This document shows, piece by piece, positions 1-64,000 of a stretch of 64,000 bases of DNA. Numbering within the stretch: position 1 is the first letter of the stretch; each line of letters begins with the position of its first letter. The position numbers and the translations under genes are program-made. Below the pieces are notes generated by a model, which did not search any database, was not told the DNA's origin, and worked only from the letters and a program-made list of their open reading frames with translations. The stretch lies in IMG/VR virus record IMGVR_UViG_3300042934_000594, positions 62,001 through 126,000 of that record; one strand, written 5' to 3'.

Positions 1-2
1 CT

Positions 3-398
3 CAGGAAAACGATCGTCTGGACTTGATGGACCTGACCAACGCGGTTCAGTTCCACAAGGTCACCCCGATCCCGGCGCAGTTGGCCTACATGGGCATCTT
101 CGACAATCGTCAGTCGGCCACGCAAGTGCCTGAACCGATCGTCACCGTGTCGCTGTACCAAGACCCGGACAAGAACATCGCCGTGGGTCAACCACACGTG
201 GCGTACGCCGGTCTGCCGCGCAACGAGATCACCTCCGAGCAGCTGCACTTCATCGTCAACACCGCGACCATGGAACAGATCACCACCGATCTGATCACCA
301 GTCAAACGGCGTTGAACCAGAAGCTTGGCGGTTACCGCAGTCGTAAGCCGGTGGTCTCGGTCGACGACAACATGGCGGCCGATGGCCTGGTGCTCTAA
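3..398 (+). CDS. phuZ: Phage tubulin PhuZ, C-terminal part (5'-truncated by window)
   Basis: Frame is open from the window edge (QENDRLDLMDLTNAVQFHKVT). EQLHFIVN segment and acidic C-terminal tail RKPVVSVDDNMAADGLVL resemble the PhuZ tail. Position matches phiKZ gp39. Confidence 0.85.
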   Translation, partial: QENDRLDLMDLTNAVQFHKVTPIPAQLAYMGIFDNRQSATQVPEPIVTVSLYQDPDKNIAVGQPHVAYAGLPRNEITSEQLHFIVNTATMEQITTDLITSQTALNQKLGGYRSRKPVVSVDDNMAADGLVL

Positions 399-410
399 CC
401 CTCCCAGCAG

Positions 411-436
411 CGGGGCTCTGAAAAGGGTCCCGTTTC
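411..436 (+). terminator. Hairpin after phuZ
   Basis: CGGGGCTCT-GAAA-AGGGTCCCG followed by TTTC. Confidence 0.5.
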
Positions 437-474
437 ACCCTTAGTTATGAGGGTAAGCACCGGGAGGACATGGC

Positions 475-987
475 ATGTCAAAGTCCGCTGTCAAACACCT
501 CGATCAGGCAGTGGCAACGGAGCTGGGCTTACAGAACAGTCCCTTCGCCATGACGTTCAAGCATGCACGACAACTTCACCGAGTGATCACAGGGTTTGTC
601 TTTGCGTTCGAGAAAGACGGCCTGGTGCATTTCGACGAAGTAGGGATTTGGGACTCCACGCAGGGACTCAGGCATAAGGTCACCCGTTTCATCTCTCACC
701 CTCGTATCGAACAACGGTTATCCAAAAGGCAGTACCAACGTTGGTACGTGCGAGATGAGAATGCTTTGTATCCCCTGCAAACAGCAAAGGTCGAGGACTT
801 GAAAGATAACTTCTACTTTGTCGTGGACGACAACCCCTGTCACCGTACGCAGATAGTCATGAACGAAGAGACACAGTTCATCCGTAAGAAACCGTTGCTG
901 GCAATGCGTAAACCTCACATCCCGTGGGGCGTACCCATGCCTGTCATCGTGGTCACCAAGCGTCAACGTATGGCCGTAGCAACATAG
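475..987 (+). CDS. Hypothetical protein (170 aa)
   Basis: ATG with GGAGG upstream; ends at a terminator-like hairpin. Confidence 0.75.
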   Translation: MSKSAVKHLDQAVATELGLQNSPFAMTFKHARQLHRVITGFVFAFEKDGLVHFDEVGIWDSTQGLRHKVTRFISHPRIEQRLSKRQYQRWYVRDENALYPLQTAKVEDLKDNFYFVVDDNPCHRTQIVMNEETQFIRKKPLLAMRKPHIPWGVPMPVIVVTKRQRMAVAT

Positions 988-1030
988 CGCCCTCCCGGTT
1001 GTGGGAGGGCGTTTATGTCGTCTTTTCTTT
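981..1030. terminator. Bidirectional hairpin with AACATA/TATGTCG flanks
   Basis: CGCCCTCCC-ggttgt-GGGAGGGCG then TTTATGTCG, between convergent genes. Confidence 0.75.
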
Positions 1031-1741
1031 TTAGTTCAATTGCTCAAGCACCGGTCGCCAACACACCATGATGTCGGTGTCCTTGTCCATCAGTTCAAAC
1101 CCGTCCACCCCACTGCGCACCAGTCCATTGGTACCCCCGTCGGTTTCACGCGTCCAGGCCAGTTTATCCAACCCCAGCTCAACCGCTGTCATGCTGGCAA
1201 ACTGACCGTTCTGCAAAGCACCGAAGAGGCGGTTCCATTCCGAACCACTGCCATCGGAGGCTCCTACGGGATTGTTCACTGAACCGCGCAGCAGTCGGAG
1301 CTTGTATTGGCGCCCATCGATCGTGGCCAGGGTATTGCCGGTACTGAGGTCTGCTTGCTCCAGTTGGTTGTAGGAGACGTCAGACATGATGGGCAGCTTT
1401 GGAGTGTAAACGTAGTTACCGTCTACCATGAACTTAAGCCACGGGGTTTCACCGTTGATGGGTACGCCGTCATCCAGACCCACCGATGTGCGGATCAAGT
1501 TCACGGTGGTGAAGTCTTCTTGCGAGACCTCACCGTACCAGGCCAGGGTATCGTCCCCAGCCAGGCGCGTAGCGTTTGCCGTCACGGCCCGAAAGCCTAG
1601 AACTTCAAACCCACCCACCGTCACACCGTCATGGAACCGTAAGGCTTTCTTTTCCAGGTCAATCGACAGCCGACCTTCAGGGAGCAGCAGGGCATCGTTT
1701 TGTGCGGTAGTGCCCCGCGTGACTTTAATGTTCAAGTTCAT
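1031..1741 (-). CDS. Virion/tail-associated protein: Mtd_N-like N-terminus plus phiKZ gp131-135-type C-terminal domain
   Basis: N-term RGTTAQND...EGRLSIDLEKKALRFHDGVTVGGF; C-term YGEV, WLKF, YKLRLLRG, GSEWNRL, WRPVLE. ATG at 1741 has a GGAG RBS. Confidence 0.75.
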   Translation of the reverse strand: MNLNIKVTRGTTAQNDALLLPEGRLSIDLEKKALRFHDGVTVGGFEVLGFRAVTANATRLAGDDTLAWYGEVSQEDFTTVNLIRTSVGLDDGVPINGETPWLKFMVDGNYVYTPKLPIMSDVSYNQLEQADLSTGNTLATIDGRQYKLRLLRGSVNNPVGASDGSGSEWNRLFGALQNGQFASMTAVELGLDKLAWTRETDGGTNGLVRSGVDGFELMDKDTDIMVCWRPVLEQLN

Positions 1742-1769
1742 TACAAACTCCAAGAGCTGCAACTTGCGT

Positions 1770-2525
1770 TTATTGTGGTACCAGTTCGAGTAAAGGCCGC
1801 CAGTTAAGGGTGGCTGAATTTACAGCCGCGCTGGTGAAGTACAAAGGTCCCGTGCCCCCGCGTAGCACGGCAGCACCACCTGCCGTGAGTTCCTGACAGA
1901 CGCTAGGAACCGTTAACCCCAGTTCGGCGTTACTGAAGTTCGCCCAGCGGCTGGCCTGCCCTAGGGAGGTGGTGATCGGGTTAAACAAACTGTTCCACTC
2001 ACTGCCCTTAGCTACAGAGGGGTCGTTGACATTACCCCCCAGCAGGTAGTTCAGCGCTTGAATAGGATCCTCGATAGCGCCTTTGATCAGACGCACCTTG
2101 TAAGCGATACCCTGGATCTGAATCACCGCATTGCCCACCACCAGCATCAAGCCCTTAAGCTGGTCTCGAGTCAGTCCGCTGCGGATAGGTTGTTTGGCCA
2201 TGAACACAATGCGACCTGCCAAGTTAAACTTGAGCCAGTTGGTCTGCTCATTGATCAACGTGCCCGCAGTCAATCCCACCTTAGCGCACAGGGCTGTGGC
2301 CGAGATCAATTGCTCATGCGGGACTTCTCCATAGTAACCGTACAGTTCAGTGCCGCCCAGCAGCGTGGGGTTGGGCCCGACCGCCCGTCTGATTTGAAGT
2401 TCAAATCCCCCTAAAGACATGCCATCGTAGATACGTAACGTCTTGTCATCCACATTAAAGGCCAGTTCGCCTGACTGGCCCATGTAGTCGTTACATTCTT
2501 TCCGTGACCCACGCTTGATACGCAT
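1770..2525 (-). CDS. Virion/tail-associated protein, tandem paralog of 1031..1741
   Basis: KRGS...GELAFNVDDKTLRIYDGMSLGGF; YYGEV, WLKF, YKVRLIKG, GSEWNSL, WRPLLE; GGAGG RBS. Confidence 0.78.
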   Translation of the reverse strand: MRIKRGSRKECNDYMGQSGELAFNVDDKTLRIYDGMSLGGFELQIRRAVGPNPTLLGGTELYGYYGEVPHEQLISATALCAKVGLTAGTLINEQTNWLKFNLAGRIVFMAKQPIRSGLTRDQLKGLMLVVGNAVIQIQGIAYKVRLIKGAIEDPIQALNYLLGGNVNDPSVAKGSEWNSLFNPITTSLGQASRWANFSNAELGLTVPSVCQELTAGGAAVLRGGTGPLYFTSAAVNSATLNWRPLLELVPQ

Positions 2526-2535
2526 ACAACCTCCG

Positions 2536-3333
2536 TTATTGGGCTCCAGTGATAGAACGCAAATGACGGCGACGAGCTTCAGGATCGTTAAAGATCGAGA
2601 TCTTCTTCCAGCGTTTCAACGCATCCTTATAAAGCTGCGCGCAATCTGCCCATTCTAGGACCGCGCCACTGAAGCTTCCCAACTGTTGACCACCGGACAG
2701 GAACGCCTGGTCCATGGGAATTCGCATGGTGTTGTAGATGTAGGCTTTGACTGCCAACACGCACAACGCCGCAAAATCTGGAATCGCTGTGTAGCGAATG
2801 GTGGACAATGCCTCGTCATTGCCTAGACGGCAACGCAAATAGGCCGCCGCATAGGGCAGGTACACAAAACGGGTCATGATCGTGTTGTGGGCGATCAGGT
2901 TGATGTACGAGGTCTGAGCAGGGGGCGTGCGCTTGGCAGCGTCCAACACCTTACGCGCTTCAGACCCCATGGACGATTCGGTGTAGTTCAGCGCTTGACC
3001 ACCAGCCTGGTAACCCACGATCCCGAAGTGAATCGAGTACGCCTGGGTAATTGGGCGGTTCTGGGTCATCTCGTCCGGAATCTGGTAGACCACCGTGTAG
3101 GGGTCGATGTACCGGGTCTGCACCGGCAGGTCCAAAGGAATGAAATCCTCGGTCATGCCGTACAGGTCGATGTCCACCAACACCCGCGGGTTGATCACCG
3201 CTTCCCGGATTCGGGTTTCCATGGAAATCAGCTCACCACAGGTGGCCATCTCCTGAGTTACGAACACTTGCTGGAGGATCTGGGGAGGAATTTCCCAGAT
3301 GATTTCATCCATGGCCTTACTGATGGGATTCAT
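2536..3333 (-). CDS. Conserved Chimalliviridae protein (phiKZ gp42-like)
   Basis: [16 protein letters not shown] start, [11 protein letters not shown] and GGQQLG motifs; synteny. Confidence 0.7.
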
Positions 3334-3431
3334 TGTAACGTCCTCTGAGGGCTCTACACGGCGTTTTAGCCGGAAGTTATACTAAGACACCGGATTATAT
3401 GCGAAACCCCTCCTGCGTGATCTTAAAGAGT

Positions 3432-3454
3432 TTTAAACCTAGATCATTCAGGTA
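3432..3454 (+). promoter_or_regulatory. Putative early (virion-RNAP) promoter, degenerate copy
   Basis: TTTAAAC-CTAGATCAT-TCAG-GTA matches the local consensus TT-N5-CTATATCAY-N4-GTG with 2 mismatches. Confidence 0.5.
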
Positions 3455-3479
3455 GAGTAAGCGAAATGAGTACAAAACC

Positions 3480-3830
3480 ATGATCCGTACCCGATACACC
3501 ACGACCTGCTGGGTGTTCGACATTGATCGGGCCATCCAGAGTCTGGGGGAGCCTCCTTTAGCCGATACCACGGAGCGGACGTACCGCGAATTCATTATCG
3601 ATGGTTTCGTTAAACATACCATCTCGCGTTTTGACTGGGTCAGTGTGCGCAATCACTACCCGGTGCACTTTAGCCACGAAGTGGTGCAGTGGTTTGAACA
3701 ACAGACCATTGCCATCCAAGAACTGTATCAAGCCGTGCGTTTTCGTCCCGAGGACGCAGGGTCTCAGGTTTTCATTCATCGCATGGCGTCAACAATCTGG
3801 GTGTTTGTCCCCCAATTGAGTTTGACCTAA
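3480..3830 (+). CDS. Hypothetical protein, member of small-domain array
   Basis: 116-aa ORF; N-term strand WVFDIDRA, C-term hairpin VFIHRMASTIWVFV. Confidence 0.7.
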   Translation: MIRTRYTTTCWVFDIDRAIQSLGEPPLADTTERTYREFIIDGFVKHTISRFDWVSVRNHYPVHFSHEVVQWFEQQTIAIQELYQAVRFRPEDAGSQVFIHRMASTIWVFVPQLSLT

Positions 3831-3844
3831 AAACGGAGCAGGCA

Positions 3845-4894
3845 ATGAGCAATTTATTTGTAGTGCTGGACGTACGTGGATTGGCACTACAGTTGGGCCG
3901 CATCAGTAAGGCCTTTGCCGATCACCACAACCAACACCCATTGAAGATTGCAGGACATTCTGAGGCGCGCATGGCCGCGCACATGAAGTACACCCCGCTG
4001 ATCCCGATGAGCGAAGCGGTGGCCACCCAGTACGTTAAGTACATGGTGCAAGACACGGTGGAATCCTCCGTGGCCTATAAAAAGGCTGAGGAGAAAACCC
4101 GTCGTCTGGCGGCACTGATGTTCAACATGCCGCTGGAAGCGGTGGACTTTGTGCACGAGCAATACGCACACGAGTTCAGTGAGTGTGAGGAAGTCACCCA
4201 GGTGTTCATGGAGCTGATCACCCAGGTCGGCAACCACATCGGGGAAAACGTGTGGGTGGAGTGGGACGTCTACGCCAACTACAACATGATCGCCCTGATC
4301 CGCGGCCGAGACTTCCGCATCACCGAATACGAGCGCCTGACCAACACCCGTCCGGACTATCACCACTTTGTGGAGATTGACCTGTCGAACATGGCGCACT
4401 ACATCAAGCAAATGATGCAGGATACTCTAGGCCCACAAGCCGGTCTGGTGAACCTGACTCCAATTCTGCAAGATGCATTCATGCGTCGGTACCCGCGCAT
4501 GGTGTTCGACACTGCCCTGCCGTCCAAGCTCAATGATGCAGCCTACGACTTTGGTGGCGAGAAGAGCATCAACTACGAGATCCTGGGGGCGTTGAACATC
4601 CACAACTACGAGGAGTTCTACGACCACTTCATCTCCACCGTGTTCGATTTCATGAACGTCACCAAGCTCACAGCGCGACTGGACCAGCGCACGCATTACA
4701 CCGCCAGCATCGGCAAGGACTGGGTGATTGCTATTGACCCAAGCCTTGAAGCTGAAGCCAAACCACCGTTGAGTGAACTTGAAGAACTGGCCCTGTCCTA
4801 CCTGGCGGGTGATCGCCTACCAGAGCGGGATCGTCAGCGTGCCGAAGCGTTCATCCAAGAACGCGACAGTCGCCTGTCCAGCAAAGGGCAATAA
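3845..4894 (+). CDS. Hypothetical protein, probably two copies of the array domain
   Basis: 349 aa, GGAG RBS; FVVLDVRGL at the N-term and FVEIDLSNM at mid-protein. Confidence 0.85.
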   Translation: MSNLFVVLDVRGLALQLGRISKAFADHHNQHPLKIAGHSEARMAAHMKYTPLIPMSEAVATQYVKYMVQDTVESSVAYKKAEEKTRRLAALMFNMPLEAVDFVHEQYAHEFSECEEVTQVFMELITQVGNHIGENVWVEWDVYANYNMIALIRGRDFRITEYERLTNTRPDYHHFVEIDLSNMAHYIKQMMQDTLGPQAGLVNLTPILQDAFMRRYPRMVFDTALPSKLNDAAYDFGGEKSINYEILGALNIHNYEEFYDHFISTVFDFMNVTKLTARLDQRTHYTASIGKDWVIAIDPSLEAEAKPPLSELEELALSYLAGDRLPERDRQRAEAFIQERDSRLSSKGQ

Positions 4895-4898
4895 ACAG

Positions 4899-4928
4899 AC
4901 CCCCTCCCTGCGGAGGGGGTTTATATCC
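4899..4928 (+). terminator. Hairpin terminator/attenuator
   Basis: ACCCCCTCC-CTGC-GGAGGGGGT then TTATATCC. Confidence 0.6.
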
Positions 4929-4942
4929 TCTAGGGCATCACC

Positions 4943-5389
4943 ATGTCACCACAACCCTACAGCGTTATGCAAAACCCCAGTCAAACTGTGGCCGTGATCA
5001 TGAAGCGCCGTGACCTGATCACGAACGAGTTTGAGCACCTGGAGTTGATGGCCCTCTACCAGGAACCGGAGCGTTACTTCGGTGTGATCGGCCGTCTGGC
5101 GTGCGCCGTGGCAGAACTGCACTTAAAAACCCCCGAGGCTGTCAACGACAAATTGACCTGGACGTTAATGCTCATGCTCAACTACGTCACCGACACGTTG
5201 AGTGACGGCATGGAGGTGGGCCGCAATACCCAGCGGCTGTTGGAAATTAACCGACGTCACGTAATAGAATGTGCTCGCAACATGGCGCGCCTTATGCCCA
5301 GTGGCGTTTGGTCAGATTTCCATTTCCAGCAAGCCAATACCGAATCGGTGATTTACACAGGTACCCTGCATGCAGTCGATTATCGCTAA
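4943..5389 (+). CDS. Hypothetical protein, array member
   Basis: 148 aa, overlaps the next gene. Confidence 0.7.
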   Translation: MSPQPYSVMQNPSQTVAVIMKRRDLITNEFEHLELMALYQEPERYFGVIGRLACAVAELHLKTPEAVNDKLTWTLMLMLNYVTDTLSDGMEVGRNTQRLLEINRRHVIECARNMARLMPSGVWSDFHFQQANTESVIYTGTLHAVDYR

Positions 5390-5765
5390 GCACTACACCC
5401 AGACCGGTGCAGTGATGGTCGTCCCGTTAGACGACCTATTCGGTCCCGAACACACCGCGTTCGAGATCGGTAAGAGAATAGGCTATGACCGCGGACACAT
5501 CACCAAGGTCATGGTGGGAATAGCGGATTCCATGTTAGGCAACGACCTGACCCCTGAACACGCCTGGAGTTATTGTCAGGTTCAACTGCACATCCCCAAG
5601 TCACCGCGTCAGTGGAAACACCACATGGTCAATGCGATCTATGACGCCGCCCGGAAGTTAGCCGGTTGGACACCCGACAACACCTTTGACCTGTTGTATT
5701 GTCGCACCACTCACCACTGCGTGTACGTTTACGCCCGTTTGAATCGAGAGGTTCCCAATGAATGA
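5370..5765 (+). CDS. Hypothetical protein, array member
   Basis: 131 aa; VMVVPLDDL / LLYCRTTHHCVYVYARL. Confidence 0.7.
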   Translation: MQSIIAKHYTQTGAVMVVPLDDLFGPEHTAFEIGKRIGYDRGHITKVMVGIADSMLGNDLTPEHAWSYCQVQLHIPKSPRQWKHHMVNAIYDAARKLAGWTPDNTFDLLYCRTTHHCVYVYARLNREVPNE

Positions 5766-6357
5766 CATGGACAATGCTGAACTCCCCAGCGAGCTCAAGC
5801 ATTATGAGGACATCCAAGACGATTTCCTGCCCATGATCAAGGGCATCGTCGATCGAGCCCGTGACGAGTACTACCGCGAGAAAGAAAAAGAGCCGTACCA
5901 GGCAGTGAACCTGTGGCCACCTGGGGCCGGCCGGTTCATGATGGTGTTCAAACTGGACGACCTGGGGGTGGACTACACCGACGTCAGCTTTCATTACCGC
6001 ATGGCGTTGGCTGAATCCTCTCGCGGGTATGCACAGCCTCAATCCGCGGTACGGGCTAAGGCTGAGACCTATGCCGAAGCGTACTTGATGCGCCTGGTGA
6101 CCAATGTGGTGCAGACCATCCTGGAACTGGAAGAGAACGACCCTGAGAATGCTTCGGACTACGTCTACATTGCTCGGGACATCATGCGCCCGTTGCAGGA
6201 GTACGAAGAGTTCGAGATGCTGATTGGGCGTGTGGCTGACATGGCCACCAGCGTGCGTTCACGGTTACCTGACGGCGTCACGTATGTGCACTACATCGGT
6301 AACTACCGGGAACGGTTGGCGTACATCTTTGCAGGGCAAACCCCGCTGGAGGAATGA
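5758..6357 (+). CDS. Hypothetical protein, array member
   Basis: 199 aa, GAGG RBS; MMVFKLDDL / VHYIGNYRERLAYIF. Confidence 0.78.
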   Translation: MNDMDNAELPSELKHYEDIQDDFLPMIKGIVDRARDEYYREKEKEPYQAVNLWPPGAGRFMMVFKLDDLGVDYTDVSFHYRMALAESSRGYAQPQSAVRAKAETYAEAYLMRLVTNVVQTILELEENDPENASDYVYIARDIMRPLQEYEEFEMLIGRVADMATSVRSRLPDGVTYVHYIGNYRERLAYIFAGQTPLEE

Positions 6358-6806
6358 TGCACCAGACTCACACGCTCACCCCCACCGTGGGGGTGCTCAC
6401 CGTGGACTTCGCCGCCTTAGGGTTTCACATCGAGGCCTTGGCCAACCGCCATTGGGAACTGATGAACCAAACGGTGCGTCAGACCAACCCCGAACAGGCG
6501 GTACCTGAGTTCATGTCGTTTGTGGTCAACTGTGCAACCCACTTTGACAACTACCGGCAGAACCCCAGTGTGGCTCAGGATTTCCTGACCACCGAACTGT
6601 TTGAGCTCTATGATGCGGACATAGACGCCACCACCCATATCCAACAGGTTCGGGAAGTGGTGACCAAGGTGTTGGCGATGATGCCCTCTACCTGCTATTG
6701 CAGTCGCCTGGTAGGGGTGCGTGGCAGCCTTGCGTTTATCTTTCTCGACCACGAGTCGGAGGCAACCCAGTATGCCCGCGAAACAGCCGCCCAATCCGGG
6801 GCTTAA
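6354..6806 (+). CDS. Hypothetical protein, array member
   Basis: 150 aa, ATGA overlap, GGAGG RBS; VLTVDFAAL / RLVGVRGSLAFIFLD. Confidence 0.75.
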   Translation: MMHQTHTLTPTVGVLTVDFAALGFHIEALANRHWELMNQTVRQTNPEQAVPEFMSFVVNCATHFDNYRQNPSVAQDFLTTELFELYDADIDATTHIQQVREVVTKVLAMMPSTCYCSRLVGVRGSLAFIFLDHESEATQYARETAAQSGA

Positions 6807-7248
6807 GATCCATCAGCGCCTGGAGGATGATTACACCGCCATCCTGGTGATTGACGTCCCTAAGTTGTCGCAGTGGTTTGAACAAGCCGAACCGATCTTC
6901 ATCGACCAGATCCAAACCGAACTGAACTCCACGCGCGGTAACAACTTGAACGCCAAGGATTCGTGGATTCATACGGCGATCATGGAGATCTACCAAATCG
7001 CCGAAGTGTTCATGGAACGGGAGTTATCCGGTGAATCGGTGGAGTTTGACGAGGTAGTGGGGGAGTATACCCGATTCTATCGCTCCCCTTACATGCAGCA
7101 TCCGGCTTTGAAACGCTGGCTGATGGATGCTGGGTACCAACTGTACCTGCTCTACCCCACCGGCACGATGCACACCCAGATAGTGATCTACCGCCATGGC
7201 TTGCTATACGTATACGTTGACACGCAAGACCCCTACAAACCTCTCTAG
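6772..7248 (+). CDS. Hypothetical protein, array member
   Basis: ATG 6772 with GGAGG upstream; ILVIDVPKL / QIVIYRHGLLYVYVD. Confidence 0.72.
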   Translation: MPAKQPPNPGLKIHQRLEDDYTAILVIDVPKLSQWFEQAEPIFIDQIQTELNSTRGNNLNAKDSWIHTAIMEIYQIAEVFMERELSGESVEFDEVVGEYTRFYRSPYMQHPALKRWLMDAGYQLYLLYPTGTMHTQIVIYRHGLLYVYVDTQDPYKPL

Positions 7249-7258
7249 AGCTCCCACA

Positions 7259-7744
7259 ATGATTGGCTTTATTGCGTTGCCTGCCCGATACCTGGTAGCG
7301 CAGTTAACTCATCACGACGACCCACGTCTGGTGAGTGCCTGCGTGAATGGGTTTTTCAGTGCGTGTGTGATTGCGGCTCGCTACAACCACAACGACATGC
7401 ATTGGGAACAGCTGTTTGATGAGCACACTCAGTCCTACTTCAACCTGGGTGCTGAGATGTTCGATGAGACCACCCAAGACTATTACCTTCAACATGTCGT
7501 CGCCAGCGGCCAGTTTAAGGTGGTGGACCACCACACCGGTCGTACAGACATACACAGCTGGTATGGCCGGTACAAAGAACTCGTGGATTCGTTGAATAAG
7601 TACTACAGACACGATGTTATAGCACTGATCCGCAAGGTCAACGAAACGGGCAGTGTAACGTCGCTACGCTACATCAACCACGACGCCTCCATTATCCACG
7701 TGGAGGTCAACTACAATTTACTGATCGGACACGAAGGAGGTTGA
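7259..7744 (+). CDS. Hypothetical protein, array member
   Basis: ATG 7259; FIALPARYL / LRYINHDASIIHVEV. Confidence 0.72.
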   Translation: MIGFIALPARYLVAQLTHHDDPRLVSACVNGFFSACVIAARYNHNDMHWEQLFDEHTQSYFNLGAEMFDETTQDYYLQHVVASGQFKVVDHHTGRTDIHSWYGRYKELVDSLNKYYRHDVIALIRKVNETGSVTSLRYINHDASIIHVEVNYNLLIGHEGG

Positions 7745-8208
7745 TGATGCGCATTGCAGTAATGGTGGATGTTGAGCGCATCCAACCGGGCCTTAAAAAG
7801 ATGTCCGACCTGATCACTGCTCACGGGGCCCGTCTGGGAATTCCGACTGAGGAGAATGATGATCTAGGGAATCTGATGGTGATGGGCGACATGGTGAACC
7901 ACCATTTGGCCACTTGCCTCACAGACAGGAACCCAACGGCCAACATTGGCATCGATGGGTACCTTCAAGATTACTACCCTCGCGTAGCACCGGCACTGCT
8001 TCAATCGCCGGAGGTGCTGAGTTTCATGGGTAGTCAATTTGCACAAGTGATCGGAGTGCTTGCCGAATCACTGCAACCTGCGGTGCACCGCCTGGGCGAA
8101 GTTGACCAGTGCGTAGATGAAATCGTGGCCTATGGTGTCAAACCTGGAGAGCTTGCGCTCTACATGGTAGACGGGGAACCATGGGACACAGGCACCGTAG
8201 AGTGTTGA
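7741..8208 (+). CDS. Hypothetical protein, array member
   Basis: AAGGAGG RBS (start 7741, 7744 or 7747); IAVMVDVERI / IVAYGVKPGELALYMV. Confidence 0.75.
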   Translation: MMMRIAVMVDVERIQPGLKKMSDLITAHGARLGIPTEENDDLGNLMVMGDMVNHHLATCLTDRNPTANIGIDGYLQDYYPRVAPALLQSPEVLSFMGSQFAQVIGVLAESLQPAVHRLGEVDQCVDEIVAYGVKPGELALYMVDGEPWDTGTVEC

Positions 8209-8211
8209 CTA

Positions 8212-8242
8212 AGCCCGCGCCCTTGGTGCGGGCTCTATGTCC
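8212..8242 (+). terminator. Hairpin with TATGTCC tail
   Basis: AGCCCGCGC-CCTTG-GTGCGGGCT then CTATGTCC. Confidence 0.6.
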
Positions 8243-8590
8243 AAAAGCACACAGTGGGTTTCGCTAAAGCGCGATTGGCGAACCCCACCGGTACGATACG
8301 GGGGATACGCTAACACGTCCTGAACCCACCTCACTTAGCAATCGCCCGCCATGGATCTGCACGGAACTGTACAACTTCCATTTATGAACATCCGCGAACC
8401 CTCTGCGAGTAGGGATGACTTCAAGGTTGTTGTGCAGGGCGCACGTAGTGCCATGAGTGCCAAAAGTGTGACTTATCTATTAGTCTTCGATGACGTTTAT
8501 CGAGTGCCTTATCAGGGAACAGGTCGTCAACCGTTCTCTCCGACGATGGATCACACACGGCGGGTAGTAACTGTGGTTTAGGAGTACAAC

Positions 8591-8965
8591 GTGAAAAGCA
8601 AAGCCGTCGTTATCGTATCGGAAGAGCTGAAACATCAGGTTATCGAGCATATTCGCCTGCATTATGGTGATGTCGTAATGGACCTGGAACACCGTCAGAA
8701 GATCCAGCGTGAGTTGTCTGCCATGTACACAGCAATGTGGCACGGAGAGTACTTGGAAACAGCTGGCACAGATGACGCTATAGAAGACGAAGACGATGAT
8801 GAACTTAAACCGTTCTTTGCCGTACTTCGCGCACTTGACCTGGAGCTGATGGAACACCATGCGAATAACTTGGTAAACCTCATCATCCCAATGGACCTCA
8901 AAGGTACGGTGATGATGATCATAACCGAACTTGACGAGAATGAAACACATGACCACGATCAATGA
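8591..8965 (+). CDS. Hypothetical protein, probable array member
   Basis: GTG with AGGAG RBS; AVVIVSEEL / LIIPMDLKGTVMMII. Confidence 0.75.
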   Translation: MKSKAVVIVSEELKHQVIEHIRLHYGDVVMDLEHRQKIQRELSAMYTAMWHGEYLETAGTDDAIEDEDDDELKPFFAVLRALDLELMEHHANNLVNLIIPMDLKGTVMMIITELDENETHDHDQ

Positions 8966-9362
8966 CATCGCCATCGGCCAACGCTTCAGCTTCGAAACCT
9001 ACTCCCCTGGTCGCCTCGGTAATGGCTTCCAGGACGTCCGTCTCGAAGGTGTCATGTCGGCCCAAATGGCAGCCAACTTTGGCGTCGATATCTACGCACT
9101 GCACCAAAACGTGTACGCCTCGCTTCCTCAAGGCACACCTAATGACCCCACCCAGTATGGTTGGGTCCGTTTCGCCACGCAGTCGGGCGAATATCAGATC
9201 ATCGGCATCCCTTACATCCGCCCAGAAAGCATCATGCTCTCGACCGGCGGTACGTTCAACCTGGTTTTCCAAAACAAAACCGACACCGACCTGCAACGCA
9301 TCATGACCGCACTGTCGGCTAACGGGTACGCCCCGGACGCTGTCAATCGGGCCATGGCGTGA
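8949..9362 (+). CDS. Conserved protein (phiKZ gp49-like)
   Basis: FSFETY..LG..F..V, DIYALHQNVYASLPQGTPNDP and IGIPYI motifs; immediately upstream of the DNA polymerase. Confidence 0.75.
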   Translation: MTTINDIAIGQRFSFETYSPGRLGNGFQDVRLEGVMSAQMAANFGVDIYALHQNVYASLPQGTPNDPTQYGWVRFATQSGEYQIIGIPYIRPESIMLSTGGTFNLVFQNKTDTDLQRIMTALSANGYAPDAVNRAMA

Positions 9363-9418
9363 GAAAAGACTGGGGTCGGTAATGCTTTGTGAAATGCAGT
9401 ATGATGACCCCAAGTTCA

Positions 9419-9448
9419 AGAGCCTCCTTCGGGAGGCTCTCTTTTTTT
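9419..9448 (+). terminator. Rho-independent terminator
   Basis: AGAGCCTCC-TTCG-GGAGGCTCT + CTTTTTTT. Confidence 0.85.
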
Positions 9449-9518
9449 GTCTCGACCTGTAAGTTGAGTAATTACGTCCACGCCCAATGATACACGTAAC
9501 CCTACACGAGTTCTTCAC

Positions 9519-11696
9519 ATGACCGCTCAAGCCCCTCAACTGACCAACCCGTTCTTGGTTCCTGTTGAACACTACGTTCGCGATCTGGACATTATCAGTG
9601 GGTACCTGGCCGATAACAGCCTCTACCTACAACTGATGACAGGTGCGCCTTACACTGAGTGTGAAGCCCTGGTCAAACAAACCGTCCGCCCTGACGGTGA
9701 GTTCGCATTCAAAAACCCTGACGCCCTGATCCTGGACAAAAACCAGTACGGTGATCGGGAACCCAAGAACACCACCTTCATGGGGTTCTTGAACCGTGTC
9801 CAAAAACAAAAGCTTTTGCTCTCGCCTTCGATGGCGGCCTATATGCCCGAAGATCAGCGTGAATCCACCCACGCGGTCTACATCAAAGAAGCCGTAGGAC
9901 GCCGTAAGGTGGCCAAGGGCGAGCAGATGGCGGCCGAACGCGCCAAGAACAAAGAGAAGGCCCTGTTCAAAAAAGGTGAACAGAACAACCTCAAGATCAA
10001 CAACAACTCCTACTCCGGCGGCACGGTGTCCACCGCCACGATCCTGTACTACAAGTCCACGCACTCCTCGTTGACCAGTTGCTGCCGTACAGCCACCTCG
10101 TACGCCAACGCCAACAACGAAAAGTTCATCATGGGCAACCGGCACTATTACAACCCGGAAGTGACCAAGGCGAACCTGCTGTTTATCTGCAACAACGTTG
10201 ACCTGATTGCCATGGCCGACTTGATGCACCACCATCAACTGCATTACCCCACGGTGGAAGAAGTGGTGGAGATGGTGCGTTACTCCACGCCTAACTATTG
10301 GACGGCTGAGGAGCACTTCAAGAAGATCGAGCGCATGGCGCGCGGTATGACGCCGATCCAGCGAGCAGCGGTGATGTACACCGGCGACTTCTACCAGCTG
10401 TCCAAGTACAACCACGATTTCGTCAAGGACTTCTTGTTTGCGTTGTCCGAGAAAGGGGACTTGTCCACTATTCCCAGCGAGGAAGAGTACAAGGGCTACG
10501 GGGACGATGTGCACTTGTTGGCTAACTTCCTGTGCTTCGAAGAAGTACGGGGTCGCGACAAAGGGCAATTGCTCAACGGTGACCCAGAGCAAGACCCGCC
10601 ACTGTTGCCTGAGCCGCAAGTCTATGACCTGGTCAAGTCCACTGCCCACCGGGCGATGACGACCCTGAACCACTACAAGGGTTTCATCCGGGTGTTCTTG
10701 ATGTCCAAGGTCATGCCGCATTCGATCCATGCCTTCCCAACGATCTACCGTAAGGCTGCGGTGATCTCTGACACTGACTCCACGATGTTCACCTTGCAGT
10801 ACTGGGTAGACAAGTACTTCGGCCGGGTGTGTTTCACCCCCGAAGCCAAGCGTGTAGTGTTCTCGATGGTGTTTCTGATCTCTGAAGTGGTGATGCACAT
10901 CCTCGCTCAGCAATCGGCAAACATGGGAGTGGCCTACGGCAAGCTGCGCCTGCTAGCCATGAAGAATGAGTACTACTTCGCGATCCTGGCCTTGACCACC
11001 CGCTCCAAGCACTACTTCGCGTCTCAGGATGCGTTGGAGGGCATCATGTTTGAGATTGCTCGACTGGAAGTCAAAGGGGTGGGGTTGCGAGACTCTAAGG
11101 TCCCGCCCGTGATCAACAAGGCCGCCAAGGAGATGTTCACCGAGATCATCACCAACATCAAGAACGAACAGCCGTTGGATATCCAGGACATCCTTCAGCG
11201 CATCGGCGACTTGGAACGCAAGATCATGGCCTCGGTGCAATCGGGTAGCTTTGAGTTCATGACCACCGGTCAAGTGAAAGCTGCCGACTCCTACAAGTCC
11301 GATGACAACGCCACGTTCAAGCAGTACGAGATGTGGAACACCGTGTTCGGTCCTTTCCTGGGGATGACCAAAGAGCCACCGTACTCGGTGGTAAAGGTTT
11401 CGTTGGGGATCGACAACAAGACGGACTTGGAAGCCTGGTGCAAGCGCATGGGTAACGACGCCTTGGCGTTCAAGCTCAAGAACTACATGGTCGACAACCG
11501 CAAGAAAGACTTCACCACACTGATGATCCCGTACACCATCGTTGAAACCGCTGGGGTACCGAAGGAAATCATTGCCGGTATTGACTTGCGTCGAATGATC
11601 TCCAACACCATGGGGACGTTCTATGTCCTGCTGGAAACCCTGGGGATCTTCCTGATCGACAAGAACAACGTCCGTCTGGTGTCCGACTACTATTAA
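9519..11696 (+). CDS. Family-B DNA polymerase, polymerase half (phiKZ gp50-like)
   Basis: Motif B QNNLKINNNSYSG, motif C ISDTDS, SKHY and EVKGVGL; no exonuclease domain and no motif A. Confidence 0.9.
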   Translation: MTAQAPQLTNPFLVPVEHYVRDLDIISGYLADNSLYLQLMTGAPYTECEALVKQTVRPDGEFAFKNPDALILDKNQYGDREPKNTTFMGFLNRVQKQKLLLSPSMAAYMPEDQRESTHAVYIKEAVGRRKVAKGEQMAAERAKNKEKALFKKGEQNNLKINNNSYSGGTVSTATILYYKSTHSSLTSCCRTATSYANANNEKFIMGNRHYYNPEVTKANLLFICNNVDLIAMADLMHHHQLHYPTVEEVVEMVRYSTPNYWTAEEHFKKIERMARGMTPIQRAAVMYTGDFYQLSKYNHDFVKDFLFALSEKGDLSTIPSEEEYKGYGDDVHLLANFLCFEEVRGRDKGQLLNGDPEQDPPLLPEPQVYDLVKSTAHRAMTTLNHYKGFIRVFLMSKVMPHSIHAFPTIYRKAAVISDTDSTMFTLQYWVDKYFGRVCFTPEAKRVVFSMVFLISEVVMHILAQQSANMGVAYGKLRLLAMKNEYYFAILALTTRSKHYFASQDALEGIMFEIARLEVKGVGLRDSKVPPVINKAAKEMFTEIITNIKNEQPLDIQDILQRIGDLERKIMASVQSGSFEFMTTGQVKAADSYKSDDNATFKQYEMWNTVFGPFLGMTKEPPYSVVKVSLGIDNKTDLEAWCKRMGNDALAFKLKNYMVDNRKKDFTTLMIPYTIVETAGVPKEIIAGIDLRRMISNTMGTFYVLLETLGIFLIDKNNVRLVSDYY

Positions 11697-11704
11697 GGTG
11701 CGGT

Positions 11705-12025
11705 ATGGAAACGCTGTTTAGAACGGTGGTCGTGGCGGGTGACCAACCCTTGCAACACGTCCGCACAACGGTGGGTGGCGGTTTCGTCCTCATCGCTGCG
11801 GACTTGAACGATCTGTTCACCCGGCTTGAAGACGTCGATCGTCACGTCTTTAACGAACTGAATGCTCGGCGGCATGAGGTGGTGATGCATGTGCCTCCAG
11901 CAGCGCCCGTGACGCTGCACTTCGAACCTGGCGAACGACTGTCTGTCGTGTCCTGGGCTAACGTCAACGACGTCTACACGCTCACACGCGGCCTTGAGGA
12001 GGGTCATCTCAATGGAGGTTGGTAA
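11705..12025 (+). CDS. Hypothetical protein
   Basis: 106 aa, AAGGTG RBS, follows the polymerase stop. Confidence 0.65.
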   Translation: METLFRTVVVAGDQPLQHVRTTVGGGFVLIAADLNDLFTRLEDVDRHVFNELNARRHEVVMHVPPAAPVTLHFEPGERLSVVSWANVNDVYTLTRGLEEGHLNGGW

Positions 12026-12641
12026 AGAACACATTGTGGACTACCACGTCCAGGATCTGGAGAACGGTGGGTACAAGCACGAACGCGTGCTGTACTACCG
12101 CGGTAACCCAACACCTGAACTCCCCGCGTATGAGTGGCGTGACCCCACCCTGGTACGACTACGCCTGAGGCAGTTAGCGGACTTGACGCGTCGCTTAATG
12201 GCCACCGCCCAATTCCGGCAAACGGGCAAGACGCACTTTATGGCCCAAGCCCATGCGGCATTGGACCGTGAGATTCGTGAGACGGTGGCTCTACTTCCCC
12301 GTGAGGAAGAGCCGCCGGCGTACCGCTGGGGTGAGACGCCGGTTTCGCCACTGGACCCATTCCATTACCCGTCGTACCGCTTTCAAGCCCGGACGCAGGG
12401 CAAGTCGGTCAGTATGGAAACGATGCTGAACCAGGGTCGCCAATTGGCCCTGGTAGACTATTTGAACTGGGACATTAAGGCCCTGCGCAAACAACTGCGG
12501 GAATGGACCGCCCAGCAAAAGCTGCAAGCCCGTATCCCCAAGGTGCGCTTCATCGGCATCACCGATCGGAGTAGCCCTAACCCTCCCCCGTACCCAGCTC
12601 GGCAGGGGATCGCCCCCTTCCCTGAGAAGGGGCCTTGGTAA
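12012..12641 (+). CDS. Hypothetical protein
   Basis: ATG 12012 with GAGGAGG upstream. Confidence 0.65.
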   Translation: MEVGKEHIVDYHVQDLENGGYKHERVLYYRGNPTPELPAYEWRDPTLVRLRLRQLADLTRRLMATAQFRQTGKTHFMAQAHAALDREIRETVALLPREEEPPAYRWGETPVSPLDPFHYPSYRFQARTQGKSVSMETMLNQGRQLALVDYLNWDIKALRKQLREWTAQQKLQARIPKVRFIGITDRSSPNPPPYPARQGIAPFPEKGPW

Positions 12642-12663
12642 CCTCACCACCCGGACTAAAACC

Positions 12664-13197
12664 ATGAAAGAGAACCACGAACGGCATGAGGTGCATCTCA
12701 GTACTGAGGTGTACGAAACCTTGGTACGGTTGGCTCGAGTGGGGGCTGCCACGCAGAACCGCACGACCAGCAAGTTGGAGCGTCACGCCCGTAAGTTCAA
12801 CAGCGTGTTGCGCGGTTGGCGCAAAGCCGAAGTCCAGGCCGGTGCCACGATACACAAAGAAAACCGTGAAGCAGTCAAGCGGTGGTTGCGTGAGTACGCC
12901 GGTAAGGAAATCTTCTGCCTGGTGGCCGAAGGTGTGATGGCGCCCTGTAAGCTGTTGTCCCGAGGTGGGCAGGGTGTGGCATCGGTGGCCGTACGCATGA
13001 CGCGCAATAACCAATGCGTGGTGGCCCATGTCAACGACTTACGTAAAGAGGTACCCAATGACTACCGCTGTAATTACGATGCCACCGCTTACCCGGGGTG
13101 TTTCTTCAGTCCAGAGAAAGCAGAAGTGTACCGCCGTCATTACACGGTGAAACTGGACACCCGCCTGCCCGTTGGGATGCTAGGCAGACTCCAGTGA
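12664..13197 (+). CDS. Hypothetical basic protein
   Basis: 177 aa, ends at a bidirectional hairpin. Confidence 0.65.
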   Translation: MKENHERHEVHLSTEVYETLVRLARVGAATQNRTTSKLERHARKFNSVLRGWRKAEVQAGATIHKENREAVKRWLREYAGKEIFCLVAEGVMAPCKLLSRGGQGVASVAVRMTRNNQCVVAHVNDLRKEVPNDYRCNYDATAYPGCFFSPEKAEVYRRHYTVKLDTRLPVGMLGRLQ

Positions 13198-13200
13198 AAA

Positions 13201-13238
13201 CGACATAAACGCCCTCCTTAAAGGAGGGCGCTATGCCG
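13201..13238. terminator. Bidirectional hairpin CGACATA...TATGCCG
   Basis: CGACATA-aa-CGCCCTCCT-TAA-AGGAGGGCG-c-TATGCCG between convergent genes. Confidence 0.8.
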
Positions 13239-13239
13239 G

Positions 13240-14319
13240 CTATTTCATTTGGGCGATCAGGGCGTCAATCTGCTCTTTGTACTTGGTGACTAACTCGCTG
13301 CTGCCGACGCTGCCAAACAGGCTGTCCCGACGACTTTCAAGCAAGGTGACCAAGACTTCGTTCATTTGTGAACGGTCCGTACCCGGGGCCTTCAGACACG
13401 TTTGAACCAGGTACTTAACAAACGGTAGGCGTGCAATGCACAGTGCCCACTCGTTGGCCCGGGTCACCGGTTGCTTGGGAAGCTCCATGACTTGAAACAG
13501 GTTGTCCTTGACGATCATGGGTGTGGCCCAGGCCAAACGTTCCAGATCTTCAGTCCGGGCAATGGACTGTTCGTTGATCTTGCGACCTACCGAGTCCAAG
13601 CGTGGCGACATGTCGGTCAAGTAGAAGGGGTGTGGCAACGGCAACGCTGGATTACCCACCCCCGCCGCGTCACGGGACAAGCGATTAAAGAACGCAATGT
13701 CCAGGTACGAACTGATGGCATTGGGCAATACGTAGCCACCAATAAAGCGGTACACCGAATCCTTGGTCCCGTCTTCTCGCTTGGCCTGGTTGCGTAACCA
13801 ATGGCGGTACTGCACTGCCAGCATGGCAATGTTGATCACACTCACCCCGTACCCTTTACCCGGGGTCTTGTTGTTGAGCACCGGTAGGTTCACGTCCACT
13901 CGGGTGTGGTAGAGGTAACGCAATGGCTGTAGATCCCGCCAGGTGCGTTTGAGCAGCTTAAGGTCAAACGCCTCAAAGGTGGCCAGTACCACTTCCTGGC
14001 ACCCCGCCCCTAACGTCACACCTTGTTCGTGGATCTTTCCTTTATACACACTGCCCGTCAACCCCAGGGTGCGAATCAGTGGTTCCGCCACGTCTTCGAT
14101 GTAACGCACGTAAGCGTTGTCATCCAAGTCAAAGCGCTGAGGCAGATGCGTCAACAGTTGCCCGAACAAGTTACTGGCATCAACATGCTTAGGTGCCCGG
14201 TGGTAATACTGCTCCACGTCGTTGATCAAGCCAGCGTACGTACGACGGATATAGACCAACTCGCCGTAGTTGTAGACCCCTGCCATGCGCGCTGGTTTGT
14301 TACGAAAGAGGGAGTACAT
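13240..14319 (-). CDS. Conserved protein (phiKZ gp52-like, virion-associated)
   Basis: MYSLF start; INIAMLAVQYRHW, YVLPN, SYLDIAFFNRL and WAL.IARLP motifs; antisense between the polymerase and chmA as in phiKZ. Confidence 0.75.
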   Translation of the reverse strand: MYSLFRNKPARMAGVYNYGELVYIRRTYAGLINDVEQYYHRAPKHVDASNLFGQLLTHLPQRFDLDDNAYVRYIEDVAEPLIRTLGLTGSVYKGKIHEQGVTLGAGCQEVVLATFEAFDLKLLKRTWRDLQPLRYLYHTRVDVNLPVLNNKTPGKGYGVSVINIAMLAVQYRHWLRNQAKREDGTKDSVYRFIGGYVLPNAISSYLDIAFFNRLSRDAAGVGNPALPLPHPFYLTDMSPRLDSVGRKINEQSIARTEDLERLAWATPMIVKDNLFQVMELPKQPVTRANEWALCIARLPFVKYLVQTCLKAPGTDRSQMNEVLVTLLESRRDSLFGSVGSSELVTKYKEQIDALIAQMK

Positions 14320-14345
14320 GGTCACCGGCCTATATTGAAAGATAA

Positions 14346-14368
14346 TTAGAGACTATATCATCAACGTG
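14346..14368 (+). promoter_or_regulatory. Putative early (virion-RNAP) promoter
   Basis: TTAGAGA-CTATATCAT-CAAC-GTG. Confidence 0.7.
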
Positions 14369-14400
14369 TATTAACCCATACCTGATAAAAGGAGTCCTCC

Positions 14401-15192
14401 GTGAGTAAAGAAATTCATAACGCCTTGGCAGTGATTGAAGAACAGCTGCGCCTTATTCGCACAGAACTAGCTGCCCAGGAACATCCAGCAAACGAACCCA
14501 CCGGTCCTGCCATCTTGCGCAGCTTGGACTTCAGTGCCCTGGTGCCACAGCCGTTGATGGTGAACTTTGTGGCCACCACGGCGGAAAACCCACGCGAGAC
14601 CGTCGTTGAAGCATACTGGGTCCCGCCCTCTGCCAACAACGAATTCATCGAGGGCTTCTTCCAGAGTACCGAAGAACGCCTTGCACAAATGCGTCAGCAA
14701 CATCCCGAAGCTACGATCGTGATGAAGTGGTCCAAGGTTCAACCTCACCACCGTGAACTGCTGATGAAGCGTTACGGGAAAGTCGATCTGCTGATCCCAG
14801 GTGAAGCGTACAACCCGTTCGAGCAACCCGGTCGTCCTGGTTGGTTGGATGTGCGCCCTTGCGGCGGGTGGCCCAACAGCGTGGACAACGGTCCGGGTGT
14901 GAACTTCTACATCGAAGGTCAGCTGCACACCACCATCCCGCTGTACCCAGTCCCGGAAACGGACGGCATCGGCGAATGGCTGCAAGCGGTGGCCGCTGCG
15001 TACACCCAGCTGGTTGAGCAATACGGCAACACTGATGTGGAAGGTCGTTGGCACAACCTCACCGACGCTATCCGTGAGGTGATCAAATCGACAGGCTATG
15101 CCGACATGGCCTTCGAAGAAGAAACGTTGGACTCCACTCATGCCGCCAGCCCTGAGTACCTGTTCGACGCCGAAGTCAAACCGAAAGAATAA
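14401..15192 (+). CDS. Hypothetical early protein with an internal duplication
   Basis: GTG with AAGGAG RBS; two similar ~70-aa segments. Confidence 0.8.
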   Translation: MSKEIHNALAVIEEQLRLIRTELAAQEHPANEPTGPAILRSLDFSALVPQPLMVNFVATTAENPRETVVEAYWVPPSANNEFIEGFFQSTEERLAQMRQQHPEATIVMKWSKVQPHHRELLMKRYGKVDLLIPGEAYNPFEQPGRPGWLDVRPCGGWPNSVDNGPGVNFYIEGQLHTTIPLYPVPETDGIGEWLQAVAAAYTQLVEQYGNTDVEGRWHNLTDAIREVIKSTGYADMAFEEETLDSTHAASPEYLFDAEVKPKE

Positions 15193-15349
15193 AAGAAATA
15201 CTGGATGTATCACTATATGTGCAGATTAACGTCAGCCACCCCCCGACCTTTATGGCGGATCATGACGTATAGTGTAAAGTTTCGTAAAACCGCAATACCC
15301 AACCCGACAGAAGCGCAGTGCTCATTGATCAACCTAAATTAGAAATAAC

Positions 15350-15372
15350 TTGGGAACTATATCACTTGAGTG
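15350..15372 (+). promoter_or_regulatory. Putative early promoter of chmA
   Basis: TTGGGAA-CTATATCAC-TTGA-GTG, 60 nt upstream of the ATG. Confidence 0.7.
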
Positions 15373-15432
15373 AGACCAGTAGCGGTAGTGCTGCGGCTTC
15401 CACATATACCCTCGTAAAAGGAAAATCGTAAC

Positions 15433-17325
15433 ATGGCAATCGAAGATAGCGAAAACGGCACCACCCAACAGCCACAGGGCAACCAGCAGTCCAACGCTGG
15501 TCAACAGCCACAAGGCGGCGCATACGCCGGTGGTTTCAACGCACAACAGCAGCCACAGGCCAACCCAGGTCTGGGTAGCCTGAACCGTTTGCTGCAACGT
15601 TCGGGTAACTTCGATGGTTCCGAAGGCCGTAGCGCCGAAGCCGTCAAAGCCCTGACCGAAGTCGGTAAGAAAGCCGTTGACGCACAGACCCTGTCTGGCG
15701 ACTACGAGCTGGTTCGTTTCGACCGCGAAGCCAACCGCGTGGGTATCAGCGCTCTGCTGGTGATGAAGACCGTCAAGAACGCCGGTAAAGTGTTTGCCAT
15801 CGTGCGTCCATTGCTGCTGAGCACCGACGCCGTCAAACTCAAGCCTCGCGTCCTGCAACTGGGCCACGAGCGCATCGAAGTGCCGGCGCGTCCTCAAGAC
15901 GTCTACAACGACACCTACTGGACTCGCATCACCGAGTTCCTGGGCCGCAAGATCGGCATCGCCGACCTGCAAGTTGCTGACGCCGGTCCTCTGGACATCC
16001 CATCCGACTTCTCCTTCCAGGACGAAGGCAAAGTGGCCGAGCTGTTGATCCAGTCCGTGAACCGTTGCGACGACGTCAAGGGCAAGATCATCGGCGAGCA
16101 GCCGTTCACCGTTCAGGCAGTCAAGACCGCTGACGAATACCTGTCGGCTCGTCTGGACTTCAGCGCCCTGCCTCAGGTTGACCTGGTCGGTCACCCAGTG
16201 CGTAGCGACATCGTCGTTACCATGAACCGCGGCAACAAGACCAACCAGGCGGCTGAGCAGGACTTCTACGACGCCGAGACCAGCTTCAACAGCGTCTCCG
16301 GTTTCGTGAACCTGGAATACACCCCGCCACAGCAGCAGCAAATGCCACAGTGGGGTCAGCCTCCTGTGACTCAGCTGTTCACCCCGACCTTCGTGATCAC
16401 TCAGGTCAAGCAGGCTCCGTGGATCCAGGCGAACACCCTGGAGCTGTACATGCTGGCCATCAGCAACGCCTACCGCGTTACTGCCGGTACTTCGTGGGCT
16501 CGCGCTTTCCTCCCAGGTCTGGGTGCGAAGAACGATCCGCGTGACATCGGCGCGCTGGGCTACATGGCTGGTCAGAATGGTGCTGCGGGCCAGAAGATCA
16601 AGACCAAGGGCGAAAGCTTCAAGGACAGCGATTTCGTTGAACTGATGACCACTCTGGTCAAGCCGAACCCGACCTTCCTGATCGACGTCAACCCGCTGGG
16701 CGAAAACGCAGCGATCGAGAACATCCTTATCGACGCGGCCGGTGGCGTGAACTCCGACAAGGCAACGACTGCGCTGGTACTGGCAGCCAACCGCCTGACC
16801 GGTAACAAGTTCAGCGACTTCTTCGACCACACCAAGTTCAAGATCTGCGTGCCGTACGGCGTAGACGTGCACCTGGGCTACTACATCGACGAACACAGCG
16901 AGAAGCGCGACATCCGCGACCTCGACGTGCTGGCGATGCTGAACGCCACTCAGGGCAACGTGCAGGAGTTCATGAACTGGTACCGCACCATGTGCGACAC
17001 CACCATCCTGAACGAACTGCGTCTGAAGCAGCGTGAAGGCTTCGAGCGTCAGTACCTGGCAAACAACCTGGTCATCACTGGCCGTGGTACTCGCCTGTTG
17101 CTGACTCCTCAGTTCATCGAAGCATTGGACAAGTCTACCCAGGCTGCCGGCGTCAACGTCAGCATGGAAAACCTGACCACCGTCTTCGGTGCACAGCGCT
17201 TCGCCGGCAACCAGCTGGTCGGTCAGTACGCCGTTTCGGGTGCTGCGTCGATGAACCTGGCGGGCCAAAACCAACAGAACACCTACACCACCGGTGCAGT
17301 GACTTCTGGCGGTCGCATTTACTAA
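15433..17325 (+). CDS. chmA: Chimallin, major phage-nucleus shell protein (phiKZ gp54-like)
   Basis: 630 aa; QDVYNDTYW, GHPVRSD, VSGFVNLEY, WARAFLP, DIGAL, RDIRDLDVLAMLN and GAQRFAGN motifs; strong highly-expressed codon bias; directly upstream of the nvRNAP beta' gene. Confidence 0.92.
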   Translation: MAIEDSENGTTQQPQGNQQSNAGQQPQGGAYAGGFNAQQQPQANPGLGSLNRLLQRSGNFDGSEGRSAEAVKALTEVGKKAVDAQTLSGDYELVRFDREANRVGISALLVMKTVKNAGKVFAIVRPLLLSTDAVKLKPRVLQLGHERIEVPARPQDVYNDTYWTRITEFLGRKIGIADLQVADAGPLDIPSDFSFQDEGKVAELLIQSVNRCDDVKGKIIGEQPFTVQAVKTADEYLSARLDFSALPQVDLVGHPVRSDIVVTMNRGNKTNQAAEQDFYDAETSFNSVSGFVNLEYTPPQQQQMPQWGQPPVTQLFTPTFVITQVKQAPWIQANTLELYMLAISNAYRVTAGTSWARAFLPGLGAKNDPRDIGALGYMAGQNGAAGQKIKTKGESFKDSDFVELMTTLVKPNPTFLIDVNPLGENAAIENILIDAAGGVNSDKATTALVLAANRLTGNKFSDFFDHTKFKICVPYGVDVHLGYYIDEHSEKRDIRDLDVLAMLNATQGNVQEFMNWYRTMCDTTILNELRLKQREGFERQYLANNLVITGRGTRLLLTPQFIEALDKSTQAAGVNVSMENLTTVFGAQRFAGNQLVGQYAVSGAASMNLAGQNQQNTYTTGAVTSGGRIY

Positions 17326-17341
17326 GTACGACTGTGGTTAG

Positions 17342-17371
17342 AGAGAGCCCCTGCGGGGGCTCTCTTTTTTT
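17342..17371 (+). terminator. Rho-independent terminator after chmA
   Basis: AGAGAGCCCC-TGCG-GGGGCTCTCT + T6. Confidence 0.85.
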
Positions 17372-17398
17372 GTCCTGCAACCAAGGAGGCAACTGTCC

Positions 17399-18850
17399 AT
17401 GGGCATTCACGCTCAGCTGGTCGACTTCGATGCCGAGTTCGCCAAGCTCTCGTATGAGCCAGTGCTGGTCAACGACTTCGACACCAGTATTGCCGAACAG
17501 AAAGAAGAGTTCGAGCGCCATCTGTATTCGCATTACAAGGACTCTGAATCCATTGAAGATTCGGCGTCGTGTGATTGCAGGCACACCAAAACCGTGCAGT
17601 TGCTCGGGGTGGTGTGTGAGTTGTGTGGCACCCCGGTGGTCAGCACCACCGATCGCCCAATCGTTCCGAGCATGTGGATCGCAGCGCCTGATGGTGTGAA
17701 GGGTCTGGTGTCCCCGGAAGTGTGGATCATGTTGGAAACGGCCTTGAGCGTTAAGGAGTTTAACTTCTTAGAGTTCCTGACCAACACCACGTATCGTTAC
17801 GACCTGGATCACATCACGTCTAAAGAGACGCGGCGTAAGCTGGATCGTTTGCTGGCCAAGAACTTCCCCCGTGGCCTGAACAACTTCATCACCAACTTTG
17901 ATGAGATTGTTGAGTTCCTGTTCAGCGCAAACATCATCGACACCAACAAGAATGACCTGTACCAGTTCATTCAGCGTAACAAGCATCTGTTCTTCCCCAA
18001 GTACCTGCCGATCCCCTCGAAGATTTGTTTCGTGGTGGAATCGACCACCTCCGGCGTCTACATCGACAAACCTATTGCAGCAGCTATTGATGCGGCCTTG
18101 ACTATTGTCTCGATCCGCAGCACCGCTTATGCCCTCAAGCCCGCGGTAGTTCAGAACCGGGTGGTGAAGTCGCTCAAGTCGTTGGCGTTGTTCCATGAAG
18201 TCTACGACCGTACCCGTCTGGCCCGTAAGCCTGGGTTGTTCCGTCGACACGTGTTTGGCAGTCGTTTGCACTTCACCGCCCGTGGCGTGATCACCAGTAT
18301 CTCCGATCCACACGAGTACGATGAGCTGCATGTACCGTGGGGTATTGCGACACAGTTGCTCAAGTACCACTTGGTCAACAAGCTGATGAAGCGTGGCCGT
18401 ACAGCGTCTGAAGCGCTGGCGTTTGTGTACAGCCACGTGCTGCGGTATAACGAAGAGCTCGATGAGATCTTCAAGGAGCTGATTGCCGAAGCCCCTGAGA
18501 AAGGCATCGCGGTCACGTTGCACCGGAACCCAACGTTGCAGCGCGGTTCCACGCAACTGTTCTACGTCACGCGAATCAAACCGCGCGTCAGTGACAACAC
18601 CATCGGCATGTCCGTGATCTGTCTGCGGGCACCGAACGCTGACTTCGACGGCGACCAGTTGAACATGACTCTGATCCTCGACAACGAGTTGACGAACGCC
18701 ATGAAACGACTGGCCCCACATCTGTGGGTGATGTCGTTGGAAGAACCGCACGAAATCTCAGGTAACCTGGAACTCCAGGGTCCTGTAGTGGAAACGGTGG
18801 TCAACTGGTTGCACGAAGATTACCTTCCACCGCTACAAGTCGCCTCGTGA
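17399..18850 (+). CDS. Non-virion RNA polymerase beta' N-terminal/catalytic subunit (phiKZ gp55-56.1-like)
   Basis: CDC...CELC zinc finger, KPGLFRRHVFGSR, HRNPTL, catalytic APNADFDGDQ. Confidence 0.93.
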   Translation: MGIHAQLVDFDAEFAKLSYEPVLVNDFDTSIAEQKEEFERHLYSHYKDSESIEDSASCDCRHTKTVQLLGVVCELCGTPVVSTTDRPIVPSMWIAAPDGVKGLVSPEVWIMLETALSVKEFNFLEFLTNTTYRYDLDHITSKETRRKLDRLLAKNFPRGLNNFITNFDEIVEFLFSANIIDTNKNDLYQFIQRNKHLFFPKYLPIPSKICFVVESTTSGVYIDKPIAAAIDAALTIVSIRSTAYALKPAVVQNRVVKSLKSLALFHEVYDRTRLARKPGLFRRHVFGSRLHFTARGVITSISDPHEYDELHVPWGIATQLLKYHLVNKLMKRGRTASEALAFVYSHVLRYNEELDEIFKELIAEAPEKGIAVTLHRNPTLQRGSTQLFYVTRIKPRVSDNTIGMSVICLRAPNADFDGDQLNMTLILDNELTNAMKRLAPHLWVMSLEEPHEISGNLELQGPVVETVVNWLHEDYLPPLQVAS

Positions 18851-18857
18851 GGTAAGT

Positions 18858-19469
18858 ATGTCAGGCTATGCGTCCGGCGTGGACATCATTGATATCTTCG
18901 CAGGCGGTCATCTGGACCAACAATCCAGTGGCTGGCTCCAGGAACAATCCCAGTTCATGTCGACTGGGTTGAGCCATACCGCTCAACAGTTCTTCGAGCA
19001 AGCGCGTAACATGTATCAGGTCATCAGTCAGACTGATGCCTTGCAAGTGATACGCAACGTTAAAGCGAAGGTGGGTAGTCTGTGGGGGAACGACGTCTTC
19101 GCGGCGACGACCCTGCCACAGATTCAAACTGCCAACCCGGTCATGCAGCGATGGATCATGGCATTGCCAGAGCTGCGGACCATGTACCTGAACCAGGAAG
19201 TCGAAGGCTATGGGGATTCGTATCAGAACTTCCATGGCCACGCAGTCGGTGCGGACCACTACGATTGGCGCCAAGTGATGACCGATGTGGTCGTCGTCAA
19301 ACCCAATGAATGGGGCTACACCAACTACTGTGAACCCACCAGCCCTGGAGAGAAGCCGCTCACACTACATGAGAAGGTGGACATCCTGGCCACGTGGAAC
19401 GCAGTCAAGCACTATCTGGATGAGGCGGATGAAGATCCAACCTCAACCTGTGGTGCCAAACTCGGCTAA
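18858..19469 (+). CDS. Conserved protein (phiKZ gp59/Imp3-like by synteny)
   Basis: QTANPVMQRWIMA.P, EGYGDSY, HYDWRQV and DPTS motifs; GAGG RBS. Confidence 0.7.
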   Translation: MSGYASGVDIIDIFAGGHLDQQSSGWLQEQSQFMSTGLSHTAQQFFEQARNMYQVISQTDALQVIRNVKAKVGSLWGNDVFAATTLPQIQTANPVMQRWIMALPELRTMYLNQEVEGYGDSYQNFHGHAVGADHYDWRQVMTDVVVVKPNEWGYTNYCEPTSPGEKPLTLHEKVDILATWNAVKHYLDEADEDPTSTCGAKLG

Positions 19470-19475
19470 ATCCCC

Positions 19476-19512
19476 CGACATAGAGGCCCCCGGAAAGGGG
19501 CCTCGCTTTATG
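19476..19512. terminator. Hairpin with CGACATA flank
   Basis: CGACATA-GAGGCCCC-CGGAAA-GGGGCCTC-GCTTTATG. Confidence 0.7.
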
Positions 19513-19523
19513 GAGTCTCGACC

Positions 19524-20303
19524 ATGGATGCAGAATCTTTAAAGGCCCTGATGTGGACTGCTCTCCGTGCTGAAGGGGAGGGTGTCGTAGCCACAGGCCA
19601 CACAGGCCCCCTGCCCGACGTGCGTGGCGGACTACTCATCGAAGGCGCTGATTTAACAGTGGCTGCCCACAACCTCGGTGTGGCCAATGGCATCAAAGCA
19701 CTCTTGACCCACATGAGCCAAAATGGCTGGCGTTTGGTTGGGCCTCTGGATCCTAAGATCTACCCACCTCGCGATGGCGATCTGGGCGAGGAATTCAAAA
19801 CCTGGCTGAACACCCCCCTGCCTTCGGAAAGCAACCAAGACCGGCAACTGACCGGTGCCCGTGGATGGAAGGATGGCGTTTACAACCCGGCCCTTCCACC
19901 ATCCAAACATGCCCTGCTGCCCGACCTGCCTGAAATCAAAGGCGTCCACCTTAAAGACAGTAGCTCAGTTACCCGTACTCGGTTCAAACAGACCGTGCTG
20001 TTTATGAAAGACGGGCGGGTCCACCTGAATGGCGTCCCCATCAAGTTCTCGGTGAAAGCTGCTGACTGGCAGGTGCAATCAGGGTACAGTGAGTATCCAC
20101 TGGAAATCCGTTTCCAGGTGGACGGCAAGACTTACGTGGTTTCTGAGTCATTGGGGACACCGTATGTGGATCGCTTGATGTTGGACTATAGTGACCAGGT
20201 GGAGGACCCTGATCCAGGAACGACGTACGAAGAGCCTGTGGCGTCAGTGGTGATCAGTCAATACCACGGCGTGCTGCAATGGCTGGTGCAGGATATCGAG
20301 TGA
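19524..20303 (+). CDS. Hypothetical protein (259 aa)
   Basis: GGAG RBS; flanked by terminators. Confidence 0.7.
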   Translation: MDAESLKALMWTALRAEGEGVVATGHTGPLPDVRGGLLIEGADLTVAAHNLGVANGIKALLTHMSQNGWRLVGPLDPKIYPPRDGDLGEEFKTWLNTPLPSESNQDRQLTGARGWKDGVYNPALPPSKHALLPDLPEIKGVHLKDSSSVTRTRFKQTVLFMKDGRVHLNGVPIKFSVKAADWQVQSGYSEYPLEIRFQVDGKTYVVSESLGTPYVDRLMLDYSDQVEDPDPGTTYEEPVASVVISQYHGVLQWLVQDIE

Positions 20304-20313
20304 TACAACCCAT

Positions 20314-20355
20314 CAGGGGGCCTTCGGGTCCCCTGTGGATTCCCTTTCTTTTTTG
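20314..20355 (+). terminator. Rho-independent terminator
   Basis: CAGGGGGCC-TTCG-GGTCCCCTG followed by a T-rich run. Confidence 0.6.
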
Positions 20356-20395
20356 CCAATAGGATGACTTCCTACCACCTGGCGGCGAACCTCCT

Positions 20396-20803
20396 ATGCC
20401 CACGACAAAGATTGCCACCCTCGGTTCCATCGGTTGGGTGGACTCCATTCCAGAGAAAGGCGACTACGCCATTTCCTGCTTTATCACCACCAATAAATCC
20501 CAGTCGGTTGAGTACGCTGGTAATATTACTTCCCTTCAATATCTAGTGAAGACCTATGCCAACGCCCCGCGGGATCTGGAGACGAATGTCCGAACCGCGT
20601 TGGAACGAACGATGTCGCAGTACTTCGGCGCAGACGTCGCCCAAGTAACCTGCACCGTTGAGTTGGATACCGACGATATTACCAAAATCACCATCCGCTT
20701 CCGCTGCGTGCTGACCATCGATGGCAGCAACTATGTCCTTGGACGTATTGTGCAGTATGTGAACGGTCGGTTGGTGGCCATTGCCAAAGACAACAACGGG
20801 TAG
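20396..20803 (+). CDS. Conserved Chimalliviridae protein (phiKZ gp61/62 region; possibly gp25-like fold)
   Basis: TLGSIGWV..EK.D..., SQS...GNITSLQYL motifs. Confidence 0.65.
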   Translation: MPTTKIATLGSIGWVDSIPEKGDYAISCFITTNKSQSVEYAGNITSLQYLVKTYANAPRDLETNVRTALERTMSQYFGADVAQVTCTVELDTDDITKITIRFRCVLTIDGSNYVLGRIVQYVNGRLVAIAKDNNG

Positions 20804-20808
20804 ACCCA

Positions 20809-21246
20809 ATGTCAGAACCACTTGATCACGAACAACACGAGAAAAACCAAGACCAGCGCATCAAAGAACTGGAGCGCCGGCTGGCAGAAACACAACACAC
20901 GGTAGAGCATCTTCACGAGGCGTTCGAAGACCGCGTGATGCAGGTGATCGAAGCGCTGTGCAGTGCCGTGGGTGGCGTTGTGGGTGCCTCACGGGCCAAG
21001 TCCCAGTTGCGCCGTCAAGGACCGACTGTGGAAATGCGCCTGGCCGGTACGCAGGAAGAGCCCAGCAATGAACAGACGTTCCGGGTTACCTTGGCCGAAG
21101 ACGGCATTAAGGTTGAACAGTTGAGTGAAGGCCAGTGGGGCACCATCCCGCCGACGGCAGTCGATGAGCTGTTCCAGGGTTACCTGCGTGAGCAAGGCAT
21201 CGCCATCGGCGTCCCCACGCTCATCAATCTGTACCAACTTCATTAA
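20809..21246 (+). CDS. Hypothetical protein with N-terminal coiled coil
   Basis: 145 aa, in operon. Confidence 0.7.
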   Translation: MSEPLDHEQHEKNQDQRIKELERRLAETQHTVEHLHEAFEDRVMQVIEALCSAVGGVVGASRAKSQLRRQGPTVEMRLAGTQEEPSNEQTFRVTLAEDGIKVEQLSEGQWGTIPPTAVDELFQGYLREQGIAIGVPTLINLYQLH

Positions 21247-21257
21247 CCGGTGGTGAT

Positions 21258-21833
21258 GTGAGCATACAAAATCCTAACGTAAAGATGCATGAGCAGGTAC
21301 TGCTCGGTGATTCGCTGGAAGTGATCATGGCTGAGACCAACAGCCGAATCCCTACGGTGTCGGAATACCAGTTCAAGCGTGAAGTGTTGGGCTTGTTGCG
21401 CGATCCATTCAACAAACATTCGTTGAGCCACTACGAGGTCTACGTTGGTGAGCTGACCCGTCAACTGCGTGTAGTAGAAGACGGCAATCCCAACAATGTA
21501 CTGTTCACCATCCCGGCATTGGTGCAATCACCCCGTCCGTCGATGGCCACCCCAGGCGGTTACAGCGCAGAGAACTTCTTCCGTTCTCTGACCCGTGACA
21601 TTGACCTGGGTGGCGCTGGTATCGACCAGAAGATCGTCAACTTCCTCAACGGTGTGACACAGGCCCCCAACGTGATCGACGTGGTCCTCAAACCGATCCG
21701 TGAGATTCTGCACCGTTACGGCACTGACTTTGTCCAGGTTGCTCCCGATGGCGTCAACCACGCCGCTGCTGAACAACTGCTGGGCACTACCCGAACCACC
21801 TCCAGCTTTGATGACGACGGTTATGCGGACTGA
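21258..21833 (+). CDS. Conserved protein (phiKZ gp64-like by synteny)
   Basis: SEYQFKRE.L and VLFTIPAL motifs; acidic tail; overlaps the nuclease gene. Confidence 0.7.
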   Translation: MSIQNPNVKMHEQVLLGDSLEVIMAETNSRIPTVSEYQFKREVLGLLRDPFNKHSLSHYEVYVGELTRQLRVVEDGNPNNVLFTIPALVQSPRPSMATPGGYSAENFFRSLTRDIDLGGAGIDQKIVNFLNGVTQAPNVIDVVLKPIREILHRYGTDFVQVAPDGVNHAAAEQLLGTTRTTSSFDDDGYAD

Positions 21834-22965
21834 CCTGTGCAAAAAGCCAGGGACCTTCCGCTACATCAGCTTGGGTGACGTGCACTTGGGCCACCATTCA
21901 ACACCCACCGCGACAATCATCCAGAACTTGGACACGTGGTGCTTAACGGATGAGCGGCTCAAGGAAGTTGACATGGTCATCATCACAGGCGATCTGTTTG
22001 ATCGCCTGCTGCACAACGCTGATGAGAACGTGAAACTGATCAACCGTTGGATCACGCGTTTGATGTACCGCTGTGCGGTGCACAACGTGATGCTGGAGAT
22101 CGTGGAAGGTACCCCGTCCCACGACCGTGGGCAATCGAACTTCTTTGTTGAGCAAGCCCAAAATGCCAGTATCCCCGTAGAGCTTCATTACGCCACCACC
22201 CTGTCCATCCGTTACATTGAAAAGCTCGATGCGCATTTCTTGTACGTGCCGGATAAGTGGCGTGCCGACACCCAGACCACCTTAGATGAGGTGCGGGTGT
22301 TGCTCAAGGATAAAGGACTGGAACAAGTTGACTTTGCGATCATGCATGGCGCGTTTGAATACCAGCTGCCCAGCATCGTGAAAGAGCCGACTCATGCCAG
22401 CGATGTCTACTTAGGCCTCGTCAAATACTTTATCATGATTGGCCACGTGCACCTGCCTACACGCCAAGAACGCATACTAGCCGCCGGATCCTTCGACCGT
22501 ATTTGCCACGGTGAGGAAGGACCCAAAGGGTTTTATGACGTCAGTGTGCAATCACCTGAGCTGTTTAAGGTGACATTCGTCGAGAACCGAGGTGCTAAGC
22601 GGTACGACACCATCGAGTGTCACGGTATGGACACCAAGCAAGTCAACGTGCTGGTGCGTCAACGGGTCAGTGAACTGCCCCCACGCTCAGCCATCCGTCT
22701 GCGGTGCGATCCACATGACGCCGCCACAGGCGACATGGAATCGTTTGTCCGTGAATATCCACACATTGAGTGGTCACTCAAGGTTGAGAAAGTCGCCAAA
22801 GCCAAAGAATCGGCAGCGGAACGATTGGCCAGCTTTGACTTGTCCGCTTACAGCCCCATTGACCCTACCACCCTCATGCAGTTGTTGGCCAGCGAGTTGC
22901 AAAAGCACGCTAAGGACCCAGCCACGTTTGAGCGGTGCATGCGCCGCATGGAGGCTTTTGTTTAG
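21823..22965 (+). CDS. SbcD/Mre11-like metallophosphoesterase nuclease (phiKZ gp65-like)
   Basis: GDVHLG, TGDLFD, GTPSHD, MHG, GHVH and AGS motifs; start at 21811 or 21823. Confidence 0.9.
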   Translation: MRTDLCKKPGTFRYISLGDVHLGHHSTPTATIIQNLDTWCLTDERLKEVDMVIITGDLFDRLLHNADENVKLINRWITRLMYRCAVHNVMLEIVEGTPSHDRGQSNFFVEQAQNASIPVELHYATTLSIRYIEKLDAHFLYVPDKWRADTQTTLDEVRVLLKDKGLEQVDFAIMHGAFEYQLPSIVKEPTHASDVYLGLVKYFIMIGHVHLPTRQERILAAGSFDRICHGEEGPKGFYDVSVQSPELFKVTFVENRGAKRYDTIECHGMDTKQVNVLVRQRVSELPPRSAIRLRCDPHDAATGDMESFVREYPHIEWSLKVEKVAKAKESAAERLASFDLSAYSPIDPTTLMQLLASELQKHAKDPATFERCMRRMEAFV

Positions 22966-22976
22966 AGGTTGTCACT

Positions 22977-23816
22977 ATGACAGCACATGGCTATGTGGAA
23001 CGAGAGGTCGGTCTCTTCCCAATCAGCATCGGTACCTCGTACGCGCTCCAAGGATTCTTGGGCAACCATCCCAATCAACCGCAGCAACCTGCGGCCAGTA
23101 AAAATGTGCGGGCCATGTACATCAACCTGCGCACGATGATCCGTAACCTGTACGCTGCGATGCCCTCAGCGGCCGCACAGGTGATCAATCACGACATGGC
23201 GGCTATCACCCTGCTGGAGGAGTGTCGTTCGATACCGGACATCCTACGCCAGCACAAGCACCCTTGTGAGGTGGTGTACTACTTCAGTAACCTGGATGAG
23301 GTTAAGTGGGTCTTCCCGAAGGCTGAATACAAGAAAGCCCGCACGGAGAAGCAAATCCATTACGAGGTCTACGAGAAGTTGGTGCTGACCATGTTGTTGG
23401 CCCAACTCAAAGAAGCCCACGTCGATGTGGAGTTCATGACCCGGCAACCCAAACCCAGTCCGGTCATCGCCGCTATCATCACCCATTACCCCACGGAGTT
23501 GCTCTGGCGTCAAAGCTTTGAGCGATTGCTGCTGCTGGAGTCACACACCGGCAAGCTTAAGATGTACAACACGTGGTTTACCAAATTGGAAGGAATTACT
23601 GAGCAGCATCCAATGCCGTTCAATAAGTACACCCTCCAAGTGTTCGGTGAGGGGGTGCTGTTTGCCCCCCAACCCAAGCCGATACGCGATGCGTTAAAGC
23701 AGTTGGCCGAATACAAACGCTGGACCGGCATTACCACGGACATGAAAGTGCACGCGGATATTTCGGCCTCAGGGGACCGAGCGCTCAAGGAAAACTACGC
23801 GCTGTTGAACCGGTAA
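22977..23816 (+). CDS. Conserved protein (phiKZ gp66-like)
   Basis: EREVG.FPISIGT, INLRTMIRN, LLESHTG and MPFN...LQVFG motifs. Confidence 0.75.
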   Translation: MTAHGYVEREVGLFPISIGTSYALQGFLGNHPNQPQQPAASKNVRAMYINLRTMIRNLYAAMPSAAAQVINHDMAAITLLEECRSIPDILRQHKHPCEVVYYFSNLDEVKWVFPKAEYKKARTEKQIHYEVYEKLVLTMLLAQLKEAHVDVEFMTRQPKPSPVIAAIITHYPTELLWRQSFERLLLLESHTGKLKMYNTWFTKLEGITEQHPMPFNKYTLQVFGEGVLFAPQPKPIRDALKQLAEYKRWTGITTDMKVHADISASGDRALKENYALLNR

Positions 23817-23921
23817 ACCCCCTAGGAAACAAATACTCATGACCTTAATGGTACATGAGCAGTCTACACGGACATGTCGTTAGAGCATATGTCCTCCACC
23901 ACAGTAAAAGCGGAGCTACAC

Positions 23922-24695
23922 ATGGCGTACGAACAACAGCAGCGACCACCAAGCCCACTGACCATTTTCGACGTAATGTCCAACTGGTTGTTTGCTGATC
24001 CGGTACAAGGTTCGAACAAGCGTCCGAACATCAAGATCAAGCCGATGGGTAACGTGCCCCGCATCATCGTCAAGACCAACGTCGAAGGCGATCGCAACAA
24101 CGGCCGTATCGATTTCAACACTGACCTGGCGACGTTCTCGGCCGCCATGCAGACGCTTAAGCAAATGGCTGAAGGCCGCGCGCTGCAAGACCTGTACAAC
24201 TTCGACTACACCGACGACTTCGTCGCTGGCAAGAAGTTGGACAAACCCATGCTGCTCTCCACGCTGCAACTGGGTCGCGACAAAGACACCGGTCGCCTGT
24301 ACATGGCGATCATTGCGCATCAGCGTCCACGCATCCAGTTCTTCTTCGGCCCATCGAAGTTCCACGGCGTGCGCCTGCGTGATGGCTCCCCACTGCCGGG
24401 CGATCAGCTGTCCAACGCTTACGCGCTGGGCTTCCTGGAACCTGCCTGTGCCATGCTCTACAACCTGCTCTCCGGTTCGGCCTTCGATGAGAACGCCAAG
24501 AACGTGGCCAAGCCGCCTGCAATGCAGGGTGGTAACGGCGGCGGTGGTGGCGGTAACTACGGTGGCAACCGTGGCGGCGGCGGTAACTCCTACGGTGGCG
24601 GCAATCGCCAGGGTGGCAACTCCTATGGCGGTGGCGGTGGCAACAGTGCTCCTTCGCCAATGGCTGAAGATTTCGGCGACATCCCAGCCTTCTAA
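23922..24695 (+). CDS. Conserved protein with Gly-rich linker and acidic-aromatic tail (phiKZ gp67/Imp6-like by synteny)
   Basis: NVPRIIVKTNVEGD..NGRIDF motif; G/N/Y-rich tail ending EDFGDIPAF. Confidence 0.75.
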   Translation: MAYEQQQRPPSPLTIFDVMSNWLFADPVQGSNKRPNIKIKPMGNVPRIIVKTNVEGDRNNGRIDFNTDLATFSAAMQTLKQMAEGRALQDLYNFDYTDDFVAGKKLDKPMLLSTLQLGRDKDTGRLYMAIIAHQRPRIQFFFGPSKFHGVRLRDGSPLPGDQLSNAYALGFLEPACAMLYNLLSGSAFDENAKNVAKPPAMQGGNGGGGGGNYGGNRGGGGNSYGGGNRQGGNSYGGGGGNSAPSPMAEDFGDIPAF

Positions 24696-24703
24696 GCATT
24701 ACT

Positions 24704-24734
24704 CCCTCAGGGCATAGCCCTGAGGGTTTGTGCC
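24704..24734 (+). terminator. Hairpin after the gp67-like gene
   Basis: CCCTCAGGGC-ATA-GCCCTGAGGG then TTTGTGCC. Confidence 0.6.
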
Positions 24735-24754
24735 CTCAGCGCAATCGAAGGTTT

Positions 24755-24777
24755 TTAGCATCTATATCATCGATGTG
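24755..24777 (+). promoter_or_regulatory. Putative early promoter
   Basis: TTAGCAT-CTATATCAT-CGAT-GTG upstream of the gp68-like gene. Confidence 0.7.
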
Positions 24778-24814
24778 AAGTTACACTGGTTATCGGGTAA
24801 AGCACGAGGTCGCT

Positions 24815-26404
24815 ATGCGTCTTGAAGTCACACAGATCCAGGGTCAAGGCTTTGTTGAAGTCGCAGTCAAACACGGCGATCAACAGATTGTCTGGCCTGC
24901 CAAAGCTTACAGCAAAGTGAAGCTGGCCGAACCCTCCAAGGTGTTCGATGAAATCAATGCGTATTGGGAGTGGGTAGGACCAGAAGCCCAACAAGAAGTC
25001 TGGGACTGCTACGTCAAGATCAAGGAGATCCTCGATCAGATCGTTGATAACCTCCACATCGGTCAAGCGGTACGTTTCTACGTCAACCAGATGTACAAGG
25101 CCATGCCGTTGGATGGTTTTAAGCGCTGGTTGCTGACGGTCGGCTCGCTGCACATGCCTTCCGAGATCCAAGACAAGTTGACTGAAGATTCGCGCTACAA
25201 CAAGTCCGACCAGACTTACCTGCGTGAAGACTACATCAACTTGGCGACGCTGGGCCTGGCCCTGCGGCCGATGTTGCCGATCTGGGGCGAGTACATCGAA
25301 CAGACCAGCGACAACGACATGTACAAGGAAATGGCGGCCATTGGTTTGGTGGCTGAAACTGAAATCTGCACCTGGCCGGACAAACAGACGGCGCAGGGTA
25401 ACCTGATGTTTGCACCTACCTCGGCATTCGAGAAGCTGCAAAGCTACGTGCGGTTCTGCACCGAGGACACGCCAGTGACCTTGGGTAACTTGTGGAAAGG
25501 CATGGGTTCGGCAGAAATCCCAATCTGGCTGCAAGCCAAGATCATGGTCCGCCGTTTGACGATCGTGCCGTTGTGCAACACCAACAGCCATTCGATCATC
25601 GCCAACGTGTACCGCTACGCCAAGAGCAACTTGAAGCCGCCAGATCGTTCGACCTCTGATCGGGTCAACGAGAAACGGCCTGAAGGCGGTGGGGGTGACG
25701 AAGACGAGAAAACCTCGTACTTGGAATCCTACAAGACCAAACAACGCATCAGCGGCGGTGACGCAGCGGTCTACGCGTTCGACACCAAAAACATGGCGCA
25801 GTTGGCTCAGAAGGTTGACCCCACGGTCGACTTGAACCTGCTGGTGCTGTGTGTCAAGCGACTCGAAGAAGTGGCGCGCTATGAAGTGCAGCCTCACCAG
25901 GAATTGATTGCTCAGTGGGTCATGTCCAAAGCGTTCCCAGCGCGGGCGTTCTGGCACATCCCTCGTGAAGCGGTGGTGCGGTTGTTGGCGGTGACGCAGA
26001 CGTTGTTGTGGCATTGGGGTTACCATGACATCGCTGTGTTCATGCAAGTGCGTCTGTACATGTCCACCGATCAGATGTTGCCGAACCTGATCAAGTCCAC
26101 CAAGTCCGGTTCCCGGATCTCGGCCAAATATAAAGAGGAGCTGGCTCAACAGTTCCCACACGTTAAATTGCTTCGCCGTGGACGTGCTGATCTGGACGCA
26201 GATGCAGACAGTGACAACCGCGCAGCGTTGGCAATCAACAACGCCACCAGTTTCATCCGGTCATCGACCTGGACGTACATGGGTCCCATTGAGTTGCACC
26301 GCTTAGCCGGTCAACCCGAAGGGCATCAGCAGTTGATTGTCCCGCAGACCATCAAGAACACCATCACGGAGTTGGTGTTGCATTTGGCCAAACTGAACAA
26401 GTAA
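24815..26404 (+). CDS. Non-virion RNAP promoter-specificity (sigma-like) subunit (phiKZ gp68-like)
   Basis: 529 aa; FDEINAYW, QTYLREDY, PIWGEY and SYLESYK motifs; synteny. Confidence 0.82.
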   Translation: MRLEVTQIQGQGFVEVAVKHGDQQIVWPAKAYSKVKLAEPSKVFDEINAYWEWVGPEAQQEVWDCYVKIKEILDQIVDNLHIGQAVRFYVNQMYKAMPLDGFKRWLLTVGSLHMPSEIQDKLTEDSRYNKSDQTYLREDYINLATLGLALRPMLPIWGEYIEQTSDNDMYKEMAAIGLVAETEICTWPDKQTAQGNLMFAPTSAFEKLQSYVRFCTEDTPVTLGNLWKGMGSAEIPIWLQAKIMVRRLTIVPLCNTNSHSIIANVYRYAKSNLKPPDRSTSDRVNEKRPEGGGGDEDEKTSYLESYKTKQRISGGDAAVYAFDTKNMAQLAQKVDPTVDLNLLVLCVKRLEEVARYEVQPHQELIAQWVMSKAFPARAFWHIPREAVVRLLAVTQTLLWHWGYHDIAVFMQVRLYMSTDQMLPNLIKSTKSGSRISAKYKEELAQQFPHVKLLRRGRADLDADADSDNRAALAINNATSFIRSSTWTYMGPIELHRLAGQPEGHQQLIVPQTIKNTITELVLHLAKLNK

Positions 26405-26428
26405 GCGTTTCACAAACGAGGAGTCATC

Positions 26429-28060
26429 ATGCAATTTTCATACGGTACCCAGAACACTGAACTCGGTGTAGGTTTGTTTCTGTTGTCTCAGACTGGGACG
26501 TATCAGAACCAGAACCTGCGTCCATTCGGGGTGACGGTCAACAGCAACACCCTGACCAAGTTGGATGAAGCCACCCGTGGCGGCACCAACATCGGCATCA
26601 GTGCAATGCAGCGTGTGGCCAACGACATCATTGCGCCTTCGGCAATGCCCGAAGGTGAAGTGGCGATCATCAATGGTTGGCGCTGCCGCCGGTTCCGCTT
26701 CATGCTCAAGGTGATTGAACGGCACCCGTTCATGAATGGCATGACCACTCAACGCATCTTCTTCGGTGTGACGGACAACTGCGATGCCTCGCAGAACTTC
26801 CTCGACCCGAACATGCGCATTTACTTCAACTCCGAAACGGTGGTCACCGAAACCCTCACACCAACTGCGAACGGTCCGATCAAGGAAGTCATGGTCACCG
26901 GTTCCAACCAGATCGTTTCACCGATTGAATACCAAGCGGCTTCGAATGCGTCGTTGTACACCAATCCGACCGCACACCTGGTGCGTCCGGAAGACCTGTT
27001 CAGCATCGGGCAGTCGCAAGCAGTGGTTGATACCCTCAACCGTCAGGGCGCCATCCCAGGTGGCGTGGACCTGATCCTGGATTCGCGCACCATGGTCGGC
27101 CAAGGCGGTTCGTACAAGTACTCGGCTCGCCGGGATACCAGTCCGACCCGATTCTTGCATGATACCCTGGATGCGTTCAAGCATGCACGGATGGAAGCAG
27201 CGCTGACTCAGAATCTGGATCATAGCCAACCAATCGGCAAGGAACACCTGTACCTGGAAGCGCAGTCTTACGCCACCAACCAAGACATCCACAGCAATGG
27301 CTTCTTTGCCATGCTCAAAGATCGTTGCGGTTTCATGGAAAAGGGCTACGTTACCTTTGGCGACCTGGCGCAATGCTTCCCTGAGATCTTGCGCTATAAA
27401 GAAGTCACGCACTTCTCGGTCAACGACGGCCCGTCCGTTCGTAAGGTCAACCACGCTGAAGAAGCACAACACTGGAACGGCTCGGACCCTGCAACGATTG
27501 CCGCCAGCTTGTTGGCGCAGGTCATTCCGGCGGCGATGATGGACAACTACATCCGAAACGTGTCCTTCGCGGCCACCAACGGTCAAGGTCCTAATCGCTA
27601 TGCCATCCAGATCCATGATCAGCAAACACGTTCGGTCATCGACGGGGTGAACATGGTGCCGTACCTGCAAGCGTTCATGCACCGCCTGCAAGTGGACGTG
27701 CTGGGGGTGATCAGCCAAGGCAATCAGATCCCGTTCAACATCTCCATGCTGTCTGACCTGGCCGGCGACTCGGTCATCGATATCCGCATCGGTGCCGATG
27801 CCGTGACCCGATTCGTAGCGCCGACCTGTACGGACAGTCTGTTCAGTCCTGTGATCACCCGCCGCAGTGATTTGTTGACCAACATGGCCAATGACTTGCT
27901 GTATCTGGTTGATCAAGCAATCCCACAAAGCGCGGTCTCCAACGGTGCGTCAGTGACCAGCCTGGATACCATGAGCAATGCCTATCAACCGGTGCAGGTA
28001 CCACAGTCTGCGAACGTGACGCCGGTCCCGTTCAACGTCAACGATTACGGCCTGCTGTAA
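26429..28060 (+). CDS. picA: Phage-nucleus protein import factor PicA/Imp1 (phiKZ gp69-like)
   Basis: 543 aa; TGTY..Q.LRPF, IINGW...RFRF, LDPNMRIYFNS, RPEDLF and P...DSLFSPV motifs; immediately after the gp68-like gene. Confidence 0.8.
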   Translation: MQFSYGTQNTELGVGLFLLSQTGTYQNQNLRPFGVTVNSNTLTKLDEATRGGTNIGISAMQRVANDIIAPSAMPEGEVAIINGWRCRRFRFMLKVIERHPFMNGMTTQRIFFGVTDNCDASQNFLDPNMRIYFNSETVVTETLTPTANGPIKEVMVTGSNQIVSPIEYQAASNASLYTNPTAHLVRPEDLFSIGQSQAVVDTLNRQGAIPGGVDLILDSRTMVGQGGSYKYSARRDTSPTRFLHDTLDAFKHARMEAALTQNLDHSQPIGKEHLYLEAQSYATNQDIHSNGFFAMLKDRCGFMEKGYVTFGDLAQCFPEILRYKEVTHFSVNDGPSVRKVNHAEEAQHWNGSDPATIAASLLAQVIPAAMMDNYIRNVSFAATNGQGPNRYAIQIHDQQTRSVIDGVNMVPYLQAFMHRLQVDVLGVISQGNQIPFNISMLSDLAGDSVIDIRIGADAVTRFVAPTCTDSLFSPVITRRSDLLTNMANDLLYLVDQAIPQSAVSNGASVTSLDTMSNAYQPVQVPQSANVTPVPFNVNDYGLL

Positions 28061-28085
28061 CGAACATTTTTATTGGGTGGTTTGA

Positions 28086-29351
28086 ATGTCTAAGATTTTG
28101 AGTTTCTACGAAACAGTGCTGCACGCCTTCCCGTACGTGGTGGGTGAGGACGGTCTGATCAGTTCCAAGAACCCTACCGGCGCCGTGGTCCCTGCCACGA
28201 TCGATGGTAAGCGCTTGGTGCTGCCCACACCCAAATGGATGAAGGACGGTTTCGGCGAAGACTTTCAGCCGTTCCACCCGTTGTCTGAACAGCTGAGTCG
28301 TAAAGGCACCAGTCCTGTGCTGCAACACATGCAGAAGTCCGGTAAAGCCATCCTGGCCCACACCGTGGCAATCATGGCCACTGAACTGCTCAAGGTGGCG
28401 GCTGACACCAGCCTGCACAAGGATCTACCGCCAGAGTGCAAGGACTACCTGAAGAAGCTCACCAAGGCTAACAAGGACACCGTCACGATCTTCACCAAGA
28501 TCATGAACCAGGCCTTGAAGAAGAACAAGCTGATCACCGTGTACCTCAAGCACGGCGGCAAGTTCGATGGCAAAGCGGTCAATCGCCTGTGCGTGATCCG
28601 TTTCCCGTTGCTGGAGATTCTGGACGGTACCGACGAAGACGTGCTGGGCGTAACAGTATCGGCTACACATCGCAAGACGATCTCCGCGCTGATGCGCATG
28701 ATCGTGCCTGGCGGTGATGAGGAGGAGTACTGCGCCGGTTCGGACAACCGTGTGGCGCCGTACTTCCATGCGTTCCTCAAAGCGTACCTCAAGATCGCCA
28801 CGCAGCTGAACAAGGTCATCAAGCGCTATGCTCAACCGATGGCGCTGAACCTGACTGAGTTCAAGCTGTACAGCGAGAAAGACATCAGCAAGTTGTCGGA
28901 CTTCTACGAAGACCTGCCAACGCTGCGCGGTAATGAAGGCGGTGTGGACGAAGTTGACGAAGAGGCCGCACCGGCGGTCACCGTGCAAGCCAAGACCACC
29001 ACCACGGCGCATGCACCTCACCCACGTCCAGCAGCCGCAGTGGCCGCACCCGACGAAGGTGGCATGTCCATGGAAGCTTTCCGCAAGCAGATGAACCCGA
29101 TGGCGGCCCAGCAGCAACCGCAACAGTCGGTGTACAGCCAACAACCGTACAACCCGTACGGCGGTGGCCCGATGTACGATCCATCGCGTCCAAGCTGGTT
29201 GGTGGGTAACCAACCTGCGATGCAGCCACAGCAGAGTCCCTTTGCCATGGCCGTGACGCAGACCTACCAGCAGCAGCCTCAGCAAGTGGTGGTAACCAAC
29301 CCGGCAATGATGGGTTACAACAATGGCTTCAACGGACCGTCGTTGCTGTGA
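28086..29351 (+). CDS. Conserved protein with Q/P-rich tail (phiKZ gp70-like)
   Basis: GKRLVLPT, FHPLSE..G.SPV, APYFHAFL and LRGNEG motifs. Confidence 0.78.
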   Translation: MSKILSFYETVLHAFPYVVGEDGLISSKNPTGAVVPATIDGKRLVLPTPKWMKDGFGEDFQPFHPLSEQLSRKGTSPVLQHMQKSGKAILAHTVAIMATELLKVAADTSLHKDLPPECKDYLKKLTKANKDTVTIFTKIMNQALKKNKLITVYLKHGGKFDGKAVNRLCVIRFPLLEILDGTDEDVLGVTVSATHRKTISALMRMIVPGGDEEEYCAGSDNRVAPYFHAFLKAYLKIATQLNKVIKRYAQPMALNLTEFKLYSEKDISKLSDFYEDLPTLRGNEGGVDEVDEEAAPAVTVQAKTTTTAHAPHPRPAAAVAAPDEGGMSMEAFRKQMNPMAAQQQPQQSVYSQQPYNPYGGGPMYDPSRPSWLVGNQPAMQPQQSPFAMAVTQTYQQQPQQVVVTNPAMMGYNNGFNGPSLL

Positions 29352-29385
29352 CGGCATAGATGGAGCCCCTTCGGGGGCTCCGTTT
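29352..29385. terminator. Bidirectional hairpin with CGGCATA flank
   Basis: CGGCATA-gat-GGAGCCCC-TTCG-GGGGCTCC between convergent genes. Confidence 0.8.
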
Positions 29386-29752
29386 ACGCTTTAAAATTTG
29401 TGGTCAGAAACGTCGATCGCAACTCCGAAATGGTGTTGGGGTTAGGTTTGACCACAGAAAAGCTGTATGCCCGTCGGTACGGGTCGCGCACGGCTTTCCC
29501 GAACTGAGTGGGATTCTCCATACCGTTCACCCGCAGGTAGATCCAGTGCAGTTCAGCTGGAATGCCTTGTTGGGTCAACAACCCGTAGAAGTCCCCTTCA
29601 AATTGGTAAATCAGGTCAGCCGAGATTTCAGCGATGGCCACGGCTTCTTGTTTGAGGATGTTCAGGTGGGTTTCAATGATCAACCGAAAGCGAGGGTCGT
29701 AATACAGGTCATCCCCCGACGGAACGCGCTGCGCAGTCACAGTGAAAGCCAT
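29384..29752 (-). CDS. Small conserved protein, LysM/T4 gp53-like baseplate candidate
   Basis: FEGDFYGLL...ELHWIYLRVNGMENP resembles the gp53/LysM W.I...N...P pattern. Confidence 0.6.
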   Translation of the reverse strand: MAFTVTAQRVPSGDDLYYDPRFRLIIETHLNILKQEAVAIAEISADLIYQFEGDFYGLLTQQGIPAELHWIYLRVNGMENPTQFGKAVRDPYRRAYSFSVVKPNPNTISELRSTFLTTNFKA

Positions 29753-29776
29753 AGTGATACCTATAAAGCATGATGA

Positions 29777-29799
29777 TTGAAAACTATATCATCAAGCTG
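29777..29799 (+). promoter_or_regulatory. Putative early promoter
   Basis: TTGAAAA-CTATATCAT-CAAG-CTG upstream of the nvRNAP beta gene. Confidence 0.68.
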
Positions 29800-29821
29800 T
29801 AAACCATCTAACGGAGGTTGT

Positions 29822-31933
29822 ATGCCACGCCAGTTGAGAGAAATTGGTTCTGACTTGCTGGGGCAAACCGCACTGGATCCGTTCTACGGAACCACGTCGG
29901 CTGCACGGGGGGCGATGTTCACGAACCACATCGGCCAGGCCCCTATCCCGAAGGACAATGAACCGCGTCGGATCATGGCAGGTCCGGAGTTGCGGTACTC
30001 TCAGAATACCTTCGACATCCGATTCCCCACTGACTGCACCGTGTTGCACGTTATTCGTAAATACCCAACCGGCATGGGTGCCGATTCCATCCACCACAAC
30101 CCCCTGATCACGATCATCTACGAAGAGTACTACGATCTGCACAAACGGATCGGCGTCATCCAAGTGCCGGAGTTCAACAGCCTGCACCAGGACTTCGGTT
30201 ACGATTACGTCAAGCGCAACAATGTCATGGAGCGTCTGACGCCAGGTGAGAACTTCTCCAAGGACGAAGTGATTGCCTGTTCACCTGCGGTACGGGAGAA
30301 CGGTCAATACGGCCTGGGTCTGCAAGCGTCCTGTGTGTTCATCTCCGACCCTGGGACTATCGAAGACGGCTTCGTCATGAGCGAATCGTTCCTCAAGCGC
30401 ATGACGCCAAAAGTCTTCAACAAGTTCAAAGGCAGTAGCGGCCGTAAACAGTTCTTCCTGAACATGTATGGCGATGACAACGTCTACAAGCCTTTCCCAG
30501 ACATCGGTCAGCGTATTCGAGATGACGGTGTGATCTTCGCCACCCGTGATTTGGACGATAACCTGTCCATTGCCGATATGACGCCACGTGCCTTGCGCAC
30601 AGTCGACATGCAGTTCGACAAGCCGACCATCGGAAAGCCTGGGGCCCTGGTTAAGGACATCACGGTCTACCACGACAACCGCACCAACCCGGTGTTCACC
30701 CCAGCAGGGATGGACTACCAACTGCGCAAGTACTACAACTCAGCGAGTGCTTACTACAATGAGTTGCTGAACATCTACAACAAGATGCGTCAGCGCCGTG
30801 GGAAAGACAAAGACGGTAACTGGCTGATCCGTATCACGCCAGAGTTCAACCAGTTGTTGGTGGAAGCCCAGATCTATCTGCCCGTCCCAGACAACCAACG
30901 CAAACTCTCGCGGATGTTCCGCTTGGAAGCGTTGGATGAATGGATGGTGGAAGTGACCTGTGAAGCGGAGATGGACCCGGACAACGGGTACAAAGCCACA
31001 GACGGTCACGGCGGTAAGGGGGTGATCTGTAAGGTCAAGCCAGACCACCACATGCCGATGGACAGCAAGGGCAACCGTGCTGAAGTGGCGATCTATGGTG
31101 GCTCGACCATGCGGCGACTGAACTTCGGTCGTCTGTATGAGCAGTTCATCAATGCCGCGGCCAGGGACTTGGTGCATCGTTTGCGTGAAAGCGCGGGCAT
31201 GTTGCCTAACGTCAAGCCCACCCAGGTGATGGTGCAGAACCTGCGCCGCAGTCCGGAAGTGGTCGACAACATCTTCGAGACGCTGATGCGTTTCTACGAA
31301 ATCGTCGCACCGCTACAAAAGGACATGTTGGTCAACGACCCGGATCGCTATCGTCATGTGGCGTCGGTGTTGATGGATGGTCACTACCTGTTCATCCCAC
31401 CAAACAACCCGGTGGATCTGATTGCGATGGGCAACGAACTGGCCAACGGTGAGTTCCGTCCGCATTACGGTCCAGTGACGTACACCAACAGCGCAGGCCA
31501 ACACGTCACCACGCGTAAAAGCGTGTTGATCGGTGACCTGTACATGTTCTGCCTGGAGAAGATCGGCGATGACTGGTCGGGTGTGGCGTCGACTAAGACG
31601 CAGCAGTTCGGCTTGCCAGCAAAACTCAACAACTCCGACAAACTCTCTACCCCGGGCCGCGAACAACCGGTGCGCAGTATGGGTGAGTCGGAAACCCGGT
31701 CGTACATCTGCGTCGTTGGGGCCCACTGGACCAACGAGTTGCTGGATCAGACCACCAACCCCATGGCTCACAACTTCGGTGTGGACAACATCGTAAGCGC
31801 CGCTAAACCCACCAACATACCCAAACTGGTTGATCGCAACGTCATCCCGTATGGGGGCTCTCGACCGGTGGGGCTGTACCAGCATCTGCTGGAATGCCGG
31901 GGTTTGAAGTTCGTGTACAAGCCCGATGTGTAA
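29822..31933 (+). CDS. Non-virion RNA polymerase beta C-terminal subunit (phiKZ gp71-73-like)
   Basis: IEDGFVMSE, GYKATDGHGGKGVI, RLNFGRLYE and VRSMGESE match RpoB motifs; GGAGG RBS at ATG 29822. Confidence 0.92.
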   Translation: MPRQLREIGSDLLGQTALDPFYGTTSAARGAMFTNHIGQAPIPKDNEPRRIMAGPELRYSQNTFDIRFPTDCTVLHVIRKYPTGMGADSIHHNPLITIIYEEYYDLHKRIGVIQVPEFNSLHQDFGYDYVKRNNVMERLTPGENFSKDEVIACSPAVRENGQYGLGLQASCVFISDPGTIEDGFVMSESFLKRMTPKVFNKFKGSSGRKQFFLNMYGDDNVYKPFPDIGQRIRDDGVIFATRDLDDNLSIADMTPRALRTVDMQFDKPTIGKPGALVKDITVYHDNRTNPVFTPAGMDYQLRKYYNSASAYYNELLNIYNKMRQRRGKDKDGNWLIRITPEFNQLLVEAQIYLPVPDNQRKLSRMFRLEALDEWMVEVTCEAEMDPDNGYKATDGHGGKGVICKVKPDHHMPMDSKGNRAEVAIYGGSTMRRLNFGRLYEQFINAAARDLVHRLRESAGMLPNVKPTQVMVQNLRRSPEVVDNIFETLMRFYEIVAPLQKDMLVNDPDRYRHVASVLMDGHYLFIPPNNPVDLIAMGNELANGEFRPHYGPVTYTNSAGQHVTTRKSVLIGDLYMFCLEKIGDDWSGVASTKTQQFGLPAKLNNSDKLSTPGREQPVRSMGESETRSYICVVGAHWTNELLDQTTNPMAHNFGVDNIVSAAKPTNIPKLVDRNVIPYGGSRPVGLYQHLLECRGLKFVYKPDV

Positions 31934-31981
31934 TCGGGCTGTTCCTTGGCACCCACTACGTATTAAAGCTGGAGCGCTTAC

Positions 31982-33973
31982 ATGAATCGTTACAACGCCC
32001 GTGACCTTCTGAACATGACAGAAGAGCAACTGTGGGCACTGCCGGAAGAATGGCACATCGTTAACTTTCCGGAAGGGGACTTGATCACCCATACCCGGGC
32101 CACCATTCTGTCGACGTACCTGTGGGAACCTTTGCGGGATTACCCAGACGCGCCGATTCACCGGCACTACCACATCGCTGACACCCGCTTCACCAGTAAG
32201 TCCATGTTGGTGTTGATCAACCGTGTGGTGTGGGGCATTCATGCCTACAGCAACGAAATGATCGACCACGAATGGCTGGCGTTACGCGCCATCCAAACGG
32301 TCAACAAGTTCTACAATGTGTTCACCATCCGCTGCTCGGCCTGGGTCTCGACGTTGTCGCTCTTTGATATCCTGGAGATCGTCAACGACCCGCAGATCAA
32401 GCATGCCAAAGCCAACATCGAACCCACGCAGCACGGGATCGAGAAGGTGTTGTACCCAGCGATTGCTCAGGTATTGATGGACGAGAGCAAGCTGCGCGGC
32501 AATCCCATCACCGAGGGCCTGCGTTCGGGCACCTTGAAGATGGATCAAGCGCTGCAAACCTTTGGTGCACGGGGCTTTCCGACCGACATCAACTCCGACA
32601 TCTTCCCGGAAGCGATCACCGCAGGCTACATCGAAGGCATCTGGGACCTGGCCTCGTCCATGGCCGAATCACGTGCCGGCTCCAAAGCGCTGCTGTATAA
32701 CAAGGAGCTGCTGCGGATCACCGAGTACTTCAACCGTAAGACGCAGCTGATTGCCGAGAACGTCCAGCGTCTGCACTATAAGACGCCGGAATACTCAGGC
32801 GACTGTGGGGCCGATTACATCGAGTTCCCATTGTTGGAAGGTGCTGCGAAGACCTTGAAGGGTAAGTACTACCTCAAGGCGGACGGGGGCATGGACTGGC
32901 TGCGGGGGAATGAGAAGTTCCCTGAGGAGCAGAAGACCATCAAGATCCGTTCGGTGCTGGCCTGTGTCCACCCAGATCCTGCGGGTGTGTGTGCCACGTG
33001 TTATGGCCGGTTGAGTTTCTCGGTGCCACGCGACACCAACATCGGTCACGTCAGTGCAGTTATCACGGGCGACAAGATCACCTCCTCGGTGTTGTCGACC
33101 AAGCACACAGATGCAACCTCGGTGGTGGACCGTTATCAGCCGGGTGCGACGGAAGTCAAGTACTTGCGTTACGGCATGCAGGAAGAAACGCTGTACCTGC
33201 GCCGTGAGTTGCACAACAAGAAGATGCGCCTGGTGGTTAAACGAGACGAAGTGCACAGCCTGGCTGACGTACTGATGCTCAAAGACCTCTCGGCCTATCC
33301 GTTTGGCAACGCCTCGCACTTGACCAAGATCGCGATCCAGATCGATACCGATCAGGGCACGACCACCGATGTACTGAACGTCTCGCTGTACAACCGTAAA
33401 TCCAGCTTCTCGCTGGAATTGCTGGAGCACATTCAGAAGGTGCGTTGGACTCACGATGGGCGTGACAACGTGGTGATTGAACTCGATGGCTTCGATGTCC
33501 GTAAGCCGTTGCTGGTGCTGCCGTACAAGCACGTAAACATGTACGAAGTGATGAAGCGTATTCAGAGCTTCTTGCATTCGGGTTCTGAAGGGGAAGATAA
33601 CAAGCTGTCGGGGGATAAAACCCGTTACACCGGCAAGACCTATCTGAAGAACTACAGCAACGATCCGGTGGAAGCGTTGTCGATCTTTGTGGTCATGATG
33701 AACGAGAAGCTCTCGCTCAACATCGTTCACTGTGAAGTTTTGGTTTACGCTATGATGGTTCGCTCTGCCGTGAACCGCGATTACCGTCTGCCAAAGCCTG
33801 GGCTCAGTGGTGTCTTCGAGAAGTACAACAAGATCATGCTCAACCGATCGTTGTCGGTGGCCATGGCTTTCGAGAAGCAACACCATCCTCTGAACAACCC
33901 AGGTTCGTTCTTGTACACAGATCGCAACGACCACCCATACGACACGATTGTGATGGGGGGCAAAATGTCCTAA
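31982..33973 (+). CDS. Non-virion RNA polymerase beta' C-terminal subunit (phiKZ gp74-like)
   Basis: GARG, GDCG, IRSVLAC, VCATCYG, TNIG and LSTKH motifs. Confidence 0.9.
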   Translation: MNRYNARDLLNMTEEQLWALPEEWHIVNFPEGDLITHTRATILSTYLWEPLRDYPDAPIHRHYHIADTRFTSKSMLVLINRVVWGIHAYSNEMIDHEWLALRAIQTVNKFYNVFTIRCSAWVSTLSLFDILEIVNDPQIKHAKANIEPTQHGIEKVLYPAIAQVLMDESKLRGNPITEGLRSGTLKMDQALQTFGARGFPTDINSDIFPEAITAGYIEGIWDLASSMAESRAGSKALLYNKELLRITEYFNRKTQLIAENVQRLHYKTPEYSGDCGADYIEFPLLEGAAKTLKGKYYLKADGGMDWLRGNEKFPEEQKTIKIRSVLACVHPDPAGVCATCYGRLSFSVPRDTNIGHVSAVITGDKITSSVLSTKHTDATSVVDRYQPGATEVKYLRYGMQEETLYLRRELHNKKMRLVVKRDEVHSLADVLMLKDLSAYPFGNASHLTKIAIQIDTDQGTTTDVLNVSLYNRKSSFSLELLEHIQKVRWTHDGRDNVVIELDGFDVRKPLLVLPYKHVNMYEVMKRIQSFLHSGSEGEDNKLSGDKTRYTGKTYLKNYSNDPVEALSIFVVMMNEKLSLNIVHCEVLVYAMMVRSAVNRDYRLPKPGLSGVFEKYNKIMLNRSLSVAMAFEKQHHPLNNPGSFLYTDRNDHPYDTIVMGGKMS

Positions 33974-33990
33974 GTAGTCGGAGGGGGAAG

Positions 33991-34017
33991 CCTGTGAGGC
34001 CTCAACAGCCTCACAGG
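33991..34017. other. Perfect 10-bp hairpin between the gp74-like and helicase genes
   Basis: CCTGTGAGGC-CTCAACA-GCCTCACAGG, no U-tract. Confidence 0.55.
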
Positions 34018-34064
34018 TGATAATCATGACCAGCATGCTCAAGGAACACCTGCTTTTAAACAGC

Positions 34065-35600
34065 ATGCCCATCATGCTGAAAGCAGAACGCTTTTCACAC
34101 GGTGTCCGCTTAAGCGGCTACAACCGAGACACGTTCTATCGACTGACCCAGTTCCTGGAGGGACTGTCACTTAAAGAGCCCAAGAAGCTGCCGCATGGCG
34201 GCATGGTCATGGAGCTCAAGAAAAAGTATTACGGTTTAACTGAGAACTACCGCGAATTATTCATCCACCGGAACAGTTACCCTGCGCTGGTGGCGTACCT
34301 GGGGCACAAAGGCATTAAAGAAGCTCAGATCGACTGCGTGGATATCCCCGTGCCGTCGGTGCTGCCCGCTGAATATGTCGTCAAGGAACTGTACGTCCTC
34401 AGGGACTACCAGGAGCCGATTGTAGCCGAGTTAGCCGATAGCCTGTACTCTCGGCGGCTTGACCTGCAAACAGGCAAGGGCAAGACTCTAAGCGCCTTAG
34501 CGGCCCTAGCGCAGATGCAAGGTCGTTGCGTGATCATGGTGCAGCCTAAATTCTTCGGGATTTGGGAGAAAGCCCTAGAAGAAACCTACGAAGGGTTCGA
34601 GAAAGGCAACCGCCGGGTCCGTAAGATCGAAGGGGGTGCACAGCTTCAGCGCTTGATCGAAGACGGCTTGGCCGGTGACATTGAGGAAGACATCTTCCTG
34701 GTCTCGGCCGTGACGTACCGTGGGTACATCGAAGCCTACGAGAAATACGGTGAGCACATTACCACCGAAGGCGGCTACGGGTGCGCGCCACCCAGGTTCC
34801 ATGAAGTCATTGGTGCCGGTACCCAGATCAACGATGAGATCCAGGACGACCCAGGCCTGGTGTTTCGCATTGACATCTTCACCAACGTGCGCAAACAGAT
34901 CTACCTCTCCGCCACGCCGTACACGGGCAACCCGTATGTGACGAAGATGATCGGTGTGCAGTTGCCGGAAGAGACGATGTGTACGTTGCCGACGTACGAC
35001 ATGTACATCAACTCGGTGGGTTTGTTGTATTCAGACCCTACCGTGCAGTCCAAGGATTACTTGACCCCGTTCAAGAACACCTACAACCACGCCCGCTATG
35101 AGACGCAAATGCTCAAGGCGAAACGTCGGACCACAGCGTACTACGCGATGGTCAAACGTGTGGTGGACAAGATCTACGTGGAAGACCGCTTACCCGGTCA
35201 GAAGTTATTGATCCTCTGCGCCACTGTGGCTTTCATCGACAAGTTGATGAAGCACATGAAGGAGCAGTATCCAGACCTGGCCATTGGTCGGTTTGTGTCG
35301 GGGGATGACTTCCGTACGCTGCAAACCAATGACATCACGATCTCCACGATCAAGTCGGCGGGTACCGGTCAAGACATCATCGACCTGCGTGAAGTACTGT
35401 TGCTGCAAGCCACCGATTCCAAGAAGGATAACGTGCAGATCTTGGGTCGGTTGCGTAAGCTCAAGAACTTCCCAGGACTGGTACCGAGGCTGACGTACAT
35501 GGTCTGTCAGCACATCCCGCACCACATCCGTTACCACAACAACAAAAAGGAGCACTTTGAAGGTAAGGTGCTCAGCCACCGAACCATGCGTATCGTTTAG
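34065..35600 (+). CDS. SF2 (UvsW-like) helicase (phiKZ gp75-like)
   Basis: LRDYQ, QTGKGKT, NDEIQD, LSATP and QILGRLR motifs; start uncertain (34026-34074). Confidence 0.9.
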   Translation: MPIMLKAERFSHGVRLSGYNRDTFYRLTQFLEGLSLKEPKKLPHGGMVMELKKKYYGLTENYRELFIHRNSYPALVAYLGHKGIKEAQIDCVDIPVPSVLPAEYVVKELYVLRDYQEPIVAELADSLYSRRLDLQTGKGKTLSALAALAQMQGRCVIMVQPKFFGIWEKALEETYEGFEKGNRRVRKIEGGAQLQRLIEDGLAGDIEEDIFLVSAVTYRGYIEAYEKYGEHITTEGGYGCAPPRFHEVIGAGTQINDEIQDDPGLVFRIDIFTNVRKQIYLSATPYTGNPYVTKMIGVQLPEETMCTLPTYDMYINSVGLLYSDPTVQSKDYLTPFKNTYNHARYETQMLKAKRRTTAYYAMVKRVVDKIYVEDRLPGQKLLILCATVAFIDKLMKHMKEQYPDLAIGRFVSGDDFRTLQTNDITISTIKSAGTGQDIIDLREVLLLQATDSKKDNVQILGRLRKLKNFPGLVPRLTYMVCQHIPHHIRYHNNKKEHFEGKVLSHRTMRIV

Positions 35601-35610
35601 TGGAGGACCG

Positions 35611-35790
35611 ATGTCTGATCGCTGTAAGTTTGTAGTGAGTTTGTTTTCGATGTTGGGCGTCATTGCAGCGTGGGCAGTGTTGATCCTCTGCTGCATGGCG
35701 CCTGGTTACCCGGCCCTTGGCATGACCATGGGTGGGGCTGTAGTAATCTTGGCGGCGTGGATGTACTACATCGCCCGCAACAACCTTTAG
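35611..35790 (+). CDS. Small two-TM membrane protein
   Basis: GGAGG RBS; two hydrophobic segments; followed by a terminator. Confidence 0.65.
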   Translation: MSDRCKFVVSLFSMLGVIAAWAVLILCCMAPGYPALGMTMGGAVVILAAWMYYIARNNL

Positions 35791-35812
35791 TTTTAGGGCT
35801 CCTCGTCCTTTT

Positions 35813-35836
35813 GGCTCCTTCGGGGGCCTTTCTTTT
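35813..35836 (+). terminator. Rho-independent terminator
   Basis: GGCTCC-TTCG-GGGGCC + TTTCTTTT. Confidence 0.7.
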
Positions 35837-35853
35837 CGTCTCGACCTTTAGGA

Positions 35854-35891
35854 CGACATAAAGCCTCCCCTGATGGGGAGGCGCTATGCTG
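35854..35891. terminator. Bidirectional hairpin CGACATA...TATGCTG
   Basis: CGACATA-aa-GCCTCCCC-TGAT-GGGGAGGC-gc-TATGCTG. Confidence 0.78.
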
Positions 35892-35903
35892 TTTCTTTTT
35901 TCT

Positions 35904-36431
35904 TTATTGCGGGGGCTTGAGGTCCAACTCCATTTGCATTTGCTTCTCCAGTTTCTTCCCTTTACTGGCCGACTCTTCCAGCGCACTGGCAGCCATGTCA
36001 TAATACAGCTCAGTTTCCCACACCGGCAGATCAAAGAACTGTTTGGCGGTCATGCCAAACGTTGTGTGCATCTTGAAGCTGTAGAACCTGCGCAAGGCAC
36101 TGGCGTATGGACTGCCTTCAACCACGTCTTCCTTATCGTGCATCGCCACCAACGCCAAAGGACGCAGCTTGCTAGCCCGAGGGTCTTCGTGGTTAAAGAT
36201 TCCGTACTCCGTCTGATACGCCATCCGTGTCATGATCTCAGTGGTCGTCGAACGCATGGCGGGCAGTTCCCGCAACATGGCATCCAGTTGACCGCGTTGA
36301 TTGACCCGCTCCAACCCGAAGCTGAGTAACGCGACGTGCGCGTTAGGGCCACTGCCTAGCGACAGTCGACTGTAACGCGCATCCTTGTTGATCGCAGGAC
36401 TCAGTTGAGCTTCCGGTTGGCCAACGTAAAA
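35904..36431 (-). CDS. gp76-like domain, probably translated as a -1 frameshift extension of the gp77-like gene (T4 gp51/gpT-like)
   Basis: Frame is open upstream through the gp77-like stop; first start is TTG at 36314 with no RBS; motif FGMTAKQFFDLPVWETELY. Confidence 0.6.
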   Translation of the reverse strand, partial: FYVGQPEAQLSPAINKDARYSRLSLGSGPNAHVALLSFGLERVNQRGQLDAMLRELPAMRSTTTEIMTRMAYQTEYGIFNHEDPRASKLRPLALVAMHDKEDVVEGSPYASALRRFYSFKMHTTFGMTAKQFFDLPVWETELYYDMAASALEESASKGKKLEKQMQMELDLKPPQ

Positions 36432-38173
36432 ACGGTGGTGAGCATGTCCAACGGCACCAGGTGGTCAAAGCGTGCGTGGAACTTCTCGGCCACTGGCGAT
36501 TCACAGTGCGGGCAGTTGTAGCTATTGATAGCCACCATCGAGATCATGCTTTCCTCGATGTACTCCTGGATCTTCTTGAAGAAGTCTTCGGCGTAGTCGT
36601 CATCCGACATCACCGAACCCAGGATACCCGCAATCACGTCGGTTTCACGCGTGACTTCAGTGACGGTGCCTTCCTCGTCCCGCTCCACCACAGCGCTCAC
36701 CCAGTGGGCGTATTGACGGGCGGTGGTGGCTTGACCGAGTTGCTCGATCCAGCGGTTGCGGTTGGTCCCGTGTGGCGGCTCGTTGAACGCACCCTGAGTC
36801 ATTTCCACAATGCCGTCGATCCAGGCCTTGCCCGATTCTTCGTGTTGCAGCACCGAGGGGGTGTGCAGTTCCAGACCCATGTCCCCGAACCAGACCGTGC
36901 GTTCCTTACCGCGCATGTGCTCGGCTTTGTACTTGGCCAGATCAGCATCAGTGGCCTTGTCGCTGGCTTTGCGCAGGCGCAGGGCCATGAACTCTTTCTG
37001 CCACTTGGTCAGGGAGTTCTCATCAGTGAACACCATCGAACGGAAGTTCAAGATGTCCTTGGTGATGTGCTGACATTTCGAAGCATCGGCCATGCACGGT
37101 GCAGCGTAAGGGTAGCCCTTTGGCCACATCACCGCGGCCAGACCCAGGAGCACGTGCTGCTCATCCATCGAATCAAGACGTTCCTTGATATCGGTGGGGG
37201 TGCGGAAGCTGATGTTGGCATCGATCACGTATTGCAAGGCGAAGTCCATGGCCACAGACATCAGTGCTTGCAGCGTGTTGGAGAACGCCAGACCCTTGGA
37301 CTCACGACCCAAGCTGACCTTGACCTGGTTCAACTCGTATTGCAGACCGGTGAGGTCAGCCAGCGTAGGCGAACTGAACCGCAGCCACAGGCCGGAACGG
37401 TAGCACGGCACGTCGAAGGTGGAGCCCGTACCGGTTTTGCGTTGGAAGTAACCGACCAGCTCTTCCTTGGTCAGCTGCTTAGGATCACCCAAGGTTTGCT
37501 TGGGGATACCTGGACGCAGTTCACGGCCATTGACTTCCAGCACGTTGGTCCAGTGGGAGCCTTCGCGCTCACTGGCCGCCAGACCGATGTTGTCCAGGCG
37601 TGCGCTGGAGATGGCATCGAACACGGTGCGCAACCACACGTTACCGTCTTCGTCGGTCAGAGGCTTGCCTTTATCGGCCAGGGCCTTGACCACACGCTCA
37701 TCACGTTCAGTCAAGCGTTCCAGGAGGGCGTTCTGCCGATCCATGACTTGTGTCACGTTGGCATACGACTCACGAAACAGCGACAGCGCTTCGATCAACG
37801 TCGGGACGTCACTGCCTTCTGGCAGGGGCGACGTCGTGGGGGCCTTGTCGTGAACCGTGAAGCTCACTTTCTTTTGGTCCGGGGTGAAAGGCGCGACTTC
37901 AGGCTCTTCGTCGTCGCCCTCATCGGCCTCAAGCTCGTCGCCACCGGCGGGGGTGGGTGCACTCGGCTGCGCCGGTGCAGCTGGGGTATCGCCCAACCAG
38001 TGTTCTTCACCGGCTTCAGCGATCTCACCACGTATGCGTTGCTGTTGTTCCAGGGTCCAGGCGTCCGGCGCTTCACTCGCCGGTTGTGCCATCTGGGCTA
38101 CGAACTCGTCGTAGGTGCCAACGAAGCCGCTTTTCAGCGCGGCGTCGTATTGTTCTTGATACGGCTGGTTCAT
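36401..38173 (-). CDS. Conserved protein (phiKZ gp77-like; baseplate-hub/tail assembly chaperone candidate)
   Basis: ATG 38173 in an ATGA overlap; SGLWLRF, WPKGYPY...C, RQYAHWV, CPHC; ends VPLDMLTTVFTL. Confidence 0.8.
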   Translation of the reverse strand: MNQPYQEQYDAALKSGFVGTYDEFVAQMAQPASEAPDAWTLEQQQRIRGEIAEAGEEHWLGDTPAAPAQPSAPTPAGGDELEADEGDDEEPEVAPFTPDQKKVSFTVHDKAPTTSPLPEGSDVPTLIEALSLFRESYANVTQVMDRQNALLERLTERDERVVKALADKGKPLTDEDGNVWLRTVFDAISSARLDNIGLAASEREGSHWTNVLEVNGRELRPGIPKQTLGDPKQLTKEELVGYFQRKTGTGSTFDVPCYRSGLWLRFSSPTLADLTGLQYELNQVKVSLGRESKGLAFSNTLQALMSVAMDFALQYVIDANISFRTPTDIKERLDSMDEQHVLLGLAAVMWPKGYPYAAPCMADASKCQHITKDILNFRSMVFTDENSLTKWQKEFMALRLRKASDKATDADLAKYKAEHMRGKERTVWFGDMGLELHTPSVLQHEESGKAWIDGIVEMTQGAFNEPPHGTNRNRWIEQLGQATTARQYAHWVSAVVERDEEGTVTEVTRETDVIAGILGSVMSDDDYAEDFFKKIQEYIEESMISMVAINSYNCPHCESPVAEKFHARFDHLVPLDMLTTVFTLANRKLN

Positions 38174-38718
38174 TGCGCGGTTTCCTGTTCGTCGTCCAAG
38201 CCGATCTCCACCACGCCGCCGGCGTGCAGTTGCTCGCACAGGGACAGGATCAACGGCTCGACCACGGTTTCCAAATTGGTGATCTCGGCGCTGTATTGAT
38301 TGGACAGCTCAAACACCTGAGGCAATTCAGTTGCGCTGGGTTGGCCAGCTTTGCCTTTGTGCTGGGCGGCAATGGCATCGAAGTTCTTCTTGGACGTTTG
38401 CAGGTCCTGGACCAGGTTCTGGAAGCTCTTCTGGAAGCCCGTGGCGTCCGGCAGGGTAGCCTTGATGTGGTCCATGCTCTGCATGACCGGTACGACGAAC
38501 GCGCTGGTCGACAACAGCTTGCCTTGGCCCAGGCGGCAGAACTCGGTGAGGATGTCCCAGCCCTTGGGGGATTGCAGTACTTGATCAGCGACTTGCGATT
38601 GCATTTCGAGCATCTCCTGTCGGACCTTTGCCTGCTCGTCGGCAGGCATCTGGTCAAAGTTTTCTACGGCTTTTGGGTCCACGACTTTGATCGCAGCGCC
38701 TTCGATGAGTTGAGACAT
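38170..38718 (-). CDS. Hypothetical helical protein
   Basis: 182 aa, AGGA RBS, coupled to the gp77-like gene. Confidence 0.78.
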   Translation of the reverse strand: MSQLIEGAAIKVVDPKAVENFDQMPADEQAKVRQEMLEMQSQVADQVLQSPKGWDILTEFCRLGQGKLLSTSAFVVPVMQSMDHIKATLPDATGFQKSFQNLVQDLQTSKKNFDAIAAQHKGKAGQPSATELPQVFELSNQYSAEITNLETVVEPLILSLCEQLHAGGVVEIGLDDEQETAQ

Positions 38719-38839
38719 GTAATAGGTTTCCTGAGGCGATTAATGACAATCTGACATATATAAAACAGCTGATGTAATTTTGTTCCTACTTGCGCACCTA
38801 ACTTTATGTCAGTATCTACCGAGTCTTAGGGATTTCATT

Positions 38840-39682
38840 ATGAACCTAGAGTTACAACTAGCCCTGGAGGGGTTGGTGACGCCCGAGCGTCTGGATCTGC
38901 TGCTCGAAGCCAATCGCCTGCTGAGCGGGTTGGGCTTAGACGTGGTGGGGGATGAACTGCAAGAGATCATCGAGATCCAAAACAGCAACGCCGACAACAC
39001 CATGCTGGTCTCCCGGTTAGACGACGTACTGACCATTGGGCTCAATCAAGCCCTGGATAGTTTTGGCGTGCGTTTGATTGACGACGCCACGATGGCGCAG
39101 CGCAATAACGTGCTGCACACCATCGCCTCGCTGGAGCACTACATCATCCCTGACCACCTGGTAGGGTTGACCATGGGCGACTTCACCAACGAGGAAGTCA
39201 TCGCCAACATGACACCGATCTTCACCACGTTGGGGGTTGAGGAAGCCATTGACGTGTTGGCCCTGGTCAGTGATGACCTGGTGGCCCGTATTCATGAAGT
39301 GGCATTGAACGCCATTCAACTGCGTGGCCCTGAGCCAGTGGACCTGTTACCCGACAACACCCGACGCGTCGCTCGCTTGAATCGTCTGATTAAAGGCAAA
39401 GGTGCAGAGAAGTGCACCATCGTCATGGAACTGGCTAATGCCGGCGTGCGTTGCGGCCGGCCACTGGATTCACTGATCCACCAAAACGTCGAGGTCATGG
39501 ACAGCTTTGATTCCGATCATCTTGCTTGTGAACTACTGGCCTTGGTTTACTTCAGTAACGCACCATTCGACGAGGCGTTTACGACGGCCCGGCGATTGGT
39601 TCAAGAGTTCACTGATGAGCTAAGTGAACAGAACCGACTGAACAAGTACCTCACCGACCTGGAACGGGTCGTAGAAGGCTGA
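38840..39682 (+). CDS. Conserved protein (phiKZ gp79-like)
   Basis: 280 aa, directly upstream of the vRNAP subunit. Confidence 0.72.
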   Translation: MNLELQLALEGLVTPERLDLLLEANRLLSGLGLDVVGDELQEIIEIQNSNADNTMLVSRLDDVLTIGLNQALDSFGVRLIDDATMAQRNNVLHTIASLEHYIIPDHLVGLTMGDFTNEEVIANMTPIFTTLGVEEAIDVLALVSDDLVARIHEVALNAIQLRGPEPVDLLPDNTRRVARLNRLIKGKGAEKCTIVMELANAGVRCGRPLDSLIHQNVEVMDSFDSDHLACELLALVYFSNAPFDEAFTTARRLVQEFTDELSEQNRLNKYLTDLERVVEG

Positions 39683-39683
39683 T

Positions 39684-41108
39684 ATGAACAAACGCGATTA
39701 TTTCATCAAGGCTATTAATGCCGGCGCCGGCAAGAAGCGCGCGTGGGTTAACAGCGTGTTCTCGGTGGTGGTGGGGATGGCCCCAGGGGCCAAGAACACC
39801 CGCTTCTGGTACATGACCCGGATTGTCGATGGACGGATGGAGTTCCTGGACCCGGACCACGACATGATCGTGCACGCCGACCCCAACCTGGGTGGGGCTG
39901 GTCCCGAGCAACCCGCCTGGACACCGATCGATGACTTCACCCCAGGGCAGGCGTTGTTCCAGTGGAAAGAAGAGCTGGTGTTACAAGTCGGTGAGATTGC
40001 CAACTACGCAGGTTCCGGTGCACTGATCACCACCTACGGTAACGTCTTCGTCAACTACATGATCCTGGTCTTACCATTCGGTACCACGCTGCCGTACATG
40101 GAAGGCTACATCAGCCTTAAAGCCATCGAAGCGCAGATCATCGACCGCATGATCGATGACCCCATAGAAGACCCTGAGATGGCAGGCTTCGGTGAGTTCC
40201 GACTGCGTACGCTGCCACCTGAACGATACCCCAAAGCGCCTGACGGCAAGATCTATGTACGTCAGTACCTGCACTTCTGTGACAATGCCCTGTCGCTGAT
40301 GGCCTACGCCACCAGCATTGTCTCCTCGGCTTCTAAGAAGTCGATGGTACCCCACCCCGACCGCACTAAGGTGCGTGATGCTGAAGTGGGTAAGTACACC
40401 CCTGAAGAACTCAAGGACCCGGCCATCGTTGCTCGTATCGGCAACGTCATGGAAGACCTGGACCGCGAGCACATGAAGGGTGATCCGGCGGAGCAGTTCT
40501 ACAAGTCCAACGACTCCAAGTTCTTCGGCGGTACCCGCAAGCGCATGTTCTATATGTTCGGCGGCGAGTCACCGTTTGAAGACGGCACCTCCGTGGACTT
40601 TATCCAAAAGTCGTTGGAAGAAGGCATCGACCCGGATTACATGGCGGCGATGAACAACTCCACCCGCTTCGGTTCGTATAACCGTGGTGCGCAGACCAAG
40701 CTTGGGGGTGAGTCGACCAAGACTATCTACCGGATGCTGGGTACCGTGCGCATCGCAGAGCCCGACTGCGGCGTCAAACTCGGTGTGCCCACCCTGGTCA
40801 CCAAAGCGTCCACCAAATCCATCGTCGGCTTTACCATTGTCGATGGCGAGGCCCAGGTCTTGCTCACCCCTGAGAACGTAGGCAGCTACGTCGGGCGGTT
40901 TGTCAACCTGCGGGGCCCGGGTGTCTGCAAGTCCCCTGGCAAGAACCCCTGCGGGGTCTGCGCTGGTCGTGCACTCAGTGAACAGCCCAACGGCTTGGCT
41001 GCCGCTGCTGCTGGTCTGGGGGGTCGCTTCCTGACCCTGTTCTTGAAGAAGATGCACGCCTCCGCACTCAAGACCGCACGCTGGGATTGGAAACGTCTGC
41101 TGAAGTAA
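39684..41108 (+). CDS. Virion RNA polymerase beta' fragment (phiKZ gp80-like)
   Basis: TTYGN, SLEEG, GSYNRGAQTKLGG, PDCG, LRGPGVC...CGVCAG and FLKKMH motifs. Confidence 0.88.
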   Translation: MNKRDYFIKAINAGAGKKRAWVNSVFSVVVGMAPGAKNTRFWYMTRIVDGRMEFLDPDHDMIVHADPNLGGAGPEQPAWTPIDDFTPGQALFQWKEELVLQVGEIANYAGSGALITTYGNVFVNYMILVLPFGTTLPYMEGYISLKAIEAQIIDRMIDDPIEDPEMAGFGEFRLRTLPPERYPKAPDGKIYVRQYLHFCDNALSLMAYATSIVSSASKKSMVPHPDRTKVRDAEVGKYTPEELKDPAIVARIGNVMEDLDREHMKGDPAEQFYKSNDSKFFGGTRKRMFYMFGGESPFEDGTSVDFIQKSLEEGIDPDYMAAMNNSTRFGSYNRGAQTKLGGESTKTIYRMLGTVRIAEPDCGVKLGVPTLVTKASTKSIVGFTIVDGEAQVLLTPENVGSYVGRFVNLRGPGVCKSPGKNPCGVCAGRALSEQPNGLAAAAAGLGGRFLTLFLKKMHASALKTARWDWKRLLK

Positions 41109-41159
41109 TACCCCGTACCTCAATGCTTTACACGCAAGCCACCTAAGGAGTCCATCTAA

Positions 41160-42515
41160 ATGGCCACCCCAGAAGAACAGAAAGCTGCCGTAGAACAACT
41201 GCTGGACAATCCAACTGGCGCCTCGGCGGCCACTGAAGTCCCTACCCCGGCTGACGGTGTCGCCACCCCCTCCCCAGTGGTTGCTGCCATCGCTGAAGCC
41301 AATGCCAAGGCCCTGGAGCAAGCCGGCGCTCAATCGGCCCCTGCTGAAGAAGCCCCCGCTACTGACGAAGCCGCACCTGCTGCCGACGACACTCCAGCCC
41401 CGGCTGCTGAAGAAGTCAAGGACGTTGACCTGGCCAAGCAAGCCCGCACCCAGTTTGAAGTACCGGCCGCCTGGTCCGATGAGCAAGTCCTGGCCTGGGT
41501 CAACCAACAGACGGTTGATCAACCGGTGAAGAACGCTGATGGCGTCTTCTACCTGGACCCAACCCGCGCCAGTCGCGCTGTGCCTGAGTGGAGTACCCCA
41601 GAACTGCTGGCATTCCTTAAGGGCGAACTCAAGGACGTCACCGACAAGCTCAATGGCCCGGTGGTCAACGAGTTCCGCAAACGTGAAGACGTGCCACAGG
41701 CCTGGTCGGTCAAGGAAGTCATCGCGTTTTACGGTCAAGGCATCGAGCCTGAGAAAACCCGTAACGGGGTGTGGAAGAACGACGTGACCCGCGCTGAGCG
41801 TCAAGCGTCCGACTGGTCCACTGAAGAACTGCACGCCTGGGCATTCGGTGAAATCCGTGCGTTGGGTAAAACCAACGACGCCAAAGCGGCCAGCGAACTC
41901 AAATCGCGCGTGAAGCTCACCAGCGAGAACAACAGCCCGGACGCGGTGCGTGCCGCTTACACCAAGCAGCAAACGCAACAAGAAGCCGCTGCGGCCAGCC
42001 AGGCCGAAGCCACCTCGCGTCAAGCACCAGAACCGGCTCCTGCTCAAGCAGCGCCTGCCCCCAAACCCCTCGACACCGTAGAAGGCCTGACCCCGATGAA
42101 CGTGTCTTTCATTGACAGCAGCCTGGCGCGCTACGAAGCCGCCGTCAAACCCGGCAGTTCGGTTGACGAAGCCGCCGCCTTGCGTGCACAGAACAACCTG
42201 GAAAACCTGTTCCAGTACATCATCGCTCTGGAACCGTCGGCCCTGGTGCCTGCTCTCAAGCGCCTGCTGGACTACTTCAGCACGCACCAAGAGAAAGGTC
42301 AGGTGTTCCATGCTGACAACGTGTACCGCTTCACGCACCTGATGCGCACCGAGCGCAAGTACCGTGAGCGTCACATCAACTTCCTCGAAGTGCTGCGCGC
42401 CTACTCGGCCCCGAACAAAGACCTGCGCAAGCAAGTCGATGTCCGCACCCTGGTACGCGACCAACAGCCTGACCGCGTCGAAATGCTGGTGGAGTTCTTC
42501 CAGAAGCACGCCTGA
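41160..42515 (+). CDS. Hypothetical protein with A/P/E-rich N-terminus and WS-x-x-E/Q repeats
   Basis: 451 aa, AAGGAG RBS, highly-expressed codon bias. Confidence 0.82.
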   Translation: MATPEEQKAAVEQLLDNPTGASAATEVPTPADGVATPSPVVAAIAEANAKALEQAGAQSAPAEEAPATDEAAPAADDTPAPAAEEVKDVDLAKQARTQFEVPAAWSDEQVLAWVNQQTVDQPVKNADGVFYLDPTRASRAVPEWSTPELLAFLKGELKDVTDKLNGPVVNEFRKREDVPQAWSVKEVIAFYGQGIEPEKTRNGVWKNDVTRAERQASDWSTEELHAWAFGEIRALGKTNDAKAASELKSRVKLTSENNSPDAVRAAYTKQQTQQEAAAASQAEATSRQAPEPAPAQAAPAPKPLDTVEGLTPMNVSFIDSSLARYEAAVKPGSSVDEAAALRAQNNLENLFQYIIALEPSALVPALKRLLDYFSTHQEKGQVFHADNVYRFTHLMRTERKYRERHINFLEVLRAYSAPNKDLRKQVDVRTLVRDQQPDRVEMLVEFFQKHA

Positions 42516-42521
42516 TGGCAC

Positions 42522-42550
42522 GCCCCTCCTGCGGGAGGGGCTTTATGCCG
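42522..42550 (+). terminator. Hairpin with TATGCCG tail
   Basis: GCCCCTCC-TGCG-GGAGGGGC-TT-TATGCCG. Confidence 0.78.
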
Positions 42551-42596
42551 TATTCTCTGTAGGGTTAAGCTTTTAATGAGGGAAAGAGGGTTAACT

Positions 42597-43352
42597 ATGT
42601 TTGAAGCACTTGCAGGAGTGGGCCAGGGGGTGAGTTACACACTGCCCGCGGACCTAGGACCTGGTCCGACGACTTTGATCGCCGGGGACGCCACGGAAGG
42701 TTACTTTGGTACGCTGACAGCGGCTGAGTTCATCAATGGTACGGCACTGGCCACCGCGATCGGGTTAACCGCAGGGGGCGTCATCAGCTCGCAAGTTAAC
42801 TCTGACTGGCAGAAATTTATTTGGCAGGGCAAGATTTTGTACATGCCCATGCAAGGGTTCCGTAACACCGTTACCTGGAATCAGTTGTACGCCCGTGGGG
42901 CGATCTACGGAGACGATACCAACGGTGCTTACCCGGCAGCCACGCCTGTGGCCCAGAGTGCCCGCGCCACGGTAGGCAATCGAACCTTCCGCGTCCGCGT
43001 CCCTAAAACCGCCATCGGTAACTCGGTGCCATTGGAAGTGGGCAGCGGCAGCGGCACCTCCGGGCGGGTGGACAACCACGTAACCTTCAAAGGCTCGGAA
43101 TGGAACCAGTTGATGTACCGCAGTACGTCAGGCATCGAGACGTATCAGGCGCGGGAGGACTGGGCTGCTTACACAGGCAGTCAATTGTCAGCCGGTTGGA
43201 CCATCATGCAGGAGAGTTCCAGTCAAAACACAGGAGGGTGCGTCATGCGTTCGTACCCAGGGTTTGGCATGGGTTCGGGTCTGTGCGTCTCTAAAGGCTT
43301 GTCCGCCGCCTCGGTAACGTGGAAACCGGTGTTGGAGCTGATTCAGCCTTAA
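42597..43352 (+). CDS. Virion/tail-associated protein, gp131-135-type domain (third paralog, no Mtd_N)
   Basis: GPGPTTLIAGD..GYFG, WQKF, FRVR, GSEWNQL and WKPVLE motifs. Confidence 0.78.
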   Translation: MFEALAGVGQGVSYTLPADLGPGPTTLIAGDATEGYFGTLTAAEFINGTALATAIGLTAGGVISSQVNSDWQKFIWQGKILYMPMQGFRNTVTWNQLYARGAIYGDDTNGAYPAATPVAQSARATVGNRTFRVRVPKTAIGNSVPLEVGSGSGTSGRVDNHVTFKGSEWNQLMYRSTSGIETYQAREDWAAYTGSQLSAGWTIMQESSSQNTGGCVMRSYPGFGMGSGLCVSKGLSAASVTWKPVLELIQP

Positions 43353-43389
43353 CGGCATAATGCCCCTCCTACGGGAGGGGCCTATGTCG
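43353..43389. terminator. Bidirectional hairpin CGGCATA...TATGTCG
   Basis: CGGCATA-at-GCCCCTCC-TACG-GGAGGGGC-c-TATGTCG. Confidence 0.82.
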
Positions 43390-43390
43390 G

Positions 43391-43810
43391 TCAGCCGCGG
43401 TACGCGATGTTGCCAATGTAGTCCAGGTTGTACTTGGCGCCGTACGCCATGGCCATCGCATAGATGGATTCGTATTCACCCGGGGTCAAGTGCAGGTTTC
43501 CTTCCCGGTAGACGTGCATGGCGTAGTAACACACCTTTTCCATCTTCTTGGTCATCTCCGTATGGACCAGGGGTAGGGTGGTGTGGAAGGGGTTAAAGTG
43601 CACCCCGTTGAGCTGGGTTTTGGTGTGTGGGTGATGGGACAGCATCTCCACCACCGCCATCAGGTCCACCAGTTCATTGGCCAGGTGCATGTACGCCGGA
43701 CTGTTCTGGTACTGCGACATCAGCCCAAAGGACTGTGACTTTAAAGCTTCTTTAGCGACCTCGACCGATTCCTCGGCGATCTTACTCAGCAGGTATTGTT
43801 GCCAGTTCAT
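43391..43810 (-). CDS. MazG-like all-alpha NTP pyrophosphohydrolase
   Basis: KIAEESVEV...K..FG...ELVDL gives the EExxE / ExxD metal-binding pattern. Confidence 0.72.
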   Translation of the reverse strand: MNWQQYLLSKIAEESVEVAKEALKSQSFGLMSQYQNSPAYMHLANELVDLMAVVEMLSHHPHTKTQLNGVHFNPFHTTLPLVHTEMTKKMEKVCYYAMHVYREGNLHLTPGEYESIYAMAMAYGAKYNLDYIGNIAYRG

Positions 43811-44199
43811 GCTGCACTCCGTTCGTTAAGGATCTCGGCCAGGGCCCGGGCCTGAGTAATGGGGGTGGTGCCAAACATATCGGAGAGCACGCCGTCGTGC
43901 TCACAGGCGTGCTCTTCCAGTTCTTCCATGAGCGTTGGATTGAGCACCGCCCATTGTTGCCACAAGGCCTTGTACTCGCCCCAGAGGTCGGTATTGGGCT
44001 TAAGTGGGGGTTTGCCCTTCCCTAAGCGCCAATCCCGCCCACCGGGCTGGTAGCCCTTCACATCACACTGGTAGTGCTCCTCAATGGTGCGTCCGTCACT
44101 TAAGCGGCAGAAGAGGGCGCTAAAGCGGCGGTCGCCTTTGGTAGAGCATTCATATCCACCAAATCGTTGATGTCGAAAGGGGGAGCCAAGGCGGGTCCC
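43807..44199 (-). CDS. NADAR-like domain lacking its own start; probable -1 frameshift extension of the exonuclease subunit
   Basis: -1 frame reads GTRLGSPFRHQRFGGYECSTKGDRRFSALFCRLSDGRTIEEHYQCDVKGYQPGG...QARALAEILNE; no in-frame ATG/GTG/TTG before the GTG at 44061. Confidence 0.6.
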   Translation of the reverse strand, partial: GTRLGSPFRHQRFGGYECSTKGDRRFSALFCRLSDGRTIEEHYQCDVKGYQPGGRDWRLGKGKPPLKPNTDLWGEYKALWQQWAVLNPTLMEELEEHACEHDGVLSDMFGTTPITQARALAEILNERSAA

Positions 44200-45896
44200 T
44201 TTTTTGCCAGGTGGTCTTCCATCATACCCAGCATTTGATCCAGTGTCGGTGCCCCCAAGATCTTCTGGCAGATCTCCACGGCGTTGGTCTTACCGCCCGT
44301 GAGGTTCACCCCGACCTCACGCCGGTGTTCTTCACTGATCCCCCGCATGCGACAGAACTCCATCACACAGGTTTCCCGTGCGATGTTCAACAGCTGCGAG
44401 ACGTTGGGGTACGTCGAAACGATGTCCAAGTCCGCTACGTGGGTGTAGATCAAGGTGTGATAGTTGGGGTAACCCCCCACACACTTCAAGCCGTTAGGGG
44501 CGGCCATGTACGAGGGTAACGTCACGATCCAGTCATGATGACCGATCACGTGCTCATCCACCTCCTCCACCATCCGGTCAGACGAACTGCCCATGACGCA
44601 GGGTTCTGGACGGTTCAGGTACCAGAAGTGCATGTCGTCACACAGACGCTTAGGGTTAGAGTTAAAGTTCTTGTAGTCGCTGTTCTTGGAATACATCGTG
44701 ATCGACGAAGCCAAATCGTTGGTCTTCTCGTCCAGCATCTCAAGCGTCATACTGTCGAAGATGTTGTAGACCCCGTAGCGAATCTTGTGCTTCTCCTGCA
44801 TGACTTCGTGCCAACGCAGTCCGGTCAAGTGATCGGTTTCAGCAAACTTCAACTTTGTGATCTTGAGTTCCTTCTTCAAGATCGAGTCCAGCGAGTATGA
44901 CGGTTCCTTACCGTTGGCCAGACGGGTGTTACGGTACACCGGCATCAAGTCGATGCACTGGAACGTGGCAGGGTGTGTCAGCCAGTGCCAACGGTCTTCC
45001 ACGTTGATCGACATGGTTTTGCCTGAGGCGGTGACTTTCTGCGTGTTGCCCCGCTTGAAATCAAAGTAGCGGTAGTTCGGTGGGATGCTCGGGTCGCTGA
45101 ACACGTCCTTGGGGTCAATGCCTTCACGTTGCAGCGCGGTGATGATTTTGGAAATGTCGAAGTCGATGTTCCAGAAGCCGAAGAACTCAGGCTTCCATTC
45201 ATGCAACTTGTTTAGGCAACCGATGACCACTTGGGCTGGGGTGTCGACCACGTGCACTTCGATCTTGCACTCGCGCTTTTTGAGTACGTCGCCGATGAAC
45301 TCCTCCGCACAGCGCAGGGTTTCCCCTTCCACGTCCTCAATGTCACTGACCCAGGACTTGAGGTAGTAGATCACCGCGTTCTTTTTATGGGTGACCGACA
45401 TGCAAATGATCTCTTGATCCTTGCTGTGCACGTTGGTCTCGATATCGCCACCGGCCACTCGGTTTAACGTCACCAAGTCAGGCCACTTATTGCGGTAGTC
45501 CGACTTAAGGTAACAGGTACTGGTCACGTCAGTGCCGTAGATGTACGGACTGCGACAGACTTGCTTTAAACCAAAGGCGGAATAATTGCCCGTGGCTTTC
45601 GCCAAGGCCTTCGGTAACTCTAACTGGGTGCACTGAAACTTCTGCAAGTTGCGTGCGTATTCGTAGTCTTTCTTCTCGCGGTGGTTTTGCATCCCCTTGT
45701 GGGTGATCCAATACGGGCGTTTGTAATCGGGGAACTTTTGCAGGACGGGGATCTTCCGGCCGTCTTTAAGGTGGACAATGACCTTGGCCACCAGCAGGTC
45801 GTGGTTCCCTTGCTTTTGGTCCACGACATAAGTGATGTGCTTGCACTCGTAACCCAGCACATCTTCCTTCTTATAACTGATATCGACTTCGCTCAT
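44100..45896 (-). CDS. Family-B DNA polymerase N-terminal half: 3'-5' exonuclease plus motif A (phiKZ gp82-like)
   Basis: ExoI GDIET, ExoII WNIDFDI, SYSLD, ExoIII YNIFD; motif A DLDIVSTYPN...NIARET. Confidence 0.9.
   Translation of the reverse strand: MSEVDISYKKEDVLGYECKHITYVVDQKQGNHDLLVAKVIVHLKDGRKIPVLQKFPDYKRPYWITHKGMQNHREKKDYEYARNLQKFQCTQLELPKALAKATGNYSAFGLKQVCRSPYIYGTDVTSTCYLKSDYRNKWPDLVTLNRVAGGDIETNVHSKDQEIICMSVTHKKNAVIYYLKSWVSDIEDVEGETLRCAEEFIGDVLKKRECKIEVHVVDTPAQVVIGCLNKLHEWKPEFFGFWNIDFDISKIITALQREGIDPKDVFSDPSIPPNYRYFDFKRGNTQKVTASGKTMSINVEDRWHWLTHPATFQCIDLMPVYRNTRLANGKEPSYSLDSILKKELKITKLKFAETDHLTGLRWHEVMQEKHKIRYGVYNIFDSMTLEMLDEKTNDLASSITMYSKNSDYKNFNSNPKRLCDDMHFWYLNRPEPCVMGSSSDRMVEEVDEHVIGHHDWIVTLPSYMAAPNGLKCVGGYPNYHTLIYTHVADLDIVSTYPNVSQLLNIARETCVMEFCRMRGISEEHRREVGVNLTGGKTNAVEICQKILGAPTLDQMLGMMEDHLAKKGPALAPPFDINDLVDMNALPKATAALAPSSAA
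44199..44205 (-). other. -1 ribosomal frameshift slippery heptamer A_AAA_AAG
   Basis: GCA AAA AAG is in frame in the exonuclease gene (codons 564-566). Confidence 0.6.
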
Positions 45897-46000
45897 AAAA
45901 ACACACCTGATTCCTCGCTCTGTAGGATTAAGCCCCCTGGTAATTCTTTGGCGTCCTATCTGTATGACTCAAACGCTTTTTTACCTAGGGACGCTGTACC

Positions 46001-47293
46001 ATGGGCAAACTATTACAACGCGTCTCCATTGAGATGCTGTCGGTCAGCAACAAGCGGCTCCTAGGGGCTGAACTGCTGGCAGTGGTCGAACAGATTTTCG
46101 CCGAGTTCCCCACCAGTGGCGCTAAACCGGCACGTTTCAAAGAGCTGACCGAGATCGTACAAAAGCGCACCAAGATGAACATCGAGGTGGCTTACAACGA
46201 TTACCCGATCTGCAACGCCTGCGCGTACGTACCGTCTCTGGAAGGCCACAACGGCACCACCTACGTTACGGGCACCACGCCGTTGAACATCCGGGACAAG
46301 AAAATCGACTACGGCCTGTTTGACCTGCACATTGACCTGGAGCAGGGAACGATCAGCGGGGAGCTGGTGGACAAGCTGCCCATGAAGATCGAGATGTTCG
46401 CAGGCTTGTTCAGCGGGGAAGAAGTCGAAGGCACCCCACGCGAAGTCACCGGGATCTTGTTGCACGAGATCGGCCATTGCCAGAACATGTACGTGGCTTG
46501 TGGCGACTACGTCTGGCTCAACTACATGCTCACCGAAGGCGTGGAAGTGCTCCTGGGCAAAAAGCCCAACGTCTACAAATTGCAGATGCTCAACGAGACC
46601 TACTTTGAAAAGAACGTCTCCGACAGCAAACTGCGTGAAGAGCTGCGCAGCGCACCCACCGAAGAGAACATGCGCCGGGCGATCCTCACCAACTGGCGTC
46701 TGATGCCGCGGCATCACCTGACGTCCACAGGTGACTACGAGCTGTCGATCAAGCGTGACGAGCAGATGGCAGACCTGTATGCCAGCCGTCAAGGCTTTGG
46801 TCGAGACCTGGTGACGTATTTCAACAAGTTGGATCGGCGCTACGGGGCAGGCAGCTACACCCGAGGACGCGTGGCCTTTGCGGTGGCCGAGACGGCTAAG
46901 CTGATCATGGGTACCGTGGGTGTGCTGCTGCTCCCGCTGTGGCCGATTTCACTGCCGTGTCTGATCACAGTGGCCATCTTGGCCAACGGTGACCATGAGC
47001 GCTACGACAACCCCACCGAGCGGATCAACAAAACCCGCAAGGACCTGATCGCACAACTGAAGTGGGCTGAGGGTGACGCCAACTTCAAAGCTAAGTTGCT
47101 TGAAGACATCGCCGTGATTGATGGCGTGCTCAAAGAGTACAACAGCAACCGCACTGCCTGGGATGCGATCGCCCAGACCCTGTTCCATTCCAGCCGGCGT
47201 CAAGCCCAGCTGAAGAAACACGAAGAACGCTTGGAAGGACTGCTCAACAATGACGCATTCCTGATGGCTGAACGATTTGGTTCCCTGACTTAA
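46001..47293 (+). CDS. Virion protein with zincin metallopeptidase motif and TM segment (phiKZ gp84-like)
   Basis: ILLHEIGH, EQMADLYA.RQGFG, hydrophobic stretch, YDNP.ER. Confidence 0.78.
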   Translation: MGKLLQRVSIEMLSVSNKRLLGAELLAVVEQIFAEFPTSGAKPARFKELTEIVQKRTKMNIEVAYNDYPICNACAYVPSLEGHNGTTYVTGTTPLNIRDKKIDYGLFDLHIDLEQGTISGELVDKLPMKIEMFAGLFSGEEVEGTPREVTGILLHEIGHCQNMYVACGDYVWLNYMLTEGVEVLLGKKPNVYKLQMLNETYFEKNVSDSKLREELRSAPTEENMRRAILTNWRLMPRHHLTSTGDYELSIKRDEQMADLYASRQGFGRDLVTYFNKLDRRYGAGSYTRGRVAFAVAETAKLIMGTVGVLLLPLWPISLPCLITVAILANGDHERYDNPTERINKTRKDLIAQLKWAEGDANFKAKLLEDIAVIDGVLKEYNSNRTAWDAIAQTLFHSSRRQAQLKKHEERLEGLLNNDAFLMAERFGSLT

Positions 47294-47306
47294 CTTCGAG
47301 GCAATT

Positions 47307-47750
47307 ATGCGCACTGGTTACCTGCTGGCTCAACAGCTCAAGCAACTCAAAACCCCAAACAACAACGATCGTCTGGCCCGGGCACTCTGGGTGGCGACTG
47401 CGGTAGGCTACAAGGTTCCGTTGAACCCAGCCGTCAACTTCGATGCGGCGTACGAACAACACGCCAAACCGTTCTTGAAGCTGCTCAACGAAGTCAACGA
47501 AAACATCGCGCTGGACACCAAGTTGGCGCTCTCCTGCTTTCGTACCACCCTGCGCACTCGCTACGAGCTGATGAACGGCACCGGCGACCCCATGCTGATT
47601 CAGGCGGCCCTGAACAGCCATTACGCTGAACTCTCCGGCACCCCGGAAAAGAAAGGCATGTCCGACTGGCTGACCAGCCGTCATGAATTTGCAGCGTCTC
47701 AACAAGCTGCATCGACCCTCCTGGACGAACACTTCGCCGAGGTCGAATAA
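47307..47750 (+). CDS. Hypothetical/virion protein (gp85 position)
   Basis: 147 aa, GAGG RBS. Confidence 0.72.
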   Translation: MRTGYLLAQQLKQLKTPNNNDRLARALWVATAVGYKVPLNPAVNFDAAYEQHAKPFLKLLNEVNENIALDTKLALSCFRTTLRTRYELMNGTGDPMLIQAALNSHYAELSGTPEKKGMSDWLTSRHEFAASQQAASTLLDEHFAEVE

Positions 47751-47765
47751 AACGAGGTCTACACC

Positions 47766-48089
47766 ATGGAACCGGACCGTTCTCCTACCAAACCTGGCCT
47801 GTTGCTGCCACGCCTGACGCCTAAGTACCTGGAGTCCTTGATTGTATTCGAGGCCTATGCGCACTTTCCAGAAACACGCACCACCGTGATCAACGTGAAA
47901 CTGGATTGTGATTTCTCCATTACATGCGATGTGGTTTGCACCAATCCGGCTTTGTACAATGAGGAAGACGGCAAGCAGCGCGCGAAGAAGAAGGTACTCG
48001 AATTGATTTACGAAAAAGAGTACTACGCGTTGCGCAAACAACTGAGTGCGCAAAAGAAAACCACCGTAGGTAAAGGCAATGGAAACTGA
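47766..48089 (+). CDS. Phage gp49/66-family-like small protein
   Basis: C.NPALYNEEDGKQRA...E...Y.LR resembles the family C..P.NFD.E.G..IA motif. Confidence 0.55.
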   Translation: MEPDRSPTKPGLLLPRLTPKYLESLIVFEAYAHFPETRTTVINVKLDCDFSITCDVVCTNPALYNEEDGKQRAKKKVLELIYEKEYYALRKQLSAQKKTTVGKGNGN

Positions 48090-49326
48090 ATTTCAAAATC
48101 AGGAAGAGTTGGACACCGCACTGGCCGAAGACGTCATTGCCGATGGCCAGCCCATGACTGAGTACCCGCAAGACGCAGGTGACGAACTGCGTGAAGCCGG
48201 GGTGGCCTTGGAGTGGATGGGTGACTTGCTCACTACGATCTCCACCGAGGGTGCCAGCCGGGACGACATCCGCGCCGTGTACGCCATCTGCGACAAGCTC
48301 AACAGCATTGGCATGAACGTTAAGGTCAGTGCCGGTCTGGAAGCATACGGCCCTAACCACTTCACCCCTCAGCGCAGCCTGTTGAACCAGTCCTTGGGAT
48401 TGGAAGGTCTGGGGGCAACGATCGTGGCCACGGTCAAGAGCTGGTTCCAGAAGCTGATCGATTACCTGGCCCGTGCCTATCGCTTCGTGCGTGACTTGCA
48501 GCACCGCGACAGTACGGTCTCCAGCAAGATCGAATCGGCCATCAAGGCCGTGGAAGAAACCCAGAGCGCCACGGACGACATCATCCGCCTGGTCAAGGAA
48601 GACGCCACCCTGCACGATGCCGAACTGATGGAGTTCGTCAAACGCATCCAGCTCTCTCCACAGATCAAACGCACGCCGCTGACGGCCGCAGGGTTCGGGG
48701 ATTCGGATTACCTGTTGCCGATTCTGCGCTTTCGTTCGGACCTGGTGGACCTCACGGCCAAGTTCCAGGCAGACTTGGACCAAGTCACCCGCTACGTGGA
48801 TGGGGTGGGTGACACGGTGGTGATGGACATGACCCAACCGGACCGTCTGGAAACCATGACGGTATTGGCAGGGCAGTGGATGGCGGAGAACCCGGACCCC
48901 AAGTTTCTGTTCGACTACATCACCTTCGCCACATTGATGCGTCCTTTCAACCGCCGGCAGCGCGAAGCGGTGACCTACCAGTTCTTGGTGGAGACCTACA
49001 GCGATTCGGCCAAGCAACTCAAATCCATCAAAGGCATTAAACTGCCCGAGGGGGATGACAGTGATCCAGAGGCGCTTGCCGAACTGTCGCGTTGTGTGAG
49101 CGTGTTGTCTAAGATGTACGACAACCTGGGCAAGATGGCCAACTTCTTCAGCACGTACAACCGTGCACAGTTGGCAGTCATCGCCGCGTACTGCCATTTC
49201 CACAAGAAGCGCCGCAGCCTGTGGGTCGCCACCTTGTTGGAAAGTCCGCTCGAGGGTCGTCTCAAAGAGCAGCAGCAGAAAGCCGAAGAGAAACTCAACG
49301 GCTTGTTTAAAGGCTTGGGCTTCTAA
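48079..49326 (+). CDS. Inner-head protein with cleavable acidic propeptide (phiKZ gp86-like)
   Basis: Acidic N-terminus with ALE and GLE sites; HFTPQRS..N..LGLE. Confidence 0.72.
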   Translation: METEFQNQEELDTALAEDVIADGQPMTEYPQDAGDELREAGVALEWMGDLLTTISTEGASRDDIRAVYAICDKLNSIGMNVKVSAGLEAYGPNHFTPQRSLLNQSLGLEGLGATIVATVKSWFQKLIDYLARAYRFVRDLQHRDSTVSSKIESAIKAVEETQSATDDIIRLVKEDATLHDAELMEFVKRIQLSPQIKRTPLTAAGFGDSDYLLPILRFRSDLVDLTAKFQADLDQVTRYVDGVGDTVVMDMTQPDRLETMTVLAGQWMAENPDPKFLFDYITFATLMRPFNRRQREAVTYQFLVETYSDSAKQLKSIKGIKLPEGDDSDPEALAELSRCVSVLSKMYDNLGKMANFFSTYNRAQLAVIAAYCHFHKKRRSLWVATLLESPLEGRLKEQQQKAEEKLNGLFKGLGF

Positions 49327-49327
49327 G

Positions 49328-49364
49328 CGACATACAGCCTCCCCGAAGGGAGGCTGCTATGCCG
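49328..49364. terminator. Bidirectional hairpin CGACATA...TATGCCG
   Basis: CGACATA-CAGCCTCCC-CGAA-GGGAGGCTG-c-TATGCCG. Confidence 0.82.
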
Positions 49365-52271
49365 TTACGTCAAAGCAACTGCGTTGTGGTTCTTGAAGTT
49401 GACCTTGATGTCGTCTTCCACCAACAGGGTCTGGTTAGCCAGCACCGTCAGTTTCTTACGCAAGCCCAACCGCACGGCCGCATCGTTGATGGTCAGTAGT
49501 GGGTAGTCATTGTCGGTGCCACCCAGGCCACCGGCTTCGATACTCACCACATCATCACCAGCGTTGGTTTTCAAGCGAGCAATGATGTCAGAGCGGCTGA
49601 TGGTGCTGCGCCCTAATGTGTCATTGACCAGCGACTTGGTACTGGCCAACAGGCCTTCCCGAATCGAGGTATTCTTGTACGCCGTTTCCGTCATGTAGTA
49701 ATCGACCCAGAACGCTTGGTCGATCGTGATCGTCGCCGTCACCCCTTCTTTCACATTGGCGGTGGTGTCACCGTACGTGGCCGTTGGGTACAGGTACAAC
49801 TTGGATTGCTCCAAGAGCAGGCTGTTGATCAGCGACACGTCATTGTTCAACCACCCCACCAGTTCCATCGGGATCGAACGCCGGTACGTGACGCTGGCTT
49901 CCTCGGTGGCGAAGTAATAGATGCCGTCAACGAAGAACATCGTCACTTCCCGCAACAGCTTACGCGGTGCTTTGAGGATGGGCTTCTGTGTGACCGGATC
50001 AAGCTTCACGTCACCCTTAAGGTAGCGATACACCGGTTTACCGTCTTTGAGAACGGGATCACCTTTCTTGTGCTCAACCTCGTAGGTGTAACTGCCGTTG
50101 GCCCCCGGCGTGATGACAATCTGGTTATTCTCATCGCGCTTGTACTGCGTCTCTTCCCAGAACCACTGAACGTTCTCTGCCCACCGCTCGTAGGACTCCT
50201 CGCCCAGCACGGGGCGGTTACGCCGCCACAGGCGCGTCATGTCGTACCCCAAGATCACCGTGAGGCGCTCGCGCTGCAAGACCATGAACTTGCTTGGCAA
50301 CAAGTGCGTCTGCACCATCTCATCCAGATCCCCCGCTTTGTAGCCTGGGGTGATGCTGTCGGTGACGATCACTGAAACGTCGAAGTCATGACGCAGTGGG
50401 CTGCTGTAGTCAAACTGCTGCTCGGTGTACATCGACATGTTGGTGGTGAACAGGTTGTTCCCCGAGTCGATGTCAAAGTCAGTGTGGATGTCAAAGCGGT
50501 ATTGGCGCTCTTTGTCCACGTAACCCACCAGCGTGCCGTTGACACTGGCATACTGCGTTTCCCCTGTGGGTCGGTAACCCAACTGCAACACGATCAAGTC
50601 GTCTTCCAGGTTCTTGAACGTGTCCCCGGAATCCAAGGTGACCAACACCTGGTAGCCGGTGTCGTTGCGGGAGATGGAATACGCCCCAATCCCTGCCTGC
50701 AATTGCGCACTGTCGTTTTCATCGACAAACGTCTTGCGCACCACCGAAGGTTCGTCCAGGTAATAGGGACGCAGATCAAAGGTGTTGAGTGTGGTGTCGA
50801 ACACGTAATGCAGTGGGGTGTACAGGTAACGGGTGTCCGCCACTGCCCGCGCCACGGCTTCAGCCGAACTGTTGGCCAGGGCGGCATTGGCCGCATCGGT
50901 CACCACATTGATCCGCCCGTTCTTGTAGGCATACAGCATCGAAGGGAGGATGGTCATGCGGTCGCCGTTGTCTTTGACGTGAGCGGATCGACTCAGCTCC
51001 TCCATCGACACTTGCAACTGACTCATCACACACCCAGCGCCCGAGATCGTGGTGCCGTTCTCAGGTGCCGACAACCGACGTGACGCCAAGAACTGCCGGT
51101 TGGTGATGTTGTCGATGTTGGTCACCATCGAGTAACCACGTTTGGACAGGTCGCTTGAGAGTTGCACATTGGTGATGGGCACCCGCGAACTGCCCAGGGT
51201 CCCGTCGATCACCGAGGCTCGCAAGGTGTCGAAGTCCACCGAGTTGGACCCACCAGTGACCCGATGAGGGTTCAGCACTTGCCGGCGGTTGAACGTCTCC
51301 AGAGGAGAGATGTACTTGGAGTCGTCATCGATGGCCACCATGTCCATCGTGTACTGGGTGTCTGCGTAACTGCCCAGGTCGATGTCCACCGCACCTTTGG
51401 TGGTGTAGATGTCCACCCGGATCTCACCTTGGGCCAGGCCCGCGGTTTTGTAGATCACCGGAATGCGCACGTACAGTTTGTTGTTGCTGACCTTCAGCAC
51501 CGCCGTCAACTTCAACGGGTCGTACACCTGAGCAGAGTGGGTGGTGTTGATTTCCTGCCACACCCCGTTACGGTCCTTGACGTACACCCGTGCATGGTAG
51601 AACAAATCCGTGAAGGTGTAGGTGTCATCAAACGCTGCGGTAGGCGACAACACTTCAGTGCTGGTGGCAATGGCGAACTGACCCACCGGAATGCGCAGCA
51701 GCAGCAGCTTCTCGCCCGCGATGCTGATGGCGTCCCAGTCTACCAGGTTCGACTCCAAGGTCTGGATCGGGCTTTTGACATCCGCATCGTAGACAATCGA
51801 GATCCCGCCGTGCGCCATGACCCGCAGCTCGATAGGAAACTGCATGGTGTAGATTTGCCCAGCCACTTTAAAGTTGGTAAAGCGGGGGATCACCAGCTTA
51901 CGCATCCCGGACTCACCGGTGGGCAGAGCCTTGGCCAACAGCTCGTCACGAGAAATGTACAACTCAAACGTGGTCCAGGCAGGCGTCGCAAACCGACCGA
52001 TGTAGTCGTCGTCGGACATGTGAGCGTACAGCTCTTCAGCCGTCAGGGCCATCTCAGGGTACAGCCGACGCAACAGGGCTTCACCTTCACTGCAAAACAT
52101 CGCGGTGTTTAAGGTGTTGCATTCTAATGCATACACAAACGGCATGGACGCATTGGGCACATCGTAAGAACCGGTGCCGTCAAGTTGCGCCTCCAGTTCA
52201 TTCAGGGCGATGTCTTGCATCAGGCCGGGGTTGAATCGCACAAGGGCGATTTTGTCCTGGTATTCACTCAT
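49365..52271 (-). CDS. Large baseplate structural protein (phiKZ gp87-like, wedge candidate)
   Basis: 968 aa; LYAHMSD.DY, YDP..LTA.L, DIYTTKG, TGGSN..DFDTLR and IDNITNR motifs. Confidence 0.78.
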   Translation of the reverse strand: MSEYQDKIALVRFNPGLMQDIALNELEAQLDGTGSYDVPNASMPFVYALECNTLNTAMFCSEGEALLRRLYPEMALTAEELYAHMSDDDYIGRFATPAWTTFELYISRDELLAKALPTGESGMRKLVIPRFTNFKVAGQIYTMQFPIELRVMAHGGISIVYDADVKSPIQTLESNLVDWDAISIAGEKLLLLRIPVGQFAIATSTEVLSPTAAFDDTYTFTDLFYHARVYVKDRNGVWQEINTTHSAQVYDPLKLTAVLKVSNNKLYVRIPVIYKTAGLAQGEIRVDIYTTKGAVDIDLGSYADTQYTMDMVAIDDDSKYISPLETFNRRQVLNPHRVTGGSNSVDFDTLRASVIDGTLGSSRVPITNVQLSSDLSKRGYSMVTNIDNITNRQFLASRRLSAPENGTTISGAGCVMSQLQVSMEELSRSAHVKDNGDRMTILPSMLYAYKNGRINVVTDAANAALANSSAEAVARAVADTRYLYTPLHYVFDTTLNTFDLRPYYLDEPSVVRKTFVDENDSAQLQAGIGAYSISRNDTGYQVLVTLDSGDTFKNLEDDLIVLQLGYRPTGETQYASVNGTLVGYVDKERQYRFDIHTDFDIDSGNNLFTTNMSMYTEQQFDYSSPLRHDFDVSVIVTDSITPGYKAGDLDEMVQTHLLPSKFMVLQRERLTVILGYDMTRLWRRNRPVLGEESYERWAENVQWFWEETQYKRDENNQIVITPGANGSYTYEVEHKKGDPVLKDGKPVYRYLKGDVKLDPVTQKPILKAPRKLLREVTMFFVDGIYYFATEEASVTYRRSIPMELVGWLNNDVSLINSLLLEQSKLYLYPTATYGDTTANVKEGVTATITIDQAFWVDYYMTETAYKNTSIREGLLASTKSLVNDTLGRSTISRSDIIARLKTNAGDDVVSIEAGGLGGTDNDYPLLTINDAAVRLGLRKKLTVLANQTLLVEDDIKVNFKNHNAVALT

Positions 52272-53365
52272 GGTTGGCTAGCCTGTACGTTAGGGCCTTG
52301 GTTAACAGCTTGTTGGGCCGCGGTGTCAACTTGACGCAACACGCCCGACTTGGCTTGGTTGTAGACCGCCATCGGCACGTACCACTCCAGTTCCATGTCC
52401 AGCGGATTGATCCGTGGGTAGGACTGATAGTTGAAGTACTCGCGTTCCCAAGGCCGCAGCTTCTGCATCGCCGAATCCCGGCGGTCAGCACGCATGTTGG
52501 GGTTGAACTCTTCCTGGAGGGTATTAAATTCATACACCAGGATGTGGTCGTAGTACGTAAAGCCGTGGCAGCGGAAACTGATGCTGATGTTTTCCTGCAC
52601 CTGTTGGAACGGCGTCTCCGACCCGTCACCGGTGAAGTTGAACTTCTGTCCGATCGGGGCCGTCATCGGGAAGCAGGCATTGGCCGCTCCCAGGGAGGTC
52701 ACGTAGGTGCGTGAAGCGTCCATCATCAGGCGCCAGATGCGGGTGTTGTAGTCCAGCTCGTTCATCAACACCAGTTCTGGGTAGGGCATCAACCGCCCTT
52801 CATAGACCAGACCCATGTACTGACCCCATAGGCGCATCATCAATGATATAGGGTCGCCTGAAATATTTCGGAAAGTGGCAGTTAAGTCGTACGTGCCGTA
52901 TTGGTACGGAACGTCGTCCACGTACGAGTACGACTCGCGGTACAACCCAGGTTCGGAACTGTGTGTGCCGATGGTGAAGTCATCAAACCCGGTCAGTGAG
53001 ATCAGGTTGTTGGACAGCAACGGAATAAACGGGGACAGGTAATCCACCCCCGGACACGTCAGCAGCGCCTGCCCTTGACCCTGGGTTTGTGACCAGGGAT
53101 CCATGTAGCAACGCAGCATCCGTTCCATGCTTGCCGGGTTGGGGTTCAGCAGCAGGGAGAGCATTCGATCGACCTGCAAGTTATCGTATGACATATTCAT
53201 GCACGGTCGCGTGAAAAACGTGAAGCCGTGGTTTTCAGTGTTGAGTACGATGGGTGCGTTGCGGCCGATGATATTCAGCCCATAAAACGCATCCGAGATG
53301 GTCCGGTCACGCGGGGCCTGCCCGGTATTGCGTGCAATCTGGTTTAAATAATCGTCGAGTGCCAT
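52268..53365 (-). CDS. Tail/baseplate structural protein (phiKZ gp88-like)
   Basis: GFTFFTRP..N.S..N, PFIPLLSNNL.SL.G, FRNI.GDPI and DYNTRI motifs. Confidence 0.78.
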   Translation of the reverse strand: MALDDYLNQIARNTGQAPRDRTISDAFYGLNIIGRNAPIVLNTENHGFTFFTRPCMNMSYDNLQVDRMLSLLLNPNPASMERMLRCYMDPWSQTQGQGQALLTCPGVDYLSPFIPLLSNNLISLTGFDDFTIGTHSSEPGLYRESYSYVDDVPYQYGTYDLTATFRNISGDPISLMMRLWGQYMGLVYEGRLMPYPELVLMNELDYNTRIWRLMMDASRTYVTSLGAANACFPMTAPIGQKFNFTGDGSETPFQQVQENISISFRCHGFTYYDHILVYEFNTLQEEFNPNMRADRRDSAMQKLRPWEREYFNYQSYPRINPLDMELEWYVPMAVYNQAKSGVLRQVDTAAQQAVNQGPNVQASQP

Positions 53366-53402
53366 TTACAACCACTCCAAATGTAACAGAAGGAAATCAA
53401 TC

Positions 53403-54554
53403 ATGGTTTTACCAGTAGCCGCGGCCGTTGCAGCTGAAGTCGCTGCGCGCACGGGCGCCAAAGTTGCAGGCAATCTCATCGGTGCGGTGAGCCGTGCTAT
53501 CAAGAACGGCAGTGACATCGGCTCACTGGCAGACTTGGCTCGCCCTGCGCGAGTTGAACCGATCGTCATGATCGACAAGGGCTTGCAGAATCAACCGTTC
53601 ATGGAAGACGTCATGAAGATGACGCTGACCAGTTTCACGGCCTACTACATGCAGGCACTGTCGATGCTGCAAAACGTGGGTCGTATCGACACCCTCAAGG
53701 TGTTCGATTCGTTGAACCCGCATCGTTCGGTGGGTGACTACGGCATCAAAGACGCCGTGTTCAGTGCTGAAGCTTATAAGGACGGCTTGCCCTCGCTGGA
53801 AGCGTTCAAGCAGAAGGCGCCGCCCAAGCTGCTCGCCACCATCTCCACCGAAGCGGAAGACAGCCCACAGACGTTGGAAGGCGAATACATCAGCGTTTCC
53901 GACAAGTCGGTTGAGAAGATCTACGAGATCGACAACCTGGCTGTGGGTAAGCTGGTGAACGTCGAACTGCGCGACGGTGATGCCAAAGCGAAGATCCCGG
54001 TGTTGATTCGCCTGATCCCGGCGGCCGTACCGGCGCAGTCGTTGGTACATATCTTTACCGCAGCCGGCCGTCAGACCTGGGGCGAGCGCTACCAACTGTG
54101 GCGTGCAGGCCAAATCAGCCTGGTGCGTGACCTGATGCTGGGCATCGATTTGCTCGACGACTACCGCAAGGCGTTGGTCAACGACAAGTCGGGTACCATG
54201 ATGGCCATTACTGACCGTCGCCGTAACAACGTGCAGAAAGCTGCACTGACCGGCAAGGTCTCCATGGCCGACGCCTCCAACATCGCGGTGGTCTCCAAAG
54301 AAACCGCCAAGCAGATGGGTCAAGCGCTGTACGGCAAGCTGGACATGCTAGCTGTGCGCAACAAGATCTTCGACAACAGCTACCTGCTGATGTTGATCGT
54401 TGTGGACGAGCAGTGGGAACGCGTCACCGTGTACCACCGCGGCATGGACCTGGCCACCGACTACAGCTTCAAAGAAATCAAGGCGACTGAGAAAGGCAAG
54501 GGTCCGGACATCACCGAACTCTTCAAAGCTTTCCATCAGACCCTGGCCGCTTAA
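53403..54554 (+). CDS. Virion head protein (phiKZ gp89-like)
   Basis: ARVEPI, YYMQA, LNP.R, STE site, NLAVGK..V and GPDITE motifs. Confidence 0.78.
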   Translation: MVLPVAAAVAAEVAARTGAKVAGNLIGAVSRAIKNGSDIGSLADLARPARVEPIVMIDKGLQNQPFMEDVMKMTLTSFTAYYMQALSMLQNVGRIDTLKVFDSLNPHRSVGDYGIKDAVFSAEAYKDGLPSLEAFKQKAPPKLLATISTEAEDSPQTLEGEYISVSDKSVEKIYEIDNLAVGKLVNVELRDGDAKAKIPVLIRLIPAAVPAQSLVHIFTAAGRQTWGERYQLWRAGQISLVRDLMLGIDLLDDYRKALVNDKSGTMMAITDRRRNNVQKAALTGKVSMADASNIAVVSKETAKQMGQALYGKLDMLAVRNKIFDNSYLLMLIVVDEQWERVTVYHRGMDLATDYSFKEIKATEKGKGPDITELFKAFHQTLAA

Positions 54555-54579
54555 TCACACACTGGGGGTTGTTATCACC

Positions 54580-55482
54580 ATGGATATCCTTTCTTACGTC
54601 AAGAGTCTGTTGCCCTCCTACGAGCGCAACGAACTGCTCCGTACGCTGCAAAACCTGCAAGAAGAGCACACCGAGTTTCTGATGCCCCTGGTGCCAGATC
54701 TGCGTGAATCGTTTGCCGGTCACAAGTTCAACAGCCCGCTGTACGACCAGTACCGCATGGCGCTGTCGCGCTACGTCAACTTCCAGGGCTCCACGGCCCT
54801 GGAGCAGCTGCTGGTGTCGCTCGAACAACTGCAAGCCAATTTCCCGTTTCTGGAAAAAGAGCTCAAGCGTCTGTTCAGCCTGCAATTCACCACAGTCAAC
54901 CTGACGTACGATCGCGCCAACTTCATGCGCTACATCGAAGCGATCGGTTTCTACATCCGCTATGCCCGCAAATTCATTCTGGTCATGGTGGCTGAAGAAG
55001 CCCGTTCGGTCGGTAAAGCCACGCCGTCGGCCTGGTGCCGAGCGGAGCGTGAATGGATCGCCGACAACATGGCAGGCTTTGCCAGTCTGTGGTCAGCCAT
55101 CTACATGCGTGAAGCCGAACTGCGCAGCGCCATGGCGCGGGTCTCCAACGCTGAGATCAGCGAAGACACCTACGACATCGCGGTCAAGTCCCTGGGCGCC
55201 AGCAAACTGGACCCCATGCGCATTGCAGGCTTCAGCCCTACCGATAACTGGATCTTCAGTTTCGGTAAGACCCTGGTGGAGTGGGAAAACAAACGTCACC
55301 AGGCAGCCAAAGAAGAGCTCTACGCCACCCAGCTGCGTCTACAAGAGATGCGCGAGATGGTGCAGGGCGGCAATGCTTCGCCGCGCATCCAGGTCCTGAT
55401 CAAAACCGCTGAAGAGCGTGTGGAGAAACTGGACGCCCAGATCAATGCCGTAGAAGCTGAAAACAGCTACGACGCCGCTTAA
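54580..55482 (+). CDS. Virion inner-head protein (phiKZ gp90-like)
   Basis: YVKSLLPSY, FYIRYARK and DPMR motifs; C-terminal coiled coil. Confidence 0.78.
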   Translation: MDILSYVKSLLPSYERNELLRTLQNLQEEHTEFLMPLVPDLRESFAGHKFNSPLYDQYRMALSRYVNFQGSTALEQLLVSLEQLQANFPFLEKELKRLFSLQFTTVNLTYDRANFMRYIEAIGFYIRYARKFILVMVAEEARSVGKATPSAWCRAEREWIADNMAGFASLWSAIYMREAELRSAMARVSNAEISEDTYDIAVKSLGASKLDPMRIAGFSPTDNWIFSFGKTLVEWENKRHQAAKEELYATQLRLQEMREMVQGGNASPRIQVLIKTAEERVEKLDAQINAVEAENSYDAA

Positions 55483-55493
55483 GGGGAACGACG

Positions 55494-56024
55494 ATGGTCA
55501 TGCCAAACTCGGTCAAAGTCTTCCCCCGCGGTTACAGCGGTGGTCAGGTCGGTAGCCTGGGCACCCACAGCCTGCGTAACGGGGATGATATCATCACCCA
55601 GCTGTACCAGGAATTCACCTCGCACGACAACAAGTCCCTGGGTTGGGAGTTTCGTCGCCGGGTGATTGCCGAGGTCAAGCGTCTGCTTTCGGGCAACGTC
55701 AACTGGTTCATCAAGCAAGACAGCAACGCCATGGTCACGAAGTACAGCTACGAGTTCCTGCTCGACACACTGCGCTTCATTGCCACCGGGCGTCGTCGTC
55801 TGAGCATCTTCACCTGGCCTGACCTGGTGGGTAGCCACCCGGCCGGCGGTTTGGAGAACGTCTCTGAGCGCCGTGAGATTGCTGACATGTTCGAGAAGCT
55901 GTTGCTCTCGACATCGGCTGACGCCTTGATCCAGCGCTGGTGCAGTCAGAAGGGCGGCTTTGACGACATGATGTATTCGATCAACCTGCTCTTTGGTGAT
56001 GTCCACCTTCGTGGCGAACATTAA
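55494..56024 (+). CDS. Virion protein (phiKZ gp91-like)
   Basis: PRG..GG, FL.DTL.FI.TG.R.L and W...GGF.D motifs. Confidence 0.72.
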   Translation: MVMPNSVKVFPRGYSGGQVGSLGTHSLRNGDDIITQLYQEFTSHDNKSLGWEFRRRVIAEVKRLLSGNVNWFIKQDSNAMVTKYSYEFLLDTLRFIATGRRRLSIFTWPDLVGSHPAGGLENVSERREIADMFEKLLLSTSADALIQRWCSQKGGFDDMMYSINLLFGDVHLRGEH

Positions 56025-56036
56025 AAGGAACTGAAC

Positions 56037-57416
56037 ATGACTCTCTCTGCTCTGGCGCGATTCGCCCAAGTGGAAATGCTCACCCCCTCCGTTGAGGAGA
56101 TGGGCGATGCCGAGAAAGCCGGATCGATCAACGCCGAGCAGTTGCAAGGTGAGATCTCCGAGCAAAAGACGGCTGAGTTGTCGGCCGAGTTGGAAGGCGA
56201 CACCATTCAAGCCGACGTCGAAGCCCTGGCGGGTGAATCGGTTGCACTGGAAGCTTACGTCAAACTGCTCACCCAAGCCAGCCGTGAAGGCGGCATGACC
56301 GCGCAAGAAATGGCGTTCGTCAACGTTGGCCTGGAAGCGTACCAAGCGCGCACCGCGCAATTGGTGCAGGTCCCATCGATCGAAGAGTTTGACGGTTCGG
56401 TTCGTCGTAACCGCGCCACCCGTGTGTCGGTCGAAGCACTGAGCGAACACGCCAAGGGTACTTGGGAAGCCCTCAAAGCGGCGCTCAAGGCAGCCTGGGA
56501 AGCGTTCCTGGAAACCGTGGCAGGGTTGTTCGACAACCTGGACTGGACCATCAAAAACGCCAAGCAACTCAAGACGTCGGTCCATGGCCTTAAAGGCAGT
56601 CCGTCTGATGTGGCCGTCACCAGCCCGATTTATTTCATCGACGGTAAGTACGTTGGCGATGACATGAGCGTCACGGGTGAGCTGATCGACTTCCTGACTC
56701 AGAAATGGGCCGGGTCGGTAGGGCGCATCACCCACGAGTTCACCCAGGTGGTCAAAGACCACAAGTTCGAAGACCTGGACATGCAACAGTCCATCGCCGC
56801 ACTCCTGCGCCTGATGCCGCAACACGGTTACTTGGGTACTGAAGTGCAAGACGGCGACATCGGCTTTCGCAAGGACGCCCATGTCACCCGTTCCAAAACC
56901 CTGCCAGGCAACACGGCCGTTTACATGGCCATGCCGGTTGAAGGTAAGGGCGAGGGGATGGCAAGCTTCATGTCACAGTGGGCTGACGTGGCCTTCCGCA
57001 TTCATGCCGTGCCTAAAGCACAGGGCGCGACCGCAGGGGATCAAGCCACGCAATCGCCACAGGGTCTGAATAAAACCCTGGACGACATCATCCGCATGGC
57101 AGAAAAGCTCAAGGGCCTCAAAACGGCCACGCAGAACAACAAGGAAGAACTGGTCAAGTTGGCCAGTGCTCTGGACGGTTTGCGTGACAAGGCCAATTCC
57201 CGTACCGATTCGGCAGACGGTAAGTCCGCCTTTATTGATACGGGCAGTGTGGTGTCCCAGGTGACTCAGGTGGTCAACACCCTGCAACGCATGAACACCA
57301 CGGACTTCTCCGGCATTGTGCGCTACTGCACCACCCTGCTCAAAGCGCAGGTGTTGCTGGTGAAGAAACAGGTCGAGTGCTACGGCGGTGCTCCGGCAGC
57401 TGCGCTGGCGAACTAA
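56037..57416 (+). CDS. Inner-head (ejection) protein paralog 1 (gp93-97 family)
   Basis: Acidic propeptide with SVE, ALE, GLE, SIE, SVE sites; TLPGN.A motif. Confidence 0.8.
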   Translation: MTLSALARFAQVEMLTPSVEEMGDAEKAGSINAEQLQGEISEQKTAELSAELEGDTIQADVEALAGESVALEAYVKLLTQASREGGMTAQEMAFVNVGLEAYQARTAQLVQVPSIEEFDGSVRRNRATRVSVEALSEHAKGTWEALKAALKAAWEAFLETVAGLFDNLDWTIKNAKQLKTSVHGLKGSPSDVAVTSPIYFIDGKYVGDDMSVTGELIDFLTQKWAGSVGRITHEFTQVVKDHKFEDLDMQQSIAALLRLMPQHGYLGTEVQDGDIGFRKDAHVTRSKTLPGNTAVYMAMPVEGKGEGMASFMSQWADVAFRIHAVPKAQGATAGDQATQSPQGLNKTLDDIIRMAEKLKGLKTATQNNKEELVKLASALDGLRDKANSRTDSADGKSAFIDTGSVVSQVTQVVNTLQRMNTTDFSGIVRYCTTLLKAQVLLVKKQVECYGGAPAAALAN

Positions 57417-57461
57417 TCCAACTCGGGGGTGTGTAAGCACCCCCAGCTCCAGGGGACACTC

Positions 57462-58916
57462 ATGAGCGCTCTGAAAGGCTTTATTCAAAAGACCGGCCTC
57501 GAGAATTTCGATTTCGATGACGGCAAAGTAAAAACCGAAGTGATCGCCGGTGACATCGACTCCACCCTCTCGGAAGTCAAAGCTGACCTGACCTCGGCTG
57601 ACATCGAGATGACTAAGGTCAACGACGCTGCGCAAGCACTGTCGGAAGAATCAGCCGCACTGGAAGCGTACTGCGATCTGTTGCGCCGCGCCTCCCAAGG
57701 GCAGGGGATCACTCCGCGTGGTTTCCAAGCGTTGTCCATTGGTGTGGAAGCATTCGAAAGCCGCAGTGGTTATCGCGTGGCCAACTTCCCCGCGGTACGT
57801 GACGTCGGCGGTCGGCTGACCCAGCGTCAAGCTGCCACGGTGTCGTTGGAATCGTTGTCTGAAGCGGCCAAGGCTACCTGGGAAGCGTTCAAAGCGGCGA
57901 TGGCGGCACTGATCGGTCAGATCCAGGACTACGCCACCAAGCTGTTGGACGGCTCCAAGAAACTGGAAGTGCGCGGCCAAGCACTGGCCACCGCTGTGGC
58001 CGCCTTGAACGGCACACCGAAAACCCCAACGTTCGACATTGCCAATGCCAGCCCGCTGGCAGTGGACGGTCAGTTCGGCGGCCAGGATCACAAGCCGGTC
58101 ACCAATATGGTGGCGCAGGTCTACGCACATTTCCTGGGTGGGTTGACCTTCTACATCGAAGACATCACCAAAACGATCGACAAGGTTCGTTTCGATGCCC
58201 CGTTGTCTGAAGTGGACCTAAAGGGTGCTTTGACACATGCCCCTCACACCTGGTTCTCGTTTGGCAGTGTGCCCGTCGAAGGTGACAGTCGTTTCCCAGC
58301 CGGTACGAAAGTCATGCGTTCGCCTACCATGGCGGGCAACATGGCGATCTATCTGGCTACCCCTGAGAAAGACGCCGCAGCCTCCAGTGCTGAATTGGCT
58401 GAAATGCTCAAGACCTGCAAGTTCAGTCTGTTGCCGGTGACCGATGCCAAACCGCTGACAGAAGTCAGTGGGGTTGCGGTGGACAACGCGCAGAACCTCA
58501 AGGCCCGCGTCACGCAGATCAACCTGGCGATCAAACAGATCGTCGACAAGCAGGAATACGCGACCGACGCTAAAGCGGCGCTCGATAAACTGCTGCATTC
58601 GGTGGATCAACTGCAACAACGTGCGGCAGCGGCCAAGGATGCTTCGGCACCTGCTGCGGGTACCGATGCCAATGCTACCCCAGCGGCCCCAGCGTCGGGT
58701 GAGAACCCAACGCAAGTGGTGCAGGACTTCGTGGCTGTGGCCAACAACCTGAAGTCGATGATGGGCAAAGACGTTCAAGGCATGCTCGCGTACAGCGTGC
58801 GAACCCTGGGTGCTTACCTGTCGGTCATCGACAAAGAAGTGGCCTGTTACTCGGAACCCGCGGCAGCTCCAGCTGAGGCGGCTCCGGCCGCTCCTGCTCC
58901 AGCGCCTGCTGCGTAA
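57462..58916 (+). CDS. Inner-head protein paralog 2
   Basis: GLE, ALEAY and VSLESL motifs; MAGNMA; A/P-rich tail. Confidence 0.8.
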   Translation: MSALKGFIQKTGLENFDFDDGKVKTEVIAGDIDSTLSEVKADLTSADIEMTKVNDAAQALSEESAALEAYCDLLRRASQGQGITPRGFQALSIGVEAFESRSGYRVANFPAVRDVGGRLTQRQAATVSLESLSEAAKATWEAFKAAMAALIGQIQDYATKLLDGSKKLEVRGQALATAVAALNGTPKTPTFDIANASPLAVDGQFGGQDHKPVTNMVAQVYAHFLGGLTFYIEDITKTIDKVRFDAPLSEVDLKGALTHAPHTWFSFGSVPVEGDSRFPAGTKVMRSPTMAGNMAIYLATPEKDAAASSAELAEMLKTCKFSLLPVTDAKPLTEVSGVAVDNAQNLKARVTQINLAIKQIVDKQEYATDAKAALDKLLHSVDQLQQRAAAAKDASAPAAGTDANATPAAPASGENPTQVVQDFVAVANNLKSMMGKDVQGMLAYSVRTLGAYLSVIDKEVACYSEPAAAPAEAAPAAPAPAPAA

Positions 58917-58924
58917 CCCTTAGA

Positions 58925-58954
58925 GCGCTCTCCCGAAAGGGAGGGCGTTTTATT
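58925..58954 (+). terminator. Terminator
   Basis: GCGCTCTCCC-GAAA-GGGAGGGCGT + TTTATT. Confidence 0.72.
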
Positions 58955-58976
58955 CAGTGTCCCCAAGGAATTTATC

Positions 58977-60356
58977 ATGAGCCTTGAATGGTTGAAACAA
59001 AATACCCCTGAGCTGGTCGTGTCCAAGGAAGAAGCCGGCGACACCGCCATCTGGGGTGCCCCGCGCCCAGACGAAGATTCGGAAATCGGCGCCCTGTGGA
59101 ACCGCATGCACCCACCGGGTGTGCAAGGCGTAGCGTTTACTCACTTCGGTGGTCTGGAAGACGCTGAGGGCGCGTCTGCGGCTCAATACGCTCAAGACCA
59201 GGCACTGACTGCCTACGACGAGATGAACGACCTACACGGCGCTCTGGAGGCCTACTGTGACGTGTTGCAGTCGGCCATCGACGACGGCACCGGCATGCAC
59301 CCACAAAGCCAGGCGTTGATCAAGGTCGCAGCCCAACACCTGAAAGTGGTATCGCCCCGTCTGCAAGCCGGGTTGGAAGACTACAGCCCTCGTTCGCAGC
59401 GCCAGTACCTCTACGCGTCGTTGGAAGATTTCAAGACCACCGCCAAGAAAGTTTGGGAGCAAATGAAGCGGGCGTTCGAGCTGTTGTGGAACGCGGTCAT
59501 GGACACTACCACCAAGCTGCTGGGTAAAGCCGCTCGCTACCGTGACGAAGCCAAGGCCCTCCTGACCCAGGTTAAAGGCCAGCGTTTCAATGTGCCGCCA
59601 CTGCATGTGAGCAGCACCCCCTGGCTGTTTGCCCATGGGCGTTTCGTGGGGGCCGATGCCAGTGCCACGGACACCGTGCTCAACTACATGCAGCACGACT
59701 ATTACGTCGATCTGGAACACTCCTACAAGCAATTGCAAAAGGTGGTGCAAGACTACCGTCCGGGCAACGGCACCCTGAACATGGCGCTGTTTACCGACAG
59801 CCCCATGCAAAAGTTCCCAGGCAAACCCAACCCGGGCCTTAAGGCCACCTTGGGTGATGACGTGATCGTTCGCGGTGTCGTCGGCATGCCTGGCGGTAAA
59901 GCGTTCGTCGCGACTGCCCCGGCGGGCGTTAAGGACACAGCGGTCTCCTACACTAAGCTGTTTAATGACTTCCGGGTAGAGATCCAGGATGAACCCAAAG
60001 ATCAACACCTGCCAGTCAGCACTGAAGTTCCTGGGGGCTCTTCTTCCCAAGTGACCCAGCAGCTGGAAGCGCTGGTGAATCGGTTGGAACGTCTGGCCGA
60101 GAACAGCGGGAACGCCCGGAAGATCAAATCCATCGTGGACATCGTTGGTCACACCGCTGCCGAGCTGGCGGTCAAGATCGAGTCCAACACCACCAACCCC
60201 GAAGAAGCCCGCGATGGCATGGCGCTGTTGAAAGGGTTGAACACCGTGCTCAAGAACGTCGGTCCAAACACCAATGGCATCTTTGCCTATTTGGTCCGGG
60301 TCTACGGCACGCAACTGTCACTGCTCAAAGCCCAGGTCGCGGCGCAAGCCAACTGA
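58977..60356 (+). CDS. Inner-head protein paralog 3
   Basis: ALEAY, GMHPQ, GLE and ASLEDF motifs; MPGGKA. Confidence 0.8.
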   Translation: MSLEWLKQNTPELVVSKEEAGDTAIWGAPRPDEDSEIGALWNRMHPPGVQGVAFTHFGGLEDAEGASAAQYAQDQALTAYDEMNDLHGALEAYCDVLQSAIDDGTGMHPQSQALIKVAAQHLKVVSPRLQAGLEDYSPRSQRQYLYASLEDFKTTAKKVWEQMKRAFELLWNAVMDTTTKLLGKAARYRDEAKALLTQVKGQRFNVPPLHVSSTPWLFAHGRFVGADASATDTVLNYMQHDYYVDLEHSYKQLQKVVQDYRPGNGTLNMALFTDSPMQKFPGKPNPGLKATLGDDVIVRGVVGMPGGKAFVATAPAGVKDTAVSYTKLFNDFRVEIQDEPKDQHLPVSTEVPGGSSSQVTQQLEALVNRLERLAENSGNARKIKSIVDIVGHTAAELAVKIESNTTNPEEARDGMALLKGLNTVLKNVGPNTNGIFAYLVRVYGTQLSLLKAQVAAQAN

Positions 60357-60423
60357 GCCTGATTCTATGGCATTCCGTTAGCGCTGCTTGATTGTGGCGC
60401 TATTCCATTTCAGGGGGCACCCC

Positions 60424-60924
60424 ATGTTTAGCAATTTGAACAAATACCTCATGCCCGAGCGAGTGAGCACGGAGGACTTGAAGCAACTGGAAGTTGAACA
60501 AGTCCCCACCGCTGACGTCGGGCATGACATGCCGCTAGCCCAGGTTCCTAACGAACCGCCGGTGCAACCACTGGCGTCTGAACCGCCTGCTGCGGTGATC
60601 GAAGTGGCCCGTGACGGTGACCGCATCACCATTCTCCCCACCGAAGACCCTACCGAGTTTGTAGACGACGTGGTGCAGACCGAGCAGCTGGAAGGCGACC
60701 GTGTGGCGCTGGAAGGGTACTTGGGTGTGTTGGAGACGCTGGGCGGTCAACCCATGCACCCACAGGCTCAACGCTTGCTGGCTATCAGCCTGGACAAACT
60801 CCACGGTAACAGCCCTCAAGTGTCCGTGGAAGTCTTCCGCTCCATGAGCGCTGCCTTGCGTATGGCGCAGACGTTGGCCAGCGTGAAACAGCGTTTGAGT
60901 GCACTGAAGGGGTCTGGCGCATGA
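60424..60924 (+). CDS. Short inner-head paralog (propeptide-like region only)
   Basis: VSTED, ALEGY, MHPQ, VSVE, then only ~30 aa. Confidence 0.7.
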   Translation: MFSNLNKYLMPERVSTEDLKQLEVEQVPTADVGHDMPLAQVPNEPPVQPLASEPPAAVIEVARDGDRITILPTEDPTEFVDDVVQTEQLEGDRVALEGYLGVLETLGGQPMHPQAQRLLAISLDKLHGNSPQVSVEVFRSMSAALRMAQTLASVKQRLSALKGSGA

Positions 60925-62435
60925 GTCGCCTGGCCCAGTGGGCGTCACTCATCCCGGTGGTCTCGGCTGAAGACCTGACTGAAACCCAACCCCAGGGTGA
61001 TCACAGCGCCGTGGGCGCCGACACCAAAGTCGACGTACCCCTGGAGCAACACCTCAATCCACTGGACCCTCAACCTGAAGTCAAACCCGAGCAGGAAGTC
61101 ACGGTGTTTGTGGAAGGGGAGAAAGTGGTGCAACCGGCAGGCTTTGCCGACCTGTACGTGGACGACCATGCCCGCCTGGCTGCACTGGCGAGTGGGGCTA
61201 CCCCGGCGGTGGAAGACAACAACCATTTGTTGGACGACCATCACCTAGCTGTGGTGCAACAGCAAACTGCTGACAAGGGCGAGGAGCTGGACAACGCCAT
61301 TACGATGCACGCGGCGCTGGAGCAGTATCACGCCCTGTTGACCGAAGCCGATACACAGGGCGGAATCAGTCAGCAGGCGGCTAAGTTCATGCGCCTGGGC
61401 CTTGAGCAATTGGAAGCGCAGTTTGCTCAACCGCTTCAACTCACCCCTGGACTGGAATGCTTCGGGGGTCCAGAGGCTTCCCGTCATTCGACCCGGGTGT
61501 CGGTCGAAGCCCTGGGTGGGGCCATGGGTCACACCTTCAAAGCCATCCAGGAAATCTGGCGAGAACTGCGGATCTACCTGGGCACGCTCTGGAACGAACT
61601 GCTTGACGGTACCACCAAGCTGCAAAAGGACATTGAAGTCACCGCGCAAGCGGCCAGTGTGGTTAAGGGTGAACCTAAAGCGTCGTCCTTTACCGTACGC
61701 AATGCCCAGCTGGCGTTTGCTGACGGTGAGTTCGTGGCCCACAACCCTGTGGTGATTGCAGGCCTGACGGCGGTGATCACTCAAGAGTACCCCACGGAAT
61801 TGCGCCAGTGGCTCAAGACCTTGGCCACGTGCTGTAAGCAGTTGGACTTGCGTGACCCCCTGACCATCGACAAGCAGTTGGAGATGGTGCGCAGCATGGG
61901 TGGCCCGCACACCAGTCTGTCGCGGGCCTTCAACAGTCAGAGCAGCGACGTGTTGCCGGGTAACTACACCGTCCACAAGCACAACACCGTGGAAGCACAC
62001 GGCAGTCGTGACAAGGTCTTTGCCAGCTACGGGGGCGATGCGTTCTTCACCGTCCACCCGCCGTCGGCGCACAGCCTCGGCAAAGCGAAGAAAGACGCCC
62101 CGGCCACGTACGAGGTGCCTGTAGGGACCCCAGCAGAGGTGCAGAAGCGCGCTGCCGACCTGTTGAAGATCATCAACGCTTTGGCCCAAAGCCGCAGCTT
62201 TAAGGTGGATCTGACGCGGGAGTTGGATGACCTGGCCAGTGCTGCTGAAGCTTTGATCAAACGGGCTGAAGCCACCCATACGCCGGCCATTGCCATGGTG
62301 CGTCAATTCACCAATGGTTGCGCCGCCGTGTCGCGTACGGGGTTGGGTAACTTCAACCAGGTGTACTACTACCTGGTCCGTGTACTCAAGACCAACCTGT
62401 CGATCCTGCGGCGCGAGATCGAGATGTACCAATAA
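60921..62435 (+). CDS. Inner-head protein paralog 4
   Basis: VSAED, ALEQY, GLE and VSVEAL motifs; VLPGN. Confidence 0.8.
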   Translation: MSRLAQWASLIPVVSAEDLTETQPQGDHSAVGADTKVDVPLEQHLNPLDPQPEVKPEQEVTVFVEGEKVVQPAGFADLYVDDHARLAALASGATPAVEDNNHLLDDHHLAVVQQQTADKGEELDNAITMHAALEQYHALLTEADTQGGISQQAAKFMRLGLEQLEAQFAQPLQLTPGLECFGGPEASRHSTRVSVEALGGAMGHTFKAIQEIWRELRIYLGTLWNELLDGTTKLQKDIEVTAQAASVVKGEPKASSFTVRNAQLAFADGEFVAHNPVVIAGLTAVITQEYPTELRQWLKTLATCCKQLDLRDPLTIDKQLEMVRSMGGPHTSLSRAFNSQSSDVLPGNYTVHKHNTVEAHGSRDKVFASYGGDAFFTVHPPSAHSLGKAKKDAPATYEVPVGTPAEVQKRAADLLKIINALAQSRSFKVDLTRELDDLASAAEALIKRAEATHTPAIAMVRQFTNGCAAVSRTGLGNFNQVYYYLVRVLKTNLSILRREIEMYQ

Positions 62436-62469
62436 CGGCATACGGCGGGGTCACCCCCCGCCTCTTTTT
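62436..62469. terminator. Hairpin with CGGCATA flank and U-tract
   Basis: CGGCATA-c-GGCGGGG-TCACC-CCCCGCC-TCTTTTT. Confidence 0.72.
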
Positions 62470-62481
62470 AGGAGCATCACA

Positions 62482-63621
62482 ATGGTGGGTATCAAATCGT
62501 ACTTCGCCCCGCCACCGGGTGAACAAGGGGTTGCCCAGGCGGTGGATGGGGACGGCGAGCTGATCGAAGCCAACCCGGCGCAGTTGGCACGTCTGTTGGA
62601 AGCGGATGACGAATCAGCCCGTCGGGTACTGGCCTACGTGGACAGCGTGGAGGCCTGGAAAGAACGCGTCAGCACCTACCAGGACCTGCTTCCCTTTCTG
62701 GGGGTGGAAGGTTTCGGCGAAACGGTGTTGGAGTGGCTTAAGCAATTGATTTTGGCCATGGGGGATTTGATCAAAGAGTTCATGGAAGAACTCACTGCCG
62801 GTGAGATGACCGCGCAGTGGATGATCATTGAAGCCCAGAACCTGATGACCATGTCGCGTGATCGGCGTTCCCTTAAGCAGGTCCCGTTCACCGTCTCGAC
62901 GCGGGTGGCTAACCTGTCGATCCGCTACAAGCCCTGCAAGGACATCGCCGGACTGATCAACGGCTTGCGCGCCAACGAGCAGTTGTGCAATGCCTACTAC
63001 AATTACTGTGACCACACGCTAGGTCCAGGCATTGGTGGGGTACTGGCCGTGGCGCGTAACCACGGCAGTGCCAAGGAACTGGCTGACGCCATGCTTCAGA
63101 AATCCCCTCGGGCTATGATTGGCAGTGTGCTCAAGCCGATGACAGACCGTAACGGTGTGGGCTCAGGTCACATTCTGGGTAACGCCCGACTGGTCTTGAG
63201 CAGCCCTGAGTCAGAAGACCCGGTGCAAACCGTGCGTCAAACCCGACTGCGGGTCATGCCTTCTGACCCCAACCCACCGCCAATGCCTACCCAGGCGGTG
63301 TTTACCCCGTTTAACCTCAGTGCGTCGGATCAGTGCTTGAAGCAGGTGATCAGTTTGGCCACCTTACTCAAGAACCACAACACCAGCAGCGTGCGGGCAC
63401 GCCGTCGGGATCGTCTGGCGGAGATCACTCGGGTCATGACCCAGGTCACCAGCCAGATCCAAAACGCCACTGACGATGAAATCATCCGCGGCTATAAACA
63501 GGTGGTCGAATTACTCGATCAACTGAGCGACTGGCTGTCTGATCCCTTTATGGAATTATATAGCTTGACGTGCCGCAATATGCGAGCAGCCATCAACGTC
63601 TGCAACCTGAACGCGCGGTAA
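62482..63621 (+). CDS. Virion head protein (divergent paralog)
   Basis: AGGAG RBS; GVE site followed by an amphipathic helix; ILGNARL motif. Confidence 0.75.
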   Translation: MVGIKSYFAPPPGEQGVAQAVDGDGELIEANPAQLARLLEADDESARRVLAYVDSVEAWKERVSTYQDLLPFLGVEGFGETVLEWLKQLILAMGDLIKEFMEELTAGEMTAQWMIIEAQNLMTMSRDRRSLKQVPFTVSTRVANLSIRYKPCKDIAGLINGLRANEQLCNAYYNYCDHTLGPGIGGVLAVARNHGSAKELADAMLQKSPRAMIGSVLKPMTDRNGVGSGHILGNARLVLSSPESEDPVQTVRQTRLRVMPSDPNPPPMPTQAVFTPFNLSASDQCLKQVISLATLLKNHNTSSVRARRRDRLAEITRVMTQVTSQIQNATDDEIIRGYKQVVELLDQLSDWLSDPFMELYSLTCRNMRAAINVCNLNAR

Positions 63622-63626
63622 TCTAC

Positions 63627-63658
63627 GGCCCTGCTGCGCGAGCAGGGCTTCTCTTTTT
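63627..63658 (+). terminator. Terminator
   Basis: GGCCCTGCT-GCGCG-AGCAGGGCT + TCTCTTTTT. Confidence 0.68.
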
Positions 63659-63688
63659 AGGTCCACGACCACCCTGTACAAGGTACTC

Positions 63689-64000
63689 ATGATGAGCAAG
63701 TCGTCTCTGATGCAATACATCTCTAAAGAAGAGTTCGAAGGCGAACAGCCTGACGAAGTCGTTCAGGAAATGGGGCTGGAAATCCCCGAAGTACAACCGG
63801 ATGTCACGGAAGAAGTCGTGGCTGAAGCGGTGGAAGACGCCGAGTTCGAAGGCGAAGAAGAAGCCGAGCTGGCTGACGGCATCGACGAAGCCGGTGCTGC
63901 TTTGACCGAAGCCAACGACGAAGTTGCGGCCATCGAGCACTTCACCACCCTGCTCGAGCACGGCCTCAAGCACAAGCAGTTCAACCCACAGTTCGCGGTT
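63689..64000 (+). CDS. Inner-head protein paralog, 3'-truncated by window (absent from the ORF track)
   Basis: My translation: MMSKSSLMQYISKEEFEGEQPDEVVQEMGLE...AAIEHFTTLLEHGLKHKQFNPQFAV; acidic propeptide, frame open to the window end. Confidence 0.75.
   Translation, partial: MMSKSSLMQYISKEEFEGEQPDEVVQEMGLEIPEVQPDVTEEVVAEAVEDAEFEGEEEAELADGIDEAGAALTEANDEVAAIEHFTTLLEHGLKHKQFNPQFAV

What the first reader, a model, noticed from the sequence alone, without database searches (positions are those of the whole stretch)
3480..8965. Hidden tandem array of about 11 extremely diverged copies of one small alpha/beta domain
Seen: ten co-oriented, mostly overlapping ORFs with no obvious pairwise identity share one layout. 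Each has an N-terminal hydrophobic strand, often with D or P before a helix (WVFDIDRA, FVVLDVRGL, FVEIDLSNM, VAVIMKRRDL, VMVVPLDDL, MMVFKLDDL, VLTVDFAAL, ILVIDVPKL, FIALPARYL, IAVMVDVERI, AVVIVSEEL). About 80-110 helical residues follow, then a C-terminal beta-hairpin (FIHRMASTIWVFV, LLYCRTTHHCVYVY, RLVGVRGSLAFIFL, QIVIYRHGLLYVYV, LRYINHDASIIHVEV, LIIPMDLKGTVMMII). The 349-aa ORF appears to hold two units. The block starts behind an early-promoter motif. Established, from recall: accessory nuclear-import factors of phiKZ (gp47/gp48) map to this same gp42-gp49 interval. Inference: this is a paralog family or hetero-oligomer acting as a diversified adaptor set, for example cargo adaptors for PicA-dependent import or host-takeover binders.
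Basis: partly seen in the sequence, partly recalled or inferred. Interest (0 to 1): 0.7.

Follow-up and report, generated by a model that had tools for sequence, protein, structure and literature searches.

The report
Tandem family of phage-nucleus import adaptors
A nucleus-forming jumbo phage carries ten back-to-back small genes, most of which appear to be very diverged copies of one phage-specific protein domain; two of them match known adaptors that carry proteins into the phage nucleus, so the rest are candidate adaptors.

Summary
The window comes from a 269-kb phiKZ-like (chimallivirus) contig. Region 3480-8965 is the syntenic counterpart of phiKZ gp42.1-gp48. It lies between gp42 (DUF7484) and the SH3DP/DNA-polymerase pair. 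All ten + strand ORFs score as coding and are under purifying selection.

o9 (7741-8208) is the Imp2/gp47 ortholog. o10 (8591-8965) is the Imp4/gp48 ortholog. o2 is the gp43 ortholog.

o2 contains this layout twice. The two models find each other's families in BFVD. They find nothing in PDB, AFDB clusters or the ESM Atlas.

Iterative profiles unite o4-o7 as one family, with no decoy included. o3 joins through hhalign. o1 is linked only through models of its orthologs. o8 and o10 are linked weakly, with TM below 0.4.

Relatives show fresh tandem duplicates and a recombinant, hypervariable core.

A predicted complex of the Imp1 ortholog with o9 passed its controls (ipSAE 0.76 against 0.00). Its interface is centred on the residue equivalent to phiKZ Imp1 I226, where a mutation blocks Imp2 import.

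The early-promoter claim was not verified.

The parts
3334..3479 (.). Divergent intergenic region between the gp42 ortholog (minus strand) and o1. Likely regulatory, function not shown.
   Evidence: Highly conserved across L077, L079, L082 and L084, and partly in L026. Its motifs do not recur in the window above chance.
3480..3830 (+). o1, 116 aa. Ortholog of the unnamed phiKZ gene between gp42 and gp43 (fnug_53); PHROG 18018.
   Evidence: phmmer E 2.3e-11 to L002:6559-6987. PHROG E 7.9e-13. The o1-family orthologs 201phi2-1 gp074 (B3FK49) and Psa21 gp038 (A0A481W4N2) are Foldseek hits of the o2 model, prob 0.80 and 0.47, TM 0.45 and 0.41.
3845..4894 (+). o2, 349 aa. gp43 ortholog (PHROG 14023). 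Two strand-helices-hairpin units (about residues 1-166 and 171-305) plus a two-helix tail.
   Evidence: PHROG E 2.6e-41. tblastn to phiKZ-like gp43. AF2 pLDDT 83.2 and secondary structure. Foldseek hits five Imp2 orthologs at prob 0.66-1.0.
4899..4920 (.). GC-rich hairpin between o2 and o3.
   Evidence: Terminator-like scan. Function not shown.
4943..5389 (+). o3, 148 aa. Occupies the gp44-slot family. This family is tandemly duplicated in Noxifer (gp037/038), L033 and L035.
   Evidence: phmmer hits. hhalign o3-o4 prob 61-76%, E 2.4e-5 to 7.9e-5, 108 columns.
5370..5765 (+). o4, 131 aa. Member of the sequence-defined family o4-o7.
   Evidence: Iterative HMM. hhalign o4-o5p prob 81%, E 1.2e-5. 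Alignment A9.
5758..6357 (+). o5, 199 aa. Family member with an N-terminal extension of about 45-58 residues that relatives lack.
   Evidence: Homologs P0003-P0005. 37-44% identity to orthologs. o5-o5p hhalign prob 99.2%.
6354..6806 (+). o6, 150 aa. Fastest-diverging family member.
   Evidence: Only 27-29% identity to its positional orthologs. No other homolog found. Included by the iterative HMM.
6772..7248 (+). o7, 158 aa, with the start revised from the GTG at 6721 to the ATG at 6772. Family member.
   Evidence: Ortholog alignment begins at residue 21 of the long ORF. Iterative HMM.
7259..7744 (+). o8, 161 aa, with the start revised from 7196. gp46-family ortholog (PHROG 26237 in phiKZ).
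   Evidence: phmmer to L026, phiPA3 and phiKZ. The iterated family includes L002:9162-9596. Structural link to o9 is weak: Noxifer gp040, prob 0.57, TM 0.33/0.31.
7741..8208 (+). o9, 155 aa. Imp2 (phiKZ gp47) ortholog.
   Evidence: PHROG 17816 E 9.8e-21. phmmer E 6.6e-13 to phiKZ gp47. AF2 pLDDT 90.6. Top Foldseek hit is phiPA3 gp044. Predicted complex with Imp1.
8211..8236 (+). Hairpin directly after o9.
   Evidence: Read from the sequence. An equivalent hairpin is present in relatives.
8470..8485 (+). Invariant 16-nt motif GACTTATCTATTAGTC upstream of o10.
   Evidence: Identical in the window, L077, L079 and L082. Unique in the window. Function unknown.
8591..8965 (+). o10, 124 aa. Imp4 (phiKZ gp48) family ortholog.
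   Evidence: gp48-family profile hits o10 at E 5e-8. Positional orthology. This family is tandemly duplicated in L019 and L023. Structural link to o9 is weak: Psa21 gp044, prob 0.28.
8949..9362 (+). o11, gp49 ortholog with an SH3DP domain. Downstream boundary gene, not a family member.
   Evidence: Pfam PF20287 E 2.7e-38. No hhalign link to any array family.
9419..9440 (+). Intrinsic-terminator-like hairpin with a T-run after o11.
26429..28060 (+). Imp1/PicA (phiKZ gp69) ortholog, 543 aa. Predicted docking partner of o9.
   Evidence: 47% identity to phiKZ gp69. Complex prediction.

Best explanation
The region is this phage's version of the phiKZ gp42.1-gp48 block. It holds ten translationally coupled genes encoding eleven copies of a domain found so far only in phiKZ-related jumbo phages; the gp43 ortholog carries two copies. 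The domain has one N-terminal strand, a bundle of 4-6 helices and a C-terminal beta-hairpin.

The block grows and changes by tandem duplication, fast divergence and recombination.

Two members are orthologs of the cargo-specific import adaptors Imp2 (o9) and Imp4 (o10).

The most likely mechanism is this. Each member docks through its small beta-sheet edge (N-terminal strand plus hairpin) onto Imp1/PicA at the nuclear shell. Its variable helical face holds a particular cargo. The set as a whole then decides which proteins enter the phage nucleus.

Shown here: synteny and orthology; coding status; homology among o3-o7; a shared predicted fold for o2, o9 and the o1 family.

Inferred: homology of o8 and o10 with the rest; adaptor function for any member other than o9 and o10; the docking mode, which rests on one in-silico complex.
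For: Synteny and orthology:
- Synteny with phiKZ and Noxifer.
- o9 to gp47, E 6.6e-13. The gp48-family profile hits o10 at E 5e-8.
- orf47 is imp2 and orf48 is imp4; both are cargo-specific adaptors. Both lack disruptive transposon insertions in phiKZ.

Fold:
- AF2 layouts.
- Reciprocal Foldseek hits: the o9 model hits Psa21 gp039, a gp43 ortholog, at prob 0.89. The o2 model hits phiPA3 gp044 and four other Imp2 orthologs at prob 0.66-1.0, and o1-family proteins at prob 0.80 and 0.47. Accessions were verified.
- All 15 named non-orthologous BFVD hits of o9 with prob >= 0.5 come from phiKZ-related jumbo phages.

Sequence:
- An iterative HMM started from o5/o5p converges on o4-o7: 38 sequences, with none of about 800 off-frame decoy ORFs.
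- hhalign o3-o4, prob 61-76%.
- The Noxifer gp039 family matches this superfamily at prob 63%, E 6.8e-5, over 112 columns. Noxifer gp039 is itself a Foldseek hit of o9, prob 0.91, TM 0.44/0.54.

Dynamics:
- Recent tandem pairs occur in seven relatives.
- An extra o5 paralog is present in L079, L082, L084 and L085.
- L084 and L085 are 99-100% identical except in o3 (65%), o4 (86%), o5p (77%) and o5 (93%).

Docking:
- Imp1 ortholog plus o9: ipSAE 0.76, best of 3 controls 0.00. That mark was reached by 58 of 80 solved complexes and 2 of 110 mismatched pairs. The runs agree in at least 50% of contacts and the partner's pLDDT is at least 80.
- Imp1 residues 213-220 pair with o9 residues 4-10.
- Window Imp1 I216 aligns with phiKZ I226, and I226T was selected on EcoRI-Imp2.
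- The only invariant Imp2-family residue, L111, lies in the interface.
- No solved structure of either family exists that the model could have memorised.
Against: - There is no sequence-level link between o1, o2, o8, o9 or o10 and anything else. The two halves of o2 do not match each other.
- PHROGs keeps gp43-gp48 as separate families.
- Cross-family TM-scores are only 0.39-0.57. For the gp46 and Imp4 families they are 0.26-0.33.
- Only two of the ten proteins were modelled. BFVD target models are of unknown quality.
- One of the three complex runs scored 0.15. My own unpaired alignments were used, so the calibration holds only roughly.
- The other reported Imp2-related imp1 alleles (G88D/R90H, A270D) map outside the listed contacts.
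- No member other than Imp2 and Imp4 has a published import phenotype.
Confidence: 0.6

Rival explanations
1. The block is a mixed set. Only o3-o7 are true paralogs. o1, o2, o8, o9 and o10 are unrelated small proteins that share a simple strand-helices-hairpin arrangement by convergence or by chance.
For: No profile-profile signal beyond o3-o7. PHROGs splits them. Cross-family TM-scores are borderline, and below 0.4 for the gp46 and Imp4 families.
Against: The o9 and o2 models find each other's families with high Foldseek probability. The fold is absent from PDB, AFDB and the Atlas but abundant in phiKZ-related phages. Array neighbours from non-orthologous slots appear in the top 50 of a library of several hundred thousand models. 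Tandem duplication is observed in several slots, including the Imp4 slot.
Confidence: 0.25
2. The uncharacterised members (o1-o8) are host-takeover or anti-defence effectors rather than import adaptors. They share ancestry with Imp2 and Imp4 but not function.
For: The core is hypervariable and recombinant, and copy number changes between near-identical phages. This is typical of loci in conflict with the host. Genetic selections in phiKZ recovered only orf47 and orf48 from this block.
Against: All genes are under purifying selection, with no gene-wide excess of replacement changes. The only functional data for the family concern import. Those selections queried only a handful of cargos.
Confidence: 0.2
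3. The proteins are subunits of one hetero-oligomeric machine, kept together and translationally coupled for stoichiometry.
For: Tight coupling with overlapping stops and starts. The order is conserved across relatives.
Against: Copy number varies (6 to 11 small genes between gp43 and gp49 in different phages). Members evolve at very different rates. Hairpins split the block into at least three units. No interaction among members was tested.
Confidence: 0.1

Closest known systems
[quoted passage not shown]
   Same: o9 is its sequence ortholog. It sits in the same slot. Its model superposes on BFVD models of Imp2 orthologs at TM 0.79-0.88. It is predicted to dock on the Imp1 ortholog at the residue equivalent to phiKZ I226.
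   Different: Only 27% identical to phiKZ gp47. Cargo and import were not tested. The host and an Nlp1 counterpart were not identified.
Imp4 (phiKZ gp48), needed for import of host TopA
   Same: o10 matches the gp48-family profile at E 5e-8 and occupies the slot just upstream of gp49.
   Different: Direct pairwise similarity to phiKZ gp48 is not significant. Structural likeness to the Imp2 fold is weak (prob 0.28). No functional test was made.
phiKZ gp43 family (PHROG 14023), function unknown
   Same: o2 is a full-length ortholog.
   Different: Here it is read as a tandem fusion of two Imp2-like units plus a helical tail. I found no published statement of this.
Other paralogous gene families of phiKZ (head proteins gp92-97/153/162/163; baseplate gp131-135)
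   Same: These are also multi-copy diverged families within one jumbo phage.
   Different: Those are virion proteins recognised by sequence and Pfam. This family is non-virion and tandem, and most of it can be recognised only by structure.
Eukaryotic importin-alpha/beta adaptor logic
   Same: Works like: a common docking partner at the compartment boundary, plus cargo-specific adaptors.
   Different: No homology or fold similarity. This is an analogy only, drawn from general knowledge.

Membership tests
Imp2 (phiKZ gp47 family) | Sequence homology to phiKZ gp47 / PHROG 17816 | tested here: met
   o9: PHROG E 9.8e-21; phmmer E 6.6e-13 to L002:9593-10129.
Imp2 (phiKZ gp47 family) | Position between the gp46 and gp48 orthologs, upstream of gp49/gp50 | tested here: met
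Imp2 (phiKZ gp47 family) | Depends on, or contacts, a specific Imp1 interface | tested here: inconclusive
   In-silico only. ipSAE 0.76 against controls 0.00; that mark was reached by 58 of 80 solved and 2 of 110 mismatched pairs. The interface includes the I226 equivalent. Other imp1 alleles lie outside the listed contacts.
Imp2 (phiKZ gp47 family) | Required for Nlp1 import and is itself imported | not testable with these tools
   Needs infection experiments.
Imp4 (phiKZ gp48 family) | Sequence homology to the gp48 family | tested here: met
   The profile of 23 gp48-slot proteins hits o10 at E 5e-8. Single-sequence searches are marginal, E 6e-4 to 3e-3.
Imp4 (phiKZ gp48 family) | Required for TopA import | not testable with these tools
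   Needs infection experiments.
   Met for o2 unit 1, o2 unit 2 and o9. Supported by alignment for o4-o7. Not modelled for o1, o3, o8 and o10.
   o9 against a gp43 ortholog: 0.43. o2 against Imp2 orthologs: 0.27-0.43 (normalised by target). o2 against the o1 family: 0.41-0.45. o9 against Noxifer gp039: 0.44/0.54. o9 against the gp46 family: 0.33/0.31. o9 against the Imp4 family: 0.26/0.29.
   Met for o4-o7 and for o3-o4. Not met for o1, o2, o8, o9 and o10.
Chimallivirus (nucleus-forming phiKZ-like phage) | Encodes chimallin, Imp1, Imp3, Imp6 and the divergent DNA polymerase | tested here: met
   ChmA 15433-17325, Imp3 18858-19469, Imp6 23874-24695, Imp1 26429-28060. divDNApol E 4e-283.

The most novel reading that the evidence does not exclude
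The whole gp42.1-gp48 block of phiKZ-like phages is one fast-diversifying repertoire of Imp1-docking cargo adaptors. A conserved beta-sheet edge (N-terminal strand plus hairpin) adds onto a conserved Imp1 strand (window residues 213-220). The variable helical face selects the cargo. Duplication, loss and recombination of cassettes retune which phage and host proteins enter the nucleus.
Probability: 0.3. Interest if true: 0.8.

Novelty: new variant of a known kind. Interest (0 to 1): 0.62.

Why it matters
How a protein shell without known pores selects its cargo is an open question for nucleus-forming phages. Published genetics names Imp1 as the hub and Imp2, Imp4 and Imp5 as isolated, cargo-specific helpers with no recognised family.

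If Imp2 and Imp4 are two members of a tandem family, each phage has 6-11 further candidate adaptors.

The predicted Imp1-Imp2 strand pairing also gives a concrete interface to mutate.

The hypervariable core of the array could explain how nuclear content changes between closely related phages.

Tried and rejected
- Pairwise BLASTP among the ORFs: nothing significant.
- Pfam: no family for any of the ten.
- PHROGs: four separate unknown-function families.
- Megablast against phages: no match.
- First shallow hhalign rounds: no cross-family signal.
- ESM Atlas look-up of o5: low-confidence model (pLDDT 0.42) and meaningless neighbours.
- Word-based homolog search for o6: only itself.
- The 812-aa hit P0006 of the o5 search is a low-complexity repeat protein and was set aside as spurious.
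- hhalign of o2 N-half against C-half, and of each half against all families: background.
- The merged o4-o7 profile against o1, o2, o8, o9 and o10: background.
- Promoter idea: conserved upstream motifs are not repeated in the window, and sigma-70-type matches are at or below chance.
- Rfam on the 8150-8650 gap: nothing.
- The search for related loci with Imp1: no pattern match. I used the genome search on known records instead.
- The metagenome scan with the gp49 alignment added few usable loci.
- Mapping the RSL2 Foldseek hit (177 aa) to its array failed, because no annotated gene there has that length.
- The Noxifer hit A0A1Y0SV41 (136 aa) is not array gene gp038.
- Literature: I found no statement that gp43-gp48 are paralogs.

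Full report
WHAT THE WINDOW IS

The window is bases 62001-126000 of a 269-kb IMG/VR virus record, at about 55% GC. It has no near-identical phage in GenBank. It is nevertheless a phiKZ-like, nucleus-forming jumbo phage. It encodes the divergent family-B DNA polymerase (PF20286, E 4e-283). It also encodes chimallin, Imp3, Imp6 and Imp1/PicA orthologs at 41-49% identity to phiKZ. The closest cultured relatives by polymerase are phiPA3, Psa21, phiKZ, Phabio and Noxifer, at 53-58% identity.

THE OBSERVATION

Ten + strand ORFs fill 3480-8965. I call them o1 to o10:

| Name | Coordinates | Note |
|---|---|---|
| o1 | 3480-3830 | |
| o2 | 3845-4894 | |
| o3 | 4943-5389 | |
| o4 | 5370-5765 | |
| o5 | 5758-6357 | |
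| o6 | 6354-6806 | |
| o7 | 6772-7248 | start revised |
| o8 | 7259-7744 | start revised |
| o9 | 7741-8208 | |
| o10 | 8591-8965 | |

- All have a positive codon-usage score in their own frame, the best of six frames, with high GC3. The long antisense ORFs and the 76-aa ORF at 8351-8581 do not.
- Closer relatives found through o5 and o2 homologs (L077, L079, L082, L084, L085) carry 1:1 orthologs of every gene.
- Pairwise dN/dS is 0.03-0.32. These are therefore real, constrained genes.
- The next gene, o11 (8949-9362), is the SH3DP protein that accompanies the polymerase. It is not part of the family.

ORTHOLOGY

The block is syntenic with phiKZ (record fnug) and Noxifer: gp42 (DUF7484, minus strand), an unnamed small gene, gp43, gp44-gp48, gp49, gp50.
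- o1 matches the unnamed gene (E 2.3e-11).
- o2 matches gp43 (PHROG 14023, E 2.6e-41).
- o8 matches the gp46 family.
- o9 matches gp47 (PHROG 17816, E 9.8e-21; phmmer E 6.6e-13).
- o10 matches the gp48 family by profile (E 5e-8).

In phiKZ, orf47 is imp2, needed for Nlp1 import and itself imported. orf48 is imp4, needed for TopA import. Both lack disruptive transposon insertions.

IS IT ONE DOMAIN? STRUCTURE

I had two structure jobs.
- o9, with a 27-sequence alignment, gave pLDDT 90.6 and pTM 0.83. Its order is strand 4-10, helices 15-31, 41-60, 71-78, 83-87 and 90-120, then hairpin 123-134/138-147.
- o2, with 26 sequences, gave pLDDT 83.2. It contains this order twice (5-8 to 138-156, and 176-179 to 285-299), followed by two terminal helices.

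Foldseek against BFVD gave the following.
- The o9 model finds seven Imp2 orthologs (E below 1e-9). A tail of hits follows at E 3e-3 to 0.1.
- All 15 named hits in that tail with probability >= 0.5 are from phiKZ-related jumbo phages of Erwinia, Ralstonia, Aeromonas, Klebsiella, Escherichia and Pseudomonas.
- By exact-sequence look-up I confirmed four of these hits:
  - Psa21 gp039, a gp43 ortholog: prob 0.89.
  - Noxifer gp039, an array gene in the o4-o7 slot: prob 0.91, TM 0.44/0.54.
  - Noxifer gp040, gp46 family: prob 0.57, TM 0.33/0.31.
  - Psa21 gp044, Imp4 family: prob 0.28, TM 0.26/0.29.
- The o2 model in turn finds five Imp2 orthologs (prob 0.66-1.0). It also finds the o1-family proteins 201phi2-1 gp074 (prob 0.80, TM 0.45) and Psa21 gp038 (prob 0.47, TM 0.41).

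In contrast, neither model has a credible match outside BFVD:
- PDB by Foldseek: best E 0.25.
- AFDB clusters: best TM 0.25.
- ESM Atlas: TM below 0.4.

The fold is therefore specific to this phage group. It links o1, o2 and o9.

IS IT ONE DOMAIN? SEQUENCE

Direct BLASTP and shallow profiles show nothing. With the subclade orthologs added, signal appears.
- An iterative HMM seeded with o5 and its extra paralog o5p converges on the o4, o5, o6 and o7 families. It gathers 38 sequences, with none of about 800 off-frame decoy ORFs in the same database.
- hhalign gives o5p-o5 99%, o4-o5p 81% (E 1.2e-5), o3-o4 61-76%, and o4 against the phiPA3 gp040-type family 55-60%.
- The Noxifer gp039 family aligns to the o4-o7 profile over 112 columns (prob 63%, E 6.8e-5). 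This ties the sequence-defined group to the Imp2 fold through the Foldseek hit above.
- The alignment shows the shared hydrophobic N-terminal strand, an invariant Pro before the hairpin and the aromatic hairpin.
- No profile signal joins o1, o2 (either half), o8, o9 or o10 to anything. PHROGs also keeps them apart.

HOW THE ARRAY EVOLVES

- Recognisable tandem pairs occur in several slots and phages:
  - the o3 slot in Noxifer gp037/038, L033 and L035
  - the o4 slot in L032
  - the Imp4 slot in L019 and L023
  - a pair in L026
  - the o5 slot in L079, L082, L084 and L085
- The number of small genes between gp43 and gp49 ranges from 4 to 9.
- Against its nearest relatives, the window's flanking genes are 59-73% identical. 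The central genes are much lower: o3 49-52%, o4 50-55%, o5 38-44%, o6 27-29%, o7 45-54%.
- L084 and L085 are 99-100% identical in eight genes but only 65-93% in o3, o4, o5p and o5. This points to cassette exchange by recombination.
- RSL2-type Ralstonia phages keep the same architecture: a protein of about 330 aa, six small genes, SH3DP, then the polymerase. The similarity to the window's families is positional, with only weak profile hints.

MECHANISM

I tested one binding claim: the Imp1 ortholog (543 aa) with o9.
- The score was ipSAE 0.76, the median of 0.15, 0.79 and 0.76. The best of 3 controls was 0.00.
- That mark was reached by 58 of 80 solved complexes and 2 of 110 mismatched pairs.
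- The runs agree in at least 50% of contacts and the partner's pLDDT is at least 80.
- My own alignments were used, so these counts hold only roughly.

The interface has these features.
- Imp1 residues 213-220 run along o9 residues 4-10, the N-terminal strand. There are further contacts to o9 residues 109-117 and to the hairpin.
- Window Imp1 I216 aligns with phiKZ I226. I226T is an imp1 allele selected on EcoRI-Imp2.
- The only invariant Imp2-family residue, L111, is in the interface.
- phiKZ Imp2 K45, whose K45N change blocks Nlp1 import, aligns with o9 K20 on helix 1, outside the interface. This fits a separate cargo face, but it is an inference.
- Other reported alleles (G88D/R90H, A270D) lie outside the listed contacts.
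- Neither family has a solved structure.

The model supports binding but does not show it. Extending this docking mode to the other members is my inference.

REGULATORY FEATURES

- The region upstream of o1 is conserved. I could not show it to be a promoter.
- Hairpins after o2 and after o9, and a terminator after o11, suggest sub-units o1-o2, o3-o9 and o10-o11.

VERDICT

- The paralog-family idea is well supported for o3-o7, reasonably supported for o1, o2 and o9, and open for o8 and o10.
- The adaptor interpretation is the best available reading. It rests on two orthologies and one prediction.
- I found no publication stating that Imp2 and Imp4 sit in a tandem family of one fold.

Noticed in passing
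window 8209-8590: The gap between o9 and o10 is 382 nt here but about 150 nt in relatives. The window has roughly 230 extra bases that are not repeated elsewhere in the genome. The 76-aa ORF inside it (8351-8581) has no coding signal. An invariant 16-nt motif (8470-8485) and a conserved stretch before the o10 ribosome-binding site are shared with relatives.
   Followed up: partly
L084:4746-6651 versus L085:2688-4590: Two otherwise 99-100% identical phages differ strongly only in o3 (65%), o4 (86%), o5p (77%) and o5 (93%). This is a recombination mosaic confined to the centre of the array.
   Followed up: partly
L079:7001-7516; L082:9995-10486; L084:5640-6131; L085:3579-4070: These relatives carry an extra paralog of o5 directly upstream of the o5 ortholog. 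It is absent from the window and from L077.
   Followed up: yes
L002:8437-8889 (phiKZ-type phage fnug): An unannotated ORF overlaps the end of annotated gp44 and the start of annotated gp45. It is pulled in by the profile of the o4 family (seeded from 201phi2-1), but it has no PHROG. It may be a missed gene or a decayed copy.
   Followed up: partly
window 5758-5930: o5 has an acidic, probably helical N-terminal extension of about 45-58 residues that its orthologs lack.
   Followed up: no
window 3486-3575 and 4688-4786: The N-terminus of o1 (residues 3-32) resembles the hairpin region of the second unit of o2 (residues 282-314): 36% identity, E 6e-4 in a 12-sequence database. This hints at a shifted gene boundary or a partial duplication.
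   Followed up: no
L058, L059, L060, L061, L057 (RSL2-type Ralstonia phages): These phages show the same architecture upstream of SH3DP and the polymerase: a 330-346-aa protein followed by six small genes. The first small gene matches the phiPA3 gp040-type family (prob 49%) and, weakly, the N-half of gp43 over 141 columns.
   Followed up: partly
window 1770-2525 (minus strand): A 251-aa protein next to the gp42 ortholog has a sub-threshold match to the Mtd_N domain (E 1e-4, below the Pfam cut-off).
   Followed up: no
window 15433-28060: The core nuclear genes lie downstream in the same window: chimallin (15433-17325), Imp3 (18858-19469), Imp6/ChmC (23874-24695), an nvRNAP subunit (24815-26404) and Imp1 (26429-28060).
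   Followed up: partly
BFVD hits: Several distant jumbo phages contribute multiple different proteins of this fold. Examples are three Aeromonas phage D3 entries with near-consecutive accessions and five A0A7D3 entries. A Noxifer protein outside the array (A0A1Y0SV41) also appears. The family may therefore be multi-copy across the whole phage group.
   Followed up: no

What the first reader, a model, noticed from the sequence alone, without database searches (positions are those of the whole stretch)
35904..36433. Second probable -1 frameshift: gp77-like to gp76-like, a G/GT-style tail-assembly chaperone pair
Seen: the gp77-like gene ends ACC GTT TTT ACG TTG GCC AAC CGG AAG CTC AAC TGA, with a T5 run at 36432-36428. 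The downstream ORF is in the -1 frame, stays open across this site (F-YVGQPEAQLSPAINKDARYSRLSLGSGPNAHVALLSFGLER...) and has only an RBS-less TTG as its first start. Palindromes GTTGGCCAAC and ACAGTCGACTGT follow the site. Established: lambda G/GT and P2 E/E+E' chaperones use -1 shifts, P2 at a U-run. T4 gp26 ends with CxxC followed by a Phe-rich tail and is adjacent to gp51. Inference: CPHC...VFTL followed by the FGMTAKQFFDLPVWETELY domain is the jumbo-phage equivalent, giving 590-aa and about 756-aa products.
Basis: partly seen in the sequence, partly recalled or inferred. Interest (0 to 1): 0.7.

Follow-up and report, generated by a model that had tools for sequence, protein, structure and literature searches.

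The report
Recoded tail-assembly chaperone gene, jumbo phage
A jumbo-phage gene related to the phage T4 baseplate-hub assembly chaperones gp26 and gp51 most likely makes a short and a long protein by slipping back one base at a run of U's, and the same unannotated site is present in every phiKZ-like phage examined.

Summary
The gp77-like gene (36401-38173, minus strand, 590 aa) ends as quoted. It has a T5 run at 36432-36428. The -1 frame stays open from 36464 to 35904 and has no ATG, GTG or TTG before 36314.

Four independent metagenome assemblies carry the identical sequence, so this is not an assembly error.

All 36 phiKZ-like (Chimalliviridae-type) loci examined show the same layout:
- a T5-T8 run in the same codon phase;
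- a downstream frame that is always -1 and open across the run;
- an extension of 149-179 aa;
- start codons at scattered positions or missing.

The start-less stretch evolves as coding sequence. TTT is used at the site even in genomes that otherwise avoid it.

The upstream protein has the fold of the T4 gp26/gp51 hub-assembly chaperones. The end of the extension matches the C-terminal tail of T4 gp51 in profile comparisons. The same U-run with a -1 frame occurs in 79 of 79 T4-like cyanophage loci, in PhiW-14 and in phiR1-37.

The best reading is a programmed -1 shift, probably ribosomal, giving 590-aa and 756-aa forms of an assembly chaperone. The kind is known; the phiKZ-like case appears unreported. 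No protein-level evidence exists.

The parts
38170..38718 (-). gp78-like ORF (182 aa). Its TGA overlaps the ATG of the next gene (ATGA). It is the first gene of the conserved gp78-gp77-extension unit.
   Evidence: The same gene order appears in the annotated records.
36401..38173 (-). Zero-frame gene, phiKZ gp77-like, 590 aa plus TGA. This is the short form. Residues about 234-580 have a T4 gp26/gp51-like fold.
   Evidence: P0001. tblastn found 210 phage records. It matches PHROG 4585. AF2 model pLDDT is 76.6.
36503..36514 (-). CPHC motif about 25 residues before the FF/VF site. It aligns with CPEC of T4 gp26.
   Evidence: (C554, P555 and C557 invariant).
36428..36434 (-). Proposed shift site C GUU UUU (T5 at 36432-36428). 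tRNA-Phe on UUU 36430-36428 re-pairs with UUU 36431-36429, and the next codon read is UAC 36428-36426.
   Evidence: It is the only T>=5 run in the 1.9-kb gene, and TTT is 3 of 22 Phe codons elsewhere in the gene.
35904..36431 (-). -1 frame extension: 174 residues after the shifted Phe, then TAA. The long form is 756 aa.
   Evidence: It matches PHROG 12109.
36315..36400 (-). Stretch of the -1 frame after the zero-frame stop and before any ATG, GTG or TTG. It includes the conserved DARYSRL and PN(A/G)HV..FG motifs.
   Evidence: 58 synonymous against 42 non-synonymous codon differences in this frame, against 8/90 and 14/74 in the other two frames. Third-position differences are 71, against 26 and 30.
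35964..36095 (-). gp51-tail-like helical domain of the extension (extension residues 113-156, ...FYSFKMHTTFGMTAKQFFDLPVWETELYYDMAAS...).
   Evidence: hhalign A4 against A2, probability 90.5%, E 1.4e-6. links A4 to T4 gp51 residues 199-244. It is the only confident part of the model.
35863..35882 (-). Intrinsic-terminator-like hairpin (8 bp, 7 GC, then TTTAT) about 20 nt after the extension's stop. It marks the end of the unit.

Best explanation
The gp77-like gene and the ORF after it are one recoded gene. Most ribosomes end at TGA 36403-36401 and make a 590-aa protein. A minority slip back one base on GUU UUU A (36433-36427), when tRNA-Phe re-pairs from UUU to the overlapping UUU, and then read a further 174 codons to give a 756-aa protein.

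Both forms share a domain with the fold and C-terminal CPxC...FFxL signature of the T4 hub-assembly chaperones gp26 and gp51. The added part ends in the same small helical module as the C-terminal tail of T4 gp51. The short form therefore corresponds to gp26 and the long form to gp51. The two are made at a fixed ratio from one mRNA, as with lambda G and GT.

Shown here: the anatomy, its conservation, coding-type selection on the start-less stretch, and the homologies. Inferred: that the shift occurs at all, that it is ribosomal, its efficiency, and the role in baseplate or tail assembly.

My odds are about 0.85 that a -1 recoding joins the two frames. Within that, about 0.6 goes to the ribosomal route and about 0.25 to RNA-polymerase slippage.
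For: (1) 36 of 36 Chimalliviridae-type loci, from Pseudomonas, Xanthomonas, Erwinia, Ralstonia, Burkholderia, Serratia, Klebsiella, Vibrio, Salmonella and Halocynthia phages and from metagenomes, sharing down to about 18% protein identity, have a T5-T8 run 27-114 nt before the stop. In all of them the downstream frame is -1 and open across the run, and the extension is 149-179 aa. The +1 frame was examined in 16 of these loci and holds only a short ORF, 3-83 aa.
(2) The run always ends at base 3 (or base 2, for TTC or TTG) of the codon aligned with the second F of xFFTL. 20 of 30 sites are canonical U_UUU_UUY/G heptamers.
(3) The first ATG, GTG or TTG of the -1 frame lies anywhere from -30 to +219 nt relative to the stop. 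In phiKZ, Deimos-Minion, AH06, pEa54, KpHz_2 and Haymo, conserved motifs lie upstream of it.
(4) The 90 nt after the stop evolve as coding sequence in the -1 frame.
(5) TTT is kept at the site even where TTC dominates: Xoo-sp14 has 0 of 14 TTT elsewhere, RSL2 0 of 18, the window 3 of 22. The site is the only T>=5 run in 24 of 30 genes.
(6) It is not an assembly error.
(7) Fold matches are to 'baseplate hub subunit / hub assembly chaperone' models, with probability 0.99-1.0 and TM by target 0.5-0.57. PF12322 covers T4 gp26 and gp51 and weakly hits the phiR1-37 and RSL1 proteins, which also match the model structurally.
(8) Extension against cyanophage -1 peptides: probability 90.5%. Those peptides against the T4 gp51 tail: probability 86%.
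(9) The same U_UUU_UUC/A site with an open -1 frame occurs in 79 of 79 cyanomyophage loci, in P-HM2 and in PhiW-14. phiR1-37 has a T5 site, CTT TTT ACC, with an open -1 frame.
(10) T4 gp26 and gp51 are listed as hub assembly chaperones (PMC3004832).
Against: No protein, ribosome-profiling or RNA evidence was obtainable. The window's site is only T5, and C GUU UUU allows re-pairing of the Phe tRNA alone, so efficiency may be low. No conserved or unusually stable downstream RNA structure and no upstream Shine-Dalgarno-like element was found (the window's z-score is +0.8). Some relatives have an ATG at or just after the stop (RP12 at 0, RSL2 at +9, Psa21 at +24, PhiW-14 TGATG), so independent or coupled initiation of the second ORF may exist in some lineages. 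Sequence-level membership in PF12322 is not met. The gene is not next to a tape-measure gene. The title of Vladimirov et al. [quoted passage not shown]
Confidence: 0.8

Rival explanations
1. Programmed transcriptional slippage. The RNA polymerase (in phiKZ-like phages, the phage's own non-virion enzyme) adds one extra U on the T-run in a fraction of transcripts. Ordinary translation of those mRNAs then gives the same 756-aa protein.
For: The signal is a homopolymer run with no detectable stimulatory RNA structure. Run length varies from T5 to T8 between lineages. The conserved codon phase could simply follow from the conserved FF residues. The title of Vladimirov et al. [quoted passage not shown]
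Against: From general knowledge, known programmed slippage by multisubunit polymerases uses runs of about 9. Here the runs are T5-T8, strictly T6 in 79 of 79 cyanophage loci and T5 in the window clade. The run never drifts out of the X_XXY_YYZ phase. The same site type is kept in phages that use very different polymerases (host RNAP in T4-like phages, phage RNAP in phiKZ-like ones), whereas the ribosome is the common factor. The required change is always -1.
Confidence: 0.22
2. These are two separate genes. The downstream ORF is translated on its own, from TTG 36314, from a non-canonical start, or by termination-reinitiation at the TGA. The T-run is only the codons of a conserved Val/Phe-Phe.
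For: All 25 GenBank records examined annotate two genes. Some relatives have an ATG overlapping or close to the stop (RP12, RSL2, Psa21, PhiW-14). RSL1 has a small ORF with its own ATG in the +1 frame and no T-run.
Against: Conserved, purifying-selected coding sequence lies upstream of every ATG, GTG or TTG in the window and in many relatives. The first start codons are not aligned and lie up to 219 nt after the stop. The frame is -1 in 36 of 36 loci, although the distance from run to stop varies between 27 and 114 nt. TTT is used against codon bias. In P-HM2 the -1 frame opens exactly at the run. T4 gp51 carries the same two parts fused in one frame.
Confidence: 0.07
3. It is an artefact or decay: an indel introduced by assembly in a homopolymer, or a recently broken single gene.
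For: Homopolymers are error-prone, and the window comes from a metagenome.
Against: Four assemblies from three studies are identical here. Isolate genomes sequenced independently show the same arrangement, and no homolog with the two parts in one frame was seen among 36 loci.
Confidence: 0.01

Closest known systems
T4 gp26 and gp51 (Pfam PF12322 T4_baseplate; baseplate-hub assembly chaperones), with the U-run sites reported in TAC-N genes of T4-like phages (Vladimirov, Gautam & Davidson 2022, known here only from its title and from a sentence in PMC12846349)
   Same: The fold of residues about 234-580 matches. The C-terminus has CPxC followed by FFxL. The end of the extension is homologous to the gp51 tail. 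T4-like cyanophages carry a U_UUU_UUC/A site and a -1 'gp51' frame at the same place.
   Different: There is no Pfam-level sequence match. The upstream protein is 2.5-3 times longer, with about 230 extra N-terminal residues. The extension is about 175 aa against about 60 aa, with an added conserved module (RYSRL, NGHV..FG, YQTEYGIF.H, RPLALVAMHPKED). T4 itself uses two separate genes and has no U-run (TTC TTT). The window's site is T5 rather than a heptamer.
Lambda G/GT and P2 E/E+E' tail assembly chaperones (Xu, Hendrix & Duda 2004)
   Same: [quoted passage not shown] The slippery site needs no obvious stimulator. P2 uses U_UUU_UUG, as does pEa_SNUABM_54 here. The proteins appear to be non-virion: the 201phi2-1 record marks gp138 as identified by mass spectrometry but not gp136 or gp135.
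   Different: There is no sequence or fold relation to gpG-type families. The pair does not lie before a tape-measure gene; it lies between a gp78-like gene and a terminator, next to a helicase gene on the other strand. The proteins are several times larger.
GTTTTT site proposed for TAC-N/TAC-NC of Pakpunavirus (Vandenendeviridae) and Andersonviridae phages (PMC12846349)
   Same: The same short G-UUUUU motif lies at the 3' end of the short-form gene, with an uninterrupted -1 frame across regions annotated as intergenic. The argument there is also comparative.
   Different: Those are different phage families and a conventional small TAC next to the tape-measure gene. Homology to the window's protein was not tested.

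Membership tests
Programmed -1 frameshift tail-assembly-chaperone pair (lambda G/GT type) | A second ORF in the -1 frame overlaps the 3' end of the first, is open across a slippery site and lacks its own conserved start | tested here: met
   36 of 36 loci are -1, and start codons are scattered from -30 to +219 nt.
Programmed -1 frameshift tail-assembly-chaperone pair (lambda G/GT type) | Canonical X_XXY_YYZ slippery heptamer in the zero-frame phase | tested here: inconclusive
   The window has C_GUU_UUU, where only the A-site (or P-site) Phe codon can re-pair. 20 of 30 relatives have U_UUU_UUY/G and 6 of 30 have N_UUU_UUY.
Programmed -1 frameshift tail-assembly-chaperone pair (lambda G/GT type) | Position immediately upstream of the tape-measure gene | tested here: not met
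   A terminator and an oppositely oriented helicase-like gene follow. The synteny is gp78 - gp77 - extension - small ORFs - RAD2/SF2 helicase.
Programmed -1 frameshift tail-assembly-chaperone pair (lambda G/GT type) | Both products detected, at a low fixed ratio | not testable with these tools
   No proteomic or ribosome-profiling data were reachable.
T4_baseplate (PF12322; T4 gp26/gp51) | Match to the Pfam model above its cut-off | tested here: not met
   There was no hit for the window protein at E<=1 and none in five Chimalliviridae genomes at E<=10. The T4 control scored 215 and 178 bits.
T4_baseplate (PF12322; T4 gp26/gp51) | Shared fold | tested here: met
   BFVD matches to about 250-aa 'baseplate hub subunit / hub assembly protein, T4-like / hub assembly chaperone' models have E 8e-5 to 1e-2, probability 0.99-1.0 and TM by target 0.5-0.57 over residues about 234-580. 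AFDB 'baseplate protein' clusters also match. Both sides are predictions, and no solved structure matched.
T4_baseplate (PF12322; T4 gp26/gp51) | C-terminal CxxC followed about 25 residues later by an FFxL end | tested here: met
   The window has NCPHC...TTVFTLANRKLN*. T4 gp26 has KCPEC...KEFFELL*. hhalign aligns only this segment, at probability 1-2%.
T4_baseplate (PF12322; T4 gp26/gp51) | The long form carries the gp51-type C-terminal tail (FYQ.N..LV...YSL..I..MIP.ER) | tested here: met
   A4 against T4 gp51 gives probability 86%, E 4.9e-6. A4 against the window-clade extension gives probability 90.5%, E 1.4e-6. The direct comparison of A2 with gp51 is not significant.
Programmed transcriptional slippage | A homopolymer run long enough for RNA polymerase realignment (about 9 in known bacterial cases, from general knowledge) | tested here: not met
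   The window has T5. The family ranges from T5 to T8, and the cyanophage loci are strictly T6. Polymerase behaviour itself is not testable here.

The most novel reading that the evidence does not exclude
The U-run -1 recoding may be an ancient, near-universal feature of the gp26/gp51 chaperone family across very different contractile-tailed phages: T4-like cyanophages, PhiW-14, phiR1-37 and all nucleus-forming jumbo phages. T4's two genes, 26 and 51, would then be the same short/long pair split into separate genes. In nucleus-forming phages the pair has grown threefold and gained a conserved module of about 110 aa in the long form that T4-like phages lack, which may mean an added role in baseplate or tail assembly particular to these phages. 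On this reading phiKZ gp77 and PHIKZ076.4, now 'hypothetical', are the missing tail-assembly chaperone of Chimalliviridae.
Probability: 0.55. Interest if true: 0.7.

Novelty: new member of a known kind. Interest (0 to 1): 0.55.

Why it matters
It assigns a function and a gene structure to a core gene pair of nucleus-forming jumbo phages (phiKZ gp77 and PHIKZ076.4, PhiPA3 gp074/073, 201phi2-1 gp136/135, and the SPN3US pair at 36054-38440). All 25 records examined list these as two hypothetical genes, often with truncated or arbitrary starts. It points to an assembly chaperone that has not been identified in these therapeutically used phages. It links that chaperone to T4 gp26/gp51. It also provides a well-defined recoding site with a natural series of U5-U8 variants, which can be used to test ribosomal against polymerase slippage, including by the phage's unusual RNA polymerase. 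On the practical side, annotation pipelines should join these two ORFs.

Tried and rejected
Searches and comparisons that gave nothing:
- The search for related loci with the single extension protein found no relatives. The broad alignment A3 was too diverse to seed a scan.
- A3 as a profile found nothing in phiR1-37, PhiW-14, RSL1 or T4.
- PDB sequence searches, Foldseek PDB, VIA wide PDB (only helix-level Z<=6.6) and AFDB Swiss-Prot gave no meaningful match.
- The AF2 model of the extension alone is poor (pLDDT 54.6), so its N-terminal two thirds remain structurally uncharacterised.
- hhalign of A1 against T4 gp26 and gp51, and of A2 against gp51, was not significant.

RNA stimulator: folding 70 nt downstream of the site in 30 genomes showed no conserved or unusually stable structure. 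ACAGTCGACTGT is simply the YSRL codons and is not palindromic in relatives.

The window itself is held only by soil DNA runs.

Literature: eight of the ten searches found nothing on a frameshift in phiKZ gp77 or in Chimalliviridae. 'gp77' in the papers returned refers to other phages' numbering. The key paper, Vladimirov et al. 2022, is not held.

Full report
**Observation.** On the minus strand the gp77-like gene ends ACC GTT TTT ACG TTG GCC AAC CGG AAG CTC AAC TGA, with the stop at 36403-36401 and the T5 run at 36432-36428. The -1 frame is open from 36464 to the TAA at 35906-35904. It reads ...FYVGQPEAQLSPAINKDARYSRL..., and its first ATG, GTG or TTG is the TTG at 36314. The gene-called zero-frame product is 590 aa, starting at ATG 38173, which overlaps the stop of a gp78-like ORF as ATGA. 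A shift after F582 gives 756 aa. Both palindromes are present. The window is part of a 269-kb virus record from soil. Four runs from three studies carry 35800-36800 with no difference and no indel, so the frame break is real.

**Comparative test.** The upstream protein has homologs in 210 phage records, all phiKZ-like jumbo phages. tblastn with the stop-to-stop -1 frame found 83 records, and the alignments began at query residues 2-12. That is inside the overlap and before any start codon. I fetched 25 annotated genomes and 11 metagenomic loci and analysed the junctions.
- In 36 of 36 loci there is a T5-T8 run 27-114 nt before the stop.
- The following ORF is in the -1 frame and open across the run.
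- The extension is 149-179 aa.
- The +1 frame, examined in 16 of the 36 loci, holds only a short ORF of 3-83 aa.
- The run always ends on the codon aligned with the second F of a conserved xFFTL.
- 20 of 30 sites are U_UUU_UUY/G heptamers and 6 of 30 are N_UUU_UUY. The window's clade (4 of 30) has N_GUU_UUU.
- The first start codon of the -1 frame lies anywhere from 30 nt before to 219 nt after the stop.
- In an alignment of all the extensions the first start codon falls at unrelated columns. In phiKZ, Deimos-Minion, AH06, pEa_SNUABM_54, KpHz_2 and Haymo it falls after conserved motifs.
- None of the 25 records annotates a joined gene.

**Selection.**
- Among the window and three relatives of 60-66% identity, the 90 nt after the zero-frame stop show 58 synonymous against 42 non-synonymous codon differences in the -1 frame, against 8/90 and 14/74 in the other two frames. 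Differences concentrate at third positions (71, against 26 and 30).
- The 33-nt block from GTTTTT to the stop is almost invariant at the nucleotide level in that clade.
- TTT is used at the site against codon bias. The window has 3 TTT among 22 Phe codons elsewhere, Xoo-sp14 has 0 of 14 and RSL2 has 0 of 18. The site is the only T>=5 run in 24 of 30 genes.

**No stimulator.**
- Folding the 70 nt after the site in 30 genomes gave no conserved structure, with z-scores around zero (the window's is +0.8).
- The palindromes are not conserved.
- A terminator-like hairpin follows the extension (35882-35863).
- No sigma-70-type promoter-like site was found anywhere in 35600-38900, which includes the junction between the two frames.

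**What the proteins are.**
- Pfam gives nothing, and the PHROG families 4585 and 12109 have no assigned function.
- An AF2 model of the 590-aa protein (pLDDT 76.6) has no solved-structure match.
- In BFVD its residues about 234-580 match about 250-aa models named baseplate hub subunit, T4-like hub assembly protein, or hub assembly chaperone, with probability 0.99-1.0 and TM by target 0.5-0.57. AFDB clusters agree.
- PF12322 covers both T4 gp26 and gp51. It weakly hits the phiR1-37 and RSL1 proteins that also match the model structurally. It does not hit Chimalliviridae directly.
- T4 gp26 ends KCPEC...KEFFELL*, like the window's NCPHC...TTVFTLANRKLN*.
- T4 gp26 and gp51 are listed as hub assembly chaperones (PMC3004832).

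**The extension and gp51.** Following the structural matches outside the family gave these results:
- phiR1-37 has CTT TTT ACC, an open -1 frame of 97 codons and no early start.
- PhiW-14's gp26 ends GAT TTT TTC GGT TGA, with a -1 ORF.
- The PhiW-14 -1 peptide hits T4-like cyanophages across the gp26|gp51 boundary.
- In P-HM2, gp26 ends GAT TTT TTC GCA TAG and the -1 frame opens exactly at the run. Only its last 30 codons are annotated as 'gp51'.
- 79 of 79 cyanomyophage loci have NNT TTT TT(C/A) GNN stop with an open -1 frame of about 59-67 codons.
- A profile of these peptides matches T4 gp51 residues 199-244 (probability 86%, E 4.9e-6) and the window-clade extension residues 113-156 (probability 90.5%, E 1.4e-6).

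T4 gp51 is therefore a gp26-like domain with this tail fused in frame. The frameshift product elsewhere is its equivalent.

**Mechanism.** The most likely route is ribosomal -1 slippage of tRNA-Phe on the U-run. The phase is constant, most sites are true heptamers, the runs are short, and the ribosome is the factor common to phages with different polymerases. Polymerase slippage is not excluded. Independent initiation cannot explain the conserved start-less coding sequence, though it may add to expression where an ATG abuts the stop.

**Literature.** No held paper links phiKZ-like phages to this site. Vladimirov et al. 2022 identified the TAC genes of T4-like phages. That paper is known here only from its title and from PMC12846349, which states that poly-T signals occur in TAC-N genes of T4-like phages and reports a GTTTTT site in other myophages. 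The kind is therefore known, and the Chimalliviridae member appears new.

Noticed in passing
L002 (phiKZ AF399011.1) 2501-3016: PHIKZ076.4 is annotated only from an ATG 219 nt after the gp77 stop (80 aa). The homologous open -1 frame starts at the T7 run inside gp77, so about 90 conserved codons are unannotated.
   Followed up: yes
L053 (Prochlorococcus phage P-HM2 NC_015284.1) 1501-1695: The gene annotated 'gp51 baseplate hub assembly catalyst' is a 30-aa ORF. The homologous frame is 64 codons and opens exactly at a T_TTT_TTC site 7 nt before the gp26 stop. The same holds in 79 of 79 related IMG/VR loci.
   Followed up: yes
L040 (Yersinia phage phiR1-37) 2115-2408; L038 (Delftia phage PhiW-14) 2208-2405: Two phages outside the Chimalliviridae carry the same U-run with a -1 ORF after a gp26-like gene. 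PhiW-14 also has an ATG overlapping the stop (TGATG).
   Followed up: partly
L039 (Ralstonia phage RSL1) 2141-2341: This is an exception. Its weak PF12322 homolog has no T-run and is followed by a 66-codon ORF in the +1 frame with its own ATG. Whether that ORF is related to the extension was not tested.
   Followed up: no
L032 (T4 NC_000866.4) 6349-6404: T4 gene 28 is annotated as starting 56 nt inside gene 27. Gene 26 also has an annotated internal product, 26'. Neither was examined further.
   Followed up: no
window 34017-35600 (+) and 35205-35696 (-): A 527-aa ORF on the opposite strand lies where relatives have the RAD2/SF2 helicase, and overlapping minus-strand ORFs also occur here. These ORFs were not analysed. 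The finding's title implies another candidate frameshift elsewhere in the window, which was not looked for.
   Followed up: no
L016 (Erwinia phage Deimos-Minion) 2730-3278: The downstream gene DM_272 is annotated from an ATG 136 nt inside DM_273, upstream of the T8 run. This is an artefact of choosing the longest ORF in the open -1 frame.
   Followed up: partly

What the first reader, a model, noticed from the sequence alone, without database searches (positions are those of the whole stretch)
43391..45896. Programmed -1 frameshift that would fuse the DNA-polymerase exonuclease subunit to a NADAR-like domain, with a coupled MazG-like gene: candidate replisome-tethered anti-DarTG module
Seen in the sequence: the gp82-like gene has GCA AAA AAG in frame (heptamer at 44205-44199, minus strand) 32 codons before its stop. 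Those last 32 residues are A/P-rich filler. The -1 frame from this site is open for 130 codons and reads ...RFGGYECSTKGDRRFSALFCRLSDGRTIEEHYQCDVKGYQPGGRDWRLGKGKPP...QARALAEILNE. It has no ATG/GTG/TTG until the GTG at 44061, which lies after the ~40 most motif-like residues, so the ORF track truncates it to 84 aa. A GGAAG element lies about 10 nt upstream of the heptamer and a GC-rich potential stem (GGGA..GCC-TT-GGC-TCCC) follows it. The domain's stop overlaps the ATG of a MazG-like gene (ATGA). Established: A_AAA_AAG is the efficient bacterial -1 slippery site (dnaX, IS3 family), and NADAR enzymes (DarG1, T4 gp30.3 type) remove ADP-ribose from guanine in DNA. Inference: FSA..DG.TIEEHYQ..K resembles the NADAR FSN..DG..TVEHYFQA.K motif. 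The phage would then make a 598-aa subunit and a 696-aa subunit that carries a DNA de-ADP-ribosylase or lesion-removal domain to the fork inside the phage nucleus. I do not know of this being described.
Basis: partly seen in the sequence, partly recalled or inferred. Interest (0 to 1): 0.9.

Follow-up and report, generated by a model that had tools for sequence, protein, structure and literature searches.

The report
Frameshift extension of phage DNA polymerase
A phiKZ-like jumbo phage, like its relatives, appears to use a programmed backward ribosome slip near the end of one DNA-polymerase subunit gene to make a second, longer form carrying a 130-residue domain of unknown function, which no paper I could find describes.

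Summary
A_AAA_AAG lies in phase at 44205-44199 (minus strand), 32 codons before the stop of the 598-aa polymerase gene. The -1 frame is open for 130 codons. It encodes a conserved domain (phrog_9995, E 7e-50) whose first ~45 residues have no ATG/GTG/TTG.

The frameshift is strongly supported. In 37 related loci the domain always follows the polymerase gene. All 26 loci with the domain in the -1 frame carry exactly one in-phase X_XXA_AAG heptamer in the overlap (C_CCA_AAG+stop, A_AAA_AAG or G_GGA_AAG). None of the 11 loci with the domain in the +1 frame does. Background is 8 per 22,439 codons. A distant relative encodes polymerase and domain as one ORF. Other phages fuse the domain to Rhc, another polymerase-complex protein.

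The NADAR and anti-DarTG reading is not established. Pfam, hhalign and Foldseek against the PDB give nothing significant. Motif order, secondary-structure order, weak viral Foldseek hits and fusion partners (DUF4326, SLOG) do hint at a reduced NADAR-like fold.

The "exonuclease subunit" is really DNAP-N (N-terminal domain, exonuclease, part of the palm). The MazG-like neighbour is weakly supported and not conserved.

No paper found mentions this frameshift, including the 2026 phiKZ polymerase structure preprint.

The parts
44100..45896 (-). DNAP-N gene (phiKZ gp82 homologue: N-terminal domain, exonuclease and part of the palm of the split B-family polymerase). The zero-frame product is 598 aa.
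   Evidence: ORF. phrog_3011 E 7e-228. 57-64% identity to phiKZ-like polymerases. Domain content by homology to gp82 in bioRxiv 10.64898/2026.09.30.755723.
44199..44205 (-). Slippery heptamer A_AAA_AAG in X_XXY_YYZ phase; proposed site of the -1 tandem tRNA-Lys slip.
   Evidence: Sequence. The same heptamer, in phase, occurs in 8 further distinct lineages. It is the dnaX/IS3-type heptamer, listed as highly shift-prone in PMC5009743.
43807..44199 (-). The -1 frame extension: 130 sense codons plus the TGA stop. It encodes the phrog_9995 domain (no Pfam family), reachable only by the frameshift.
   Evidence: Translation. phrog_9995 E 6.7e-50 over profile positions 2-122 of 124. 873 homologues. 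AlphaFold2 pLDDT 95. No start codon before 44061.
44100..44198 (-). Dual-coding overlap. The zero frame gives a 32-residue Ala/Pro-rich tail that ends the short isoform. The -1 frame gives the linker and the conserved N-terminal part of the domain.
   Evidence: The zero-frame tails are unrelated among relatives, while the -1 frame is conserved.
44216..44220 (-). GGAAG, a Shine-Dalgarno-like element 10 nt upstream of the heptamer; a possible dnaX-like stimulator, unproven.
   Evidence: Sequence. Only a GG at this position is shared by the other A-type loci, and fuller GGA/GAGGA/AAGGA forms occur in about 3 of them.
43391..43810 (-). 139-aa gene whose ATG overlaps the extension's stop (ATGA); a weakly MazG-like NTP pyrophosphohydrolase candidate.
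   Evidence: phrog_4856 E 4.4e-9, residues 1-60 only. 42% identity to the N-terminal 126 aa of Noxifer gp080, annotated as NTP pyrophosphohydrolase. No Pfam, NCBIfam or PDB hit.
43362..43381 (.). GC-rich hairpin (GCCCCTCC-CGTA-GGAGGGGC) between the convergent 139-aa gene and the plus-strand ORF 42576..43352; a likely bidirectional terminator that ends the operon.
   Evidence: Read directly from the sequence; not tested further.

Best explanation
The polymerase subunit gene is decoded in two ways. Most ribosomes read the zero frame and make the 598-aa DNAP-N. A fraction slip back one base on A_AAA_AAG, with both Lys tRNAs re-pairing on AAA AAA. These continue in the -1 frame for 130 codons and make a 696-aa DNAP-N with a compact C-terminal alpha+beta domain. 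This is an extension-type frameshift, like the phage tail chaperone G/GT or gag-pol, not the truncating type seen in dnaX. It places a sub-stoichiometric copy of the domain on the replicative polymerase. The arrangement is ancestral to the phiKZ-like Pseudomonas jumbo phages. In the branch holding phiKZ itself the site is C_CCA_AAG immediately followed by the stop codon (a 'slippery run plus shifty stop'). The window's branch uses A_AAA_AAG further upstream. Shown here: the site, the frames, the missing start codon, the conservation, and the existence of a direct fusion. Inferred: that slipping actually happens, and how often. Function of the domain (inference, lower confidence): an enzyme or binding module acting on modified nucleotides or ADP-ribose-type adducts on DNA at or near the fork, possibly a reduced NADAR-like N-glycosidase.
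For: Site and frames.
The domain is real coding sequence, including the part before any start codon: phrog_9995 E 7e-50; 873 homologues, mostly free-standing proteins of about 125 aa starting M..F.W.R.GGYEC; AlphaFold2 pLDDT 95.
Survey of 37 loci (11 GenBank phages, 26 IMG/VR contigs): the domain always follows the polymerase gene.
All 26 loci with a -1 relation have exactly one in-phase X_XXA_AAG in the overlap. None of the 11 loci with a +1 relation has one. Background is 8 in 22,439 codons.
The heptamers are C_CCA_AAG, A_AAA_AAG and G_GGA_AAG, exactly the three named as highly shift-prone in E. coli (PMC5009743).
The codon before the heptamer encodes six different residues in the C group (AAC, GCC, TCC, CTC, CCC, GTC), all ending in C. 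It encodes four in the A group (GCA, GGA, CTA, TCA), all ending in A. That is selection on the nucleotide, not the protein.
Most -1 loci, including phiKZ, Phabio, HPP-Temi, Noxifer and the window, have no ATG/GTG/TTG before the conserved core.
P0267, on a 45.5-kb contig beside a PhiKZ_MCP gene, is a single 698-aa ORF joining a distant DNAP-N to the domain.
P0149 and P0154 fuse the domain to an Rhc-type RNase H-clamp protein.
The dnaX heptamer alone gives about 14-16% frameshifting (bioRxiv 10.1101/2025.10.02.679949).
One control: the polymerase-like gene of Burkholderia phage FLC9, which lacks the domain, has no in-phase heptamer in its last 100 codons.
Against: No direct evidence of the long protein exists: no proteomics, ribosome profiling or reporter data.
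No conserved downstream RNA structure was found in the window (z +0.47) or across the A-type loci. No Rfam frameshift element matches. Efficiency could therefore be low.
Five -1 lineages also have an ATG or GTG at the natural N-terminus of the domain (PhiPA3, L032, 201phi2-1, Viktualia, PS119XW). The +1 clade mostly has GTG or TTG there. The free domain is therefore evidently also viable.
The 2026 cryo-EM work on phiKZ gp82-gp50 reports an active complex without any extension.
The window comes from a metagenome assembly, so reads over its own A6 run could not be inspected.
Confidence: 0.85

Rival explanations
1. The domain is made as a separate small protein. Ribosomes finishing the polymerase gene restart nearby (termination-reinitiation or coupling) on a non-canonical codon. 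The heptamer is then incidental.
For: Free-standing homologues are the commonest form. Some relatives have ATG or GTG at the right spot (PhiPA3, L032, 201phi2-1, Viktualia, PS119XW). The +1 clade has GTG x5, TTG x2, CTG x2 and ACG x1 at that position.
Against: The window has no canonical or near-cognate start in the 20 codons before the conserved core, and the polymerase stop lies 79 nt inside the domain. At the equivalent codon the -1 loci carry ATA, GTA, ACA, ACT or GTT, so no start-like codon is conserved. This rival does not explain the perfect 26/26 against 0/11 association of heptamer with frame. It does not explain the conserved third base of the preceding codon. It does not explain the direct fusion P0267.
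Confidence: 0.08
2. It is an assembly or sequencing indel in the A6 run. The true gene is a direct in-frame fusion, or the region is a decaying pseudogene.
For: The window is a metagenome-assembled contig (IMGVR_UViG_3300042934_000594). Homopolymers are error-prone. A direct fusion does exist in one distant relative.
Against: Eight other distinct A-type lineages, including the sequenced isolate Noxifer, show the same A6G and the same -1 relation. Seventeen loci use C_CCA_AAG or G_GGA_AAG, which have no A6 run. The domain keeps every family-invariant residue and has no internal stop in any of the 37 loci.
Confidence: 0.03
3. The shift happens during transcription. The phage RNA polymerase stutters on the A run and makes mRNAs with one extra A that encode the fusion directly.
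For: Transcriptional slippage is a known alternative route to the same kind of two-product outcome (PMC5009743). The phiKZ non-canonical RNA polymerases have not been examined for slippage, to my knowledge.
Against: From general knowledge, runs of 6 A are shorter than those that usually give efficient slippage (about 9 or more). Most lineages use CCCAAAG or GGGAAAG, with only three identical bases in a row. The strict codon phase of every heptamer is a ribosomal, not a transcriptional, requirement.
Confidence: 0.03

Closest known systems
dnaX tau/gamma -1 frameshift of bacterial DNA polymerase III
   Same: The heptamer is the same (A_AAA_AAG). The gene encodes a replicative polymerase component. 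One gene yields two isoforms that differ at the C-terminus. An upstream SD-like element is possible.
   Different: In dnaX the shift leads quickly to a stop and removes domains (gamma is shorter than tau). Here the shift adds a whole folded domain. dnaX has a strong downstream hairpin and none is evident here. The protein is a B-family polymerase catalytic subunit half, not a clamp-loader subunit.
Phage tail assembly chaperone G/GT-type frameshift (lambda G_GGA_AAG) and retroviral gag-pol
   Same: It is an extension-type -1 frameshift near the 3' end of a gene, giving a minority long form that carries an extra domain. X_XXA_AAG heptamers are used. The heptamer type varies between relatives while the arrangement is kept.
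   Different: The genes and functions are unrelated. This one is in the replication module, not the tail module. In most lineages the heptamer directly abuts the zero-frame stop codon.
NADAR / YbiA superfamily (Pfam PF08719; DarG1 antitoxins, T4-like AdfN)
   Same: A collinear series of motifs matches: FS[NA][FL], DG, E.HYQ..K, [RK]LG[RK]..P, DW/LW, NP.L, L.[ES]D. The order of secondary-structure elements is the same as in an AlphaFold2 model of E. coli YbiA. Six of 29 sub-threshold BFVD hits are true NADARs. The fusion partners are those reported for NADAR (DUF4326, SLOG; and PMC9503650). E39, K47 and D106 are invariant or nearly so, and could stand for NADAR E43, K50 and E125/D.
   Different: No significant sequence or profile match was found. 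Foldseek gave no match to solved NADAR structures. The domain is about 30 residues shorter, lacking two short helices and the Gly-rich loop. The NADAR Trp133 position is Ala. No activity is known.
Chimallivirus split DNA polymerase DNAP-N/DNAP-C/Rhc (phiKZ gp82, gp50, gp155)
   Same: The window gene is the gp82 homologue. The domain is attached to gp82-type proteins (by frameshift or fusion) or to Rhc-type proteins, both parts of that complex.
   Different: The published complex was built from the annotated 638-aa gp82 only. The extension and the frameshift are not mentioned.

Membership tests
Programmed -1 ribosomal frameshift site | X_XXY_YYZ heptamer in the zero-frame phase | tested here: met
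   A_AAA_AAG at 44205-44199 with codons GCA AAA AAG.
Programmed -1 ribosomal frameshift site | The -1 frame is open from the site and encodes a real protein segment that has no start codon of its own | tested here: met
   130 codons. phrog_9995 E 7e-50, including the residues before the first GTG.
Programmed -1 ribosomal frameshift site | Site and frame relation conserved in relatives beyond what coding constraints explain | tested here: met
   26 of 26 -1 loci against 0 of 11 +1 loci. Three heptamer types. The third base of the preceding codon is fixed across 6 and 4 different amino acids. Background rate is 3.6e-4 per codon.
Programmed -1 ribosomal frameshift site | Stimulatory element (downstream structure, upstream SD-like sequence, or adjacent stop) | tested here: inconclusive
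   The window has no structure beyond shuffles and only a GGAAG 10 nt upstream. C- and G-type relatives have the stop codon directly after the heptamer (one extra codon in 201phi2-1). Seven of them have a CGGAGGA..TCCTCCG hairpin about 22 nt downstream.
Programmed -1 ribosomal frameshift site | Trans-frame protein detected, efficiency measured | not testable with these tools
   This needs mass spectrometry, western blot or a reporter assay.
NADAR / YbiA superfamily | Significant match to the family profile (Pfam PF08719) or to a NADAR alignment | tested here: not met
   No PF08719 hit at E<=1 for the window protein or for 115 diverse members. hhalign against YbiA-type alignments gives probability 0.1-0.2%.
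NADAR / YbiA superfamily | YbiA-like fold (alpha-helical core flanked by two small beta sheets) | tested here: inconclusive
   Foldseek finds no PDB hit (best E 3.5). BFVD hits to NADARs have only E 2-5 and TM 0.35-0.51. Family members are not in the top 50 of the reciprocal search. However, the secondary-structure order matches the YbiA model minus two helices, and 6 of 29 weak hits are true NADARs.
NADAR / YbiA superfamily | Catalytic Glu, Lys and Glu/Asp (E43, K50, E125 of P. nicotianae NADAR; PMC11543638) | tested here: inconclusive
   Candidate counterparts E39, K47 and D106 are invariant or nearly so. The mapping rests on a non-significant alignment.
NADAR / YbiA superfamily | Hydrolysis of guanine-ADP-ribose or another N-glycosidic substrate | not testable with these tools
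   This needs a biochemical assay.
Chimallivirus DNAP-N (phiKZ gp82 family) | Full-length homology to gp82, including the exonuclease motif and palm segment | tested here: met
   phrog_3011 covers residues 8-562. 60% identity to phiKZ gp82, with conserved DIET and YPNVSQ..NIARET segments.
MazG-like NTP pyrophosphohydrolase (downstream 139-aa gene) | Match to a MazG/NTP-PPase family profile | tested here: inconclusive
   Only phrog_4856 at E 4e-9 over residues 1-60, and 42% identity to part of Noxifer gp080. No Pfam, NCBIfam or PDB match. An EExxE...ExxD-like pattern is visible by eye.

The most novel reading that the evidence does not exclude
The phiKZ-like phages place, by programmed frameshifting, a sub-stoichiometric DNA-adduct-removing enzyme directly on their replicative polymerase. 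The enzyme would be a previously unrecognised, reduced branch of the NADAR fold. ADP-ribosylated or otherwise modified bases would then be cleared at the fork inside the phage nucleus, complementing the nuclear macrodomain AdfM. The same small domain, widespread in early regions of N4-like phages and in giant polyvalent proteins, would be a new general anti-defence enzyme family.
Probability: 0.2. Interest if true: 0.9.

Novelty: new variant of a known kind. Interest (0 to 1): 0.78.

Why it matters
phiKZ is the model nucleus-forming phage, and its polymerase has just been solved by cryo-EM from the annotated genes. If the frameshift is real, a second form of the catalytic subunit has been missed for over twenty years. 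It is annotated, if at all, as a 38-aa 'PHIKZ082.1' or as truncated ORFs. This would be only the second replicative-polymerase gene known to use the dnaX-type slip, and the first where the slip adds a domain. It would also give a functional handle on a large uncharacterised protein family (873 hits at 90% clustering, 793 at 50%). That family recurs with DUF4326, SLOG, DprA, RNase H and helicase domains in phage conflict proteins. Finally, it corrects gene models in dozens of deposited jumbo-phage genomes.

Tried and rejected
Pfam, NCBIfam and a PDB sequence search of the domain found nothing.
hhalign against two YbiA-type NADAR alignments, with default, global and low-mact settings, was never significant.
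Foldseek against the PDB gave nothing. The reciprocal YbiA search of BFVD did not return the family in its 50 listed hits.
Folding the 99 nt after the heptamer gave no excess structure. A comparison of the downstream 45 nt across loci found no element shared by all.
An Rfam scan of 43000-46200 found no family.
Supplement look-up for Aravind's NADAR lists found none held. NAR Genom Bioinform lqad029 (DUF4326/DUF488) is not held.
An IMG/VR scan for close relatives of the direct fusion P0267 found none.
The transposon-mutagenesis preprint and the ASO screen paper had nothing on the extension.
The two pieces were analysed apart.
Full report
**What is in the window**

All features are on the minus strand. 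An ORF at 45896..44100 encodes 598 aa. It matches the phage family phrog_3011 'DNA polymerase' over residues 8-562 at E 7e-228. It is 57-64% identical to the gp82-type proteins of phiKZ-like Pseudomonas jumbo phages.

A 2026 preprint shows that phiKZ gp82 is DNAP-N. It carries the N-terminal domain, the exonuclease and part of the palm, including a catalytic Asp. It pairs with gp50 (DNAP-C) and the RNase H-clamp protein Rhc (gp155) (bioRxiv 10.64898/2026.09.30.755723). 'Exonuclease subunit' is therefore too narrow a name.

The window is part of IMG/VR contig IMGVR_UViG_3300042934_000594, 269,430 bp.

- The codons read CTG GCA AAA AAG GGA. A_AAA_AAG therefore sits at 44205-44199 in exact X_XXY_YYZ phase, and AAG is codon 566, 32 codons before the stop.
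- The -1 frame is open and, from GGG at 44199, runs 130 codons to TGA at 43809-43807.
- Its first ATG/GTG/TTG is the GTG at 44061.
- The 129-aa piece downstream of the site matches phrog_9995 (function unknown) at E 6.7e-50 across profile positions 2-122 of 124. The roughly 45 residues ahead of that GTG are thus genuine, conserved coding sequence with no way to be initiated.
- The stop overlaps the ATG of a 139-aa gene as ATGA.
Its loop would be 2 nt. The 99 nt after the site fold no better than shuffles (z +0.47). No Rfam family matches.

**Comparative test of the frameshift**

I collected 11 GenBank relatives and 26 IMG/VR loci found with a polymerase alignment. In all 37, an HMM of the domain hits directly downstream of the polymerase gene. 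There are three arrangements.

- **(a) C or G type.** The domain is in the -1 frame, and C_CCA_AAG is followed at once by the polymerase stop. This group holds phiKZ, Phabio, PS119XW, HPP-Temi, Viktualia, PhiPA3 and several metagenome contigs. 201phi2-1 has one extra codon before the stop. One contig (L016) has G_GGA_AAG+TAG instead.
- **(b) A type.** The domain is in the -1 frame, and A_AAA_AAG lies 8-32 codons before the stop. This group holds the window, Noxifer and seven further distinct lineages.
- **(c) +1 type.** The domain is in the +1 frame (D6, Psa21, RVTF4 and relatives).

The main results:

- Every one of the 26 -1 loci has exactly one in-phase XXXAAAG inside the two-frame overlap. 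None of the 11 +1 loci has one.
- Elsewhere in these polymerase genes the motif occurs 8 times in 22,439 codons.
- The codon before the heptamer encodes N, A, S, L, P or V in the C group yet always ends in C. It encodes A, G, L or S in the A group yet always ends in A. That is selection on the nucleotide.
- The dnaX heptamer alone gives about 14-16% shifting (bioRxiv 10.1101/2025.10.02.679949).
- A stop codon right after a slippery run is a classical stimulator (the 'shifty stop'; from my own knowledge).
- Most -1 loci, including phiKZ, Phabio, HPP-Temi, Noxifer and the window, have no canonical start before the conserved core. This is why deposited annotations show only 38-aa or 95-100-aa fragments, or nothing at all.
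- The zero-frame tails after the A-type heptamers are unrelated to one another, while the -1 frame is conserved.

**Independent support from gene fusions**

- A representative-level profile search found 793 family members.
- P0267 (698 aa) is a distant DNAP-N (25% identity to the window protein; phrog_3011 E 1.5e-96). It is joined in frame to the domain (phrog_9995, residues 560-677).
- It is one uninterrupted ORF on a 45.5-kb contig, next to a PhiKZ-type capsid gene. The predicted long protein therefore exists as an ordinary gene elsewhere.
- P0149 and P0154 carry the domain at the N-terminus of an Rhc-type RNase H-clamp protein. Rhc is another subunit of the same polymerase complex.
- A FastTree of the polymerase proteins, rooted on P0267, puts the G-type locus basal and the A type as a clade. 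The C type forms a grade and the +1 type a derived clade (no support values examined). The -1 arrangement therefore looks ancestral to the group.
- One control: the polymerase-like gene of Burkholderia phage FLC9, which lacks the domain, has no in-phase heptamer in its last 100 codons.

**Rivals**

- *Independent initiation.* This is possible where an ATG or GTG sits at the natural N-terminus (PhiPA3, L032, 201phi2-1, Viktualia, PS119XW, and most of the +1 clade). It cannot explain the window, where no canonical or near-cognate start exists (my reading of the sequence). It also cannot explain the heptamer-frame association.
- *Assembly error.* This is excluded by nine independent A6 lineages and by the non-homopolymer heptamers.
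- *Transcriptional slippage.* This is unlikely on such short runs, and it does not require codon phase.

**What the domain is**

- Pfam, NCBIfam and PDB sequence searches are empty.
- AlphaFold2 gives a confident compact alpha+beta model (pLDDT 95).
- Foldseek finds no PDB match (best E 3.5). In BFVD it finds only the domain's own family.
- Against YbiA-type NADAR alignments, hhalign gives at most 0.2% probability.
- No PF08719 hit appears at E<=1 in 115 diverse members. Membership of NADAR is therefore not shown.

Four weaker observations still point that way.

- The order of secondary-structure elements equals that of an AlphaFold2 YbiA model, minus two short helices and a Gly-rich loop.
- Six of the domain's 29 sub-threshold BFVD hits are bona fide NADARs by the reciprocal search. 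Eight more are DUF4326 proteins.
- The domain's fusion partners are DUF4326 (20 of 115), SLOG families, DprA, DUF488, RNase H, an AlkB-like oxygenase and an SF1 helicase. DUF4326 and SLOG are the partners reported for NADAR and Macro domains in viral NAD/ADP-ribose systems (PMC9503650).

Other context:

- Invariant E39, K47 and D106 could correspond to NADAR E43, K50 and E125/D (PMC11543638). This mapping rests on a non-significant alignment.
- The domain also occurs free-standing in the early region of an N4-like phage. It is embedded in 35 of the top 150 representatives that are 1,000-6,146 aa long.
- Chimalliviruses are known to need a nuclear ADP-ribose-removing macrodomain against DarTG2. 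T4-like phages use a NADAR against DarT1 (PMC13309987). The anti-DarT idea is therefore reasonable, but it is untested.

**The downstream gene**

- The 139-aa protein has only a partial PHROG match to an NTP pyrophosphohydrolase family (E 4e-9, residues 1-60).
- It is 42% identical to part of Noxifer gp080.
- There is no Pfam, NCBIfam or PDB match.
- In phiKZ, Phabio and others the next gene is a convergent virion gene instead. The MazG link is therefore not a conserved part of the module.

**Literature**

Full-text searches found no description of this frameshift or of the extension. The searches covered phiKZ with frameshift, PHIKZ082.1, jumbo phage with programmed frameshift, chimallivirus with ribosomal frameshift, and gp82. 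The 2026 polymerase structure paper and the 2025 ASO screen do not mention it. The library is incomplete, so prior description elsewhere cannot be excluded.

**Verdict**

- A conserved, extension-type -1 programmed frameshift in the DNAP-N gene of phiKZ-like phages is the best explanation (confidence about 0.85).
- The added domain belongs to a large uncharacterised family linked to replication proteins and to nucleotide/ADP-ribose conflict domains.
- A reduced NADAR-like enzyme is a live but unproven reading (about 0.3). The specific anti-DarTG role is a hypothesis.

Noticed in passing
L004, L005, L007, L018-L026, L035 (D6, Psa21, RVTF4 clade), junction of the polymerase and domain genes: In this clade the domain is in the +1 frame and the polymerase reads ...GAA AAG AAG xxx GTA TCA GTG GAA GCG GTA TGA. 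The codon at the domain's natural N-terminus is GTG (5 loci), TTG (2), CTG (2) or ACG (1), all single-mismatch relatives of ATG. L035 has none at all. GAAAAGAAG is conserved in every member. A -2 slip of tRNA-Lys from AAG to AAA would also reach the domain frame. How L035, L018, L022 and L023 express the domain is unexplained.
   Followed up: partly
L010 2650-2955 (PhiPA3, minus strand of the locus): The PhiPA3 DNAP-N gene is interrupted by a group I intron (Rfam RF00028, 71.7 bits, E 2.8e-18). The deposited 'DNA polymerase' CDS therefore stops inside the intron. The second exon runs on to C_CCA_AAG TAA, and gene 084 is the domain.
   Followed up: yes
L008 595-1929 (HPP-Temi): The DNAP-N gene of HPP-Temi is split in the annotation by an HNH endonuclease gene lying between two 'DNA polymerase' CDS pieces. 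This is probably an intron or mobile insertion at a different site from the PhiPA3 intron.
   Followed up: no
L006, L008, L010, L032, L033, L034, L037, about 22 nt downstream of C_CCA_AAG: A 7-bp hairpin CGGAGGA(N9)TCCTCCG, encoded by the R-G-G-Y-E-C-S-S codons of the domain, recurs in seven C-type loci. It is weak or absent in phiKZ and Phabio. It could be a frameshift stimulator or simply a by-product of coding.
   Followed up: partly
window 43362-43381: A GC-rich hairpin GCCCCTCC-CGTA-GGAGGGGC lies between the convergent 139-aa gene and the plus-strand ORF 42576..43352. It is a likely bidirectional terminator.
   Followed up: no
P0168-P0265 (representatives of 1,000-6,146 aa): 35 of the top 150 family representatives are giant multidomain proteins with the domain embedded at varied positions. 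Seven of the smaller ones (1,002-1,529 aa) were scanned: three showed an SF1 helicase, cpYpsA+DUF4326 or RNase H, and four had no Pfam match at all. These look like polyvalent proteins of phages or conjugative elements.
   Followed up: partly
GenBank records of phiKZ-like phages: Many deposited phiKZ-type genomes annotate nothing, or only 38-aa and 95-100-aa fragments, over the domain. One record (U5, MT995928.1) labels the region 'major capsid protein'. The gene models need correction.
   Followed up: no
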